Shown: positions 1 to 46,313 of the stretch, in pieces
Layout of the letters: each line of letters opens with the position of its first letter
Position numbering within the stretch: the stretch's first letter is position 1
Source: a bacterium
GTDB lineage: Bacteria > Krumholzibacteriota > Krumholzibacteriia > LZORAL124-64-63
Direction: 5' to 3'
Length of the DNA: 46,313 nt
Assembly (NCBI GenBank): GCA_031441465.1
Contig: JANOEP010000058.1
Span: 1-46,313 of the forward strand
Position numbers and translations under genes: made by a program
The notes under the pieces: generated by a model
Databases searched by the model: none
Told to the model about the DNA's origin: nothing
Seen by the model: the letters and a program-made list of their open reading frames with translations, nothing else

Positions 1-97
1 GGGCCCCCGCCCCAGGGCGGGCGCGGGCGCCCCCACGTCGAGCCCCCCGGCGGCTGGACGCGCCCGGAGCGCGTCCCCCGCCCCGAAGGAGAAGATC

Positions 98-1381
98 TCA
101 TCCTTTGGCGACAGGCAGCTGGTCCCACCGCGTGGTGTACGCCGGCGACCGCCGCTCCTGCTTCATCCGCCACGCCTTGCGCAGCCCCTCGGCCGCGTAG
201 CGGACCGTGCCGCTCCCCTGGTCGCGGTTCAGGTCGTCCAGGACGTGCATCAGGCGCTGCGAATCCCGCCGCTGCGTCTCGCCGACGGCGCCGAACAGCA
301 CGGTCTGGTCGGCGTCCTCGGGCACCAGGTCCAGCAGCATGACACCGGCCTTGAGGTAGCGGTGGTCGGGCTTCCAGATGCGGTCCAGGGCGTCCATGGC
401 GGCGCGGATCAGCTCGCCGGTGTCCTGGGTGGCCCGCGGCAGCGGCACCGTGGCGGCGTTGCTGTACTGGGGGGTGCGGTGGTCGTGCTCGCTGGTCTGC
501 AGGAAGACGGTGAGGGCCTGGGCGCGGGCGCGGTCCTCGCGCAGCTTCTCCGCGGTGCGCGCGGCGAAGGTGGCGACGGCCTCGCGCATGTCCTCGTAGC
601 GCTCCACGCGCGTGCCGAACGAGCGCGAGGTCAGCACCTGACGGCGCGGCGGCGCGGCTTCTTCGAGGGCGAGGCAGGAGACGCCGCGCAGTTCGTGGAC
701 GATGCGTTCGGCCACGACGCTGCAGCGGCGCCGGACGAGGGAGGGATCGGCGTCGCGCAGGGCCGCCGCGTTGCCGATGCCGAGCTGCTCGAGCTTCTCG
801 GCCCAGCGCTTGCCGATCCCCCACACGTCCCGGACCGCGATCCGCTCCAGGTGCGAATCGATGTGCGGACCAAGCGCGGCGAGGTCCAGCACCCCGCCCG
901 TCTCGGGATTCCGCTTGGCGATGCGGTTGGCGGCCTTGGCCAGCACCTTGGTCGGCCCGATGCCCACCGACACGGGGATGCCGGTGGACCGCCGCACCGC
1001 CAGGGCGAGTTCCTGGGCGTAGGCGCCGAGGTCGCGCCGCGCGTGCCCGGAGAGATCCAGGAAGGCCTCGTCGATGGAGTAGACCTCCAGCGACGGCGTG
1101 AACTCCTGCAGGATGCGCATCACCCGGGCCGACATGTCCCCGTACAGGGCGTAGTTCGAGGAGAACACCTCGACCTTGCGGTGCTGCGCCTGCCGCCGGA
1201 AGCGGAAGAAGGGCGCCCCCATGGGGATGCCCATCGCCTTGGCCTCGTTCGAGCGCGCGATGACGCAGCCGTCGTTGTTCGACAGCACGACGATCGGCCG
1301 GTCGCGCAGACGCGGCTGGAAGACCCGCTCGCACGACGCGTAGAAGTTGTTGCAGTCGACCAGGGCGAACACGCGCGGCAC
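98..1381 (-). CDS. umuC: Y-family DNA polymerase V catalytic subunit UmuC
   Basis: N-terminal LVDCNNFYASCE, VVLSNNDGC, YSIDEAF catalytic motif and C-terminal SPAYTTRW (DUF4113-type tail); lies directly downstream of umuD. Confidence 0.95.
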   Translation of the reverse strand: MPRVFALVDCNNFYASCERVFQPRLRDRPIVVLSNNDGCVIARSNEAKAMGIPMGAPFFRFRRQAQHRKVEVFSSNYALYGDMSARVMRILQEFTPSLEVYSIDEAFLDLSGHARRDLGAYAQELALAVRRSTGIPVSVGIGPTKVLAKAANRIAKRNPETGGVLDLAALGPHIDSHLERIAVRDVWGIGKRWAEKLEQLGIGNAAALRDADPSLVRRRCSVVAERIVHELRGVSCLALEEAAPPRRQVLTSRSFGTRVERYEDMREAVATFAARTAEKLREDRARAQALTVFLQTSEHDHRTPQYSNAATVPLPRATQDTGELIRAAMDALDRIWKPDHRYLKAGVMLLDLVPEDADQTVLFGAVGETQRRDSQRLMHVLDDLNRDQGSGTVRYAAEGLRKAWRMKQERRSPAYTTRWDQLPVAKG

Positions 1382-1396
1382 GTCGGGCCTCCCGTC

Positions 1397-2020
1397 TCAG
1401 ACCTTGTGGATGACGCTGGTGACCACGCCCCAGATCACGAACTCGGTGTCCTGCGTGATCTCGATGGGGGGGAAGTCCGGGTTCTCGGGCATCAGGTAGA
1501 CCCGCGCCCGCTCGGTGCGCAGCCGCTTGACGGTCAGTTCCCCGTCGACCGCCGCCACGACGATCTTGCCGTCGACCGCCTTTTCGGAGCGGTCCACGAC
1601 CAGGATGTCGTCGGGCCGGATCCCCGCCCCGATCATCGACTGCCCCTCGACCCGCACGAAGAAGGTCGCGGCCGGCTTCTTCACGAGGTAGTCGTTGAGG
1701 TCCAGCCGGTTCTCGAGGTGGTCGTCGGCCGGGGACGGGAAGCCCGCCGCCACGCGGTGCGAGAACAGCGGCAGCTCCAGCCGCTCGGCCGCGAAGTCCG
1801 GCACCAGCACGTTGTCGGGCAGCTCCCGACCCTGGGTGTCGGCCGCGCCGTCGACGCGCCGCTGCAGCAGTTCCCGCAGCGGCACGATCAGGCTCGCGGG
1901 CACCCGCACCGGCACGGTGGGCTCGCCGTAGAGGCCGGTGCCGCGGGGGCGGCCGGCGCCGGGGCGGGGGCCGCCGTGAGTGGGGGTGGAACCCATTGAT
2001 TTGTTTGAAGATTTGCGCAT
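1397..2020 (-). CDS. umuD: UmuD / S24 autopeptidase with N-terminal basic GRP-type extension
   Basis: VAAGFPSPADD cleavage-site motif, GQSM (Ser) and LTVKRL (Lys) dyad; ATG at 2020 has GGAGGT just upstream; upstream of umuC. Confidence 0.92.
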   Translation of the reverse strand: MRKSSNKSMGSTPTHGGPRPGAGRPRGTGLYGEPTVPVRVPASLIVPLRELLQRRVDGAADTQGRELPDNVLVPDFAAERLELPLFSHRVAAGFPSPADDHLENRLDLNDYLVKKPAATFFVRVEGQSMIGAGIRPDDILVVDRSEKAVDGKIVVAAVDGELTVKRLRTERARVYLMPENPDFPPIEITQDTEFVIWGVVTSVIHKV

Positions 2021-2055
2021 GGCGACCTCCTGGGCCGGGATGACTTGATATCGGT

Positions 2056-2084
2056 ACTGTAATCGAGATCGAGGGGGGATGCAA
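2056..2084 (-). promoter_or_regulatory. Putative sigma70 promoter of umuDC (TTGCAT-17-TACAGT)
   Basis: Minus strand reads TTGCAT (2084-2079), 17-nt spacer, TACAGT (2061-2056), about 35 nt upstream of the umuD start. Confidence 0.5.
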
Positions 2085-2174
2085 GGGAAAAATGTAGGGG
2101 CGTGCGGGGCGGGTGGCTGCGGTACAATCGGGCGTGGTCGGGACCCGCGGGGGAAGCGGACGGGAGGCGCAACA

Positions 2175-2621
2175 GTGAGCGATGTCATGGCTGCGGTCGT
2201 CGCCAAATTCGACGAGAAATTCGCCCAGTGGCGCATTCGCCTGCCCCGCCGCGACGTCACCCAACGCCGCCAGGGTCGAATTCTCAAGGCCGGCTGGGCG
2301 ATCTGGTACCTGTTCGGCGCCGACGAGCGGGGCGAGTACCTCGATTACTACTCCGCGCACCGCATGTGCGGCGACGACCACACGCGCCTCTACGCCGACG
2401 GCAGCAGCGAGGATCTCGAGATCATCATCCAGTTCCGCCGCTGTTCCCTCGACCCCGCCGAGGACGCCCGCCTGGAGGCCGCTTACTTCGCCGAGAACCA
2501 GCGCATCGCCGCGATGCTGGAGGCCAAGGGTTTCGGTCTGGCCGGCGACGAGCCGGGAGGCGTCCAGATGAACCGCTACCTGCACGTCAACCCGAATGAC
2601 GACCCGCACGGCGACGCCTGA
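2175..2621 (+). CDS. Hypothetical protein (WAIWYLFG...YLDYY..HRM motif)
   Basis: GTG at 2175 preceded by GGAGG; coding-like codon bias; globular aromatic-rich sequence. Confidence 0.7.
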   Translation: MSDVMAAVVAKFDEKFAQWRIRLPRRDVTQRRQGRILKAGWAIWYLFGADERGEYLDYYSAHRMCGDDHTRLYADGSSEDLEIIIQFRRCSLDPAEDARLEAAYFAENQRIAAMLEAKGFGLAGDEPGGVQMNRYLHVNPNDDPHGDA

Positions 2622-2648
2622 CCGGGCATAGCAAGCGACGGGAGCCCC

Positions 2649-3245
2649 ATGACGGACTGCGGCTGCGGCCACGAGGCGACCGAACGGCTCGAGCGCGCGA
2701 CCCTGCGCACGCTGCTGCTGATCAACGCGGCGATGTTCGTCGTGGAGGCCGTCGCCGGCTGGCGGGGCGACTCGACCGGCCTGCTCGCCGACTCGCTCGA
2801 CATGCTCGCCGACGCCCTCGTCTACGGCGTGGCGCTGTTCGCGGTGGGGGCGGCGGCGAAGCGGCAGGTCCGGGCGGCCGCCCTGAGCGGCGTGTTCCAG
2901 GTCGCGCTCGGGATCGGCGTCGTCGGCCAGGTGGCGTGGCGCGCCGCCCACGGCAGCGAGCCCGCCGGTCCGCTGATGATCGCCGTCGGCCTGGTCGCCC
3001 TGGCCGCCAACGTGGCCTGCCTGCGGCTGATCGCCAGGCACCGCGACGGCGGCGTGCACATGCGGGCCTCCTGGATCTTCTCCGCGAACGACGTGATCGC
3101 CAACGCCGGGGTCATCCTGTCGGGCGTGCTGGTGGAACTGCTGGACAGCCGTGTGCCGGATCTGGTCGTCGGGCTGGCGGTGGCGGCGCTGGTGGTGCGC
3201 GGGGGCGTGCGGATCCTGGGGGAGGCGAGGGGGGCGGGGGGATGA
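2649..3245 (+). CDS. Cation diffusion facilitator (CDF/CzcD-like) transporter, short form
   Basis: 5-6 hydrophobic helices, LLADSLDMLAD and FSANDVIAN transport-site motifs, N-terminal CGC. Confidence 0.85.
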   Translation: MTDCGCGHEATERLERATLRTLLLINAAMFVVEAVAGWRGDSTGLLADSLDMLADALVYGVALFAVGAAAKRQVRAAALSGVFQVALGIGVVGQVAWRAAHGSEPAGPLMIAVGLVALAANVACLRLIARHRDGGVHMRASWIFSANDVIANAGVILSGVLVELLDSRVPDLVVGLAVAALVVRGGVRILGEARGAGG

Positions 3246-3294
3246 CCCGCAACCCGCGGATGGTTCATCATGAATCACATCGGGGAGGTCGGCC

Positions 3295-3723
3295 ATGACT
3301 GACGGGAACCGGCTTCGGGCGCCGGGGGCCATACTGGTCTTCGCCCTGCTGCTCGATCTCGCGGGCTGCGCGCCGACCGCCGTCAGGTTGGAAGGGACGA
3401 GGTGGCAGCTCGCCGGTTGGACGCTGAGTTCCCTCGCCGCCGGAGACTACGCGATCACGGCCGAGTTCCGCGACGGCCGCATCGGCGGGCGCAGCGCCGT
3501 CAACACCTACGGCGGTCCCTACAAGGCCGGACCGGGCGACGCCTTCACCGCGGGCCCGCTCGTGGGCACGCTCATGGCGGGGCCGGAGCCGGCGATGCGT
3601 GCCGAGCGCGCCTACCTGGATCTGCTCGGACACGCCAGGTCCTGCCGGATCGAGGACGGCCGACTCACGCTGTGCGACGAGGGCGGGCAGGAGTCGCTGA
3701 TCTTCGAGGCGGCGGGCGAGTAG
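3295..3723 (+). CDS. META-domain (HslJ-like) lipoprotein
   Basis: Lipobox-like LAGC; LEGTRWQL, GG..VNTY.G.Y, TLMAG..PAM..E..YL pattern typical of META domains. Confidence 0.8.
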   Translation: MTDGNRLRAPGAILVFALLLDLAGCAPTAVRLEGTRWQLAGWTLSSLAAGDYAITAEFRDGRIGGRSAVNTYGGPYKAGPGDAFTAGPLVGTLMAGPEPAMRAERAYLDLLGHARSCRIEDGRLTLCDEGGQESLIFEAAGE

Positions 3724-3982
3724 CCGCGCATCGTCTCGCCGCCGCCGCGACGGAGGTCATCGACTTCGACACCTACCCGGACGGCTCGCCGGTCCCCTTG
3801 GCGCCCGTGGCCGCCGTCGCGCAGCCCGTCGCCGGTGACCGGACCCTGACGGATCAATTGACCTTGCTGCGGCAAGCCCCGTCGGGCATCTCCCGCCTCC
3901 GAGAAAACGCCGGGCGGCCCTCCGCCCGGCGCTGTTCTGTCGTCCGCCTGCACGCATCGCGCGCCGCGTCGGCCGGTCATCG

Positions 3983-4552
3983 TTACCGGTATCCTGCCTT
4001 GATCGAACCCCACGACGCCTCTTCCTCGGGGACGACCGGCACGCACTCCGCCGTGACGTTGTCGACCCAGAAACCCCAGTTGGTCAGGCTGGCGCCGGAA
4101 AGGTAGGAACCAGTCACCTCGATCGTGTGCAACCCGCAGGGCGCCGTGAAGCTCAGAGGGATGAAACCGTTCTCGTTTGCGGTGTGGACGTTCGAGTAGA
4201 CCTCGTTGCCGTCGATCTTCACCGCGAACAGGGCGGTCGCTTCGCCGTTCCGCAGGAAATAGTAATCCAGGGCGATCATGCAGTAGCCGTTCTCGAAGCT
4301 GCTGCCGCAGCCGAAGCTCTGCGACACGGACCCGGTCCCCGCTGGCCAGGCGAACATGGGGGGATTGGCGCTGATGCGGGCCGAGTTCGCCGGCGAGCCG
4401 AAGCCGTCCGCGACGACGGTGCCGTAACCGGTCGTGGTGGTGGCCCAGCCCGTCAGGCCGCCGGTGAAGGAACCGTTGGTGACCTGGGCCGTGGCGGCCG
4501 AGGCCAGCAGCCCTAGGACGAGAATGGTCAGGATCAAGTGGCGCATGTTCAT
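3983..4552 (-). CDS. Secreted beta-rich protein with C-terminal SWGSIKAGYR tail
   Basis: Signal peptide (ILTILVLGLLASAATA), VTNGSF carbohydrate-binding-like start, terminal V.P.EE.SWGSIK..YR motif. Confidence 0.75.
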   Translation of the reverse strand: MNMRHLILTILVLGLLASAATAQVTNGSFTGGLTGWATTTTGYGTVVADGFGSPANSARISANPPMFAWPAGTGSVSQSFGCGSSFENGYCMIALDYYFLRNGEATALFAVKIDGNEVYSNVHTANENGFIPLSFTAPCGLHTIEVTGSYLSGASLTNWGFWVDNVTAECVPVVPEEEASWGSIKAGYR

Positions 4553-4733
4553 TCCCTTTCGGATCTGTGCGGCGTGAGCCGCCTGGATGGCATCGGATAA
4601 GTTCGTTCACTAACCCTAGCACGGTTTTGAACGGCCGTGACTAAAATAAACCAATATCATCCTATTTTACCGTCGGCGATCGCGCAACCGGAGTCCCGCG
4701 CTCCCGAATCCCTTGTCCCATCGTCTTTTACAT

Positions 4734-4762
4734 TTCGAAATTCCGCATCCGTACCCTATCAT
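4734..4762 (+). promoter_or_regulatory. Putative promoter of the dsrC-like operon (TTCGAA-17-TATCAT)
   Basis: Hexamers at 4734-4739 and 4757-4762 in an AT-rich intergenic stretch; palindrome ATTTCGAAAT (4732-4741) overlaps the -35. Confidence 0.35.
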
Positions 4763-4831
4763 GGAGGCGATGGCGACCGGACCGCCCGGCCGGGTCGCAG
4801 AGCACGCAACGGGTCCCCGAAAGGGGCAGAC

Positions 4832-5152
4832 ATGCCGACGATCGATTTCGCGGGACGCACGCTGGAAGTCAACGAAGAGGGCTTCCTGGTCCATCCCGAA
4901 GACTGGAACGACGACCTGGCCGTGCACCTGGCCAGGGCCGAAGAAGGTCTCGACACCCTGACCGACGAACACTGGTCGGTGATCAGGTTCATCCGCGGCC
5001 ACTACGAAGAGAAGCAGGGCGCGCCCATGGTGCGCGCGGTCTGCAAGGCCACCGGCCTGCCGCTCAAGCGTGTCTACGAACTGTTCCCCTCGGGGCCCGC
5101 CAAGGGCGCCTGCAAGCTCGCCGGGCTGCCCAAGCCGGACGGCTGCGTGTAG
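4832..5152 (+). CDS. dsrC: DsrC/TusE family sulfur-relay protein with both C-terminal cysteines
   Basis: EEGFL..PEDW, LTDEHWSVI.FIR, ELFPSGPAKGACKLAGLPKPDGCV; C-X10-C-V terminus is diagnostic of DsrC rather than one-Cys TusE. Confidence 0.9.
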   Translation: MPTIDFAGRTLEVNEEGFLVHPEDWNDDLAVHLARAEEGLDTLTDEHWSVIRFIRGHYEEKQGAPMVRAVCKATGLPLKRVYELFPSGPAKGACKLAGLPKPDGCV

Positions 5153-5156
5153 CGCG

Positions 5157-5780
5157 ATGGACGCGCTGCGGATCGGCGTGGTGGTCTGCGGCCTCGGCGC
5201 CGGCGGCGCGCTCGCCCTGCAGGCCGCCCGCGCCCGCGCCTACGGGCGGCGCCCCCTCTACGCGCCGGCGGCGGGCAGCGCCGCGCGCGGCGTGCTCTAC
5301 GCCTTCGGCCCCGGCATGTCGCCGACGGCGAAGGAGAGCACCCGCACCCACCCCTGGGCCTACGCCCTGGGCGTGGCGTACCACCTCGGCGTCTTCGCCG
5401 CCTTCGGCTGCCTCCTGCTGCTGCTGTTCGACGCCGCGCCCGATCCCGCCGGGATCCCGGCGCGCGCGTTCGGCGTGCTGCTGTTCGCCGGCGTGCTCGG
5501 CGGCCTGGGCCTGCTCGTCCGCCGCTACACCACCGCGCACCTGCGCGGCCTCAGCGTCCCCGACGACGCCGTGGCGAACCTGCTGACCACCGGTTTCGTC
5601 GCGCTGGCCGCCGCGCGCCTGCGGTCCCCGGCGGCGGAACCGGCGCTGCTGGCGACGGCGATGCTCCTGCTGTGCTACGTTCCCCTGGGGAAGATCCGGC
5701 ACTGCGTCTTCTTCCTTGTCTCGCGCCGGCACCTCGGCCGGCACTTCGGCCGGCGGGGCACGTTCCCGCTGCGTCACTGA
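5157..5780 (+). CDS. NarI/DsrM/TmcC-like membrane anchor subunit (probable cytochrome b)
   Basis: About 5 TM helices, YHLG in a TM helix and PLGKIRH C-terminal motif typical of nitrate reductase gamma-like subunits; lies between dsrC and the Fe-S CCG gene. Confidence 0.7.
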   Translation: MDALRIGVVVCGLGAGGALALQAARARAYGRRPLYAPAAGSAARGVLYAFGPGMSPTAKESTRTHPWAYALGVAYHLGVFAAFGCLLLLLFDAAPDPAGIPARAFGVLLFAGVLGGLGLLVRRYTTAHLRGLSVPDDAVANLLTTGFVALAAARLRSPAAEPALLATAMLLLCYVPLGKIRHCVFFLVSRRHLGRHFGRRGTFPLRH

Positions 5781-5800
5781 ACCCGGAGGCGCGCGCACCG

Positions 5801-7168
5801 ATGTCCGAGATCGACGCTCTGGAAGCCAGGCTCGCGGCGCTCACCGACGAGGACCTCTCGCGCGGGCTCGACCTGTTCCGCGCGAAGCTGGGCGGGGCCG
5901 AAGCTGCCTACCTGCAGACCTGCGTCCGCTGCGGCCTCTGCGCCGACGCGTGCCACTACCACCGCACCGACCACGAACTCGCGTCGATCCCCGCGCACAA
6001 GCTCGCGCAGGTCGCCGCCGTCTTCCGCGCGCACTTCACGGCCGCCGGCCGCCTGGCCCCCGGCCTGACCGGCGCCCGCCGCTTCGACCGTGACATGGCC
6101 CGCGCCTGGGTCGAGGCGGTGTTCGGCCGCTGCTCGCTGTGCGGCCGCTGCAGCCTGAACTGCACCACCGGCATCCACATCTCGGCCGTCCTGAAGGCGG
6201 CCCGCGGCGCGTTGACCGAGATGGGCCTGATCCCGCCCGACCTGCTGCAGGTGGTCACGACCAGCCTCGAGACCGGCAACAACATGGGGATCTCGCGCGA
6301 CGACTGGCTCGAGACCGTGCAGTGGATCGAGGAGGAGATGCAGCAGGACGTCGGCGATCCCGCCGCCCGCATCCCCGTCGACAAGCAGGGCGCGCGCGTG
6401 CTGTTCACGGTCAACCCCCGCGAGCCGAAGTTCTTCCCCCTGTGCCTGCAGGCCAGCGCCACGGTCTTCCACGCGGCCGGGGAGGACTGGACCGTCGCGA
6501 GCGAGGGCTGGGACCTGACCAACTACGGCCTGTTCAGCGCGAGCCCGGCCCACGGCGGCGCCATCGCCGCCAACCTCATGGCGTCCATGGACCGCCTCGG
6601 CTGCGGGACCCTGGTCATCGGCGAGTGCGGCCACGGCTTCGCCGCCGCCCGCTGGGAGGCGGCCGAGTGGCTGCAGAAGCGCCCGGGCTTCCGGATCGTG
6701 AGCTTCCTGGAATTGATGGAGGAGTACTTCCAGCAGGGCCGCCTGCACGTCGACCCGGCGAAGATCACCGAGCGGGCCACCCTGCACGACCCCTGCAACA
6801 CGGTGCGCCACGGCGGGATCATCGAGCCCCAGCGGGCGATCCTGCGCCGCTGCCTCGCCGACTTCGTCGAGATGACGCCCAACCGGGCCGAGAACTTCTG
6901 CTGCGGTGGCGGGGGCGGGCAGCTCTCGATGAGCCGCTACCGGCAGAAGCGGCTGCAGTCGGGCGGGGTCAAGGCGGAGCAGATCCGCCGCACCGGCGCC
7001 CGCCTCGTGGTGGCCCCCTGCCACAACTGCATCGACCAGCTCATGGAACTCAACCGCGAGTACAAGCTCGGCGTCGTCATCAAGACCGTGGCGGAGGTCG
7101 TGGCCGACGCCTTGGTCCGGACGCCCGCGCAGCCCCTGGAGGAGCATCATGGCACCATCGCCCGATGA
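5801..7168 (+). CDS. DsrK/TmcB/HdrD-like Fe-S oxidoreductase with CCG domain
   Basis: Two ferredoxin motifs (CVRCGLCADAC, CSLCGRCSLNC), ECGH, HDPC, CCGGGGG and CHNC; GGAGG RBS before ATG 5801. Confidence 0.88.
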   Translation: MSEIDALEARLAALTDEDLSRGLDLFRAKLGGAEAAYLQTCVRCGLCADACHYHRTDHELASIPAHKLAQVAAVFRAHFTAAGRLAPGLTGARRFDRDMARAWVEAVFGRCSLCGRCSLNCTTGIHISAVLKAARGALTEMGLIPPDLLQVVTTSLETGNNMGISRDDWLETVQWIEEEMQQDVGDPAARIPVDKQGARVLFTVNPREPKFFPLCLQASATVFHAAGEDWTVASEGWDLTNYGLFSASPAHGGAIAANLMASMDRLGCGTLVIGECGHGFAAARWEAAEWLQKRPGFRIVSFLELMEEYFQQGRLHVDPAKITERATLHDPCNTVRHGGIIEPQRAILRRCLADFVEMTPNRAENFCCGGGGGQLSMSRYRQKRLQSGGVKAEQIRRTGARLVVAPCHNCIDQLMELNREYKLGVVIKTVAEVVADALVRTPAQPLEEHHGTIAR

Positions 7169-8372
7169 ACGCGCCCAGCTGCAATCCGTCGACACCGTGG
7201 GCGCGTCCGGCCTGATCTACCTGGACAACGGCGCCACCTCGTTCCCGAAGCCGGAAGAAGTGTACCGCTACATGGACGCCTTCTACCGGCGTTACGGGGT
7301 CAACCCCGGCCGGTCGGGCTACGACCTGTGCATCGAGTCGGGCGAACTCGTCGAGGACACGCGCCGCCTGCTGGCCGGTTTCTTCGGCGGGAAGCACCCC
7401 GACCGGCTCGTCTTCGGCTACAACGCCACCGACGCGCTGAACCTGGCGATCTACGGGCTGCTCGCCCCGGGCGACCACGCGATCACGACGCACCTGGAGC
7501 ACAACTCCAGCCTGCGCCCCCTCTGGGACCTGCAGCAGCGGGGCGTCGCGGTGGACTGGGTCGACTTCGACGAGCGCGGCTACATCGACCCCGACGCCGT
7601 GATCGCCTTGCTGCGCGCGAACACCCGCGCCGTGGTGATCAACCACGGCTCGAACGTGATCGGCACGGTGCAGCCGGTGCGCGAGATCGGCGCCGCCTGC
7701 CGCGCGCGGGGCATCCCCATGGTCCTGGACGTCTCGCAGACGGCCGGCATGATCCCCCTGGACATCGAGGAACTCGGGGCCGGCGTGCTCTGCTTCACCG
7801 GCCACAAGTCGCTGCTGGGGCCGATGGGCATCGGCGGCATGTACGTCCACGAGGATGTCGACCTGCGCCAGACGCGCGCCGGCGGCACCGGAGTGCGCAG
7901 CGCCCAGCGCCACCACCTCGAGGAGTACCCCTACCGGATGGAGTACGGCACGCCCAACCTGCCGGGCATCGCGGGCCTGAACGCCGGCGTCAAGTGGGTC
8001 CTGGAGCGCGGCGTCGACGAAATCCACCGCCACGAGATGGTCCTCTGGCGCCGGCTGCGCGACGGCCTGCGCCGGATCGACGGCGTGGTCCTGCACTGCC
8101 AGGACACGGAACAGGAGCGCATCAGCGTGCTGTCGTTCAACGTCGACGGGATGGACGCTGCCGACGTCGGCACGATGCTCGACGTCGACCACGACATCGC
8201 CTGCCGCACCGGCCTGCACTGCGCGCCGATGGTCCACGAGCACCTGGGCACGGACAAGATCCACGGCTCGGTCCGCTTCGGGATCGGACCGCTGAACACG
8301 CAGGAGCAGATCGACACGACGATCGCCGCCGTCGGCGAGATTGCGTCGCTGCGCCGGCCGAGGCGCGACTGA
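7149..8372 (+). CDS. PLP-dependent class V aminotransferase, cysteine desulfurase family
   Basis: IYLDNGATSFPKP, EHNS, TGHK (PLP Lys), RTGLHCAP catalytic Cys; overlaps the upstream gene by 20 nt. Confidence 0.9.
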   Translation: MAPSPDERAQLQSVDTVGASGLIYLDNGATSFPKPEEVYRYMDAFYRRYGVNPGRSGYDLCIESGELVEDTRRLLAGFFGGKHPDRLVFGYNATDALNLAIYGLLAPGDHAITTHLEHNSSLRPLWDLQQRGVAVDWVDFDERGYIDPDAVIALLRANTRAVVINHGSNVIGTVQPVREIGAACRARGIPMVLDVSQTAGMIPLDIEELGAGVLCFTGHKSLLGPMGIGGMYVHEDVDLRQTRAGGTGVRSAQRHHLEEYPYRMEYGTPNLPGIAGLNAGVKWVLERGVDEIHRHEMVLWRRLRDGLRRIDGVVLHCQDTEQERISVLSFNVDGMDAADVGTMLDVDHDIACRTGLHCAPMVHEHLGTDKIHGSVRFGIGPLNTQEQIDTTIAAVGEIASLRRPRRD

Positions 8373-8396
8373 CCGCTGCCGCAGGGGTGAGACCTG

Positions 8397-10076
8397 GTGG
8401 AGATGAAGCCGCAGGTTCCCGGTGTCCGCGTCCTGCTCGCGGCGCTCGTCCTGACGACGACGGTCGCCTTCCTGCGGGTGCTCGGCAACGACTTCGTGAA
8501 CTTCGACGATGTCTTCTACATCACCCGCAACCCGTTGATCACGGCGCTCTCGCCCGCCGACGCGGCGGAGATCTTCGGCCGCTTCTACTTCGGCAACTAC
8601 CAGCCGCTCGCCTTGCTGTCGCTCGCGCTGGATCACCGTCTGGCCGGCCCCGACCCCCGCGTTTTCCACGCCGTCAACCTGCTCCTGCACGTGCTCAACA
8701 CACTGCTGGTGTTCCAACTCGTCCGGCGCCTGTTCGCGCCGGAGCGCGGGCTGTGGCTGCCGGTCGCCACCGCCGCCCTGTTCGGCCTGCACCCCCTGCA
8801 TGTGGAATCGGTGGCCTGGGCCGCGCAGCGCAAGGACGTCCTGTACGCGCTGTTCTACCTGGGTTCGTTGGTCGCCTACGTCGCCCACGCCCGGCGCCCG
8901 CTCGGCGGGGGACGCCGCCTCCTGGCCGTGTCGGTGCTGCTGTTCGCGCTGTCGCTGCTCGCCAAGGCGATGGCTGTGTCCCTGGTCGGTGCGATCGTGG
9001 CCGTGGACCTCTACCTGCAGCGTCTGCCAAGGTTGCGCGGGCCGCGCCGCGACGCCCCGGCCCGGCCGACGCCGGCCGCCTACCTGCTGGAGAAGCTGCC
9101 CTTCCTGGTCCTGGCGCTCGCGGCCGGCGTGACGGCGGTGGTCGCCCAGCGGTCGGCCGCGTTCCTCGCGCCCGCCGACCTGCACACGCCGCTGCAGCGG
9201 GCGGCGATCGCCGGCTACGGGTTCGCGCATTACGCGGCGAAGCTGGTCCTGCCCCTGCACCTTTCCGCGTACCATCCGTACCCGGAGATGGGTGGCGGCG
9301 TGCCTCTCGGCTTCCTGCCGCACATCGTCTTGGTGGTGGCCGCCGTCGCGGGAACGATTTTCGCCCTGCGGCGGCACCGGGCCGCGGCCTTCGGGATCCT
9401 GTTCTACCTGGTCAACATCCTGCCCGTGCTGCAGTGGCTGCCGGTCGGCGACTTCATCGTGGCCGAGCGGTTCAGCTACCTGGCGTCGATCGGCGTGTTC
9501 CTGCTGATGGCGCTCGGACTGCAGGGTCTCGCCGAGCGCCGGCGCCGGCTGCGGGCGCCGTTGTTGGCGGCCTTCATCGCGTACCTGGTCCTGCTGGGCG
9601 CCCTGACCGACCGGCGCTGCGGCGTCTGGCGCGACAGCGTCACGCTCTGGAACGACGTCCTGGCCAAGTACCCCGACACGCCGCTGGCGCTGAACAACCG
9701 CGGTCTCGCCTGGGCCGAGCGCGGCGACCTCCCGGCCGCGCTCGCGGACCTCGACCGGGCCCTGCAGCTGGACCCGAGTTACGCGGACGCCTTGAGCAAC
9801 CGGGGCGTCGTCAAGGGACAGCAAGGCGACGACGACGGGGCGATCGCGGACTACGACGCGGCCCTGCGGCTCTCGCCGGCGTTCGCCGCGGCGCGCACGG
9901 GCCGCGCGGGCGCGCTGTTCCGGCGGGGCGTGGCGCGGTTCCAAGCGGCGGAGTATGCTGGGGCGGTGGCGGATTTCGAGAGGCTCGCGGCCGTCGACCC
10001 GACCTACCCCGGCCTGCAGCAGAACTTGCGCGCGTCGCGGCAACGATTGGCGGCAGGGCGCGTAGTCAAAGACTGA
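8397..10076 (+). CDS. GT-C fold membrane glycosyltransferase (TMTC-like) with C-terminal TPR repeats
   Basis: FDD loop motif, YQPL, HPLHVESVAW..RKD, AERFSYL, multiple TMs, TPRs (NNRG, SNRG). Confidence 0.82.
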   Translation: MEMKPQVPGVRVLLAALVLTTTVAFLRVLGNDFVNFDDVFYITRNPLITALSPADAAEIFGRFYFGNYQPLALLSLALDHRLAGPDPRVFHAVNLLLHVLNTLLVFQLVRRLFAPERGLWLPVATAALFGLHPLHVESVAWAAQRKDVLYALFYLGSLVAYVAHARRPLGGGRRLLAVSVLLFALSLLAKAMAVSLVGAIVAVDLYLQRLPRLRGPRRDAPARPTPAAYLLEKLPFLVLALAAGVTAVVAQRSAAFLAPADLHTPLQRAAIAGYGFAHYAAKLVLPLHLSAYHPYPEMGGGVPLGFLPHIVLVVAAVAGTIFALRRHRAAAFGILFYLVNILPVLQWLPVGDFIVAERFSYLASIGVFLLMALGLQGLAERRRRLRAPLLAAFIAYLVLLGALTDRRCGVWRDSVTLWNDVLAKYPDTPLALNNRGLAWAERGDLPAALADLDRALQLDPSYADALSNRGVVKGQQGDDDGAIADYDAALRLSPAFAAARTGRAGALFRRGVARFQAAEYAGAVADFERLAAVDPTYPGLQQNLRASRQRLAAGRVVKD

Positions 10077-10093
10077 ACGACGGGAGCAAGACG

Positions 10094-10354
10094 ATGGACG
10101 AGAAGAAGATCCACACCGAGGAATTCGAGATCAACGGCGACCGGCTCGTGGCCGAGGTCAAGAAACTGGTGCACGCCGGCAACATCCGGCGCATCACGAT
10201 CAAGAACGAAGAGGGCAAGTCGCTGATCGAGATCCCGCTGACCGTCGGCGTGGTCGTCGGGCTATTGGCGCCGGTGCTCGCGGCCGTCGGGGCCGTCGCC
10301 GCGCTGACGACCAAGTGCGTCATCGTGGTGGAGCGGGTCGAAGACACGGCCTGA
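10094..10354 (+). CDS. DUF4342 domain small protein
   Basis: VKKLVH.GNIRRI.IK...[10 protein letters not shown] followed by a hydrophobic helix. Confidence 0.8.
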
Positions 10355-10406
10355 TCCGGGCGGCGCCTCGGCCGCCGCGGGCCCTCGCAAGCGAAAGGTG
10401 GTCGGG

Positions 10407-10886
10407 ATGCCGCAGAACAAGATCGTCATGGTGCAGGACAAGAAGATCGCCCTGGTCGCGCACGACAACAAGAAGCGCGACCTGCTGGAGTGGGCCGAGT
10501 TCAACCGCGACCTGCTCGCGCATCACGAGGTGTACGCCACCGGGACGACCGGACAGGCGCTCGAGAAGTTGCTGGGTTTCCGGATCAAGAAGATGCAGAG
10601 CGGCCCGCTCGGCGGCGACCAGCAGATCGGCGCCAAGATCGCCAGCAACGAGATCGATTTCCTGATCTTCTTCTGGGACCCGCTGGAGCCGCAGCCCCAC
10701 GATTCGGACGTCAAGGCGCTGCTGAGGATGGCCGTGGTCTGGAACATCCCGATCGCCTGCAACCGCGCCTCGGCGGATTTCATGATCTCGTCGCCGTTGA
10801 TGGAGGGCGAGTACAACCGGCTCGTGCCGGATTACGAGAATTACCGCTCCCGCAGGATCGACTGGGGTCAGCGGGACGCATCATGA
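10407..10886 (+). CDS. mgsA: Methylglyoxal synthase
   Basis: [49 protein letters not shown]. Confidence 0.96.
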
Positions 10887-10915
10887 CCGGTCGGCCATCG
10901 GAAAGAGGCAATACC

Positions 10916-12085
10916 ATGACCCCGTCTTCCCCGCTTCGCGGACTGACGCTCGCCGCGGCGGTCCTGTGCGTCGGCGCGACGGCCCATGCCGGCGGCGGCC
11001 CCGTCCTGCGGGCGGACGCCTACAGCGCCTACGAGGTGGATCTGGGCCGCGTGCGGGACGACTTGTTGCCCTGGTTGCTGTCGGCGGCGCCGGCGCAGGA
11101 TGCGAGCGAGGCGCAGGACGTCGCGGACTTCCTGGCAGTCAGCGGCGTCCGGGCCCTGGACCGGCTGCAGCTGGAGTCGCGATCGTCGCTCGACCGCTCG
11201 TGCGCGAGGCTGGCGCTGGACCTGGACCCGCACGCCGACGGCGGGATCCTGGCCGCTCTCTGCGGCGTGCGCGGCGGCCGCTGCCGCTTCGCGCGCTACG
11301 TCCACGAGGACGAGGTGCTGGCGTTCGCGACCGTGGAGAACCTCCCCGGCAGCCTGGAGGCGCTGCTGCCGTTCCTGTCCCGGCCCGCGACGGGGCCGCA
11401 GGCCGTGTGGCTGAGCTTCGGCGAGGACGGCGAACCGGCGGTCGCCGGCGTTCCGGTCCGCAGCCGACTGCTGCCGCTGCTCGCAGGTGAGATCGACGTG
11501 ATGCAGCTGCGGTCCCCCGGCGACGGCGAGCCGACGCTGGTCCTGGCCATCGCCACCCGGGACGGCCCCGCCCTGCGCGACCTGCTGCTGGACATGGCGG
11601 CCCGACAGGCCGGCGGCGGCGAGGGCGCGCTCCTGCTGGGCCTGATCCGCGGCCTGCCCGCGCAGCGGGTCGGGGAGTTCCAGGTGACGGCCCTGCCGAT
11701 GGGCCCCGCGCTGGCGGTCAGTCGCGACTTCCTGGTGCTGGCCTCGGACCAGGCTGTGCTGCAGGAGATGCTGGCGCGGCCGCGCGGCGACCTGGACGTC
11801 CCGCGGGGGCACGCCTGGCTCCTCATGCGGGGAGAGGCGGTCTCCTCCTGGCGGGACAGCCTGGCTCGGCGGGCCCACCCGCACGCCCACTCCGAGGCGT
11901 CGCTGTCGCAGATGGCCCAGACGTTCGGCGGTCTGGGTTTCGAACGTTTCGAGATGCGCGCCAAAGGCCGACGTCACGGTCTCGACCTGGCGTTCCATGC
12001 CGAGGGTTCGTCCCTGAACGCCGGTTACAGAGCCATGTGCGAGATGCTGACGGCCGCGGCGGCCGATAAGACGGGGACCGAATGA
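10916..12085 (+). CDS. Secreted hypothetical protein
   Basis: Signal peptide ending AHA; AAGAGG RBS; coding bias; alternative start at 10883. Confidence 0.65.
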   Translation: MTPSSPLRGLTLAAAVLCVGATAHAGGGPVLRADAYSAYEVDLGRVRDDLLPWLLSAAPAQDASEAQDVADFLAVSGVRALDRLQLESRSSLDRSCARLALDLDPHADGGILAALCGVRGGRCRFARYVHEDEVLAFATVENLPGSLEALLPFLSRPATGPQAVWLSFGEDGEPAVAGVPVRSRLLPLLAGEIDVMQLRSPGDGEPTLVLAIATRDGPALRDLLLDMAARQAGGGEGALLLGLIRGLPAQRVGEFQVTALPMGPALAVSRDFLVLASDQAVLQEMLARPRGDLDVPRGHAWLLMRGEAVSSWRDSLARRAHPHAHSEASLSQMAQTFGGLGFERFEMRAKGRRHGLDLAFHAEGSSLNAGYRAMCEMLTAAAADKTGTE

Positions 12086-12157
12086 TGGGCGACGGCGGTC
12101 GGCACCGGCTGGAGCCCGACATCCTCGACCTGTACTGGCTGGCGGAAATGCTGGATC

Positions 12158-12415
12158 ATGCACGCTGACGCTGACGACCTCGGCTTCGAGTACCGGGCCC
12201 GCAAGTCCGGCGAGGTCGAAATCCTGCACCGGGGCCGCCGCGCCACGACATTGCGCGGCGAGACGGCCCGGAGATTCCTGGAAGCGGCGGCCGGCGCCAG
12301 CCGTGCTGAATCGCAGCAGGCGATGGCCAGGCTGACCGGAAACTACAAGCGCGGGACCGAGCGCACCGCCGCCGCACATCCGCGCAACCGCCGGAAGAAG
12401 GCGGGGGAGGAGTGA
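12158..12415 (+). CDS. Small hypothetical protein (MARLTGNYKRG.ER motif)
   Basis: Coding-like bias; stop overlaps the next GTG start. Confidence 0.65.
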   Translation: MHADADDLGFEYRARKSGEVEILHRGRRATTLRGETARRFLEAAAGASRAESQQAMARLTGNYKRGTERTAAAHPRNRRKKAGEE

Positions 12416-12657
12416 AGACCGTGAAACCGTCCTCGACGTGTCCCGGCTGCAACGGCCGGCGGGTCTACGCCTCGAAGGAGATCAGCGCCGGCGGCGGCCA
12501 TGCTCCCGACAACCTGCCGGGCCTCGGGCAGAACTGGTGGTCGGGCGCGGCCAAGTTCACCGTCGTGGTCTGCGCCGACTGCGGCCTGTCCCGGTTCTTC
12601 GCCAGCGACGACGCCGTCCGCCGGCTCCCGGACGCCAAGCACTGGCGCAAGCTGTGA
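12412..12657 (+). CDS. Small zinc-ribbon protein
   Basis: CPGC ... CADCG pairs; GGAGG upstream; coupled to the previous gene. Confidence 0.7.
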   Translation: MKTVKPSSTCPGCNGRRVYASKEISAGGGHAPDNLPGLGQNWWSGAAKFTVVVCADCGLSRFFASDDAVRRLPDAKHWRKL

Positions 12658-12703
12658 CCGGAGCGACGCACGGCCGCGGACGGCCGGACACGAGGAGGCC
12701 GTC

Positions 12704-13453
12704 ATGATCCTGCTACCGCTGCTGATCGGTTACTCCCTGGCCCTGAACGCCGGACTCGCGCTCCAGGGGGTCCGGGCTCGCACCACGATCAAGGGCTCGG
12801 CGCCCGCCACGCCGCTCCGCAAGGTGCTGATCGTCGGTGCCACCGGCGGCACCGGCCGCCACCTGCTGGAACAGGCGCTGGCGAGGGACTACGAGGTCAC
12901 CGCGCTGGTCCGCCGGCCCGGGGCGCTCGCGCTCGCCCACCCGCGGCTGCGGGTCGTGCCCGGCGACGTCATGGACCCGGTCGCGGTCGAGGAGGCCGTG
13001 CGCGGCCAGGACGCGGTCCTCTGCGCGCTGGGCCATCGCCGCTTCTACCCGCCGTCGCGCGTCCTCTCCGACGGCACCCGCCACCTCCTGAGCGCGATGG
13101 AGGGCCACGGCGTGCGCCGCTTCATCTGCACGACGTCCCTGGGACTCGGCGACAGCGCCGGGCGACTGGGCCTCGCCTACACGCTCGTGGTCGTCCCCTT
13201 CGTGCTGCCCTTCTACTTCTGGGACAAGACCCGCCAGGAACGCCTGATCGAGGCCAGCCGCACGGCGTGGGTGATCGTGCGTCCGGGCGGGTTGACGAAC
13301 GCCCCGGGGCGCGGCGCCTGCCGCGCCGGCCGCGACGTCGGCAGCTTCTTCGAGACGATCCGCATCCCGCGCGCGGACGTGGCGGGCTTCATGCTGGACC
13401 AGTTGACCGACGACGCCTGGCTGGGGACGGCCGTCGGGATCGGCCGGTCCTGA
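12704..13453 (+). CDS. NAD(P)-binding oxidoreductase (atypical SDR, biliverdin reductase B-like) with N-terminal hydrophobic segment
   Basis: VGATGGTG Rossmann motif, W.IVRPG.L, I.RADVA; GAGGAGG RBS. Confidence 0.85.
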   Translation: MILLPLLIGYSLALNAGLALQGVRARTTIKGSAPATPLRKVLIVGATGGTGRHLLEQALARDYEVTALVRRPGALALAHPRLRVVPGDVMDPVAVEEAVRGQDAVLCALGHRRFYPPSRVLSDGTRHLLSAMEGHGVRRFICTTSLGLGDSAGRLGLAYTLVVVPFVLPFYFWDKTRQERLIEASRTAWVIVRPGGLTNAPGRGACRAGRDVGSFFETIRIPRADVAGFMLDQLTDDAWLGTAVGIGRS

Positions 13454-13962
13454 ACCCGACGCGGTCAGGTCTCCCCTTCGTGGTCGAACTTGCGGCGCCA
13501 GCCGCAGATCGCACGACGTCGTCGGCCTCGTGATCGAGGCCCGGGTCTCGGGTCCATCCCGACGCCGTCGTCCAGGATCAGCTCCATCTTCACCGGATCG
13601 CCGGCCGTGATCTCGCGGCGGATCTCGTCGACGGGGGCGCCCGGTCAATCGCTGATGATCCCGGACGGCGCGTCCGGAATCCGTACGCGGAGTCCGCTTT
13701 CCGGTAGGGCGAATCCGGCTTCCGAACCCGCGCGCTGCGATTCGCGGTACGCGAACTGCAATCGGTGTTGCGAGCACGGGAGTCGGGGATCGCAGGAGGG
13801 AGCGCTCTTTGGGCGAGGGGTGCGACCGGGCGGTTCCCGGCTCCCTGGAGATCATGCCGCAAGACGGCGCAGGTCGCAGGGTGAGGTGGATGGGATGGGG
13901 CGGGGCGCGAGTTCCCCGCCCCTCGCTCGACTCTCCATCGAAACCCGGTCGGTGGTCCGACA

Positions 13963-13991
13963 TTGCTACTGCGGTCGGCCTTGGCTACTTT
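13963..13991 (+). promoter_or_regulatory. Putative sigma70 promoter of the ABC-F gene (TTGCTA-17-TACTTT), probably leaderless
   Basis: -10 element ends 7 nt before ATG 13999; no Shine-Dalgarno sequence. Confidence 0.5.
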
Positions 13992-13998
13992 CTGCGCC

Positions 13999-15645
13999 AT
14001 GATCGCCCTCAACAACATCAGCAAGAGCTACGGCCGGCAACTCCTGTTCGTGGAGACGTCCTTCCAGCTCAACCCCGGCGAGAAGGTCGGCCTGGTCGGG
14101 CCCAACGGGTCCGGCAAGACGACGCTGTTCCGCCTCATCGTGGGGGAGGAGTTCCCCGACGAGGGCTCGGTGTCGGTGCCCAAGCGCACCACCGTCGGCT
14201 ACTTCCGGCAGGACATCGGCGAGATGGCGGGGCGCTCGGTGCTGGACGAGGCCATCGCCGGCAGCGGCCTGGTCGGCGAGCTGCACCACGAGCTGACCGA
14301 CCTGCAGCACGCCCTGGCCGACCCGTCCCGGCTGGACGAGATGGACCGTATCCTGGCCCGCTACGCCGAGGTCCAGGACGACTACCAGCACCGCGGCGGC
14401 TACGAGCTCGAGGCGCGGGCGCGCGAGGTGCTCCAGGGCCTGGGCTTCGCCGACGACCAGGTCGACGGCGACGCCGGCGCCCTGTCCGGCGGCTGGAAAA
14501 TGCGCGTGGGCATGGCGCGGGTGCTGCTCGGCCGCCCCGACGTCCTGCTGATGGACGAGCCGACGAACCACCTGGACATCGAGTCCATCCTCTGGCTGGA
14601 GAAGTTCCTCAAGGGCTATCCCGGCGCGCTGCTGCTGACCTGCCACGACCGCGACTTCATGAACCGCGTCGTGACGCGCATCGTGGACATCGACAGCGGC
14701 GAGTTCGTCTCCTACACCGGCGACTACGACAACTTCGTGCGCCAGCAGGCGATCGCCGCCGCCAACCAGGAGGCGGCCTACGCCCGCCAGCAGGCCATGC
14801 TGGCCAAGGAGCGACGCTTCGTCGAGCGCTTCGGCACCCACGTCGCGAAGGCGGCGCAGGCGCAGAGCCGGGTCAAGAAGCTGGAGAAGATCGAACTGCT
14901 CGCCCCGCCGCGCCGGCGCCGGGTCGTGGACTTCCAGTTCCGCCAGCCGCCGCGCTCGGGCGAGGACGTCGTCGCGCTCAAGGGCGTCGCGAAGGCCTAC
15001 GGCCCGCGGGTCGTCTACGACGACTTCGACCTCGTGATCCGGCGCGCCGAGCGCTGGTGCGTCATGGGCCGCAACGGCGCCGGCAAGACGACCCTGCTGA
15101 AGCTGGTCGCGGGCACGCTGGCGCCGGACGCAGGCACGGTGCGGCTCGGCGCCTCCCTGAAGGTCGGCTATTTCGCCCAGCAGTCGCTCGAACTGCTGGA
15201 CGCGGACCTCACCGCTTTCGAAACGGTCCAGCAGGCCTTCCCCCTGGCCGGCCAGGGCGTGCTGCGCAGCCTGCTGGGAGCCTTCCAGTTCTGCGGCGAC
15301 GACGTGGACAAGAAGGTCCGCGTGCTCTCCGGCGGCGAGAGGTCGCGGCTGGTGCTGGCCCGCCTGCTCTTCGACCCGCCGAACTTCCTGATCCTCGACG
15401 AACCGACCAACCACCTCGACCTCGAGACCAAGGAGATGCTCGTCGCCGCCCTGCGGGACTTCGAGGGCACGATGCTCTTCGTCAGCCACGACCGCACCTT
15501 CCTGCGCGGTCTGAGCACCAAGGTCCTCGAGCTGCGGCCCGGCGACGGCGAGGGCGAGCCGGCGCTGCCGCCCCTGGTCTACGACGGGTCCTACGCCGAG
15601 TTCGTGGCGAGCACGGGGGGCGAGGCGGCGGGCGTCCACCGGTAG
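13999..15645 (+). CDS. ABC-F family ATP-binding protein
   Basis: Two ABC domains (GPNGSGKT/LSGG/DEPTNHLD twice), inter-domain linker, no TM segments. Confidence 0.93.
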   Translation: MIALNNISKSYGRQLLFVETSFQLNPGEKVGLVGPNGSGKTTLFRLIVGEEFPDEGSVSVPKRTTVGYFRQDIGEMAGRSVLDEAIAGSGLVGELHHELTDLQHALADPSRLDEMDRILARYAEVQDDYQHRGGYELEARAREVLQGLGFADDQVDGDAGALSGGWKMRVGMARVLLGRPDVLLMDEPTNHLDIESILWLEKFLKGYPGALLLTCHDRDFMNRVVTRIVDIDSGEFVSYTGDYDNFVRQQAIAAANQEAAYARQQAMLAKERRFVERFGTHVAKAAQAQSRVKKLEKIELLAPPRRRRVVDFQFRQPPRSGEDVVALKGVAKAYGPRVVYDDFDLVIRRAERWCVMGRNGAGKTTLLKLVAGTLAPDAGTVRLGASLKVGYFAQQSLELLDADLTAFETVQQAFPLAGQGVLRSLLGAFQFCGDDVDKKVRVLSGGERSRLVLARLLFDPPNFLILDEPTNHLDLETKEMLVAALRDFEGTMLFVSHDRTFLRGLSTKVLELRPGDGEGEPALPPLVYDGSYAEFVASTGGEAAGVHR

Positions 15646-15669
15646 GTTGGAAGCGGGCGGGTAATAGCG

Positions 15670-15699
15670 AAGGCCCCCGGCCTCGCGGCCGGGGGCCTT
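15670..15699. terminator. GC-rich hairpin between convergent genes; probably the original tRNA-fMet terminator
   Basis: AAGGCCCCCGGCC-tcgc-GGCCGGGGGCCTT perfect 13-bp stem. Confidence 0.75.
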
Positions 15700-15705
15700 G
15701 TTACT

Positions 15706-15714
15706 TGGTAGCGG
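15706..15714 (-). repeat. Displaced 9-bp tRNA 3' end (CCGCTACCA), candidate outer att site
   Basis: TGGTAGCGG is identical to 23639-23647 and is followed on the minus strand, after 6 nt, by a terminator hairpin. Confidence 0.55.
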
Positions 15715-15732
15715 ATGTTCAGGCGGGAATGC

Positions 15733-17625
15733 CTACTTCACCAGGGCCATCCTGATCGTCCGCGAGTCGCCGCCCGCGCTGAGCCGGCACAGATAGACAC
15801 CTGCCGGAGCGACATGTCCGGCATCGCTGCGACCGTCCCAGGTGATCTCATGACGGCCGGCAGTGACCGCTTCGCCGCTGACCAGCCTCCTGACGACCTT
15901 GCCCGTCACGTCGTAGACGACCAGGTCGACCGTCGCCGGCTCCTGCACCTCGTAGCTGATGGTCGTCGCCGGGTTGAACGGATTCGGCCGGCAGGGGTGG
16001 AGCACGAGCCTCGTCGCGGGAAGATCGGGCGCGGCGGTCGGCGCCGTGAACTCGATGGAGTTGAGGTTGAAGCCCTGGAGCGTCGGCACGAATCGCATCA
16101 CCTGGACGCCGGCGGGAAGGGTCGCCGCGGTGGAGACGGTGGTCCAGGCCTGCCAGTTGCCCGTGGGCGGCACGGTGACGTCGCCGGTCCGGTTCACGCC
16201 GGCGAACTCGAGGTGGAACGTGCCGCCCAGCGACGGCGACGCCACGCGGACGTCGATCGTGTACGTGCCGGCCACCGGCACCTCGACCGTGTACTCGAGC
16301 CACTCCACCTGGTAGATCCAGCCCAGGTTGTAGCCGCCGCCCACGTCGGAACAGTCCTGGATGTCCACGGCCTCCGCGAGGCGGTACCGGGCGCCGTTGT
16401 TGCCCGGGTCCGTGTCGTGGTAGGCGATGCCCTCGCCGCCGAGGTCGAAGTCCTCGGCCTCGATCCTGGCCGGCAGGGCGAACGGAGCGCCGTGGAAGGG
16501 CGCCTGGCCGCAACCGGACCCGACGGTGATCTCGACCGCGTCCTCACCGAAGGCGCTCTGGTCGTCGATCGCGCGGGCGACGATCGTGTAGCAACCGTCG
16601 GCGACGGAGGTCCAGGTGAAGGTGTACGGCGCCGTCGTGTCCTGGCCCAGATAGGTCGAACCGGCGTAGAATTCCACGGTCGCGACACTGCCGTCGGGAT
16701 CGGAGGCGGTCGCGGCGATGGCGATGTCGCCGGCCGGCGGCTCGTCGGCCGGGGTCGGCGAGGTGATGACGACGACCGGCGCCTGGTTCGACGTCTCCTG
16801 GTAGACCCGCACGTAGTCGATCAGGTACTCCTGGGGCAGAGCCGCGGTGACGCAGGCCGGCTCCGTGCAGCCGGTGTAGTAGCCGCCGACCGCCGCGTTC
16901 AGGATGATGTAGAAGTCCTGATCGAAGGGCGCGAGGGGATTGTCGGGAGCGCCGTCGGAGTACCACTGCCAGCTGTACCTCGTGGAGAAGAGCACCCCGT
17001 CGACGTACCAGCGGATCTGCTCGGGCTCCCACTCGACGGCATAGACGTGGTACGCGTCGGCGAAGTTGGCGCCGCCCAAGGAATACGAACTGCTGGTGCT
17101 CGTGTTGGCGGGCCAGGTTCCGCCGTAGTGGAGCGCGCCGCCGACGGTGGTCGTGCCGTTGGCCGACTCCATGATGTCGATCTCGCCGCTCGCGGCCCAG
17201 CCGCCGTAGACGTCGTCCTGCGGCATCATCCAGAAGGCGGGCCACATCCCGCCGCCGGTGGGGATCTTGGCCCTCATCTCCATGCGGCCGTAGAGGAAGG
17301 CGTGCTTGCCCCGCGTGTGGACCTTGCCCGAGGTGAACTGGCGGCCGCCGTAGGCTTGTGCGCGGGCCGTGAGGATCAGGTTGCCGCCGGACACCGCGAC
17401 GTTCTGGGCCCGGTAGTACTGGAGCTCGGCGTTGCCCCACCCGCAGAGGTTGGGACAGCCGTCGCCGATGTCGATGGTCCAGTTGCCCGTGTCGAGGCTC
17501 GTGCCGGCGAACTCGTCGGACCAGACGAGGGAGAAAGCGGCCAGGGCGGGCGTCGCCAGTCCGATCAGTGCGGTGATCGCGACGGCGAAGGCCTGGACAT
17601 GGACGTGGGTTCTCGGAGACATCAT
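15733..17625 (-). CDS. Secreted GH16 beta-glucanase (laminarinase-like) with Ig-like domain, CBM6 and FlgD-Ig C-terminal domain
   Basis: Signal peptide; LVWSDEF, WPAFWM, GEIDIME catalytic motif; NQAP.V.ITSP Ig repeat; IEAEDFD CBM6; PNPFNP...WDG CTD; start set at ATG 17625 after GGGAG. Confidence 0.9.
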   Translation of the reverse strand: MMSPRTHVHVQAFAVAITALIGLATPALAAFSLVWSDEFAGTSLDTGNWTIDIGDGCPNLCGWGNAELQYYRAQNVAVSGGNLILTARAQAYGGRQFTSGKVHTRGKHAFLYGRMEMRAKIPTGGGMWPAFWMMPQDDVYGGWAASGEIDIMESANGTTTVGGALHYGGTWPANTSTSSSYSLGGANFADAYHVYAVEWEPEQIRWYVDGVLFSTRYSWQWYSDGAPDNPLAPFDQDFYIILNAAVGGYYTGCTEPACVTAALPQEYLIDYVRVYQETSNQAPVVVITSPTPADEPPAGDIAIAATASDPDGSVATVEFYAGSTYLGQDTTAPYTFTWTSVADGCYTIVARAIDDQSAFGEDAVEITVGSGCGQAPFHGAPFALPARIEAEDFDLGGEGIAYHDTDPGNNGARYRLAEAVDIQDCSDVGGGYNLGWIYQVEWLEYTVEVPVAGTYTIDVRVASPSLGGTFHLEFAGVNRTGDVTVPPTGNWQAWTTVSTAATLPAGVQVMRFVPTLQGFNLNSIEFTAPTAAPDLPATRLVLHPCRPNPFNPATTISYEVQEPATVDLVVYDVTGKVVRRLVSGEAVTAGRHEITWDGRSDAGHVAPAGVYLCRLSAGGDSRTIRMALVK

Positions 17626-17943
17626 CAGCTTGGACTCCCGGGAGATGCTGCAGATCGGTAGCTTCATCAAAGTATACACTTTGTTCGGAGTCCGCACATA
17701 GTGCAAAGTTCGCCTGCGTTCCCCAATCATCCCATCTGGCAAGAAATCGCACTGTTCGGGACGGCTGACCGCTGTTTCACAACGGATACCTAAGGGCGGA
17801 TCTGGGCATGTTGGGGGCGATCTCGGCGGGACCATGATCGGTACCGGGCGAGATGATCGACGGTGAGCTGCCGCCGGGAGTGGAATGCCGCAGCGAGTTG
17901 AGGGGCAAGAAGAATCCCCGTGCTCTGGTCGCAGAGCAACGGA

Positions 17944-17968
17944 GACTCTTTCAAAGTGGTAGCGGGGG
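17944..17968 (+). repeat. 25-bp direct repeat (inner att site)
   Basis: GACTCTTTCAAAGTGGTAGCGGGGG is identical to 23626-23650. Confidence 0.92.
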
Positions 17969-18079
17969 TCCGTTGCGAAGTCCAACAGAGGGACCGCCCG
18001 CAGGAATTCGAGGTCATTCCGCTGACTTTCGCAGGACGGGGGACGACCATGGTGCTGGCCGGGGCGGGGGGGGGGACCC

Positions 18080-18901
18080 TCATCGCTCCAGTCCCTTCCA
18101 CGGTTCCCCGGGCAGCCTCGAGATCAGGATTCGTTGGACCAGTTCGAGAGCCCGGGGTGGGTCGTACGTGATCCCTGAGGCGAGAAGCGGCGGGACGTCG
18201 CGCAAGAACGCGTCGTCTGCCATCTTCTCGGCGAGGTTCGCTTCGAACTGGGTCCGGGTGACCCGTAGTCCGTCGTGCTCCATGTAGCGCAGGAAGCAAT
18301 CGACGACGGCCTGGGTGTCGAGACGCGAAAGGCTGGATATGGCTGCGGAGAGGTCGAAGAGGTCCCGTCCCCTCTTCCGCTGGTAGAGCGCTCGCACCTT
18401 GGTGCCGAGGAGTTCCTCGAGGCCGTAGGTGAGGAGATCGGCCTCGCCGTCGAACCAAGGACTATCGACCGAGAATCGCTCACGGCGCAGCCCGAGGACG
18501 GAAAAATGCTCCCGGGTGTTGATCTCCACCTTGAGCTTCAGCGGAGTGACCGGCTTCGCTTCCGAGTCGAAGCGGTACACGAAGGTCGCGCGCCCTTGGC
18601 TCTGCTTCCAGCGCGGCTCCCCAAGCCATGGGTCCAGGCGCGTTCGCATGGCCTGCAGCACCGGTCCGATGGGACCGGGGTTGACCTGCACCATGTCGAT
18701 GTCCTCGGAATAACGGGCCGGCGGGTCGAAGTGGAGCTTGTGCAGCGCCGTGCCGCCGCGAAAGGCGAGTTCCCGAACCAAGAGGTCGTCGCGGTAGAGT
18801 TCGACGAGCGCCCGGCTGATGACGAGATCCTGCTCGACCTGCGCGTCGGTGGCCCAGGGGGCGGCGCTGCGCCACGCGGTGATGTGGGCGCGCGGGATCA
18901 T
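18080..18901 (-). CDS. abiEii: AbiEii/AbiGii-family nucleotidyltransferase toxin (type IV TA)
   Basis: QVEQDL, FRGGTALHK, RYSEDID, K.RALYQR.RGRDLFDL motifs; ATGA overlap with the upstream antitoxin. Confidence 0.9.
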   Translation of the reverse strand: MIPRAHITAWRSAAPWATDAQVEQDLVISRALVELYRDDLLVRELAFRGGTALHKLHFDPPARYSEDIDMVQVNPGPIGPVLQAMRTRLDPWLGEPRWKQSQGRATFVYRFDSEAKPVTPLKLKVEINTREHFSVLGLRRERFSVDSPWFDGEADLLTYGLEELLGTKVRALYQRKRGRDLFDLSAAISSLSRLDTQAVVDCFLRYMEHDGLRVTRTQFEANLAEKMADDAFLRDVPPLLASGITYDPPRALELVQRILISRLPGEPWKGLER

Positions 18902-19710
18902 GGCTCGACCTCGATCTTCTCGTTGATCAGCAGGCGCCAGCGGCTGTCCTTCGACGCCGCGTCGGACGGCCGGTCAGGCCGCAGGGCCACGTAGCGATGC
19001 CCGCGATCAGCGATCCATTCGGCCAACTCTGAGCTCACTTCTCCGGCTCCCACCAGATCCAGCAGAAAGCCCAGGCGTTGGACGTTCGGCAGGCTGCCGT
19101 CGAGTTTGGCCGCCTCCACGGTCTTCACGGGATCCATTTTTTCGGCGAGCTCGGCCAGCACCGAGACCACGTGACCGATATGGCCCGCGGCTACCCGGTA
19201 GCGCAGCAGGTCCAGAGCGGTCGCCTCCGGGGTCGAGACGCGCATCAGGCCGGTCTCGGTCTTCACGTCCAGGACCGGAGTGGACTCCATGCCACGCTTC
19301 TTGAAGAACCGGATCCGCCCGCGGCCGGCCTCCACCGATCTGAGCTGTCCGTCGGTGATGACCTGGAACTCCTGTGGCTGTTGGTGGGCGGCCCCATGCA
19401 GCGATGCGGCGCTCAGCAGCCCGACGTAGTAGGGGCGGTCGGAGAAGGCCATCAGGTCGCGGATGTACCAGTCCGGGGGTGGGGCCCCAGCGTGCCGGTA
19501 TTCGATGGGTACGATGACGTAGAAACCGCGGCGGGGAACGGCCAAGCGGTTCTTGGCGACCAGTCGTTGGACCGCTTTGGTCAGGGCCGTATCGGTGATT
19601 CCGAGCGACGCGATCGCCTCGTCGCGGGTCAAGGTGTAGCGGCCGCCAGCCTGGAGCTCGTCGACCAGCTTGGCCAGGCTTTCGGGATCTTGATGCTGTT
19701 TCGTATGCAA
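18898..19710 (-). CDS. abiEi: AbiEi-family antitoxin / transcriptional regulator (type IV TA)
   Basis: N-terminal wHTH-like region with RGFYVIVP.EY, YYVGLLSAA..HGAAHQQPQ, VSTPEATALDL; TTG start at 19710 with GGAGGT RBS. Confidence 0.88.
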   Translation of the reverse strand: MHTKQHQDPESLAKLVDELQAGGRYTLTRDEAIASLGITDTALTKAVQRLVAKNRLAVPRRGFYVIVPIEYRHAGAPPPDWYIRDLMAFSDRPYYVGLLSAASLHGAAHQQPQEFQVITDGQLRSVEAGRGRIRFFKKRGMESTPVLDVKTETGLMRVSTPEATALDLLRYRVAAGHIGHVVSVLAELAEKMDPVKTVEAAKLDGSLPNVQRLGFLLDLVGAGEVSSELAEWIADRGHRYVALRPDRPSDAASKDSRWRLLINEKIEVEP

Positions 19711-19756
19711 GACTGGACCTCCTGCAGCCAGTTCTGCGTACGGGCTGCTCCCGATG

Positions 19757-19784
19757 AGGATAGCTGGGGTGACGAGAATTGCAA
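19757..19784 (-). promoter_or_regulatory. Putative abiE promoter (TTGCAA-16-TATCCT)
   Basis: Hexamers on the minus strand at 19784-19779 and 19762-19757; imperfect inverted repeat immediately upstream. Confidence 0.4.
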
Positions 19785-20064
19785 GAAGATATGCACAAGT
19801 GGACGATAAATGTCTCCATGTGCTTATAAAGTGCGGATGGCGAGGCATCGGTACTCAGGCTGGGAGTTCGCCAAAGGGGGCCTGCTCCACCTCCGCCAGG
19901 ATCTGCGAGCTATCCGGCGATGCGAAGATTGGAAGGTCATTCATGCCGAACTATTGGACCTCGCAAGGCCCTATGCCATTATGCTGAAGGATATGGGCGG
20001 GGGTTGACGTGACTATTTGTAGCCACCTGACTGCCTCCCAGGATTGAACAAAGGTCAGGATCTC

Positions 20065-22014
20065 ATGCCGAAAAGACCCCTTTATCTCTCCAAGGGCCGT
20101 TTCAAGCTCGGAAGCGAATGTCCCCGCAAGCTCTACTACGAACATCACAAGAGGGAGTACGCCAACCAGAAGAAGGAGGACCCCTTCTTGATGGCGTTGG
20201 CCGAAGGGGGCCATCAAGTGGGGACGCTGGCCCAGCACTACTACACCGGGGGCGTAGAGGTCGAGTCCCTGGGCTACGACGAGTCCGTGGAGCAGACCAA
20301 CGAGTTACTTGAGAGGGCAAACGTCACTATCTACGAGGCCGCGATCCGGCACGAGAACTACTTCATCCGGGTCGACGTGCTGGTCAAGGAGGGCGATCAC
20401 GTCCGACTGATCGAGGTGAAAGCCAAGTCGTATGGGGGCGAGGACGCATGGTTGACCAAGAAGGGATTTGCAACGTCCGAAGCCTGGCCCTATCTCGACG
20501 ACATCGCGTTCCAGACCTGGGTGGTCGAACAGGCCCGGCCACATTGGCAAGTTGATCCGTTCCTAATGATGGTCGACAAACGTGCCGTGACGACCGTAAA
20601 CGGCCTGCACCAGCTGTTTCGCATCAAGCGCACAGACGACGGCCGTGTGGACGTAGTGATCACCGAACCGGTGGACGCCGACCGCCTGGGGCGGGAGATT
20701 CTCGCCGCCATTCCCGTGCGGCAATACGTAGACCGGATCGTTGCTGGAACCATGCGTGACCCGGACAAAACTCCCGATTGGCAGCTTGCGACGCTCTCTG
20801 ACCGTGCCCAGATGTTCGAGCGCCTGTATCGCACCGGTGAACGCATGGCGCCTCCGGTGGGTACGATTTGCAAGAAGTGCGAGTACCGTAATGATGCCGA
20901 ATCCGAGGCCGCAGACCTGAAGAGCGGTTTCGACGAGTGCTGGCGGGAACACTGGGGTGAGGAATATGGGACTGGCGTGCCCCTTGTCACCGACTTGTGG
21001 AATTTCAGGGGTGCAGAGAAATTTCTGAACAATGGCATCTGGCGGATGGCCGACGTACCCGCGGGGGACTTGAAGCCAGTACAAGCCATTCAGCACCGAG
21101 TCACCTTGAGCCCTGCCGAATCCGAGTGGGTTTCTCCCCTCTTGAGGGATGAACTGGATAGTTGGCGCTACCCCCTGCACTTCCTGGATTTCGAGACCAT
21201 CGCCCCAGCCATACCCCTCCACAGGCAAATGCATCCTTATGAGAGCCTGGGCTTCCAATTCAGTTGCCACCATGTGGACCGGGACGGAACCACCACCCAC
21301 GACCAATTCATCGCGGAGGACCAGGGGAGGTATCCCTGCTATGCGTTCTTGACCGCCCTAAAAGCGATTCTGGACAAGGACGATGGGACTATTCTGCGCT
21401 ATTCGCCCCACGAGAACACCATATTGCGGCATCTGCGACGCAACCTCGTCTCGGGTCGGCCACCGTTGCCCGATGGGTTCGACACGGCAGCGATGATTGC
21501 CTTCATCGACGAAATCAGTCAGGCCACCAGTAGCGAGCCGGCCCATAGGGGCGCCCGCAGCATGGTGGACATATACCCCCTGGTCCAAACTCACTACTAT
21601 CACCGGCGCATGGGGAGCAAGAAGTCTATCAAGGCCGTGCTGGACGCCATGATGTCGACCTGCGAAACCCTCAAGGAACGCTACAGCCGACCGCTGGAGT
21701 TTGGAACCAATCTGAAAGGGATGGTGATGCACCAGGTGGACCCGGCCACCAGTGAAACCCGTGACCCTTACGAATTGCTGCCGCCGGTGTTCGCAGGCCT
21801 GAATCTGGATGATCTCCAATGCATGGAGTTCTTCACCGAACACGAAGACCTGCGGGATGGCGGAGCAGCCATGATGGCCTATGCCAGGATGCAGTTTACG
21901 GAGATGGGCGAATTGGAACGGAAGCAGGCCGTTGATGCTCTGTTGCGGTACTGCGAGTTGGACACCCTGGCGATGGTGATGGTATGGCAAGGGTGGAGCT
22001 CGAATGCCGAATGA
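20065..22014 (+). CDS. DUF2779-type protein: PD-(D/E)xK (RecB/Cas4-like) nuclease fused to an RNase H-like/DEDD exonuclease domain
   Basis: LSK..F..G.ECPRKLY, RVDVL...IEVK, D.AFQ, CKKC, then FLDFET ... SIK.V ... YCELDT; lower GC than flanking core genes. Confidence 0.8.
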   Translation: MPKRPLYLSKGRFKLGSECPRKLYYEHHKREYANQKKEDPFLMALAEGGHQVGTLAQHYYTGGVEVESLGYDESVEQTNELLERANVTIYEAAIRHENYFIRVDVLVKEGDHVRLIEVKAKSYGGEDAWLTKKGFATSEAWPYLDDIAFQTWVVEQARPHWQVDPFLMMVDKRAVTTVNGLHQLFRIKRTDDGRVDVVITEPVDADRLGREILAAIPVRQYVDRIVAGTMRDPDKTPDWQLATLSDRAQMFERLYRTGERMAPPVGTICKKCEYRNDAESEAADLKSGFDECWREHWGEEYGTGVPLVTDLWNFRGAEKFLNNGIWRMADVPAGDLKPVQAIQHRVTLSPAESEWVSPLLRDELDSWRYPLHFLDFETIAPAIPLHRQMHPYESLGFQFSCHHVDRDGTTTHDQFIAEDQGRYPCYAFLTALKAILDKDDGTILRYSPHENTILRHLRRNLVSGRPPLPDGFDTAAMIAFIDEISQATSSEPAHRGARSMVDIYPLVQTHYYHRRMGSKKSIKAVLDAMMSTCETLKERYSRPLEFGTNLKGMVMHQVDPATSETRDPYELLPPVFAGLNLDDLQCMEFFTEHEDLRDGGAAMMAYARMQFTEMGELERKQAVDALLRYCELDTLAMVMVWQGWSSNAE

Positions 22015-23594
22015 TCGTTCCCCTGGCTATGAGACGAGGCTCTTGTTGCGTATCGAAGGGCCGGATACGCCGGGCTTTCTGTTCCGCGAGTAGTAGACCT
22101 GGAACAGGTGGTAACTTGTTCGAGGGCCCTCCCACGCGTCGAGTGCCGAGGTTGCCGGCACCCGCGGCTGATAGCGCCAGAAGTTCCTACAGCATCACCG
22201 GCTCCAGCGCCGACAAGTTCCTGCGCTTCTGCAAGCAGGAGGCCGCCCGGGACGAGTCCGCCACGCTTTCGAAGGCGGTCATCCGCGGGCTGGTCTCCCT
22301 GGCCGACCAGGGCTGGTGGCCGGGGGGCATGGCGCCCTACACCTACGGCTACGACCTCGGCTACTTCGACCAGACGGGCACGCTCTTCCAGATCGTTCGC
22401 AACACCGACGAGGGCGACAAGCTGATCCCCGACCCAGAGGGCAACCCCGTGCGCACCGTGCGCCGCGGGCAGAAGGTGAAGGGCTCCGATCGGGAGCACG
22501 TACGGCTCTTGCCCACCCAGCACGCCCGAGAGCGTCGACGTGATCCGACGCATCTTCGGCTGGTACACGGGCGGCGCCGGCCTCGGCTTCAAATCCATCG
22601 CCGACCGCCTGAACCGCGAGGGCGTCGTCTACCCGAAGGCCAAGGGCTGGGCGATGTCGTCGATCCGGGTGATCATCATGAACCCCGCCTACATCGGCCA
22701 GGTGGTCTGGAACCGGCGGCGCATGGGCAAATTCCACCGCATCGCCGACCGCCGCGAGGTGGAACGGGGCGGCTGCGACAAGCGCCGCCTGAAGTGGAAC
22801 GGCCCCCAGGACTGGCTCGTCTTCGAGAACGCCCACGAGGCCTTGATCGACCGCGACACCTTCGACCGCGCCCAGCGCATCCTCGAGCAGCGCGGCAACC
22901 ACCGCAAGGCGACCGGCTTCCTGACCGGCAAGGCCAAGGTGTCGCCCTACCTGCTGTCCGGTCTGATCAGCGGCGGCGCGTGCGGCGGGTCGATGCACGG
23001 CCGCACTACCTGGAAGAACAAGTGGCGCAAGGACGGTACGCGCATCGGCACGAAGTACTACGTCTGCGCCGCCGCCATCACCAAGGGCAAGACGGTCTGC
23101 CAGCCCATCCAGTTCCTACAGCGGGTGCTCGACGACTTCGTGCTGGATTTCGTGGCGCAGAGGATCGACGCCTTCCCCGACGCGCGGGGGAAGGACGCGC
23201 TGCGCGCCCTAGTCGAACGGCAGCTCGCTCCGGCGACGCCTGACCCGGGACCGGAGAAGAATCGCCTCAGGACGCGCCTGACCGAGCTCACGACGAAAAT
23301 CGACTCGGTGATCGACCTGGCTGCCACCTCCGCCGAGCATCGCGATCATATGAAGGACCGGCTCGGGCGGCTCCTGGGCGAACGTCAGGAGATCGAAGGA
23401 CGCCTCCGCACGCTCGATCAAGCCCCAGCCCGGGGGTCGAACCCGGAGGTTCTCGTTGACGCTATCCTGGCGGGCCTCCCCGACGCCCGCCAACTCTTCG
23501 ACCACGGCACCATGGAAGAACGCAAGCGAGTTATACGCGCCTTCGTGGAGAATCTGACGGTCGATGGGGTGGGCGGAAGCGGCGAGCTGAGAAT

Positions 23595-23625
23595 AAAAAG
23601 AGTCCCCGATGCTCAGGGCATCGGG

Positions 23626-23633
<8 letters not shown>
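23595..23633 (-). terminator. Intrinsic terminator downstream of tRNA-fMet, inside the recombinase coding sequence
   Basis: 16-bp stem AAAGAGTCCCCGATGC / GCATCGGGGACTCTTT; the minus-strand RNA ends in a U run. Confidence 0.8.
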
Positions 23634-23715
<82 letters not shown>

Positions 23716-23756
23716 TCCAGATCTCGGCACCGCCGCCTGCTCGGCAGCGGGCGGCC

Positions 23757-23785
23757 AATATAGGGAGCCGCCCCGGAACTGTCAA
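23757..23785 (-). promoter_or_regulatory. sigma70 promoter of tRNA-fMet (TTGACA-17-TATATT)
   Basis: Near-consensus hexamers followed by a GC-rich discriminator. Confidence 0.8.
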
Positions 23786-23793
23786 GGTGCCTG

Positions 23794-24219
23794 TCACTCG
23801 CCCGCGGCGGGCGCGGGCGGCGGCGCCAGGGCATCCTCGCCGACGATCTCGATGACCTTCTCCTGCGGCCGGCGCATCCGGTACTTCTCGCGGGCGATCC
23901 GCTCTAGGGTCTCGGTGTCCGCCGTGTCCCGCAGGGCGACCAGGCCGGTCTCGATCTCCGCGCGGCGCCGCTGCAGGTCGGCCACTTCCCGCTCGAGGCG
24001 GAGCCGCTCCTGGCGCAGGTCCAGGTACGTCCGCAGGCCGTTGGCGCCGGTCAGCGTGCTGAACAGCAGGACCATGACCCCGGCGCCGCCGAGCCACAGC
24101 AGGGACAGGCGCAGGCGCCGCCGCAGGGGGGAACCCCGCACGGCGGGGGCGCCGCGTGCGAAGGTCGGCGCCGCCCTCGACGACGACGGAGAGGACGGGA
24201 TGCCCGGGATACGCACCAT
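23794..24219 (-). CDS. ftsB: Septum formation initiator FtsB/DivIC family
   Basis: Single TM, G.NG, coiled coil, LERIAREKYRM.RPQE; AAGGAGG RBS; conserved position downstream of eno. Confidence 0.8.
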   Translation of the reverse strand: MVRIPGIPSSPSSSRAAPTFARGAPAVRGSPLRRRLRLSLLWLGGAGVMVLLFSTLTGANGLRTYLDLRQERLRLEREVADLQRRRAEIETGLVALRDTADTETLERIAREKYRMRRPQEKVIEIVGEDALAPPPAPAAGE

Positions 24220-24254
24220 GGTTCCTCCTTGAACCCCATGCCGGCAGGCGTGCC

Positions 24255-25624
<1,370 letters not shown>

Positions 25625-25728
25625 GGGCAGGCCCGGCAAGCCCCGTGCCACCGGCGTCCTGTCCGCCGCCGCCGCCGCGTGGTATCATCATGGGAACCCG
25701 CCGCCACTCCCGCCGCGAAAGGTCCGCC

Positions 25729-27516
25729 ATGAACCGCATCGTCGCCGCCGCACTGCGCCTGCCGGCCCTGTCCCTGATCATGGTCCTGGCCCTGTTGCCG
25801 GCCGGTGTCTGCGCCGGCGGGGATCCGCCGCCGGAACGGGATGTCGACGGTCTCGAGGACCTGCTGCCGCGGCGCGAAACGCTGCGCGAGCGCGAGGTCT
25901 GGCGCGGGCGCGAGGCGCAGATGCCGCAGCGCGGCACGCTCGCCGATCCGCCGCCCCCGGCGCCGGTGCGCAACGTGGCGGAATGGGAGCCCGCCACCGG
26001 CGTGCTGATCCGCTACCCGCTCGGCCTGCCCTACGCGCTGCTGCGCGACCTGGATGACGCGGTGACCCTCCACGTCGTGGTGTCCAGCGGTTACCAGGCG
26101 ACGGCGCAGACCAACCTGACGGCCAACGGCGTGGACATGGGTCGCGTCCAGTTCCTCGTCAGGCCCAACGACTCGATCTGGACGCGGGACTACGGGCCCT
26201 GGTACGTCTTCGACGGCGCGGGGGAATTCGCGATCGTGGACCACGTCTACAACCGGCCCTCGCGGCCGAACGACAACCTGATCCCGATCTACTTCGCCCA
26301 GCAGCAGGGCCTGCCGGTCTACAGCCACGACATGTACCACACCGGCGGCAACTACATGACCGACGGCGCCCACATCGGCAGTTCCACGCGCCTCGTCTAC
26401 GACGAAGCCGCCGCGGCCAACGGCATGAACGAAGCCCAGGTCGACCAACTGATGGCCGACTACTGCGGCCTGCAGCACTACACGGTCGTGGACGACATCG
26501 AGTCCGGCGGCATCCACCACATCGACACCTGGGCCAAGTTCCTGGACGAGGAGACGGTCCTGGTCAAGCGGGTCTGGCCCGCCCACGCCACCTACGCCGC
26601 GCTCGAGCAGCGCGCGACGCTGCTGGCCTCGCTCACGGCCTCCACCGGCCGCAACTACCGCGTCCACCGGGTGACCTGCCAGGACATCGGCGGCGGCAGC
26701 CCGGCGTCCTACACCAACAGCCTCATCCTGAACCGCCGGATCTGCGTGCCGCTGTTCGGGAACGCGGCCGGCGACACGGCCGCCCTGCAGGCCTACCGCG
26801 CGGCCGCTCCCGGCCACGACGTGCGCGGCTACGCCTACGGCGGCTTCCTGAGCGACGACGCGCTGCACTGCCGGGCCATGGGCGTGTTCGACCGCGGCAT
26901 GCTGCGCGTGGAGCACACCCCGCCGCAAGGGGAGGTCGTCGGTCCCGCCGACCTGCTGGCCCTCGTCGAGGCCCACAGCGGTGAAGCGCTGACCGCTGTG
27001 GACCTGGTCTACCGTCCGACCGGCGGCGACTGGACGGTCGTGCCGATGTCCGCTCAGGGCGGCGGCGTGCATGCCGGGCAGATCCCGGCGCCGTCCGCGG
27101 ACACGGACGTCGAGTACTACGTGCAGGCCGCCGACGCGTCGGGCCGCACCGCGTCGTCGCCGCGAACCGCACCGGTCGTCCGTCACGCGCTGCGCCTGCT
27201 GGCGCCGGCAACGGCGGTCGACGGCGGACCGGCCGCGACCGTACAGGTCCCGGCGCCCTGGCCGAACCCCTTCAATCCGGCGGTCAGCTTCCGGTTCGAA
27301 CTGCGCGAGGCGGCGCCGGTCCGCCTGACCGTGGTGGACGCCCGCGGACGCCTGGTCCGTCGATTGCTGGACGGCGGCATGCAGTCTGCGGGCCCGACGG
27401 TACTGGTTTGGGACGGCCGCGACGACACCGGCCGGCCCGCTGCCTCCGGCGTCTACACGTTTGTGCTCGAAGCGGCCGGGCTGCACCACCGCCGCCCCGT
27501 CACGCTGGTGCGCTGA
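25729..27516 (+). CDS. Secreted agmatine/peptidylarginine deiminase family protein (PPAD-like) with FlgD-Ig CTD
   Basis: Signal peptide; AEWEP, WTRDYGP, GGNYMTDG, HIDTWAK, YTNSLILN, DALHC; PNPFNP...WDG CTD. Confidence 0.88.
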   Translation: MNRIVAAALRLPALSLIMVLALLPAGVCAGGDPPPERDVDGLEDLLPRRETLREREVWRGREAQMPQRGTLADPPPPAPVRNVAEWEPATGVLIRYPLGLPYALLRDLDDAVTLHVVVSSGYQATAQTNLTANGVDMGRVQFLVRPNDSIWTRDYGPWYVFDGAGEFAIVDHVYNRPSRPNDNLIPIYFAQQQGLPVYSHDMYHTGGNYMTDGAHIGSSTRLVYDEAAAANGMNEAQVDQLMADYCGLQHYTVVDDIESGGIHHIDTWAKFLDEETVLVKRVWPAHATYAALEQRATLLASLTASTGRNYRVHRVTCQDIGGGSPASYTNSLILNRRICVPLFGNAAGDTAALQAYRAAAPGHDVRGYAYGGFLSDDALHCRAMGVFDRGMLRVEHTPPQGEVVGPADLLALVEAHSGEALTAVDLVYRPTGGDWTVVPMSAQGGGVHAGQIPAPSADTDVEYYVQAADASGRTASSPRTAPVVRHALRLLAPATAVDGGPAATVQVPAPWPNPFNPAVSFRFELREAAPVRLTVVDARGRLVRRLLDGGMQSAGPTVLVWDGRDDTGRPAASGVYTFVLEAAGLHHRRPVTLVR

Positions 27517-27601
27517 CCCGCCGCCGGGGATCTGGTTGACCATCGGGCGGCGCGCCCCCTATCTTCGCCGCGTTGTCGGCTTGGACGGGGAGTGCCGCGG
27601 G

Positions 27602-28183
27602 ATGTTCGACCGTAACGAGGACCTGAAGCTGGTCCGCCGCTGCAAGCGCGGCGACGAAGCGGCGTTCGCCGAGCTGCTCGGACGTTACCGTAATGCCATC
27701 TACGGGCTGTGCTTCCGGATGACGCGCCGCGCCGAAGACGCCCGGGACCTCGCCCAGGAGGTCTTCATCAAGGTCTTCTCGCTGCTCGATCGTTTCGACG
27801 AGACCTACGCCTTCTCGAGCTGGATTTTCCGGATCGCCACCAACCACTGCATCGACCACCTGCGCCGCAACCGGATGCGGTTCCTGTCGTTGGATGGTTT
27901 CACGGGTCCGGACGGCGAGCCCATGGAGATGCCGCTGCCCGACGGCGGGCCCGGCCCCGACCGGCTGCTGGAACGCAGCGAGGCGATGGAACGGCTGGAG
28001 GAGGTCGTCGCGGACCTGCCTCCGCATTACAAGGTCATCATCCTGTTGCGGCACGACCAGGACCTGTCCTACGAGGACATCGCGGTGGTTCTGGACCTGC
28101 CCCTCGGCACGGTCAAGGCCCGGATCCATCGGGCCCGGGCCATGATCCAGCAGATGCTGCAGGCGCGGTCCTATGATATATGA
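27602..28183 (+). CDS. ECF sigma factor (SigW/RpoE-like)
   Basis: DARDLAQEVFIK, FSSWIFRIATN, LSYEDIA..L.LP.GTVKARIHRAR; candidate promoter TTGACC-18-TATCTT at 27536-27565. Confidence 0.93.
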   Translation: MFDRNEDLKLVRRCKRGDEAAFAELLGRYRNAIYGLCFRMTRRAEDARDLAQEVFIKVFSLLDRFDETYAFSSWIFRIATNHCIDHLRRNRMRFLSLDGFTGPDGEPMEMPLPDGGPGPDRLLERSEAMERLEEVVADLPPHYKVIILLRHDQDLSYEDIAVVLDLPLGTVKARIHRARAMIQQMLQARSYDI

Positions 28184-28344
28184 CCCGGGTGGAAAAGGTC
28201 CCGAAACCGTGAAACCCGAAGCCAGGGATGCCGTACGACTGCTCATGGACATAAAAGCAAGCCACCGGCGACACACCGGGGCTGCGAACCGAAGGACGGT
28301 CAGCCCGGAGCCGCACAGCGGGTAGGAGACCCTGGAGGACGATC

Positions 28345-28866
28345 ATGAAGACTGGAATGCAACCACCCGCGCCGCCGGATTGCCGGCAGACGCGAGACAA
28401 GATGCAGGACTACCTCGACCAGACCCTCCCGAAACGGGAGTCCTTGGCCGTGTTTTTGCACTTGCGCGAATGCGAGGGGTGCCATCAGCATCTCGCCGCG
28501 CTCCAGGCGCTCTACGAACGGTTGGACAACCTGCCGCCGATCGAAGCGCCCGCCGATTTCGACGCGCGGATCCTGGCCGCGGTACCTTACGAGACCTACC
28601 GGGCCATGGCGCCGTTGCGCAGCCCGCGGGTGCCCGTCCTGCTGGAGCACGAGAGCCTGCCGGCCTGGGTGAGGTCACGATCCGTGCGGCTCGTCGGTCT
28701 GATCGCGGCGGCCGCCGCCCTGGCTGCCGCCACGACGGGCGACGTCGCGGGGACCGCCACCTGGACGGTCGCCGGCCTCGGCTGCTTGCCGGAATTGTCG
28801 GTCCGCCTGCAGAATCTGTCCCGGAGGATCTATGTCGCGACGGTGCACAGGTCGATCTCGCGCTGA
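28345..28866 (+). CDS. Zinc-binding anti-sigma factor (zf-HC2)
   Basis: C...HLRECEGC (HxxxCxxC) plus C-terminal TM; follows the ECF sigma. Confidence 0.85.
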   Translation: MKTGMQPPAPPDCRQTRDKMQDYLDQTLPKRESLAVFLHLRECEGCHQHLAALQALYERLDNLPPIEAPADFDARILAAVPYETYRAMAPLRSPRVPVLLEHESLPAWVRSRSVRLVGLIAAAAALAAATTGDVAGTATWTVAGLGCLPELSVRLQNLSRRIYVATVHRSISR

Positions 28867-30226
28867 CCGTGGCGCCGCGCTGCGGACCGCCCTGCTCCTG
28901 GCGCTCGCGCTGGGTTCGCTGGGCGTCTCCGTCTGCGCCTCGCAATCCGAGCGGCCGGTCGCTCCGGCCGCGACGATCGCGCGAGCTTCCGCCCGCCAGG
29001 ATTCGCTGCGCAACGCCATCCGCCAGCGCCTGCACCGGATCGACGCTCTCCAGGACTCGCTCAAGACCGCCGAGGATCCGCAGGTCGCCCAGGCGATGCA
29101 GGGCCTCGAACAGGTCATCAAGGAGATGGAGGCCCAACTCCAGGACCTCGACGTGCGCATCGACGAGCGCCGCCTCGAGGTGTCCAATCCCAGCGGCAAC
29201 ATCCAGATCGAATTCCCCGCCGACTGGAGCGAAAAGGTCAGCCAGGGACTCAGCGCCATCACGGCGACGATCCTGGCCGAACTGCCCGACACGCTCGACC
29301 TGGAAAACGAGATCTCGAAGTTCCGCGAGCAGGCTCACGCCTTCAACTGGGACGTGTTCGCCGACGAACCCCCCGAGCGCAGGATCATCGGTTCGGAGAT
29401 CGTCACCACGGGCAACGACGCCGTGGTCGAGAGCGACGAGCGCGTCACCGGCAACGTGGTGGTCCTGCTCGGGGACGCGACGATCCTCGGCCAGGTCGAC
29501 GGCGATGTTGTCGTCGTGGGCGGGTCGCTGACCCTGGCCGACGAGGCCGTGGTGAAGGGGAACGCCGTCACGGTGTTCGGTACGTCGCGTCGCGACGAGA
29601 CCGCGAAGGTCGAGGGCAATGTGGTTACGGTGGGCGTCGCCGGCATCAGCAGCGACGACGGCTTGAACCGATTCGTCGGCAGCGGCGCGACCGGGCTGCT
29701 GGTGCTGCTGCCGCTCGGCGTGCTGTTCGGCTTGACGCTCTTGACCGTCGCCCTGGTGCCGGCCTGGCGGCTAGAGGTTGTGGCGAACCGCCTCTCGATG
29801 CAACCCGGCCGCAGCCTGCTGGTCGGTCTCGGTTGGCTCGTGCTCGGGCACTTCATGTTCGTGGTGGTGGTGGCCGTGCTCGCGATGACGATCATCGGGA
29901 TACCCCTGGCCCTGATGCTCGGCCTGGCCTACATCGTCCTGGGCCTGGTCGCCCTCGGCACCGTGGCCGGACGGGTCGGCAAGCGCCTCTGCGCGGGGCG
30001 CTTCCAGGATCGCCTGCAGTCGCTCGGCTGCATCGCGGCCGGACTCTTCGTGATCCTGTCGCCCGCCATCCTCGGGGCGATCCTGACGGCGATCCCGGCG
30101 CTCTCCGGCTTCGGCAAGATGCTGGAACTCCTGGCCGTGGTCGCGCAGCTGCCGATCTATTGCCTGGGCGTCGGCGCCATCCTCGACAGCCGTTTCGGCG
30201 GCCGACACCGCCCGGCTGCTGCTTGA
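28832..30226 (+). CDS. Membrane protein with coiled coil, beta-helical (polymer-forming/bactofilin-like) repeats and C-terminal TM bundle
   Basis: Signal-like N-terminus, repeated V.GNVVV.G motifs, about 5 TMs; GGAGG before ATG 28832. Confidence 0.75.
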   Translation: MSRRCTGRSRADRGAALRTALLLALALGSLGVSVCASQSERPVAPAATIARASARQDSLRNAIRQRLHRIDALQDSLKTAEDPQVAQAMQGLEQVIKEMEAQLQDLDVRIDERRLEVSNPSGNIQIEFPADWSEKVSQGLSAITATILAELPDTLDLENEISKFREQAHAFNWDVFADEPPERRIIGSEIVTTGNDAVVESDERVTGNVVVLLGDATILGQVDGDVVVVGGSLTLADEAVVKGNAVTVFGTSRRDETAKVEGNVVTVGVAGISSDDGLNRFVGSGATGLLVLLPLGVLFGLTLLTVALVPAWRLEVVANRLSMQPGRSLLVGLGWLVLGHFMFVVVVAVLAMTIIGIPLALMLGLAYIVLGLVALGTVAGRVGKRLCAGRFQDRLQSLGCIAAGLFVILSPAILGAILTAIPALSGFGKMLELLAVVAQLPIYCLGVGAILDSRFGGRHRPAAA

Positions 30227-30400
30227 ACGGGGGGATTTTCCCCACAAGAACTGCGTGATTTTACCCTCCCGGCCGTCCCCGTGTCGGTGGCCCTTCCATT
30301 CGCTGACCTGGCCCCACGACATTCAAACCATTGAATATCCGTCAGTTGTGTGTCAAGATCGGGCCTACGCCCGGTCGGTGGCCGCCGCCCGCACCCCGGC

Positions 30401-30414
30401 GGCACGAACCCTGC
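30401..30414 (+). promoter_or_regulatory. Candidate sigma54 -24/-12 promoter
   Basis: GGCACGAACCCTGC = GG-N10-GC resembling TGGCACG-N4-TTGC; AT-rich palindrome about 65 nt upstream. Confidence 0.35.
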
Positions 30415-30477
30415 GGGATCTCTGTCCAGCCACGGGACCGACGTCTCATAGGGGGGGACCAAGGATCTCAAGGGGCC

Positions 30478-31527
30478 ATGATGGACAGGACGAACTCCAA
30501 CTTCCCGGTCAAGACCCTGCGCGGCGCGACGCTCCTGGTGGCGTTGTTCGCGATGTCCTGGTCCGGTGACGCCGCTGGTCGGACCTTCACCGCGTCCAGC
30601 GGGCTGCGTGTCCGGATCCACACCCCCGCCGATCTGGCCCCCTACCTTGTCCACGAAGACGGCGCCTTGCTGCTGCGCCATCCGGCTCTCGGCGAGATCG
30701 AACTGCTGCAGGGTCCGCACGACCCCCGCCTGACCCGACGCGACGCCGCCGAATTCCTGCCCTTGCCCGCGGATGTCGTCGCCGACGCGCTGGGCGACCT
30801 CCAAACCTTGAAGCTCGACCTCGACGTCGACGTGTTCCTGCTGCCCGCTCCGCCGGCCGAAGTTCTCGGCAGCTTCGCGCGCGCGGGCGCCATCGTGCTG
30901 TCGCCGGCCTTCGGCCCCGTCGCGGCGAGCACCGTGGCCGACGTGACCGTCCACGAGTTGGGCCACGTGCTGACCTGGGCCTGCTTCGACCGCCGTCCCG
31001 AGCTGTGGGCACGCTATCTCGAGCTGCGCGGCCTCACGGCCGACCGCCACGGCCCCGAGGCTCCGCACGCGGAGCGTGCCCGCGAGATCCTGGCCGAGGA
31101 TATCCGCTTCCTGTTCGGCGGCGCGCTGGCGACCGCCAGCGGCGCCATCGAGAATCCCTCCCTGGTCACGCCCGACCAGGTCGGCGGTCTCCAGGAGTTC
31201 CTGAGCGAGGCTTTGGGCAGCGGGCCGGTCGTCGGCGCGGCGCTCGCCTGCACGGCGTACCCCAACCCCTGCAACCCGCTGACCACCGTCGCGATGGCCT
31301 TGCCCGCGGACGCCTTCGGCGACGCCGGCGAGGCGCTGCTGACCGTCTACGATCTGCGCGGCCAAGCCGTCCGCACGGTGCGCGGCGGCGAGATCCGCAA
31401 CGGTCGCCTGTTGGTGTCCTGGGACGGCCAGGACGACACGGGCCGTCGGGTGGCGTCCGGACGCTACGCCTACGCGCTGACCTGGCATCGGGCCGCCGGA
31501 CGCGGCACCGTCACCGTCGCGCGCTGA
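30478..31527 (+). CDS. Secreted HExxH zincin-like protein with FlgD-Ig CTD
   Basis: Signal peptide, VHELGH, later E..AED third-ligand-like motif, YPNPCNP...WDG CTD. Confidence 0.75.
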   Translation: MMDRTNSNFPVKTLRGATLLVALFAMSWSGDAAGRTFTASSGLRVRIHTPADLAPYLVHEDGALLLRHPALGEIELLQGPHDPRLTRRDAAEFLPLPADVVADALGDLQTLKLDLDVDVFLLPAPPAEVLGSFARAGAIVLSPAFGPVAASTVADVTVHELGHVLTWACFDRRPELWARYLELRGLTADRHGPEAPHAERAREILAEDIRFLFGGALATASGAIENPSLVTPDQVGGLQEFLSEALGSGPVVGAALACTAYPNPCNPLTTVAMALPADAFGDAGEALLTVYDLRGQAVRTVRGGEIRNGRLLVSWDGQDDTGRRVASGRYAYALTWHRAAGRGTVTVAR

Positions 31528-31669
31528 GCGCCTGGGGTCGCGGCCGTCCCGGGGGGGGCGACCACGGCCCTGGCGCCAATCTCCTCTCGTCTTCCCACTC
31601 GCCGGTTGTCCCCGCCGACTTGCCGACGTAACCTGAACCGGAACCGGCCAACGGGGAGGCAGCTTGACC

Positions 31670-32725
31670 ATGCCCAGGCACAGCCGATGCCGTCTGCTGA
31701 CCGCGGCGATGCTCTGCGCGGCGCTCGCGCCGGTCGTCACGGCCGGCTCCCTGCGCGGCGAAGCCCCCCGTGCGCGGCACCAGCGCGGCCTGGCGGCCGT
31801 CGATTCGCTCATGGCCGCCGGCAGCTGGGAAATCGTCGCCGCGCGCGCCGAGATCGTGCTGGCCGACGACGGCGTGGACGAGGATCTGCGCTGGCGTCTG
31901 CACCAGCGCGCGGGTCTCGCCTTGCAGCGCCTCGACCGCCTGGACGCGGCCCTGGCCCACCTTGAGCAAGCCGTGCTGTGGGGGCCGACGGAAGCCGTCA
32001 ACCACCGCAACCTGGCCACGTTGCTGGTCGCCCTCGACCGGCGCGGCCGCGCGCTGGCGGAGTTCGGCCTTGCCTGCGACCTCGACCCCGCGGACTGCGC
32101 CGTGCGGGTCGAGTACGCACATGTCCTGGTCGACTACGGGCAGCTCCGCGAGGCGATGGCGACGCTGTCGGCCGCCGCGGACCTCTGCGGACCGGAGGAT
32201 CCCCGGTTGTTGAGGGCCCGGGCGCGCTGCCGTCTCGCGGGCGGCGATCCGGCCGCCGCGCTGCCGGACCTCGAACGTCTTCACGATCTCGCGCCGACGC
32301 CTCAGAGCGGCCAGCAATTGGCCCTCGCGCGCTTGCGCGCCGGGCAACCCGCGGCGGCCAGGCTCCTGCTGCTGCCTCGCTGGCGCGAGGAATTGGACGA
32401 CCAGGGCCTGCGCATCCTGCTGGAGGCCGACGCCGCACTCGGCGATCCCGCGCACGCCGTCTCACTGGCGCTGTCCCTCAGCGAAGGCGGCGCCCGCCTG
32501 CCGCGCGACCCGTCGGTCTGGTCCCAGGCCGCCTTGGTCTGCATCGGGACGAACCGCGACCACGAGGGGCTGATCCTCATCGACCAAGCCATCGCCTTGG
32601 CGCCCGATGATCCGGGTTTGCGCCACAACCGCGTGCTCCTGCTGAAGCGCCTGGGCCGTGCCGACGAGGCGGAGCAGGAATGGGCCCGGGTTCTGGCTCT
32701 GGAGCCGGACCGGATTCCCGACTAG
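31670..32725 (+). CDS. Tetratricopeptide repeat protein
   Basis: Signal-like N-terminus and multiple TPR helices; GGGGAGG upstream (TTG 31664 alternative start). Confidence 0.75.
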   Translation: MPRHSRCRLLTAAMLCAALAPVVTAGSLRGEAPRARHQRGLAAVDSLMAAGSWEIVAARAEIVLADDGVDEDLRWRLHQRAGLALQRLDRLDAALAHLEQAVLWGPTEAVNHRNLATLLVALDRRGRALAEFGLACDLDPADCAVRVEYAHVLVDYGQLREAMATLSAAADLCGPEDPRLLRARARCRLAGGDPAAALPDLERLHDLAPTPQSGQQLALARLRAGQPAAARLLLLPRWREELDDQGLRILLEADAALGDPAHAVSLALSLSEGGARLPRDPSVWSQAALVCIGTNRDHEGLILIDQAIALAPDDPGLRHNRVLLLKRLGRADEAEQEWARVLALEPDRIPD

Positions 32726-32900
32726 TCGGCCGTCGAATCCGACGCCTCGACCCGCTCCGGACCAACTCCCGGTTGATTTCAGGCGCTGCTTGCCCTTACT
32801 TTGAACCGAGCTTGGTACCGTGCCTTAGCGCCGCACCCTCGTTCCTGCCGGAACCGGGGGCGGCAGCGGTTGTGCAGGATTTCGGGAGGTCGAGATCTTG

Positions 32901-34283
32901 ATGAAGAAGCTAGATCCGCGCGCCGGCTCGCTCGTCGCCGTGGCCGCAGCCGCCGCGCTGCTGGCGCTCGGCTGTTCCCTGGAGCCGGAAATCTCGGAGT
33001 CGCTGGACATTACGGGCAACCACAGCACCGGCGATCTGTTGATGGTCACGGCGGACACCTCGTCGGACGGCTACCAGTACCTCGAGCCGGATCTCTCGCC
33101 CGACGGCACTCGCCTCGCTTTCACCATCGACTGGTTGGCGATCACTCCTCCGGGGCAGCCGCCCGACGTGCCGCCGCTGATCCGTCAGCTGGCGGTCATG
33201 CCGCTGCAGGTGCAGGATCGTCCGAAGCTCAACCTGCGCGAGCAGGGTGCGGCCCTGATGCTGCTGAACACCTACCGCATGTCCATCGGCATCGGGCAGG
33301 TGCCTCTGCTGCCGAACCGGGACTACCAGAAGGGCACGCCCCGCTGGCTCAACGATGACGATCTCGTCTTCTGGATGGAGACGCCGCGAGGCGCGCGGCT
33401 CTTCCACACCAGGGTTCCGCCCAACTTCACCAACGGGCAGGACCTCGACATCACGCTCCTGCTGCGCGAGCCCGACGACGACCTCGTCCTGGGCTGGAAA
33501 TACTGGGAAGACATGTCGCCCAGCGTCTCGCCGAACGGGCGCTGGATCGCCTATTCCCGCTACGGCCACGCGGACGCCGATTCGCTGTCCCAGGCGACGG
33601 ACCAGGCGATCTGGGTCTGCGCCGTCCCCGAGGCGGGCCAACTCAGCCCGCTGGCGTTCCCGATCACCCGCGAAGTGTCGATCTGCGACACCCCGTCCTG
33701 GTCCCCGGACGGGCGCCAGATCGTCTTCTCGGCCACGCTCGACCTCGCGAACGTCAACGACTTCACCACCCGCGAACTGTTCACCGTGGACTTCGACACG
33801 ACCGGCCTGGCCGCCAACGGCGAGGTCGTGCTGGATCGCGGCCTCTCGCGTCTGACGACGTCGCCGCCGCCCTCCGGCAGCAACTTCATCGTCCGCAACA
33901 TGGAGCCGACCTACAATCCCGACGGCTCGTCGATCATCTTCGTCTCGGATCGGCGCGTGCCGACGATCACGCTGAACGAGCGCAACATCTGGCGGATCCC
34001 GGCCGACGGCAGCCTCGAACCCCGGCTCCTGTTCTTCACGCGATCCGACGACCAGGGAGCGTTCTTCACCGGGCGCACGCCCGACGAGATCCTCCTCACG
34101 AGTTCCGTCGGGTTCCCGACCGAGATGCTGGACGAACTCTGGAGCGCAGCCTACGACAGCATCGCGGAGGCCAATCCGGATCTGACCGCGATCCAGATCG
34201 AAACCCTCGCCGACCAGCAGCGCGAGCAGCTAGAGTTCTTCGAGGGTGTGATGACCCACCTCTACCTCTTCAGCAACTGGTAG
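32901..34283 (+). CDS. Lipoprotein with TolB-like/PD40 beta-propeller repeats
   Basis: Lipobox LALGC; P.LSPDG, SPNG, PSWSPDG, YNPDG repeats. Confidence 0.82.
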   Translation: MKKLDPRAGSLVAVAAAAALLALGCSLEPEISESLDITGNHSTGDLLMVTADTSSDGYQYLEPDLSPDGTRLAFTIDWLAITPPGQPPDVPPLIRQLAVMPLQVQDRPKLNLREQGAALMLLNTYRMSIGIGQVPLLPNRDYQKGTPRWLNDDDLVFWMETPRGARLFHTRVPPNFTNGQDLDITLLLREPDDDLVLGWKYWEDMSPSVSPNGRWIAYSRYGHADADSLSQATDQAIWVCAVPEAGQLSPLAFPITREVSICDTPSWSPDGRQIVFSATLDLANVNDFTTRELFTVDFDTTGLAANGEVVLDRGLSRLTTSPPPSGSNFIVRNMEPTYNPDGSSIIFVSDRRVPTITLNERNIWRIPADGSLEPRLLFFTRSDDQGAFFTGRTPDEILLTSSVGFPTEMLDELWSAAYDSIAEANPDLTAIQIETLADQQREQLEFFEGVMTHLYLFSNW

Positions 34284-34291
34284 CAGGATCG

Positions 34292-34918
34292 ATGGCACAC
34301 GACGCCCGACCCGCCGACGAGATCGTCAGGGTCGGGCGTTTGCTTTACGAACGGCGTTACGTCGTGGCGGGGGAGGGGAACCTGTCGGTGAGGCTCGGCC
34401 CGGGACGCTACCTGGTCACCCCGGCCGGCGCGGTCAAGGGCGACCTCACCCCGGACGAACTGGTCGAGGTCGATGATGACGGTCGACCCCGCAGCCCGGG
34501 CCGGCCCAGTTCGGAGTGGCCGCTGCACGCCGAGATCTACCGGCAACGGCCCGACGTGTCCGCGGTCTGCCACGCCCACCCACCGCGGGCGACCGCCTAC
34601 GCCTGCGCGCGCCGCGTCCTGCCCGCATCCATCCTGCCCGAGGCCGTGCAGCTGCTCGGGGGCGAGGTCCCGCTGGCGCCCTACGCCACCCCCGGCACCC
34701 CCGAAATGGCAGCCTCGATCCGGCCGCTCATCGCGCGTCACCAGGCGTTGCTGCTGGCGAACCACGGCGTCGTGACCGTGGGGGGCTCGCTCGAAGAAGC
34801 CTACCGGCGGCTCGAGACGGTGGAGAGGGTGGCGGAGGTGGCGTTGGATGCGGAGAGGCTGGGCGGCGCCGTCCGCCTGACCCCGCGGCAGGTCCGCAAG
34901 TTGAACGACGCGGTCTGA
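34292..34918 (+). CDS. Class II aldolase/adducin family protein (FucA/MtnB-like)
   Basis: GNLS, PSSEW.LH, HAH, LLANHG metal ligands. Confidence 0.9.
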   Translation: MAHDARPADEIVRVGRLLYERRYVVAGEGNLSVRLGPGRYLVTPAGAVKGDLTPDELVEVDDDGRPRSPGRPSSEWPLHAEIYRQRPDVSAVCHAHPPRATAYACARRVLPASILPEAVQLLGGEVPLAPYATPGTPEMAASIRPLIARHQALLLANHGVVTVGGSLEEAYRRLETVERVAEVALDAERLGGAVRLTPRQVRKLNDAV

Positions 34919-34926
34919 AGACGCGG

Positions 34927-34956
34927 CAGAGGCGAGGCCGCGGGGCCTCGCCTCTG
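34927..34956. terminator. Hairpin between convergent genes
   Basis: CAGAGGCGAGGCC-gcgg-GGCCTCGCCTCTG 13-bp stem; no clear U tract. Confidence 0.5.
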
Positions 34957-34980
34957 TCGGGGACCATCCCGTGGCCGGAA

Positions 34981-36183
34981 CTAGAAGAACAAGTGGGCGC
35001 CGGCCCAGACGAAGTACTCGGCATCCCCCGGCGCCGAGTAGAGATCCGCCGTATCCTCATAAGTGAACATGCCGAGCCCACCCTCGAGGTCCACGTCGGC
35101 GTTGAGCATGTAGTTCAACTTGAGGTCCAGTTCGCTGCCGATCGCGTCGTCGGCGCCCGTGTCCTCGGCTTCCGTGAACAGGAAGAAGTCGGCCGAGACG
35201 TCCAGGCTCTCGACGGGCGTGAAGCCGCCGGCGAAGCGCATGGCCGTGACGTTGTTCCAGCCCTGGACGTTCATGATGCCGAGGAACTCGCTCTGCGAGC
35301 CGTAGGGCGAATTGAAGGATTCGTTCTCAGGCGTCGCGGCGTCGTCGCCGCTGGCGAAGTTGTACTCGAAGCCGATGTAAGGTTCGATCGTGCTGTCGAA
35401 GTCGTAGAACAGGCCGGTGTACCAGCCCAGCGCGGACAGGTCGCGTTCCGCCGGCAGGTAGGTCGTGCCGGTCTGGACCACGGCTTCGCCGTAGAAGTGC
35501 AGCCCGTTGCTCACGTAGTCCACGAGGCCGCCGAACAGCATCGCGCGGTCGTTGTCGAGGTCGGGGCTGGCCCAGTTCTCGTGGGTCATCATCATGGCGT
35601 AGGGCTCGAACCAGAAGTTCTCGTCGGCGTCGAAGTGCAGGTAGAGGCCGGAGAGGTTGTCGTCGCCGGCGCCGGACGCGTACTTGCCGGCGTAGGTCTC
35701 CTGCAGCTTGAAGTTGAAGTAGTCCAGCCAGCCGCTCTCGAAGTTGTAGCGGCCGTGGACGCCGTCGAACAGGATGTTCGTCGCCAGGTCCCAGTCCTCG
35801 ACGCCGATCACGCGCTCGCGGCCGTAGGCGACCGGCATCCGGCCCAGGGTGAGGTCGAAGTCGGCGACCAGGAAGTTGCGCATCGTGAACGTGGCCTGGT
35901 AGATCGAGTTCACGTCGCTGGCGGCGTCGCCGAGCACGCGGTAGTTCTCGACCGTCAGGTTGTAGTCGGCGCTCTCGTTGACGTCGCCCGCGAAGGCGAT
36001 GCGCGAACGCAGGCGGGCGGAGGCCTCGGCGTCGTCGGCGTCGCCGTCCTGGTCGACGTTCTCCATGCCTTCCCACCGGTACCACATCGAGCCGGTGAAG
36101 TCGCTGGCTTGGGCGCTCGCGGCCAGACCCACGCCGATCAGGACGGCGAGGACGACCACCAGGATCAAGAGTCTTTTCAGCAT
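34981..36183 (-). CDS. Outer-membrane beta-barrel (alginate-export/porin-like)
   Basis: Signal peptide, amphipathic strands, GR...YGRERVIG, ASGDD, GSELDL motifs, C-terminal Phe; start at ATG 36183. Confidence 0.82.
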   Translation of the reverse strand: MLKRLLILVVVLAVLIGVGLAASAQASDFTGSMWYRWEGMENVDQDGDADDAEASARLRSRIAFAGDVNESADYNLTVENYRVLGDAASDVNSIYQATFTMRNFLVADFDLTLGRMPVAYGRERVIGVEDWDLATNILFDGVHGRYNFESGWLDYFNFKLQETYAGKYASGAGDDNLSGLYLHFDADENFWFEPYAMMMTHENWASPDLDNDRAMLFGGLVDYVSNGLHFYGEAVVQTGTTYLPAERDLSALGWYTGLFYDFDSTIEPYIGFEYNFASGDDAATPENESFNSPYGSQSEFLGIMNVQGWNNVTAMRFAGGFTPVESLDVSADFFLFTEAEDTGADDAIGSELDLKLNYMLNADVDLEGGLGMFTYEDTADLYSAPGDAEYFVWAGAHLFF

Positions 36184-36286
36184 GTCGCTTTCCTCCGTGA
36201 AAGGGCACAACCTGGGACACAGCAGATATGGATCCATCGATCTCGTGCCGGGGCGCCGTGGGGCGGCGCCGGGTCGACGATCGACA

Positions 36287-37543
36287 TCACCTCCCCTCGT
36301 ACTGCGCGGTCAACCGGTCGACGATCGCGGACCAGCTGAAGCGCTCCTCGATGATCCGCCGAGCGCGAGCCGCGCGGGCTGCCGCTTCGGCGGGGTCGGC
36401 CAGGGCCGCCAGGACGGTCCCGGCGAAGCTGTCGTCGGGCTCGGCCAGCCAAAGGGCGCGGTCCTGATCGCCGGCAATGCCTTCGGCGCCGATCGGGGTG
36501 GTCACCACCGGAATCCCGGCGGCCATGGCCTCCAGGATCTTGATCTTGATGCCGCCGCCCTCGGTCAGCGGCGCCGCCATCAGGCGGCTGTCGCGGTAGA
36601 GGGCGTCGAGGTGCCGGACGAATCCGGGAGCCGACACGCGCGGGTCCCGCGCGGACAGCGACGCCAGGAACGACCGGGGACCGCCGCCGGCCAGCACCAG
36701 GCTCGAGTTCGGCTCGTATTGGGCGATGCGCGGCCAGACCTTGTCAACGAGAAATTCCGCAGCGGAGCGGTTGGGCGCGTGGCCGAAACTGCCGACGAAC
36801 AAGAGCCGGGACGGGCCGGCGGGCAGCCAGACGGGGCGCTGCCCGTCCGTGTCGATCCCCAGGGGGATGGTCACGCCGCCGCGGCCGCCGCAGGCGGTGA
36901 GCAGGTCCCGGTCCTGGTCGGTGACGCAGAAGACGGCGTCGGCCCAGTGCGAGGCGTCGGCCTGCAGCCGGCGCCAAGCGGCGGCCTGGTGCCGCAGCAG
37001 ATATCGGCGCAAGGGGTTGCCGGCGAGGGCGGCGCGGCGTTCGCGGGGCAGGGAGCCCATTTCGTGGCTGCTCAAAAAGATCCTGGGCGCGGGGCGCCCC
37101 GCCGACGCCTCGCGGTCGCGCCAGGACGCCAGGTCCCGCACCAGCAGGGCCGTCTGCAGGTACTCGCACTGGACGGCCTCGGGAGCGCTGGCCGCCACGG
37201 CGTCGACGACGGCCGCGGCGAGCGCCGGTGTCCGGTACTTCTCGACGTAGTAGGGGTAACCGTGCCTCAGGCCGCGCAGCCCCGCCCCGAGGCGGGAGGC
37301 GGCCAAGCGCACCAGTTCGCTGGGGGAACCGGCGCCGGCGTCCAGGAACGGCACCGTCGTCACGCGGCAGCCGAGCGCCGTCGCCGTCGGAGCGGCGAGG
37401 CCCGCTTCGCCGGGTCGTTCCAGGGCGACCAGCGTCACTTCGTGCCGCCGGGCGAGCGCGCGCACCATGCCGCGCACGGCGACGCCGCCGCCGTGACCGA
37501 TCGCATCGTGGGGGAGGTAGGGGGTCAGCAGCGTCACCCGCAT
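36287..37543 (-). CDS. Glycosyltransferase family 4 (GT-B)
   Basis: LFVGSF.H.PN, GGIKIKILEAMAAGIPVVTT, FSW; alternative start 37555. Confidence 0.9.
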   Translation of the reverse strand: MRVTLLTPYLPHDAIGHGGGVAVRGMVRALARRHEVTLVALERPGEAGLAAPTATALGCRVTTVPFLDAGAGSPSELVRLAASRLGAGLRGLRHGYPYYVEKYRTPALAAAVVDAVAASAPEAVQCEYLQTALLVRDLASWRDREASAGRPAPRIFLSSHEMGSLPRERRAALAGNPLRRYLLRHQAAAWRRLQADASHWADAVFCVTDQDRDLLTACGGRGGVTIPLGIDTDGQRPVWLPAGPSRLLFVGSFGHAPNRSAAEFLVDKVWPRIAQYEPNSSLVLAGGGPRSFLASLSARDPRVSAPGFVRHLDALYRDSRLMAAPLTEGGGIKIKILEAMAAGIPVVTTPIGAEGIAGDQDRALWLAEPDDSFAGTVLAALADPAEAAARAARARRIIEERFSWSAIVDRLTAQYEGR

Positions 37544-37592
37544 GCGGCGTCCCATCCGGGGTTGGCAGGGAGCGACGGCGAGCCGGCGGCCG

Positions 37593-37877
37593 TCAGTAGA
37601 GGACGTAGCCCTTGGTGTCGGCGAGGTTCTTCTTGACCTTGTCCAGTTCGACTTCGAATTCGGTGGTGCCGTCCTGGAGCGCGGGCTTGTGCAGGTGCAT
37701 CCAGACGGACGCCTCCTCGTCGATCTCGTCCTCGATGCGCAGCAGTTGCGTCAGCTTGGACTCGATCATCACCCCGAACCGTTCCTCGTCGATCTCGAGG
37801 TCGAGATGCTCCTCGTCGAGCAGGAGGTTCATGATGCGGCTGGACAGGCCGCTGATGCGCTCTTCGGACAGTCTCAT
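37593..37877 (-). CDS. DUF507 family protein
   Basis: MRLSEERI...EDEIDEE...KKNLA..KG.VL pattern. Confidence 0.8.
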   Translation of the reverse strand: MRLSEERISGLSSRIMNLLLDEEHLDLEIDEERFGVMIESKLTQLLRIEDEIDEEASVWMHLHKPALQDGTTEFEVELDKVKKNLADTKGYVLY

Positions 37878-37908
37878 GGGTCGCGGCTCCCGGTGCGGGT
37901 CAGGCGGC

Positions 37909-38190
37909 TCAGAGCACGAAGCCCTGTTTGCGGGCGATTTCGCGCTTCATCTTGGCGCGCAGGGCGCCGTAATCCATCTCCATGGCCCGGATCTCGCCCA
38001 GGTGCTGCTTGAGCAGTTCCTCGACTTCGGCCTCGATCTGGTCCTCGGTGCGCATGTCGTCGAAGATCGTGTCGGCGATGACGCGGTAGACCAGGTCGGA
38101 GTTCGTCTGGATGTGCAGGCGGGGGTCGCGCTCGATCATCTCGAGCAGTTTTTCCGCCAGGAACTCGATTTTGTTGGACGACAGACGCAC
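37909..38190 (-). CDS. DUF507 family protein
   Basis: GTG start; RLS..KI..LA...EDQIEAEV...MKREIARKQGFVL; tandem paralog of the neighbouring gene. Confidence 0.8.
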   Translation of the reverse strand: MRLSSNKIEFLAEKLLEMIERDPRLHIQTNSDLVYRVIADTIFDDMRTEDQIEAEVEELLKQHLGEIRAMEMDYGALRAKMKREIARKQGFVL

Positions 38191-38386
38191 TTCGGCTCCC
38201 CGGTTCGGGCACGCTGAATCTCGCCCGCCCATGGAAACCTGTTTACCTCCCCTTGGCAAGGGGATTTCGATGCACTACCCTGAACTGCCGCGAGCCGACC
38301 GGGCGAACCGGGAACCGCCGGGCGGCCCGTGCGGTAGAACGACGCCGTCGCCGAAACCGCTGTCGCCATTTCGAGGAGGATTGAGC

Positions 38387-39367
38387 GTGACCGAGCCCCT
38401 GGACACCGCCCGCGTCGACGAGATGTCGCGGCGCCTCGAGGAGATCCTGGCCGAGGCCGGCAAGGTCGTCGTGGGCCAGCGGCCGATGCTCGAAGGCCTG
38501 CTGGTGGGCCTGATGACGGGCGGGCACGTCCTGCTGGAGGGCGTGCCGGGCCTGGCCAAGACCCTGGCCGTGCGCACGCTGGCCGGCGTGATCGACGCCC
38601 GCTTCCAGCGCATCCAGTTCACCCCGGACCTGCTGCCGGCCGACATCGTCGGGACGACCATCTACGAGCACGACAAGGGCACCTTCTCGGTCAAGAAGGG
38701 ACCCATCTTCAGCAACATCATCCTGGCCGACGAGATCAACCGCGCGCCGGCCAAGGTGCAGAGCGCCCTGCTCGAAGCCATGCAGGAACGCCAGGTCACC
38801 ATCGGCGAGCAGACCTTCCCGCTGGCCGACCCCTTCCTGGTGCTGGCGACCCAGAACCCGATCGAGCAGGAAGGGACCTACCCGCTGCCCGAGGCCCAGG
38901 TCGACCGGTTCCTGCTGAAGCTGAAGGTGGGCTACCCGACGCGCGACGAGGAGCGGCTCATCCTGGACCGGATGGCCGGCCGCGAGCCGCCGCGCGTCCG
39001 GCCCGTGATCAGCGCCCAGGAGGTGCTGACGCTCCGCCGGGGCGTCGCGGGCATCCACCTCGACGAGAAGATCAAGGGCTACATCCTGGACCTCGTGTTC
39101 GCCACGCGCGACCCCGCGGCCCGCGGGCTGGACATCGCGCCGCTGATCGCGTACGGGGCGTCGCCGCGCGCGACGCTGGCCCTGGCCCAGGCGTCGCGCG
39201 CCCGGGCGCTGCTGGCCGGGCGCGCCTTCGTGGTGCCCGAGGACGTCAAGGCGGTCGGGCACGACGTGCTGCGCCACCGCGTGCTGGTGACCTACGAAGC
39301 CGAAGCCGAGCGCAAAACGAGCGACGACATCATCACCTACCTGTTCGACCATGTGGAAGTTCCTTAG
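38387..39367 (+). CDS. moxR: MoxR family AAA+ ATPase
   Basis: LEGVPGLAKT, RIQFTPDLLP.D, DEINRA, ATQNPIEQEGTYPLPEAQ.DRF; GAGGAGG RBS. Confidence 0.95.
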   Translation: MTEPLDTARVDEMSRRLEEILAEAGKVVVGQRPMLEGLLVGLMTGGHVLLEGVPGLAKTLAVRTLAGVIDARFQRIQFTPDLLPADIVGTTIYEHDKGTFSVKKGPIFSNIILADEINRAPAKVQSALLEAMQERQVTIGEQTFPLADPFLVLATQNPIEQEGTYPLPEAQVDRFLLKLKVGYPTRDEERLILDRMAGREPPRVRPVISAQEVLTLRRGVAGIHLDEKIKGYILDLVFATRDPAARGLDIAPLIAYGASPRATLALAQASRARALLAGRAFVVPEDVKAVGHDVLRHRVLVTYEAEAERKTSDDIITYLFDHVEVP

Positions 39368-40304
39368 CCGCGCCCTCGAGCCCGCCGCCCCGCCGCCGCC
39401 GCGGACCCGGGAGGCGCCGATCCCGCCCGAGATGATCGAGGCGGTGCGGCGCATTTCCCTGCGGGCCCGGCGGCTGGTCGAGGAGACCTTCTCGGGCGAA
39501 TACCACTCGGTCTTCAAGGGGCGGGGCATCGAGTTCCGCGAGGTGCGCGAGTACGTGCCCGGGGACGACGTGCGGTCGATCGACTGGAACGTCACCGCCC
39601 GCTCCGACGCCCCGTACGTGAAGCAGTTCGACGAGGAGCGGGAGTTGACCGTGGTGCTCGCGGTCGACGTCAGCCGGTCGGGACTGTTCGGCTCGGGAGC
39701 GCGGACGCGCGGCGAGATCGCCGCCGAGCTGTGCGGCGTGCTGGCCTTCGCCGCGACCGCCAACAAGGACAAGGTCGGGCTCGTGCTGTTCTCCGACCGC
39801 GTCGAGCTTTACGTGCCGCCGGCCCGCGGTCGGGGGCACGTGTTGCGGATCATCCGCGAACTGCTCGCCGCCGAGATGTCCGGCCGCGGCACCGACCTCG
39901 GCGCGCCGATGGAACTGCTGGGGTCGGTGCTCAAGCGTCGGGCGACGGTCTTCCTGGTCTCGGACTTCTGGGCCGACGGTTTCGAGGCGCCGCTGCGGGT
40001 CGTCGCGCGCCGCCACGACTTCGTGGCCGTGCGCGTGCGCGACCCGCGCGACACCGTGTTGCCGGCGGCCGGTCTGGTGAACTGGATCGACGCCGAGACG
40101 GGCCGCGAGGCCCTCGTCGACGTCGGGGACGGCGAGGTGCGCGCCGAGCTGACCCGCCGGGCGGCCGACCACGACCGCCGCCTGGAACGTCTGCTGCGCG
40201 CCGCCCGCGTCGACCTCGTCGACATCGACATCACGAGCAGCTACGTCGAACCGCTCCAGCAGTTCTTCACCATGCGGAGCCGACGCGGAAAGGTCTGGCG
40301 CTGA
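39351..40304 (+). CDS. DUF58 domain protein
   Basis: GEYHSVFKGRGIEF..VREY.PGDDVR.IDWNVTAR, DVS.S, SDF. Confidence 0.92.
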   Translation: MWKFLSRALEPAAPPPPRTREAPIPPEMIEAVRRISLRARRLVEETFSGEYHSVFKGRGIEFREVREYVPGDDVRSIDWNVTARSDAPYVKQFDEERELTVVLAVDVSRSGLFGSGARTRGEIAAELCGVLAFAATANKDKVGLVLFSDRVELYVPPARGRGHVLRIIRELLAAEMSGRGTDLGAPMELLGSVLKRRATVFLVSDFWADGFEAPLRVVARRHDFVAVRVRDPRDTVLPAAGLVNWIDAETGREALVDVGDGEVRAELTRRAADHDRRLERLLRAARVDLVDIDITSSYVEPLQQFFTMRSRRGKVWR

Positions 40305-41338
40305 TGCGCGCTCGGGAGGCGGCACGGTCGGGGATGGTCGCCGCGGCCCTGACCTGCGCCCTGGCGACGGCGGCGGGGGCGCAACCCCGCGCCATGCCCG
40401 CACCGGCGCCCGTCTCCCCGGACACGGTGCTGCTGTCGCTCGGTGCGGCCGCCGGATCGTCCCGGCCGACGCTGTCCCTCGGCGCGCGCGACACGCTGCG
40501 TTTCGGGGAACCCTTCAGCTTGACCTGCGATTTCCCGCCCGGCGCGTCGGTGATCCCCGATTCCGTCACCTCGCGCGCCGACTGGGTCGTGGTCGTGGCG
40601 CGCGATCCCGCCGGTACGGAAGCAACGCGGCGCGTCGTGCTGACCCTGCGGCCCTACCGTCCGGGGCCCTTCCGCCTGGCCTGGGAGGGTGAGCCCGTCG
40701 CGGGTCCGGTCCATCACATCGCCGGCCGCCTCGACCCCGCCGCGGAGCCGCTGCCGGTGCGCGATCCGCGCCGTCTGCCCCGCGCGTGGTGGCTGGCGGC
40801 CCTCGGGTTGCTCCTGGTCGCCGCCGCCGCGGCCCTGGTCTGGTTGTGGCGGCGACGACGACGGGCGACGCCGGACGGCGTCGACGAACCGCTGCTGCCG
40901 CCGGCATGGCTGCAGGCGGCGCGGGATCTCGACGAACTGCTGGCCGAGCGGCTGCTCGAACGGGGTGACGGCAGGGCGTTCCTGCACCGCCTCGACGTCG
41001 TCTTCCGCCGTTACCTCGCGGCCCGCTACCGCTTCGCCGCCCTCGAGATGACGGCCTCCGAAGTGGCCGCTGCCCTGGATGCCCTGCGTCACCCCGCGGC
41101 CGCCCGTCGCGCAGCGGCGGCGATCCTGGGACGCTGCGACGCGTTGCGCTTCGCGCCGGCCGCGGCGTTGCCGGCCGACGGACGCCAACTCCTCGTGCTG
41201 GTGGTCCGGGAGATCGGCGCTCGCCGCGAGCCGGTCCGCTACACCCCCGTGCCGCCGGCGGCCTTGATCGAGTCCGAGCGCTGCTGGGAGCGCGTGCTGG
41301 CCGCGACTGTGAGTGGAGAAGGGGCCGGGCATGCCTGA
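40304..41338 (+). CDS. Bat-operon membrane protein (DUF4381/BatD-related)
   Basis: TGA/ATG overlap; signal peptide, central TM with RRRR, R.YL..RY...ALEMT motif. Confidence 0.7.
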   Translation: MRAREAARSGMVAAALTCALATAAGAQPRAMPAPAPVSPDTVLLSLGAAAGSSRPTLSLGARDTLRFGEPFSLTCDFPPGASVIPDSVTSRADWVVVVARDPAGTEATRRVVLTLRPYRPGPFRLAWEGEPVAGPVHHIAGRLDPAAEPLPVRDPRRLPRAWWLAALGLLLVAAAAALVWLWRRRRRATPDGVDEPLLPPAWLQAARDLDELLAERLLERGDGRAFLHRLDVVFRRYLAARYRFAALEMTASEVAAALDALRHPAAARRAAAAILGRCDALRFAPAAALPADGRQLLVLVVREIGARREPVRYTPVPPAALIESERCWERVLAATVSGEGAGHA

Positions 41339-42320
41339 GTTCACCCATCCCTGGCTGTTGCTGCTCGCGGTGCCGGTGCTCGGCGCGGCCTCCCTGTTGC
41401 GTCGCCGCCGGCCCGACACCTCGGCGCTGCGTCACCCCCACCTCGACCTGCTCCTGCAGGTACGACCGGGCCTGCGCGTCCGGGCGTACCGCGCCCGGCC
41501 GTGGCTGGTCACCGCAGCCCTGCTGCTGCTGGTGGTGGCGCTGGCCCGGCCGCGCGACGTCCACTCCAGCCGCGAGGTCGAGGGCGAGGGGATCGACATC
41601 GTCGTGGCCCTGGACATCAGCGGCAGCATGCTCGCCCTCGATTTCCAGCCCGACAATCGGCTCGCGGTCGCCAAGCGGATCATCCGCGACTTCATCGACA
41701 CCCGGACCACCGACCAGGTCGGCCTGGTCGTCTTCGCGTCGCGCGCCTTCACGCAGTGCCCGCTGACCCTGGACCGGTCGGTGCTGAACGGGTTCCTCGA
41801 CCAGGTGCAGGTCGGGCTGATCGAGGACGGCACGGCCATCGGCCTGGGGCTGGCCACGGCGGTCAACCGGCTGCGGCACTCCGAGGCCAAGAACCGCACC
41901 GTGATCCTGCTGACCGACGGCAGCAACAACATCCCGACCCTCGAGCCCGAGACGGCCGCCGAACTGGCCAGGGCGCTGGGCGTGCGCGTCTACACCGTGG
42001 GAGTCGGCAAGAAGGGCAAGGTGCCCTACCCCGAGGATTCGCCGGTGTTCGGCCGGCGCACCCGCATGGTCGAGGTGCCGATCGACGAGGAGCTGCTGCG
42101 GCGCATCGCCGCCGCGACCGGCGGCAGTTATTTCCGCGCCGAGGATCCCGCGACGCTGGCGCAGATCTTCGCGACCATCGATCAGCTCGAGACGAGCCGC
42201 TACAAGACGTGGGTCACCACCTGGTACCAGGAGCGGATGGCCTGGTTCGCCGCGCCGGCCCTGGCGTTGCTGTTGCTGGAGGCCGTGCTCGCGGCCACCT
42301 GGTTGCGCCGGGCGCCGTGA
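41331..42320 (+). CDS. batA: BatA-like vWA domain protein
   Basis: F.HPW N-terminal motif, ALARP, MIDAS DISGSM, PLT.D, TAIG, LLTDG. Confidence 0.88.
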   Translation: MPEFTHPWLLLLAVPVLGAASLLRRRRPDTSALRHPHLDLLLQVRPGLRVRAYRARPWLVTAALLLLVVALARPRDVHSSREVEGEGIDIVVALDISGSMLALDFQPDNRLAVAKRIIRDFIDTRTTDQVGLVVFASRAFTQCPLTLDRSVLNGFLDQVQVGLIEDGTAIGLGLATAVNRLRHSEAKNRTVILLTDGSNNIPTLEPETAAELARALGVRVYTVGVGKKGKVPYPEDSPVFGRRTRMVEVPIDEELLRRIAAATGGSYFRAEDPATLAQIFATIDQLETSRYKTWVTTWYQERMAWFAAPALALLLLEAVLAATWLRRAP

Positions 42321-42389
42321 GCTGCGGAAGACGCGGATGCGGAAGACGCGAGGCGATGAAATCATGACCCGCCGGAGAGGAGAGGCCCC

Positions 42390-44159
42390 GTGAGGTTCGC
42401 TGCCGAAGCCTGGCTCTGGTTGCTGCTCCTGCCGCCGGCGCTGTGGGTCCTGCTGCGATGGAGCGACGGGCGCGCGCGCGCGGACCTCGCCCGCCTGCTC
42501 GGCCGCCGGGCCGGCGAACACGTCGAAGGCCGGCCCGTCACCGCGCTCGCCTGGCGCCGCTTTTTCCTGCTGACCGGCCTGTGCTGGCTCGTGCTGGCCC
42601 TGGCGCGCCCCCAGTGGGGGACCCACGAGATCGAGATGCGGCAGCGCGGCACCGACGTGGTCATCGCCCTGGACGTCTCGAACTCCATGCTGGCCCAGGA
42701 CGTCGTACCCAGCCGCATGGCCCGCGCCAAGGCGGAACTCGCCGAGTTCCTCGACGACTACGGGCAGGGCCGTGTCGGGCTGGTGCTGTTCGCCGGCCAG
42801 GCCTTCGTGCAGTGCCCCCTGACGCTCGACCGCGGCACCGCACAGCTCTTCCTGAGGATGGCCGACACGGACATGATCTCCACCCAGGGCACTGCCATCG
42901 CGAGCGCGCTGGAGACCTCCGGCCAGCTGCTCGTCGGGGGCAGGGGAGAGGGCTCGGCGGACACCCGGCAGGCCATCCTGCTGGTGACCGACGGCGAAGA
43001 CCTCGAAGGTGGCTGGCGGGAGGCGGCGCAGACCTGCCGCGAGCAGGGGATCGTGATCGTCCCGGTGGGCGTCGGCGAGGAGAGCGGCGGGCTCGTGCCC
43101 GACCCCGAGCGGGAGGGTTTCCTCAAGGACGATCAGGGGAGTGTCGTGATGAGCCGACTGGACCTCGCCGCGCTGCAAGAGTTGGCGACGTCGGGACCGG
43201 GCTTGGTGTTCCGCATCGGCCGCGGCGGGCTCGACCGTCGCGCCTTGCACGACGTCATCGCCCGTCTCGGTGAGCGCGACCTCGGCGGCCGCCAGGTCGC
43301 CAGGTACGAGGAGCGTTTCGTCTGGCCACTGGGGTTGGCCCTGGCCAGCCTGTGGCTGGGCGCGCTCGTGCGCCCGCGCCGCAGGACCGCCGCCGTCGGC
43401 GTCGCCGCGGCCCTGTGGCTGATCCTGGTCGTGCCGGCGGTCCGGGCCGCAGCCTGGACCCAGCCGGGCGGGGCGGCTGCCCGCCAGGGGCACGACCTCT
43501 ACCGCGCCGGTGATTACGAAGGCGCGCTGAAATCCTACGAAGCCGCCCGTGCCGAGGCGCCCGACGATCCCCGCCTGAGCCTGGCCGTGGGCGAGGCCCT
43601 GTCGCGGCTCGGCCGCCACGAGGAAGCGGAACGGGAATTCGCCCGGGCCCTGTCCCAGTCGTCGGATCCGGAACTGCGGTCCGAGAGCTTGTACAATTCA
43701 GGAACCAACGCCCTGTCCGCGGACGACCCAAAACGCGCCGTCGAGCAGCTCCGGCGCTCCCTGGCCCTGGACCCCGCGCAGCAGGACGCCCTGCACAATC
43801 TGGAATTGGCGGTCCGCAGGTTGGAACAACCGCCGCCCGACCAGCAGCAGGAAGATCAGCAAAAGCAGGAACAGCAGCAGCAGGAACAGCAGCAGCAGGA
43901 ACAGAAGCAGCAAGAACAGAAGCAGGACCAGCAGCAGCAACAGGATCAGCAACAGAACCAGCAAGAGGAGCCCCAACAGGCGCAACCGCAGGACCAGCAG
44001 CAGGCACAGCCGCAAACCGGTGAACCCGATCAGGATCAACTGAGTCGCGAGCGCGCCCTGACGATCCTCAAGGGACTCGATCGGGATGAGGAAGAACTGC
44101 GGCGTGCCGTGCAGAAACGTCTGCAGGGCGACGGGAACAGGAGTGGGAAAAGATGGTGA
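42390..44159 (+). CDS. batB: BatB-like vWA protein fused to BatC-like TPR and Q-rich tail
   Basis: ALARPQWG, DVSNSM, VTDGED, TPRs (YNSG, HNLE), Q-rich linker, terminal KRW. Confidence 0.82.
   Translation: MRFAAEAWLWLLLLPPALWVLLRWSDGRARADLARLLGRRAGEHVEGRPVTALAWRRFFLLTGLCWLVLALARPQWGTHEIEMRQRGTDVVIALDVSNSMLAQDVVPSRMARAKAELAEFLDDYGQGRVGLVLFAGQAFVQCPLTLDRGTAQLFLRMADTDMISTQGTAIASALETSGQLLVGGRGEGSADTRQAILLVTDGEDLEGGWREAAQTCREQGIVIVPVGVGEESGGLVPDPEREGFLKDDQGSVVMSRLDLAALQELATSGPGLVFRIGRGGLDRRALHDVIARLGERDLGGRQVARYEERFVWPLGLALASLWLGALVRPRRRTAAVGVAAALWLILVVPAVRAAAWTQPGGAAARQGHDLYRAGDYEGALKSYEAARAEAPDDPRLSLAVGEALSRLGRHEEAEREFARALSQSSDPELRSESLYNSGTNALSADDPKRAVEQLRRSLALDPAQQDALHNLELAVRRLEQPPPDQQQEDQQKQEQQQQEQQQQEQKQQEQKQDQQQQQDQQQNQQEEPQQAQPQDQQQAQPQTGEPDQDQLSRERALTILKGLDRDEEELRRAVQKRLQGDGNRSGKRW
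43842..44015 (+). repeat. Glutamine-rich low-complexity coding repeat
   Basis: CAG/CAA/GAA-rich tandem codons within the BatB/C ORF. Confidence 0.85.
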
Positions 44160-46313
44160 GAGGGCACGACGCGGCGCGCTTCGTCCTGGCGGTCCTGCTT
44201 TGCGGGTCCGTGTTCGCCGTCCCGGTCGCCGCGGCTGACCTGCAGGCGCGTGTCGACCGCACGTCGGCGGCTCCCGGGGACCAGATCCTGCTCACGGTGA
44301 CGGTCAGCGGCAAGGGCCGCGACCTCGCCATGCCCGAACTGCCGCGGATCGACGGCGTGGATGTCGCGCGCGGCGGCACCAGCACCAACTTCCAGATGGT
44401 CAACGGCGTGGTGAGCAGTTCCCAGACCTGGAACTGGGTCTTGAGCCTCCGCAGCGACCGCGACGTGCTCATCCCGGCGCTCCAGACGACGGTCGACGGT
44501 CAGGTGCTGCGCACGCAGCCCATCACGATCCGTGTCACGGGCGATCCGGGAGCGGTGACCGGCAACGGCAACCGCAGCGCGCCCCCTCGGGCGGAGCCTG
44601 CGGTCGCGGCGGCCCGGCCCGGCCGCGCGGGCCCCGGCAGCCCCTACTTCGTCACCCTGGAAGTCGACCGTGACGAAGTGTACGTGGGCGAGCAAATCGT
44701 GCTGATCTTCCGCTTCTTCGCCGACCCCTTCGCGCGCCTCTTCGACCGGCCCCAGTACGAAGCGCCGCGGACGGAGGGCTTCTGGCGGGAGGACCTGCCG
44801 CCCCCGCGCACCTCGCGCGAGACGGTCGGCGGCAAGGCCTACGAGATGACTGAGATCCGCTACGCACTGTACCCGACGCGCTCGGGCCGGCTGACCGTCC
44901 TGCCCGCCAAGGTCACGCTGCCGGGCGATCCCTTCGCCGACTTCTTCGGTTCCCGTCGCACCCGTGAGCGCGGGCCGCAGTCGCTCGAAAGCTCGTCGCT
45001 GACCGTCGAGGTGCTCGATCTGCCGCACCCCGCCCCGCCCGGATTCCTCGGGCTGGTTTCGCGTCAGGTGGAACTGGAGGTCCAGACCGACCGCACGAGT
45101 GTCCCGCGCGGCGACCCGGTGACCTGGACCCTGGTGCTCAAGGCCGACGGTTCGCTCAAGAGCGTCACCGAGGTGCCTTGGGAGGCTCCCCGCGGCGTCC
45201 AGGTCCACGAGGCCGGGGGCGGTCTGGAGATGAAGGAAGCCCGTGGGCGCCAGCTGGCCGTCCTGCGCTCGGACAAGGTGCTCGTCCCGTCGGTCGAAGG
45301 CCGCATCGATCTGCCCGCAGCCCGCGTGACCTGGTTCGATCCCGCGCAGAAACAGTACCGGACCATCGAGGCCGGTGCGCGCACGTTGGAGGTGACGCCG
45401 AGCGACAACCCCGCCGGCGAGGATGGCGTGCAGCATGCGACGGGTTTCCGCGGCGAGATCGAGCGCCTCGCCAACGACCTGGCGTTCGTGCACCCCGCGC
45501 CGGTGCGCCTGAGCGCCCGCGGCGCCCCGCTGCCCGAGACTTCCGGCTGGTGGTTCGTCACGCTGCTGGCGCCTTTGTCGCTCGGCGTCTGGCGCCTGTG
45601 GCTGGGTCGCCGCCGGGCGCTGCTGGGGGATCCGGTCGCCGGGCGCCGGCGCCAGGCGGCGCGCACGGCCCGCCGGCTGCTGGACGAGGCCGCGACGGCC
45701 GGCGAGGCCGAAGCCGCGAGTGCGTTGGTGATCAGGGCCGTGACCGGGTATGTCGCGGACATGACCGGCCGCGCCGCTTCCGGGTTGCCCGCCGGCGCCG
45801 TCGGCGCCTACGCCGCCGCGCTGGGCTTGCCCGAGGTCGGGGCCGCTCTGGAATCCCTGCTGCAGGAATGCGCCGCCTCGCGCTTCGGCGCGGCCGGCGC
45901 TCCCCGGCGCGACGACGCGGACCCGGTCGCGCGGGCCCGCCGGCATCTCGACGAACTCACGCACGACGGCGCGAAACCGCGCCCGATCAGCCCGCTCGTC
46001 GGCGCGGTGCTGCTGGCCGCGCTGACGGTGTTCGCTGCCGTCCCGTCGCGCGCCGAGCCTGCGGCGGCGGTGGTGGTCGGCCCGTCCGCGGTCCGGCAAC
46101 TGGCCGAGGGCGTCGAGGCCTACACGCGGGGGGACCTGGATGCGGCCGTCGCGAGCTTCGGAGCGGCGGCGGCGACGGGCGACCCGGTGGCCTGCTACAA
46201 CCTGGCCACCGCCCACGCGCGCCGCGGCGAACTGGGCAAGGCCATCGTCAACTACCAGCGCGCGCTGCGCGCCGCGCCCCGTGACGCCGATGCGCGTTCC
46301 AACCTCGCCTGGG
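44153..46313 (+). CDS. batD: BatD-like protein with in-frame C-terminal BatE-like TPR region (partial, runs off the window)
   Basis: Not in the ORF track because it has no stop; ATG 44153 MVRGHDAARFVLAVLL, A.VDR, VYVGEQ repeated Ig-like units, W.FDP, TM, then YNLA..GKAIVNYQRA TPR. Confidence 0.82.
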   Translation, partial: MVRGHDAARFVLAVLLCGSVFAVPVAAADLQARVDRTSAAPGDQILLTVTVSGKGRDLAMPELPRIDGVDVARGGTSTNFQMVNGVVSSSQTWNWVLSLRSDRDVLIPALQTTVDGQVLRTQPITIRVTGDPGAVTGNGNRSAPPRAEPAVAAARPGRAGPGSPYFVTLEVDRDEVYVGEQIVLIFRFFADPFARLFDRPQYEAPRTEGFWREDLPPPRTSRETVGGKAYEMTEIRYALYPTRSGRLTVLPAKVTLPGDPFADFFGSRRTRERGPQSLESSSLTVEVLDLPHPAPPGFLGLVSRQVELEVQTDRTSVPRGDPVTWTLVLKADGSLKSVTEVPWEAPRGVQVHEAGGGLEMKEARGRQLAVLRSDKVLVPSVEGRIDLPAARVTWFDPAQKQYRTIEAGARTLEVTPSDNPAGEDGVQHATGFRGEIERLANDLAFVHPAPVRLSARGAPLPETSGWWFVTLLAPLSLGVWRLWLGRRRALLGDPVAGRRRQAARTARRLLDEAATAGEAEAASALVIRAVTGYVADMTGRAASGLPAGAVGAYAAALGLPEVGAALESLLQECAASRFGAAGAPRRDDADPVARARRHLDELTHDGAKPRPISPLVGAVLLAALTVFAAVPSRAEPAAAVVVGPSAVRQLAEGVEAYTRGDLDAAVASFGAAAATGDPVACYNLATAHARRGELGKAIVNYQRALRAAPRDADARSNLAW

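Follow-up and report, generated by a model that had tools for sequence, protein, structure and literature searches.

A conserved four-gene module joining DsrC and a cysteine desulfurase to a membrane iron-sulfur complex: a possible route from cysteine sulfur to sulfide

Four genes lying side by side in the window (the whole stretch of DNA analysed, 46,313 nucleotides) encode a two-Cys DsrC, a NarI-fold membrane subunit, a CCG iron-sulfur protein and a PLP cysteine desulfurase. Judged by sequence comparison across genomes, these genes make up a conserved module that has spread laterally and is carried by numerous uncultured bacteria without sulfite reductase. We tentatively propose that the four gene products work as a single unit in which the desulfurase would load cysteine sulfur on DsrC and the membrane complex would reduce the resulting persulfide to H2S, a reading to which we give somewhat less than an even chance. 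A literature search found no description of this four-gene module, and the analysis suggests a route, not described so far, by which cysteine sulfur becomes sulfide.

Table 1. Genes of the module and promoter match, in window positions.
Feature	Position	Strand	Description
sigma-70-like promoter match TCGAAA, 16-nt spacer, TATCAT	4735..4762	+	consensus match only
dsrC	4832..5152	+	two-Cys DsrC sulfur carrier, 106 aa
NarI-fold membrane subunit gene	5157..5780	+	207 aa; HmcE/TmcC/DsrM-like
CCG iron-sulfur subunit gene	5801..7168	+	455 aa, cytoplasmic; DsrK/HmcF-like
PLP cysteine desulfurase gene	7149..8372	+	dedicated enzyme of family TIGR01977, 407 aa

The tight linkage of the four genes described in the original prediction was reproduced in every coordinate, with gaps of 4 nt (5153-5156) and 20 nt (5781-5800) followed by a 20-nt overlap (7149-7168). 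The promoter match lies about 70 nt upstream of dsrC, inside an AT-richer intergenic region of 280 nt, and is the sole one between 3900 and 10300 (mean in shuffled sequence, 0.2). RNA-library contigs from two studies, 90-97% alike, cover the last three genes of the set together with both junctions between them, which is a weak hint of expression and no proof of transcription. Among the other window ORFs scanned with Pfam there was no dsrAB, dsrJOP, dsrEFH or mnmA-like family, in line with their predicted absence nearby; the genes around the module encode UmuDC-like, cation-efflux, META-domain, TPR membrane and MGS-domain proteins. The linkage of the four genes is far above chance, since the same set is found again in six or more phyla.

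A profile search based on the CCG protein led to 80 retained loci, carried by Eisenbacteria/Krumholzibacteriia, Holophagaceae, Thermoanaerobaculaceae, Aminicenantes, Zixibacteria, Ignavibacteria and Bacteroidales. The membrane gene was present in 79 of these 80 loci, dsrC in 71 and the desulfurase in 59, the latter being placed downstream on the same strand (38), downstream and convergent (20) or upstream (1). Because 7 of the 21 desulfurase-free loci stop less than 200 nt past the CCG gene, 73 loci are informative, and the desulfurase is adjacent in 59 of them; 12 of the 14 remaining genomes encode a desulfurase orthologue elsewhere (62-68% identity). Rearranged loci were also found: in the relative G019 all four genes are still together although the desulfurase now lies upstream, and in G078 dsrC adjoins the desulfurase (L115), away from the membrane and CCG genes (L067). 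The desulfurases linked to the module group in a single clade (73 rows, SH-aLRT 99), outside which fall 18 of 20 other TIGR01977 genes of the same bacterial family, and the desulfurase and CCG trees show the same main subgroups. The desulfurase, which had been grouped with the other three genes from this locus alone, therefore keeps its neighbourhood across phyla and co-diversifies with them. Two dsrA-positive genomes (G011 and G059) carry a module-clade desulfurase without the module.

The DsrC had been predicted to hold both C-terminal cysteines in a CX10C arrangement, and proved to be a genuine two-Cys DsrC by family score, arm conservation and structure matches. It matches PF04358 in Pfam (E 1.5e-35) and scores 104 bits against TIGR03342 (cut-off 53.5) and 74 against the TusE model NF008562 (cut-off 191). 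Its C-terminus is GACKLAGLPKPDGCV, that is Cys-X10-Cys-Val, and the C-terminal arm GACxxAGLPKPDGCV is present in 78 of 78 orthologues; we take C94 to be CysB and C105 to be CysA. The TIGR03342 assignment makes the protein a homologue of TusE, which fits a biosynthetic relay: the desulfurase and DsrC would feed thiolation or cofactor enzymes in the manner of IscS/Tus or SufS/SufE, and the membrane/CCG complex would only reset a DsrC disulfide or supply the two electrons that take S0 to S2-. We consider this unlikely, though not negligible. Its closest solved relatives are the DsrAB-bound DsrC chains of sulfate reducers (2xsj_C, E 3e-32; 2v4j_C, E 8e-30), a TusE-like chain matching at E 1e-6 only, and CysB is invariant in 78 of 78 sequences, whereas TusE-type transfer needs the last Cys alone.

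The desulfurase scores 405.8 bits against TIGR01977 (cut-off 377), 237.7 against SufS (475) and 292.9 against SclA (525), its closest solved relatives are 5b7s, 1t3i and SufS chains, and K220 and C358, presumably the PLP lysine and the catalytic cysteine by analogy with SufS-type motifs, do not vary across 59 of 59 sequences. Desulfurases typically act in trafficking, and they are slow, so that trafficking fits better than catabolic flux. TIGR01977 genes (41-58% identity) also occur in 25 relatives that have no module-clade CCG gene, which makes the enzyme family independent of the module. Against the relay, Fe-S assembly is already served by a separate housekeeping SUF locus in the same genome (sufB-sufD-desulfurase, G000:C35), and no thiolation, MnmA-like, ThiI-like or Moa-type neighbour recurs among 120 flanking ORFs of 22 loci. 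The type II desulfurase-acceptor pairs SufS-SufE/SufU and CsdA-CsdE and the IscS-TusA-TusBCD-TusE relay share with the module a SufS-like PLP desulfurase encoded with a small Cys-bearing acceptor of the TusE/DsrC family; here, however, a two-Cys DsrC takes the place of SufE, SufU or TusE as acceptor, and the pair is coupled to a redox complex of the membrane.

When the desulfurase dimer was modelled together with DsrC, the complex prediction scored 0.55 (runs 0.56, 0.55 and 0.03), against 0.00 for the best of three controls; the runs share at least 58% of contacts and the partner pLDDT is at least 83. Of 157 solved complexes, 116 reach the mark set for such predictions, as do 2 of 215 mismatched pairs, and scores up to 0.60 at the mark include only 18 of the 157 solved complexes, yet both passing mismatches. 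One of the three runs failed, and the support for the pairing is weak.

TIGR01977 also takes in the SclA selenocysteine lyase model, and a literature listing links EF2568 and TIGR01977 to selenium traits. The PLP enzyme could accordingly be a selenocysteine lyase, with DsrC carrying Se0 and the complex making selenide for selenophosphate synthetase. SelD is over cut-off in 32 of 40 module genomes, this one included. However, it is found in 60 of 61 relatives irrespective of the module, present in just 10 of the 61; 8 of the 40 module genomes, among them the chromosome-level assembly G071, have no SelD over cut-off; and the SclA score is well under its own cut-off. Selenium handling appears extremely improbable.

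The two subunits of the complex had been described as DsrMK/Tmc-like, and the resemblance stands while membership does not. The CCG protein has a Fer4_8 and one CCG domain, and its scores against HmcF (296 bits), TmcB (283) and DsrK (224) all fall far short of the cut-offs (750, 735 and 400). It contains two ferredoxin-type 4-Cys motifs, one complete CCG motif (C332, C367, C368, C407, C410) and the pair C276-G-H278, all kept in 99-100% of 84 orthologues; C276/H278 correspond to DsrK C329/H331, and the second CCG motif is reduced to C276. In a tree built without true HmcF, module CCG proteins form a clade of their own (33/33 rows, SH-aLRT 98), apart from true DsrK and TmcB-like proteins. They have Cys where seven of seven true DsrK have a cluster-ligand Asp. 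The DsrK structure paper ties this Asp (Asp500) to chemistry on the activated trisulfide and, in its comparison, Cys at that position is the Hdr-like state. With Cys in place of Asp, a persulfide or disulfide would be a likelier substrate than the trisulfide originally put forward, which is not supported as worded. On its sequence features, the module complex is not DsrMK proper.

The membrane subunit has no Pfam match and weak NCBIfam matches to HmcE (E 1e-7) and TmcC (E 7e-5). Eight NarI entries were the top fold matches of its AlphaFold2 model (pLDDT 95.2; Foldseek probability 1.0, TM 0.51-0.54), and VIA gave Z 12.5-12.9 with rmsd 4.3-5.0 over 156-168 residues for NarI entries, the next unrelated row having Z of at most 7.8. 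The predicted NarI-like anchor thus holds as to fold. Its only invariant histidines are H76 (81/81) and H182 (99%), the other two histidine columns of DsrM/TmcC being empty in module proteins, so that two of four haem histidines are kept, and the subunit is predicted to bind one haem b via H76 and H182. With this single bis-His pair, respiration through a NarI-style transmembrane quinol loop, as first worded, is doubtful; a NarI-type redox loop is improbable for the complex itself because the distal haem ligands are missing, and energy coupling by the complex is likewise doubtful.

Several known systems share parts of this architecture. The DsrMK complexes that act with DsrC, whether two-subunit (DsrM-1 type, of archaeal and Gram-positive sulfite/sulfate reducers) or DsrMKJOP, have in common with it a two-Cys DsrC with the C-terminal motif, a small NarI-fold membrane subunit, and a CCG protein with two ferredoxin-type clusters, one non-cubane site and a non-ligating Cys-x-His pair. 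They differ in that the module genome lacks DsrAB and links a desulfurase in place of the sulfite reductase, in the position of the CCG protein outside the true DsrK clade with its sub-cut-off score and its Cys for Asp, and in a membrane subunit of 207 aa with half the haem histidines, against about 335 aa for DsrM of relatives. HmcEF and TmcBC of Desulfovibrio-type sulfate reducers provide the best-scoring curated models for both subunits and the same pairing of membrane cytochrome b and CCG protein, with Cys at the CxxC position in both; the module CCG protein, however, scores under half of their cut-offs, the operon has no cytochrome c or further Hmc/Tmc subunit gene, and the TmcB-like proteins of relatives fall in a separate clade, their TmcC keeping a third histidine column absent from the module. 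HdrDE of methanogens is a two-subunit enzyme of membrane cytochrome b and CCG protein that reduces a disulfide with electrons from a membrane carrier. It shares with the module the Cys at the supernumerary ligand position, whereas the module protein retains a single complete CCG motif plus the C276 remnant and its presumed substrate is the protein DsrC, not CoM-S-S-CoB.

Nearest to the module CCG proteins (join SH-aLRT 92, again in the tree without true HmcF) is a sister cluster of dsrAB-positive relatives, which combines an HmcE-like gene with genes for a longer CCG protein (579-610 aa) and for a PAS histidine kinase. It shares the Cys at the CxxC position, the C-G-H pair and the two-His membrane subunit, but has no adjoining dsrC or desulfurase and bears a C-terminal CCG extension and the sensor kinase. 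Its 6 complete examples are all in dsrA-bearing genomes.

A dispersed dsr locus is not favoured by the genome check: in this 96.8% complete genome, a whole-genome profile search found neither dsrA nor aprA and no NIR_SIR domain. Likewise, dsrA was over cut-off in 0 of 40 module genomes, and among 61 relatives 10 have the module and 11 have dsrA, with zero overlap. The dsrA model, which also matches assimilatory sulfite reductases in control genomes, had no match at all in this genome and 39 of the 40 module genomes; reduced sulfur must then be managed carefully, a point in favour of the biosynthetic relay. The DsrE family gave a single weak match in this genome (23 bits).

Two futalosine-pathway genes and two NuoH genes were found in the genome, and a menaquinone marker was over cut-off in 31 of 40 module genomes; the other 9 had only sub-threshold MenA-like matches, and no futalosine gene was found in them. 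The host also encodes two haem-copper oxidases and a cytochrome bd-like gene, and so would not depend on a module-type electron sink when oxygen is present. These oxidases and the menaquinone synthesis genes are what the oxidative direction would use, in which DsrC-bound sulfur or the DsrC dithiol would pass electrons via the CCG protein and haem to quinone and the oxidases, as proposed for DsrMKJOP in sulfur oxidisers; passages of PMC10504309 describe DsrMK-type complexes as thought to be bidirectional in nature. The profile search of the genome for dsrA, NIR_SIR and aprA yielded neither a reverse DsrAB nor another enzyme that forms sulfite, and oxidation would therefore end at a DsrC trisulfide or disulfide without outlet. 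Most module carriers, moreover, come from anoxic habitats according to record titles, and we regard this direction as very unlikely.

Neighbouring genes at a few other loci suggest a defence against sulfane-sulfur or thiol stress, with membrane electrons removing excess persulfide or polysulfide or mending cytoplasmic disulfides, DsrC as a thioredoxin-like shuttle and the desulfurase in cysteine homeostasis. Fur/PerR-like, ferritin, peroxiredoxin and YeeE-type sulfur transporter genes stand beside the module at L109, a thioredoxin-like protein is encoded at L107 and rhodaneses at L051 and L109. Such neighbours are nevertheless sporadic, in a few of the 22 loci scanned, only the four core genes are conserved and no comparable gene lies beside the module in this window; a defence role seems quite unlikely.

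In the sulfide-forming route that we favour, the desulfurase, from what is known of its family, would convert L-cysteine to L-alanine and hold the sulfur as a C358 persulfide. Synteny, co-phylogeny and the weak complex prediction suggest that the sulfur would then pass to CysA on the flexible C-terminal arm of DsrC. By homology, loaded DsrC would dock on the CCG protein, whose single non-cubane [4Fe-4S] site, aided by C276/H278, would reduce the persulfide to H2S and regenerate DsrC; alternatively, a C94-C105 disulfide formed after attack by CysB may be what the site reduces. Electrons would arrive through the two ferredoxin-type clusters from the one-haem NarI-fold subunit, most likely out of the menaquinol pool. 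Overall, this would amount to cysteine + 2[H] -> alanine + H2S, and any energy gain would come from quinone reductases upstream. If this is true, the module would be both an electron sink and a source of sulfide for bacteria without sulfite reductase.

The genome under study (3.49 Mb in 74 contigs, about 70% G+C, 96.8% estimated completeness) carries the four genes of the module head to tail on the + strand, spaced by 4 nt and 20 nt, with a 20-nt overlap of the last two, exactly as in the original prediction. The sole sigma-70-like site between positions 3900 and 10300 lies about 70 nt upstream of dsrC. No sulfur-linked gene was found among the flanking genes, which encode UmuDC-like, cation-efflux, META-domain, TPR membrane and MGS-domain proteins. 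The UmuC-like (IMS family) and UmuD/LexA-like (Peptidase_S24) pair occupies 98-2287 on the - strand at the window start, and a string of MoxR AAA ATPase, DUF58, VWA, BatA-like and BatD-like genes, a Bat/aerotolerance-type operon, covers 38111-46313 and runs past the window end. An island of lower G+C content at 18000-23700 (58-64% versus about 70%) is probably a mobile element.

Genes of the operon and of the low-G+C island
Product	Coordinates	Strand	Remarks
DsrC	4832-5152	+	PF04358/TIGR03342
Membrane protein, 207 aa	5157-5780	+	Weak HmcE/TmcC likeness only
CCG iron-sulfur protein, 455 aa	5801-7168	+	HmcF 296, TmcB 283 and DsrK 224 bits, far below equivalog cut-offs
Class-V PLP enzyme, 407 aa	7149-8372	+	TIGR01977 'cysteine desulfurase family protein', 405.8 bits vs cut-off 377
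AbiEii toxin-type nucleotidyltransferase	18080-18901	-	In low-G+C island
Serine-recombinase-type protein	22540-23682	+	In low-G+C island

The four-gene set was recovered in 10 genomes, belonging to four genera, of 61 relatives; in one of them (G019), whose CCG protein is 51% identical, the desulfurase gene is shifted upstream and all four genes are still together. A profile of four CCG orthologues was then run against species-representative genomes and gave more than 600 matching stretches, 562 of the 600 examined being confirmed as relatives. The best 80 loci of these, all from metagenome-assembled or uncultured genomes according to their record titles, were labelled Eisenbacteria/Krumholzibacteriia, Holophagaceae, Thermoanaerobaculaceae, Aminicenantes, Zixibacteria, Ignavibacteria and Bacteroidales, a few of the labels looking wrong. 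Within this set the membrane gene was present in 79/80 loci and dsrC in 71/80, six of the nine loci without dsrC being cut by a contig end. The desulfurase gene was present in 59/80 (38 times downstream in the same orientation, 20 times downstream but convergent and once upstream), and since 7 of the 21 desulfurase-less loci stop less than 200 nt past the CCG gene, adjacency amounts to 59/73 informative loci. The expected conservation of the desulfurase beside the other three genes was thus borne out. Among the 14 remaining genomes, 12 encode a desulfurase orthologue elsewhere (62-68% identity), in several cases 7-10 kb away on the same contig. The set is split in one genome (G078), with dsrC convergent with the desulfurase gene at L115 and the membrane and CCG genes, without dsrC, at L067; this pairing ties DsrC directly to the desulfurase. 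There is good support for a functional link among the four genes.

No extra partner recurring across phyla was detected by Pfam analysis of 120 flanking ORFs from 22 loci and of 32 ORFs around desulfurases located away from the module. Sporadic neighbours were MocR/GntR-type regulators, a PALP enzyme, rhodaneses, YeeE-type transporter genes, a histidine kinase and HPPK. The MocR/GntR-aminotransferase regulators lie upstream of the module (L056:1608-2969, L066:1354-2841), and the PALP-family enzyme is found directly downstream of the desulfurase (L049:6582-7721) or about 400 nt beyond it and divergent (L073:6928-8010). A rhodanese, the halves of a YeeE-type sulfur transporter and an NrfD gene occur near the module at L051:634-1050 and L109:6477-8376.

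The desulfurases were placed in a quick IQ-TREE phylogeny of 97 rows, comprising 59 adjacent sequences, 12 from module genomes but encoded away from the module, 20 other TIGR01977 proteins of the window's bacterial family and 6 paralogues. A single clade of 73 rows (SH-aLRT 99) took in every adjacent sequence (59) and every distant one (12), together with two from G011 and G059, both dsrA-positive genomes; the remaining 18 TIGR01977 genes of the family lay outside. Accordingly, the window desulfurase shares 66-71% identity with the Holophagaceae enzymes and only 41-58% with the unlinked TIGR01977 proteins of its own family. The CCG proteins were analyzed in a quick tree of 60 rows, in which 33 of the 84 complete module sequences had been hand-picked to span the groups, sister-group proteins were trimmed to 460 residues and HmcF was not represented, no relative among the 61 exceeding the HmcF cut-off (best 375 bits). 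All 33 module proteins formed one clade (SH-aLRT 98), sister (92) to a cluster that occurs in dsrA-positive relatives; the 7 true DsrK (691-744 bits) and the 2 TmcB-like proteins (725 bits) lay elsewhere in the tree. The main subgroups were the same in both trees, as would be expected if the module were transferred in one piece. The module has spread laterally across Eisenbacteria, Acidobacteriota, Aminicenantes, Zixibacteria, Ignavibacteria and Bacteroidales. The sister cluster itself (L014-L019, in G020, G032, G011, G018, G059 and G009) consists of an HmcE-like two-His membrane gene, a CCG protein of 579-610 aa with a C-terminal extension and a PAS histidine kinase; dsrC and the desulfurase gene are absent alongside, and all six genomes encode dsrA.

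The window DsrC scored 122 bits with PF04358 (cut-off 24.9) and 104 bits with TIGR03342 (cut-off 53.5). CysB (C94) and CysA (C105) are both present, as in 78/78 orthologues, in which the arm GACxxAGLPKPDGCV is identical except for the two x residues. The DiSCo motif for DsrC, according to the accessible part of PMC8477390, is AGLPKPTG-CysA with one mismatch allowed, and the window's AGLPKPDGC matches it with T to D as the single difference. The nearest solved chains were DsrAB-bound DsrC of sulfate reducers (E 3e-32), a TusE-like chain reaching only 1e-6; identity with TusE was rejected on the NF008562 model (74.2 bits vs cut-off 191). The protein shares with DsrC proper the family models, both cysteines and the DiSCo motif, whereas a DsrAB partner was not found in the same genome. 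A second two-Cys DsrC, 52% identical to that of the operon and ending in …GACRYAGLPKSDGCV, is encoded at G000:C47:9880-10170 (L002:1384-1794), solitary between large ORFs and with no visible sulfur link.

In the desulfurase, K220 and C358, which we take to be the PLP lysine and the catalytic cysteine by comparison with SufS-type enzymes, were invariant in 59/59 sequences, along with 118 other positions conserved to at least 97%. Its nearest solved relatives were SufS-type enzymes; identification as SufS (TIGR01979, 237.7 bits vs cut-off 475.1) or as SclA (NF040779, 292.9 bits vs cut-off 525) was rejected. Five more class-V aminotransferase paralogues occur in the genome. One of these immediately follows sufB and sufD on contig C35, so that housekeeping Fe-S assembly has its own desulfurase. 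A genome search for the DsrE family (TusBCD-type) returned a single 23-bit match, on contig C36. A role of the module as a biosynthetic sulfur relay appears unlikely to us.

The CCG protein contains two ferredoxin-type [4Fe-4S] motifs, one complete CCG motif and a single Pfam CCG domain, and C41/44/47/51, C111/114/117/121 and C332/367/368/407/410 were conserved in 99-100% of 84 sequences. It was rejected as a DsrK, scoring 223.8 bits with NF045796 (cut-off 400) and standing outside the true DsrK clade. The C276-G-H278 stretch, found in 84/84 sequences and aligning with C-G-H of 7/7 true DsrK, is common to all groups. For DsrK, the accessible part of a 2026 preprint about the structure of DsrMKJOP (bioRxiv 10.64898/2026.08.25.746951) describes three strictly conserved residues, the non-ligating Cys329, His331 and Asp500; Asp500 is reported there to replace the 'supernumerary' cysteine ligand of HdrB, and its carboxylate is said to suit a harder, oxygenated substrate, the perthiosulfenate derived from a trisulfide. 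A PDB sequence search for a solved DsrK or DsrM returned only EtfD (9ojn, E 9e-6), and these A. fulgidus residues were consequently mapped via the DsrK of relatives and not directly. In the column of C410, the second Cys of a CxxC, Asp was found in 7/7 true DsrK versus Cys in 33/33 module, 6/6 sister-cluster, 2/2 TmcB-like and 11/11 DsrK-like paralogue sequences. By the argument of the preprint, such an all-cysteine site would suit a persulfide or a disulfide, which makes either a more likely substrate than the trisulfide originally put forward.

The AlphaFold2 model of the membrane subunit (pLDDT 95.2) predicts a NarI-like five-helix fold. The top eight fold matches were all NarI entries (Foldseek probability 1.0, TM 0.51-0.54), on which VIA gave Z 12.5-12.9 and rmsd 4.3-5.0 over 156-168 aligned residues, followed by the mycobacterial EtfD membrane domain (Z 10.8), unrelated rows reaching Z 7.8 at most. 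The only invariant histidines of 81 membrane sequences were H76 and H182, H65 being conserved at 79%. An alignment of 20 sequences was built from 12 module, 3 sister-cluster, three DsrM and two TmcC-like proteins, the last five adjoining true DsrK/TmcB-like genes in relatives. H76 and H182 were universal (20/20); the His located 18 positions ahead of the SKxxH His was present in 5/5 DsrM/TmcC and absent in 12/12 module and 3/3 sister proteins, and the second helix-2 His of DsrM is also missing from the module. The ligands of the proximal haem in NarI are H56 and H205, those of the distal haem H66 and H187. Read against these ligands, the histidine pattern suggests that of the two haems the subunit retains only that on the cytoplasmic side. 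Along with the distal haem it would have given up the quinol site thought to be used by NarI and DsrM-1, and the missing distal haem makes a pmf-generating loop within the complex less likely.

According to the accessible part of PMC10504309, conserved His residues of DsrM coordinate two haems; a four-His di-haem subunit of the DsrM/NarI type was rejected here, two of the four haem His being missing. Identity with HmcF/TmcB and HmcE/TmcC was also rejected (HmcF 295.7 vs 750, TmcB 282.8 vs 735, HmcE 31.7 vs 275, TmcC 22.4 vs 240 bits). Hmc and Tmc operons also encode a periplasmic cytochrome c and further subunits; neither a cytochrome c gene nor any other Hmc/Tmc subunit gene was found in the four-gene operon or its neighbours. 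The label 'DsrMK/Tmc-like' given by the original prediction describes a resemblance only, the CCG protein belonging to a clade separate from both true DsrK and TmcB-like proteins. The module would work in a manner like the DsrC/DsrMK cycle, whereas it departs from DsrMK proper in model cut-off and clade, in the Asp ligand and in the four haem His. The closest known systems are DsrC with two-subunit DsrMK, the HmcEF/TmcBC modules, HdrDE and desulfurase-acceptor pairs.

Model searches of the whole genome gave no match to dsrA, the NIR_SIR domain or aprA, and in 14 control genomes the dsrA and NIR_SIR models responded in 8/14 and 11/14, respectively. Among 40 module genomes, a check that covered 40 of the 80 loci, dsrA exceeded the cut-off in none (0/40), a weak match being seen in one only. 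Among the 61 relatives, dsrA was found in 11 genomes and the module in 10, with zero overlap, which is a pattern and not a statistic because the genomes are kin. The dsrA model also responds to assimilatory sulfite reductases in control genomes and found no match in 39/40 module genomes; this genome and the module genomes may lack the capacity for sulfate or sulfite assimilation.

Two futalosine-pathway genes, two NuoH, two haem-copper oxidase subunits I, a cytochrome bd-like gene and a molybdopterin oxidoreductase indicate a quinone-respiring host, which is probably facultatively aerobic; MenA was not found in this genome. Menaquinone markers exceeded the cut-off in 31 of the 40 module genomes (futalosine gene in 20, MenA in 13), the other 9 having sub-threshold MenA-like matches only. 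Contigs of three RNA libraries from two studies, 90-97% alike, covered the membrane, CCG and desulfurase genes in part and bridged two junctions, membrane/CCG (5749-6467) and CCG/desulfurase (6287-7182, 6932-7179). They are only a weak hint of expression, because they can hold DNA and do not establish one continuous transcript; as contigs they carry no depth, transcript ends or strand, and uncovered bins, such as that of dsrC in the three RNA runs, are uninformative.

A selenophosphate synthetase gene with one in-frame TGA is located at G000:C25:35277-36200, and its product is probably a selenoprotein; SelD with an in-frame TGA also occurs in most of the 61 relatives. The presence of SelD in 32/40 module genomes would fit a role of the module in selenium handling, but SelD occurs in 60/61 relatives whatever their module status and is thus not discriminating, and with the query used it was not found in a chromosome-level module genome. 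We consider this role very improbable.

Structure prediction for the desulfurase dimer with DsrC gave a score of 0.55 (runs 0.56, 0.55 and 0.03; best of 3 controls 0.00), in a range, up to 0.60, that holds only 18 of the 157 solved complexes and both passing mismatches of a benchmark whose mark was reached by 116/157 solved complexes and 2/215 mismatched pairs. At least 58% of contacts agreed between runs and partner pLDDT was at least 83; no interface was reported. The prediction lends weak support to a desulfurase-DsrC complex. In the mechanism that we propose, the desulfurase would take sulfur off cysteine and the persulfide would pass to C105 of DsrC, after which the CCG protein would reduce it to H2S, directly or after attack by CysB, regenerating DsrC. 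Electrons would arrive via the one-haem anchor, most likely from menaquinol. We infer every chemical step of this scheme, and judge its chances as a whole to be slightly below even. Reduction of cysteine to alanine and H2S should be feasible with menaquinol, given the energetics of related C-S hydrogenolysis. Defence against sulfane-sulfur or thiol stress is a rather improbable function for the module, and its operation in the oxidative direction seems more improbable still.

We also propose, tentatively and with more doubt than the mechanism itself, that reductive desulfuration of cysteine is a widespread, so far unrecognised terminal electron-accepting reaction, in which a dedicated desulfurase, DsrC and a one-haem DsrK-like membrane complex would use respiratory-chain electrons for cysteine + 2[H] -> alanine + H2S. 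A full-text literature search, with subscription journals outside its reach, found no published description of the module; in their accessible parts, PMC10504309 limits its analysis to genomes having DsrABCMK, and PMC8477390 and PMC4846661 do not mention a desulfurase. Finding DsrC and a DsrMK-type complex is taken to signal either sulfur oxidation or dissimilatory sulfite reduction; in the present bacteria, which have no sulfite reductase, a cysteine desulfurase is what the carrier and a related reductase are linked with. With its Cys-for-Asp cluster ligand and its lost distal haem ligands, the family offers a naturally occurring variant on which the recently proposed DsrK mechanism could be tested. 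If the proposal is true, the family would illustrate how a DsrK-type site with an all-cysteine cluster deals with a persulfide in place of the oxygenated intermediate suggested for DsrK. A DsrC cycle would yield sulfide in hundreds of species, from six or more phyla, that lack DsrAB; metagenomic dsrC and dsrMK-like genes would then not imply sulfite reduction, and orphan copies would call for more caution in annotation. The module would be an additional route by which organic sulfur becomes sulfide in sediments, aquifers, digesters and guts, and an electron sink for amino-acid degraders.
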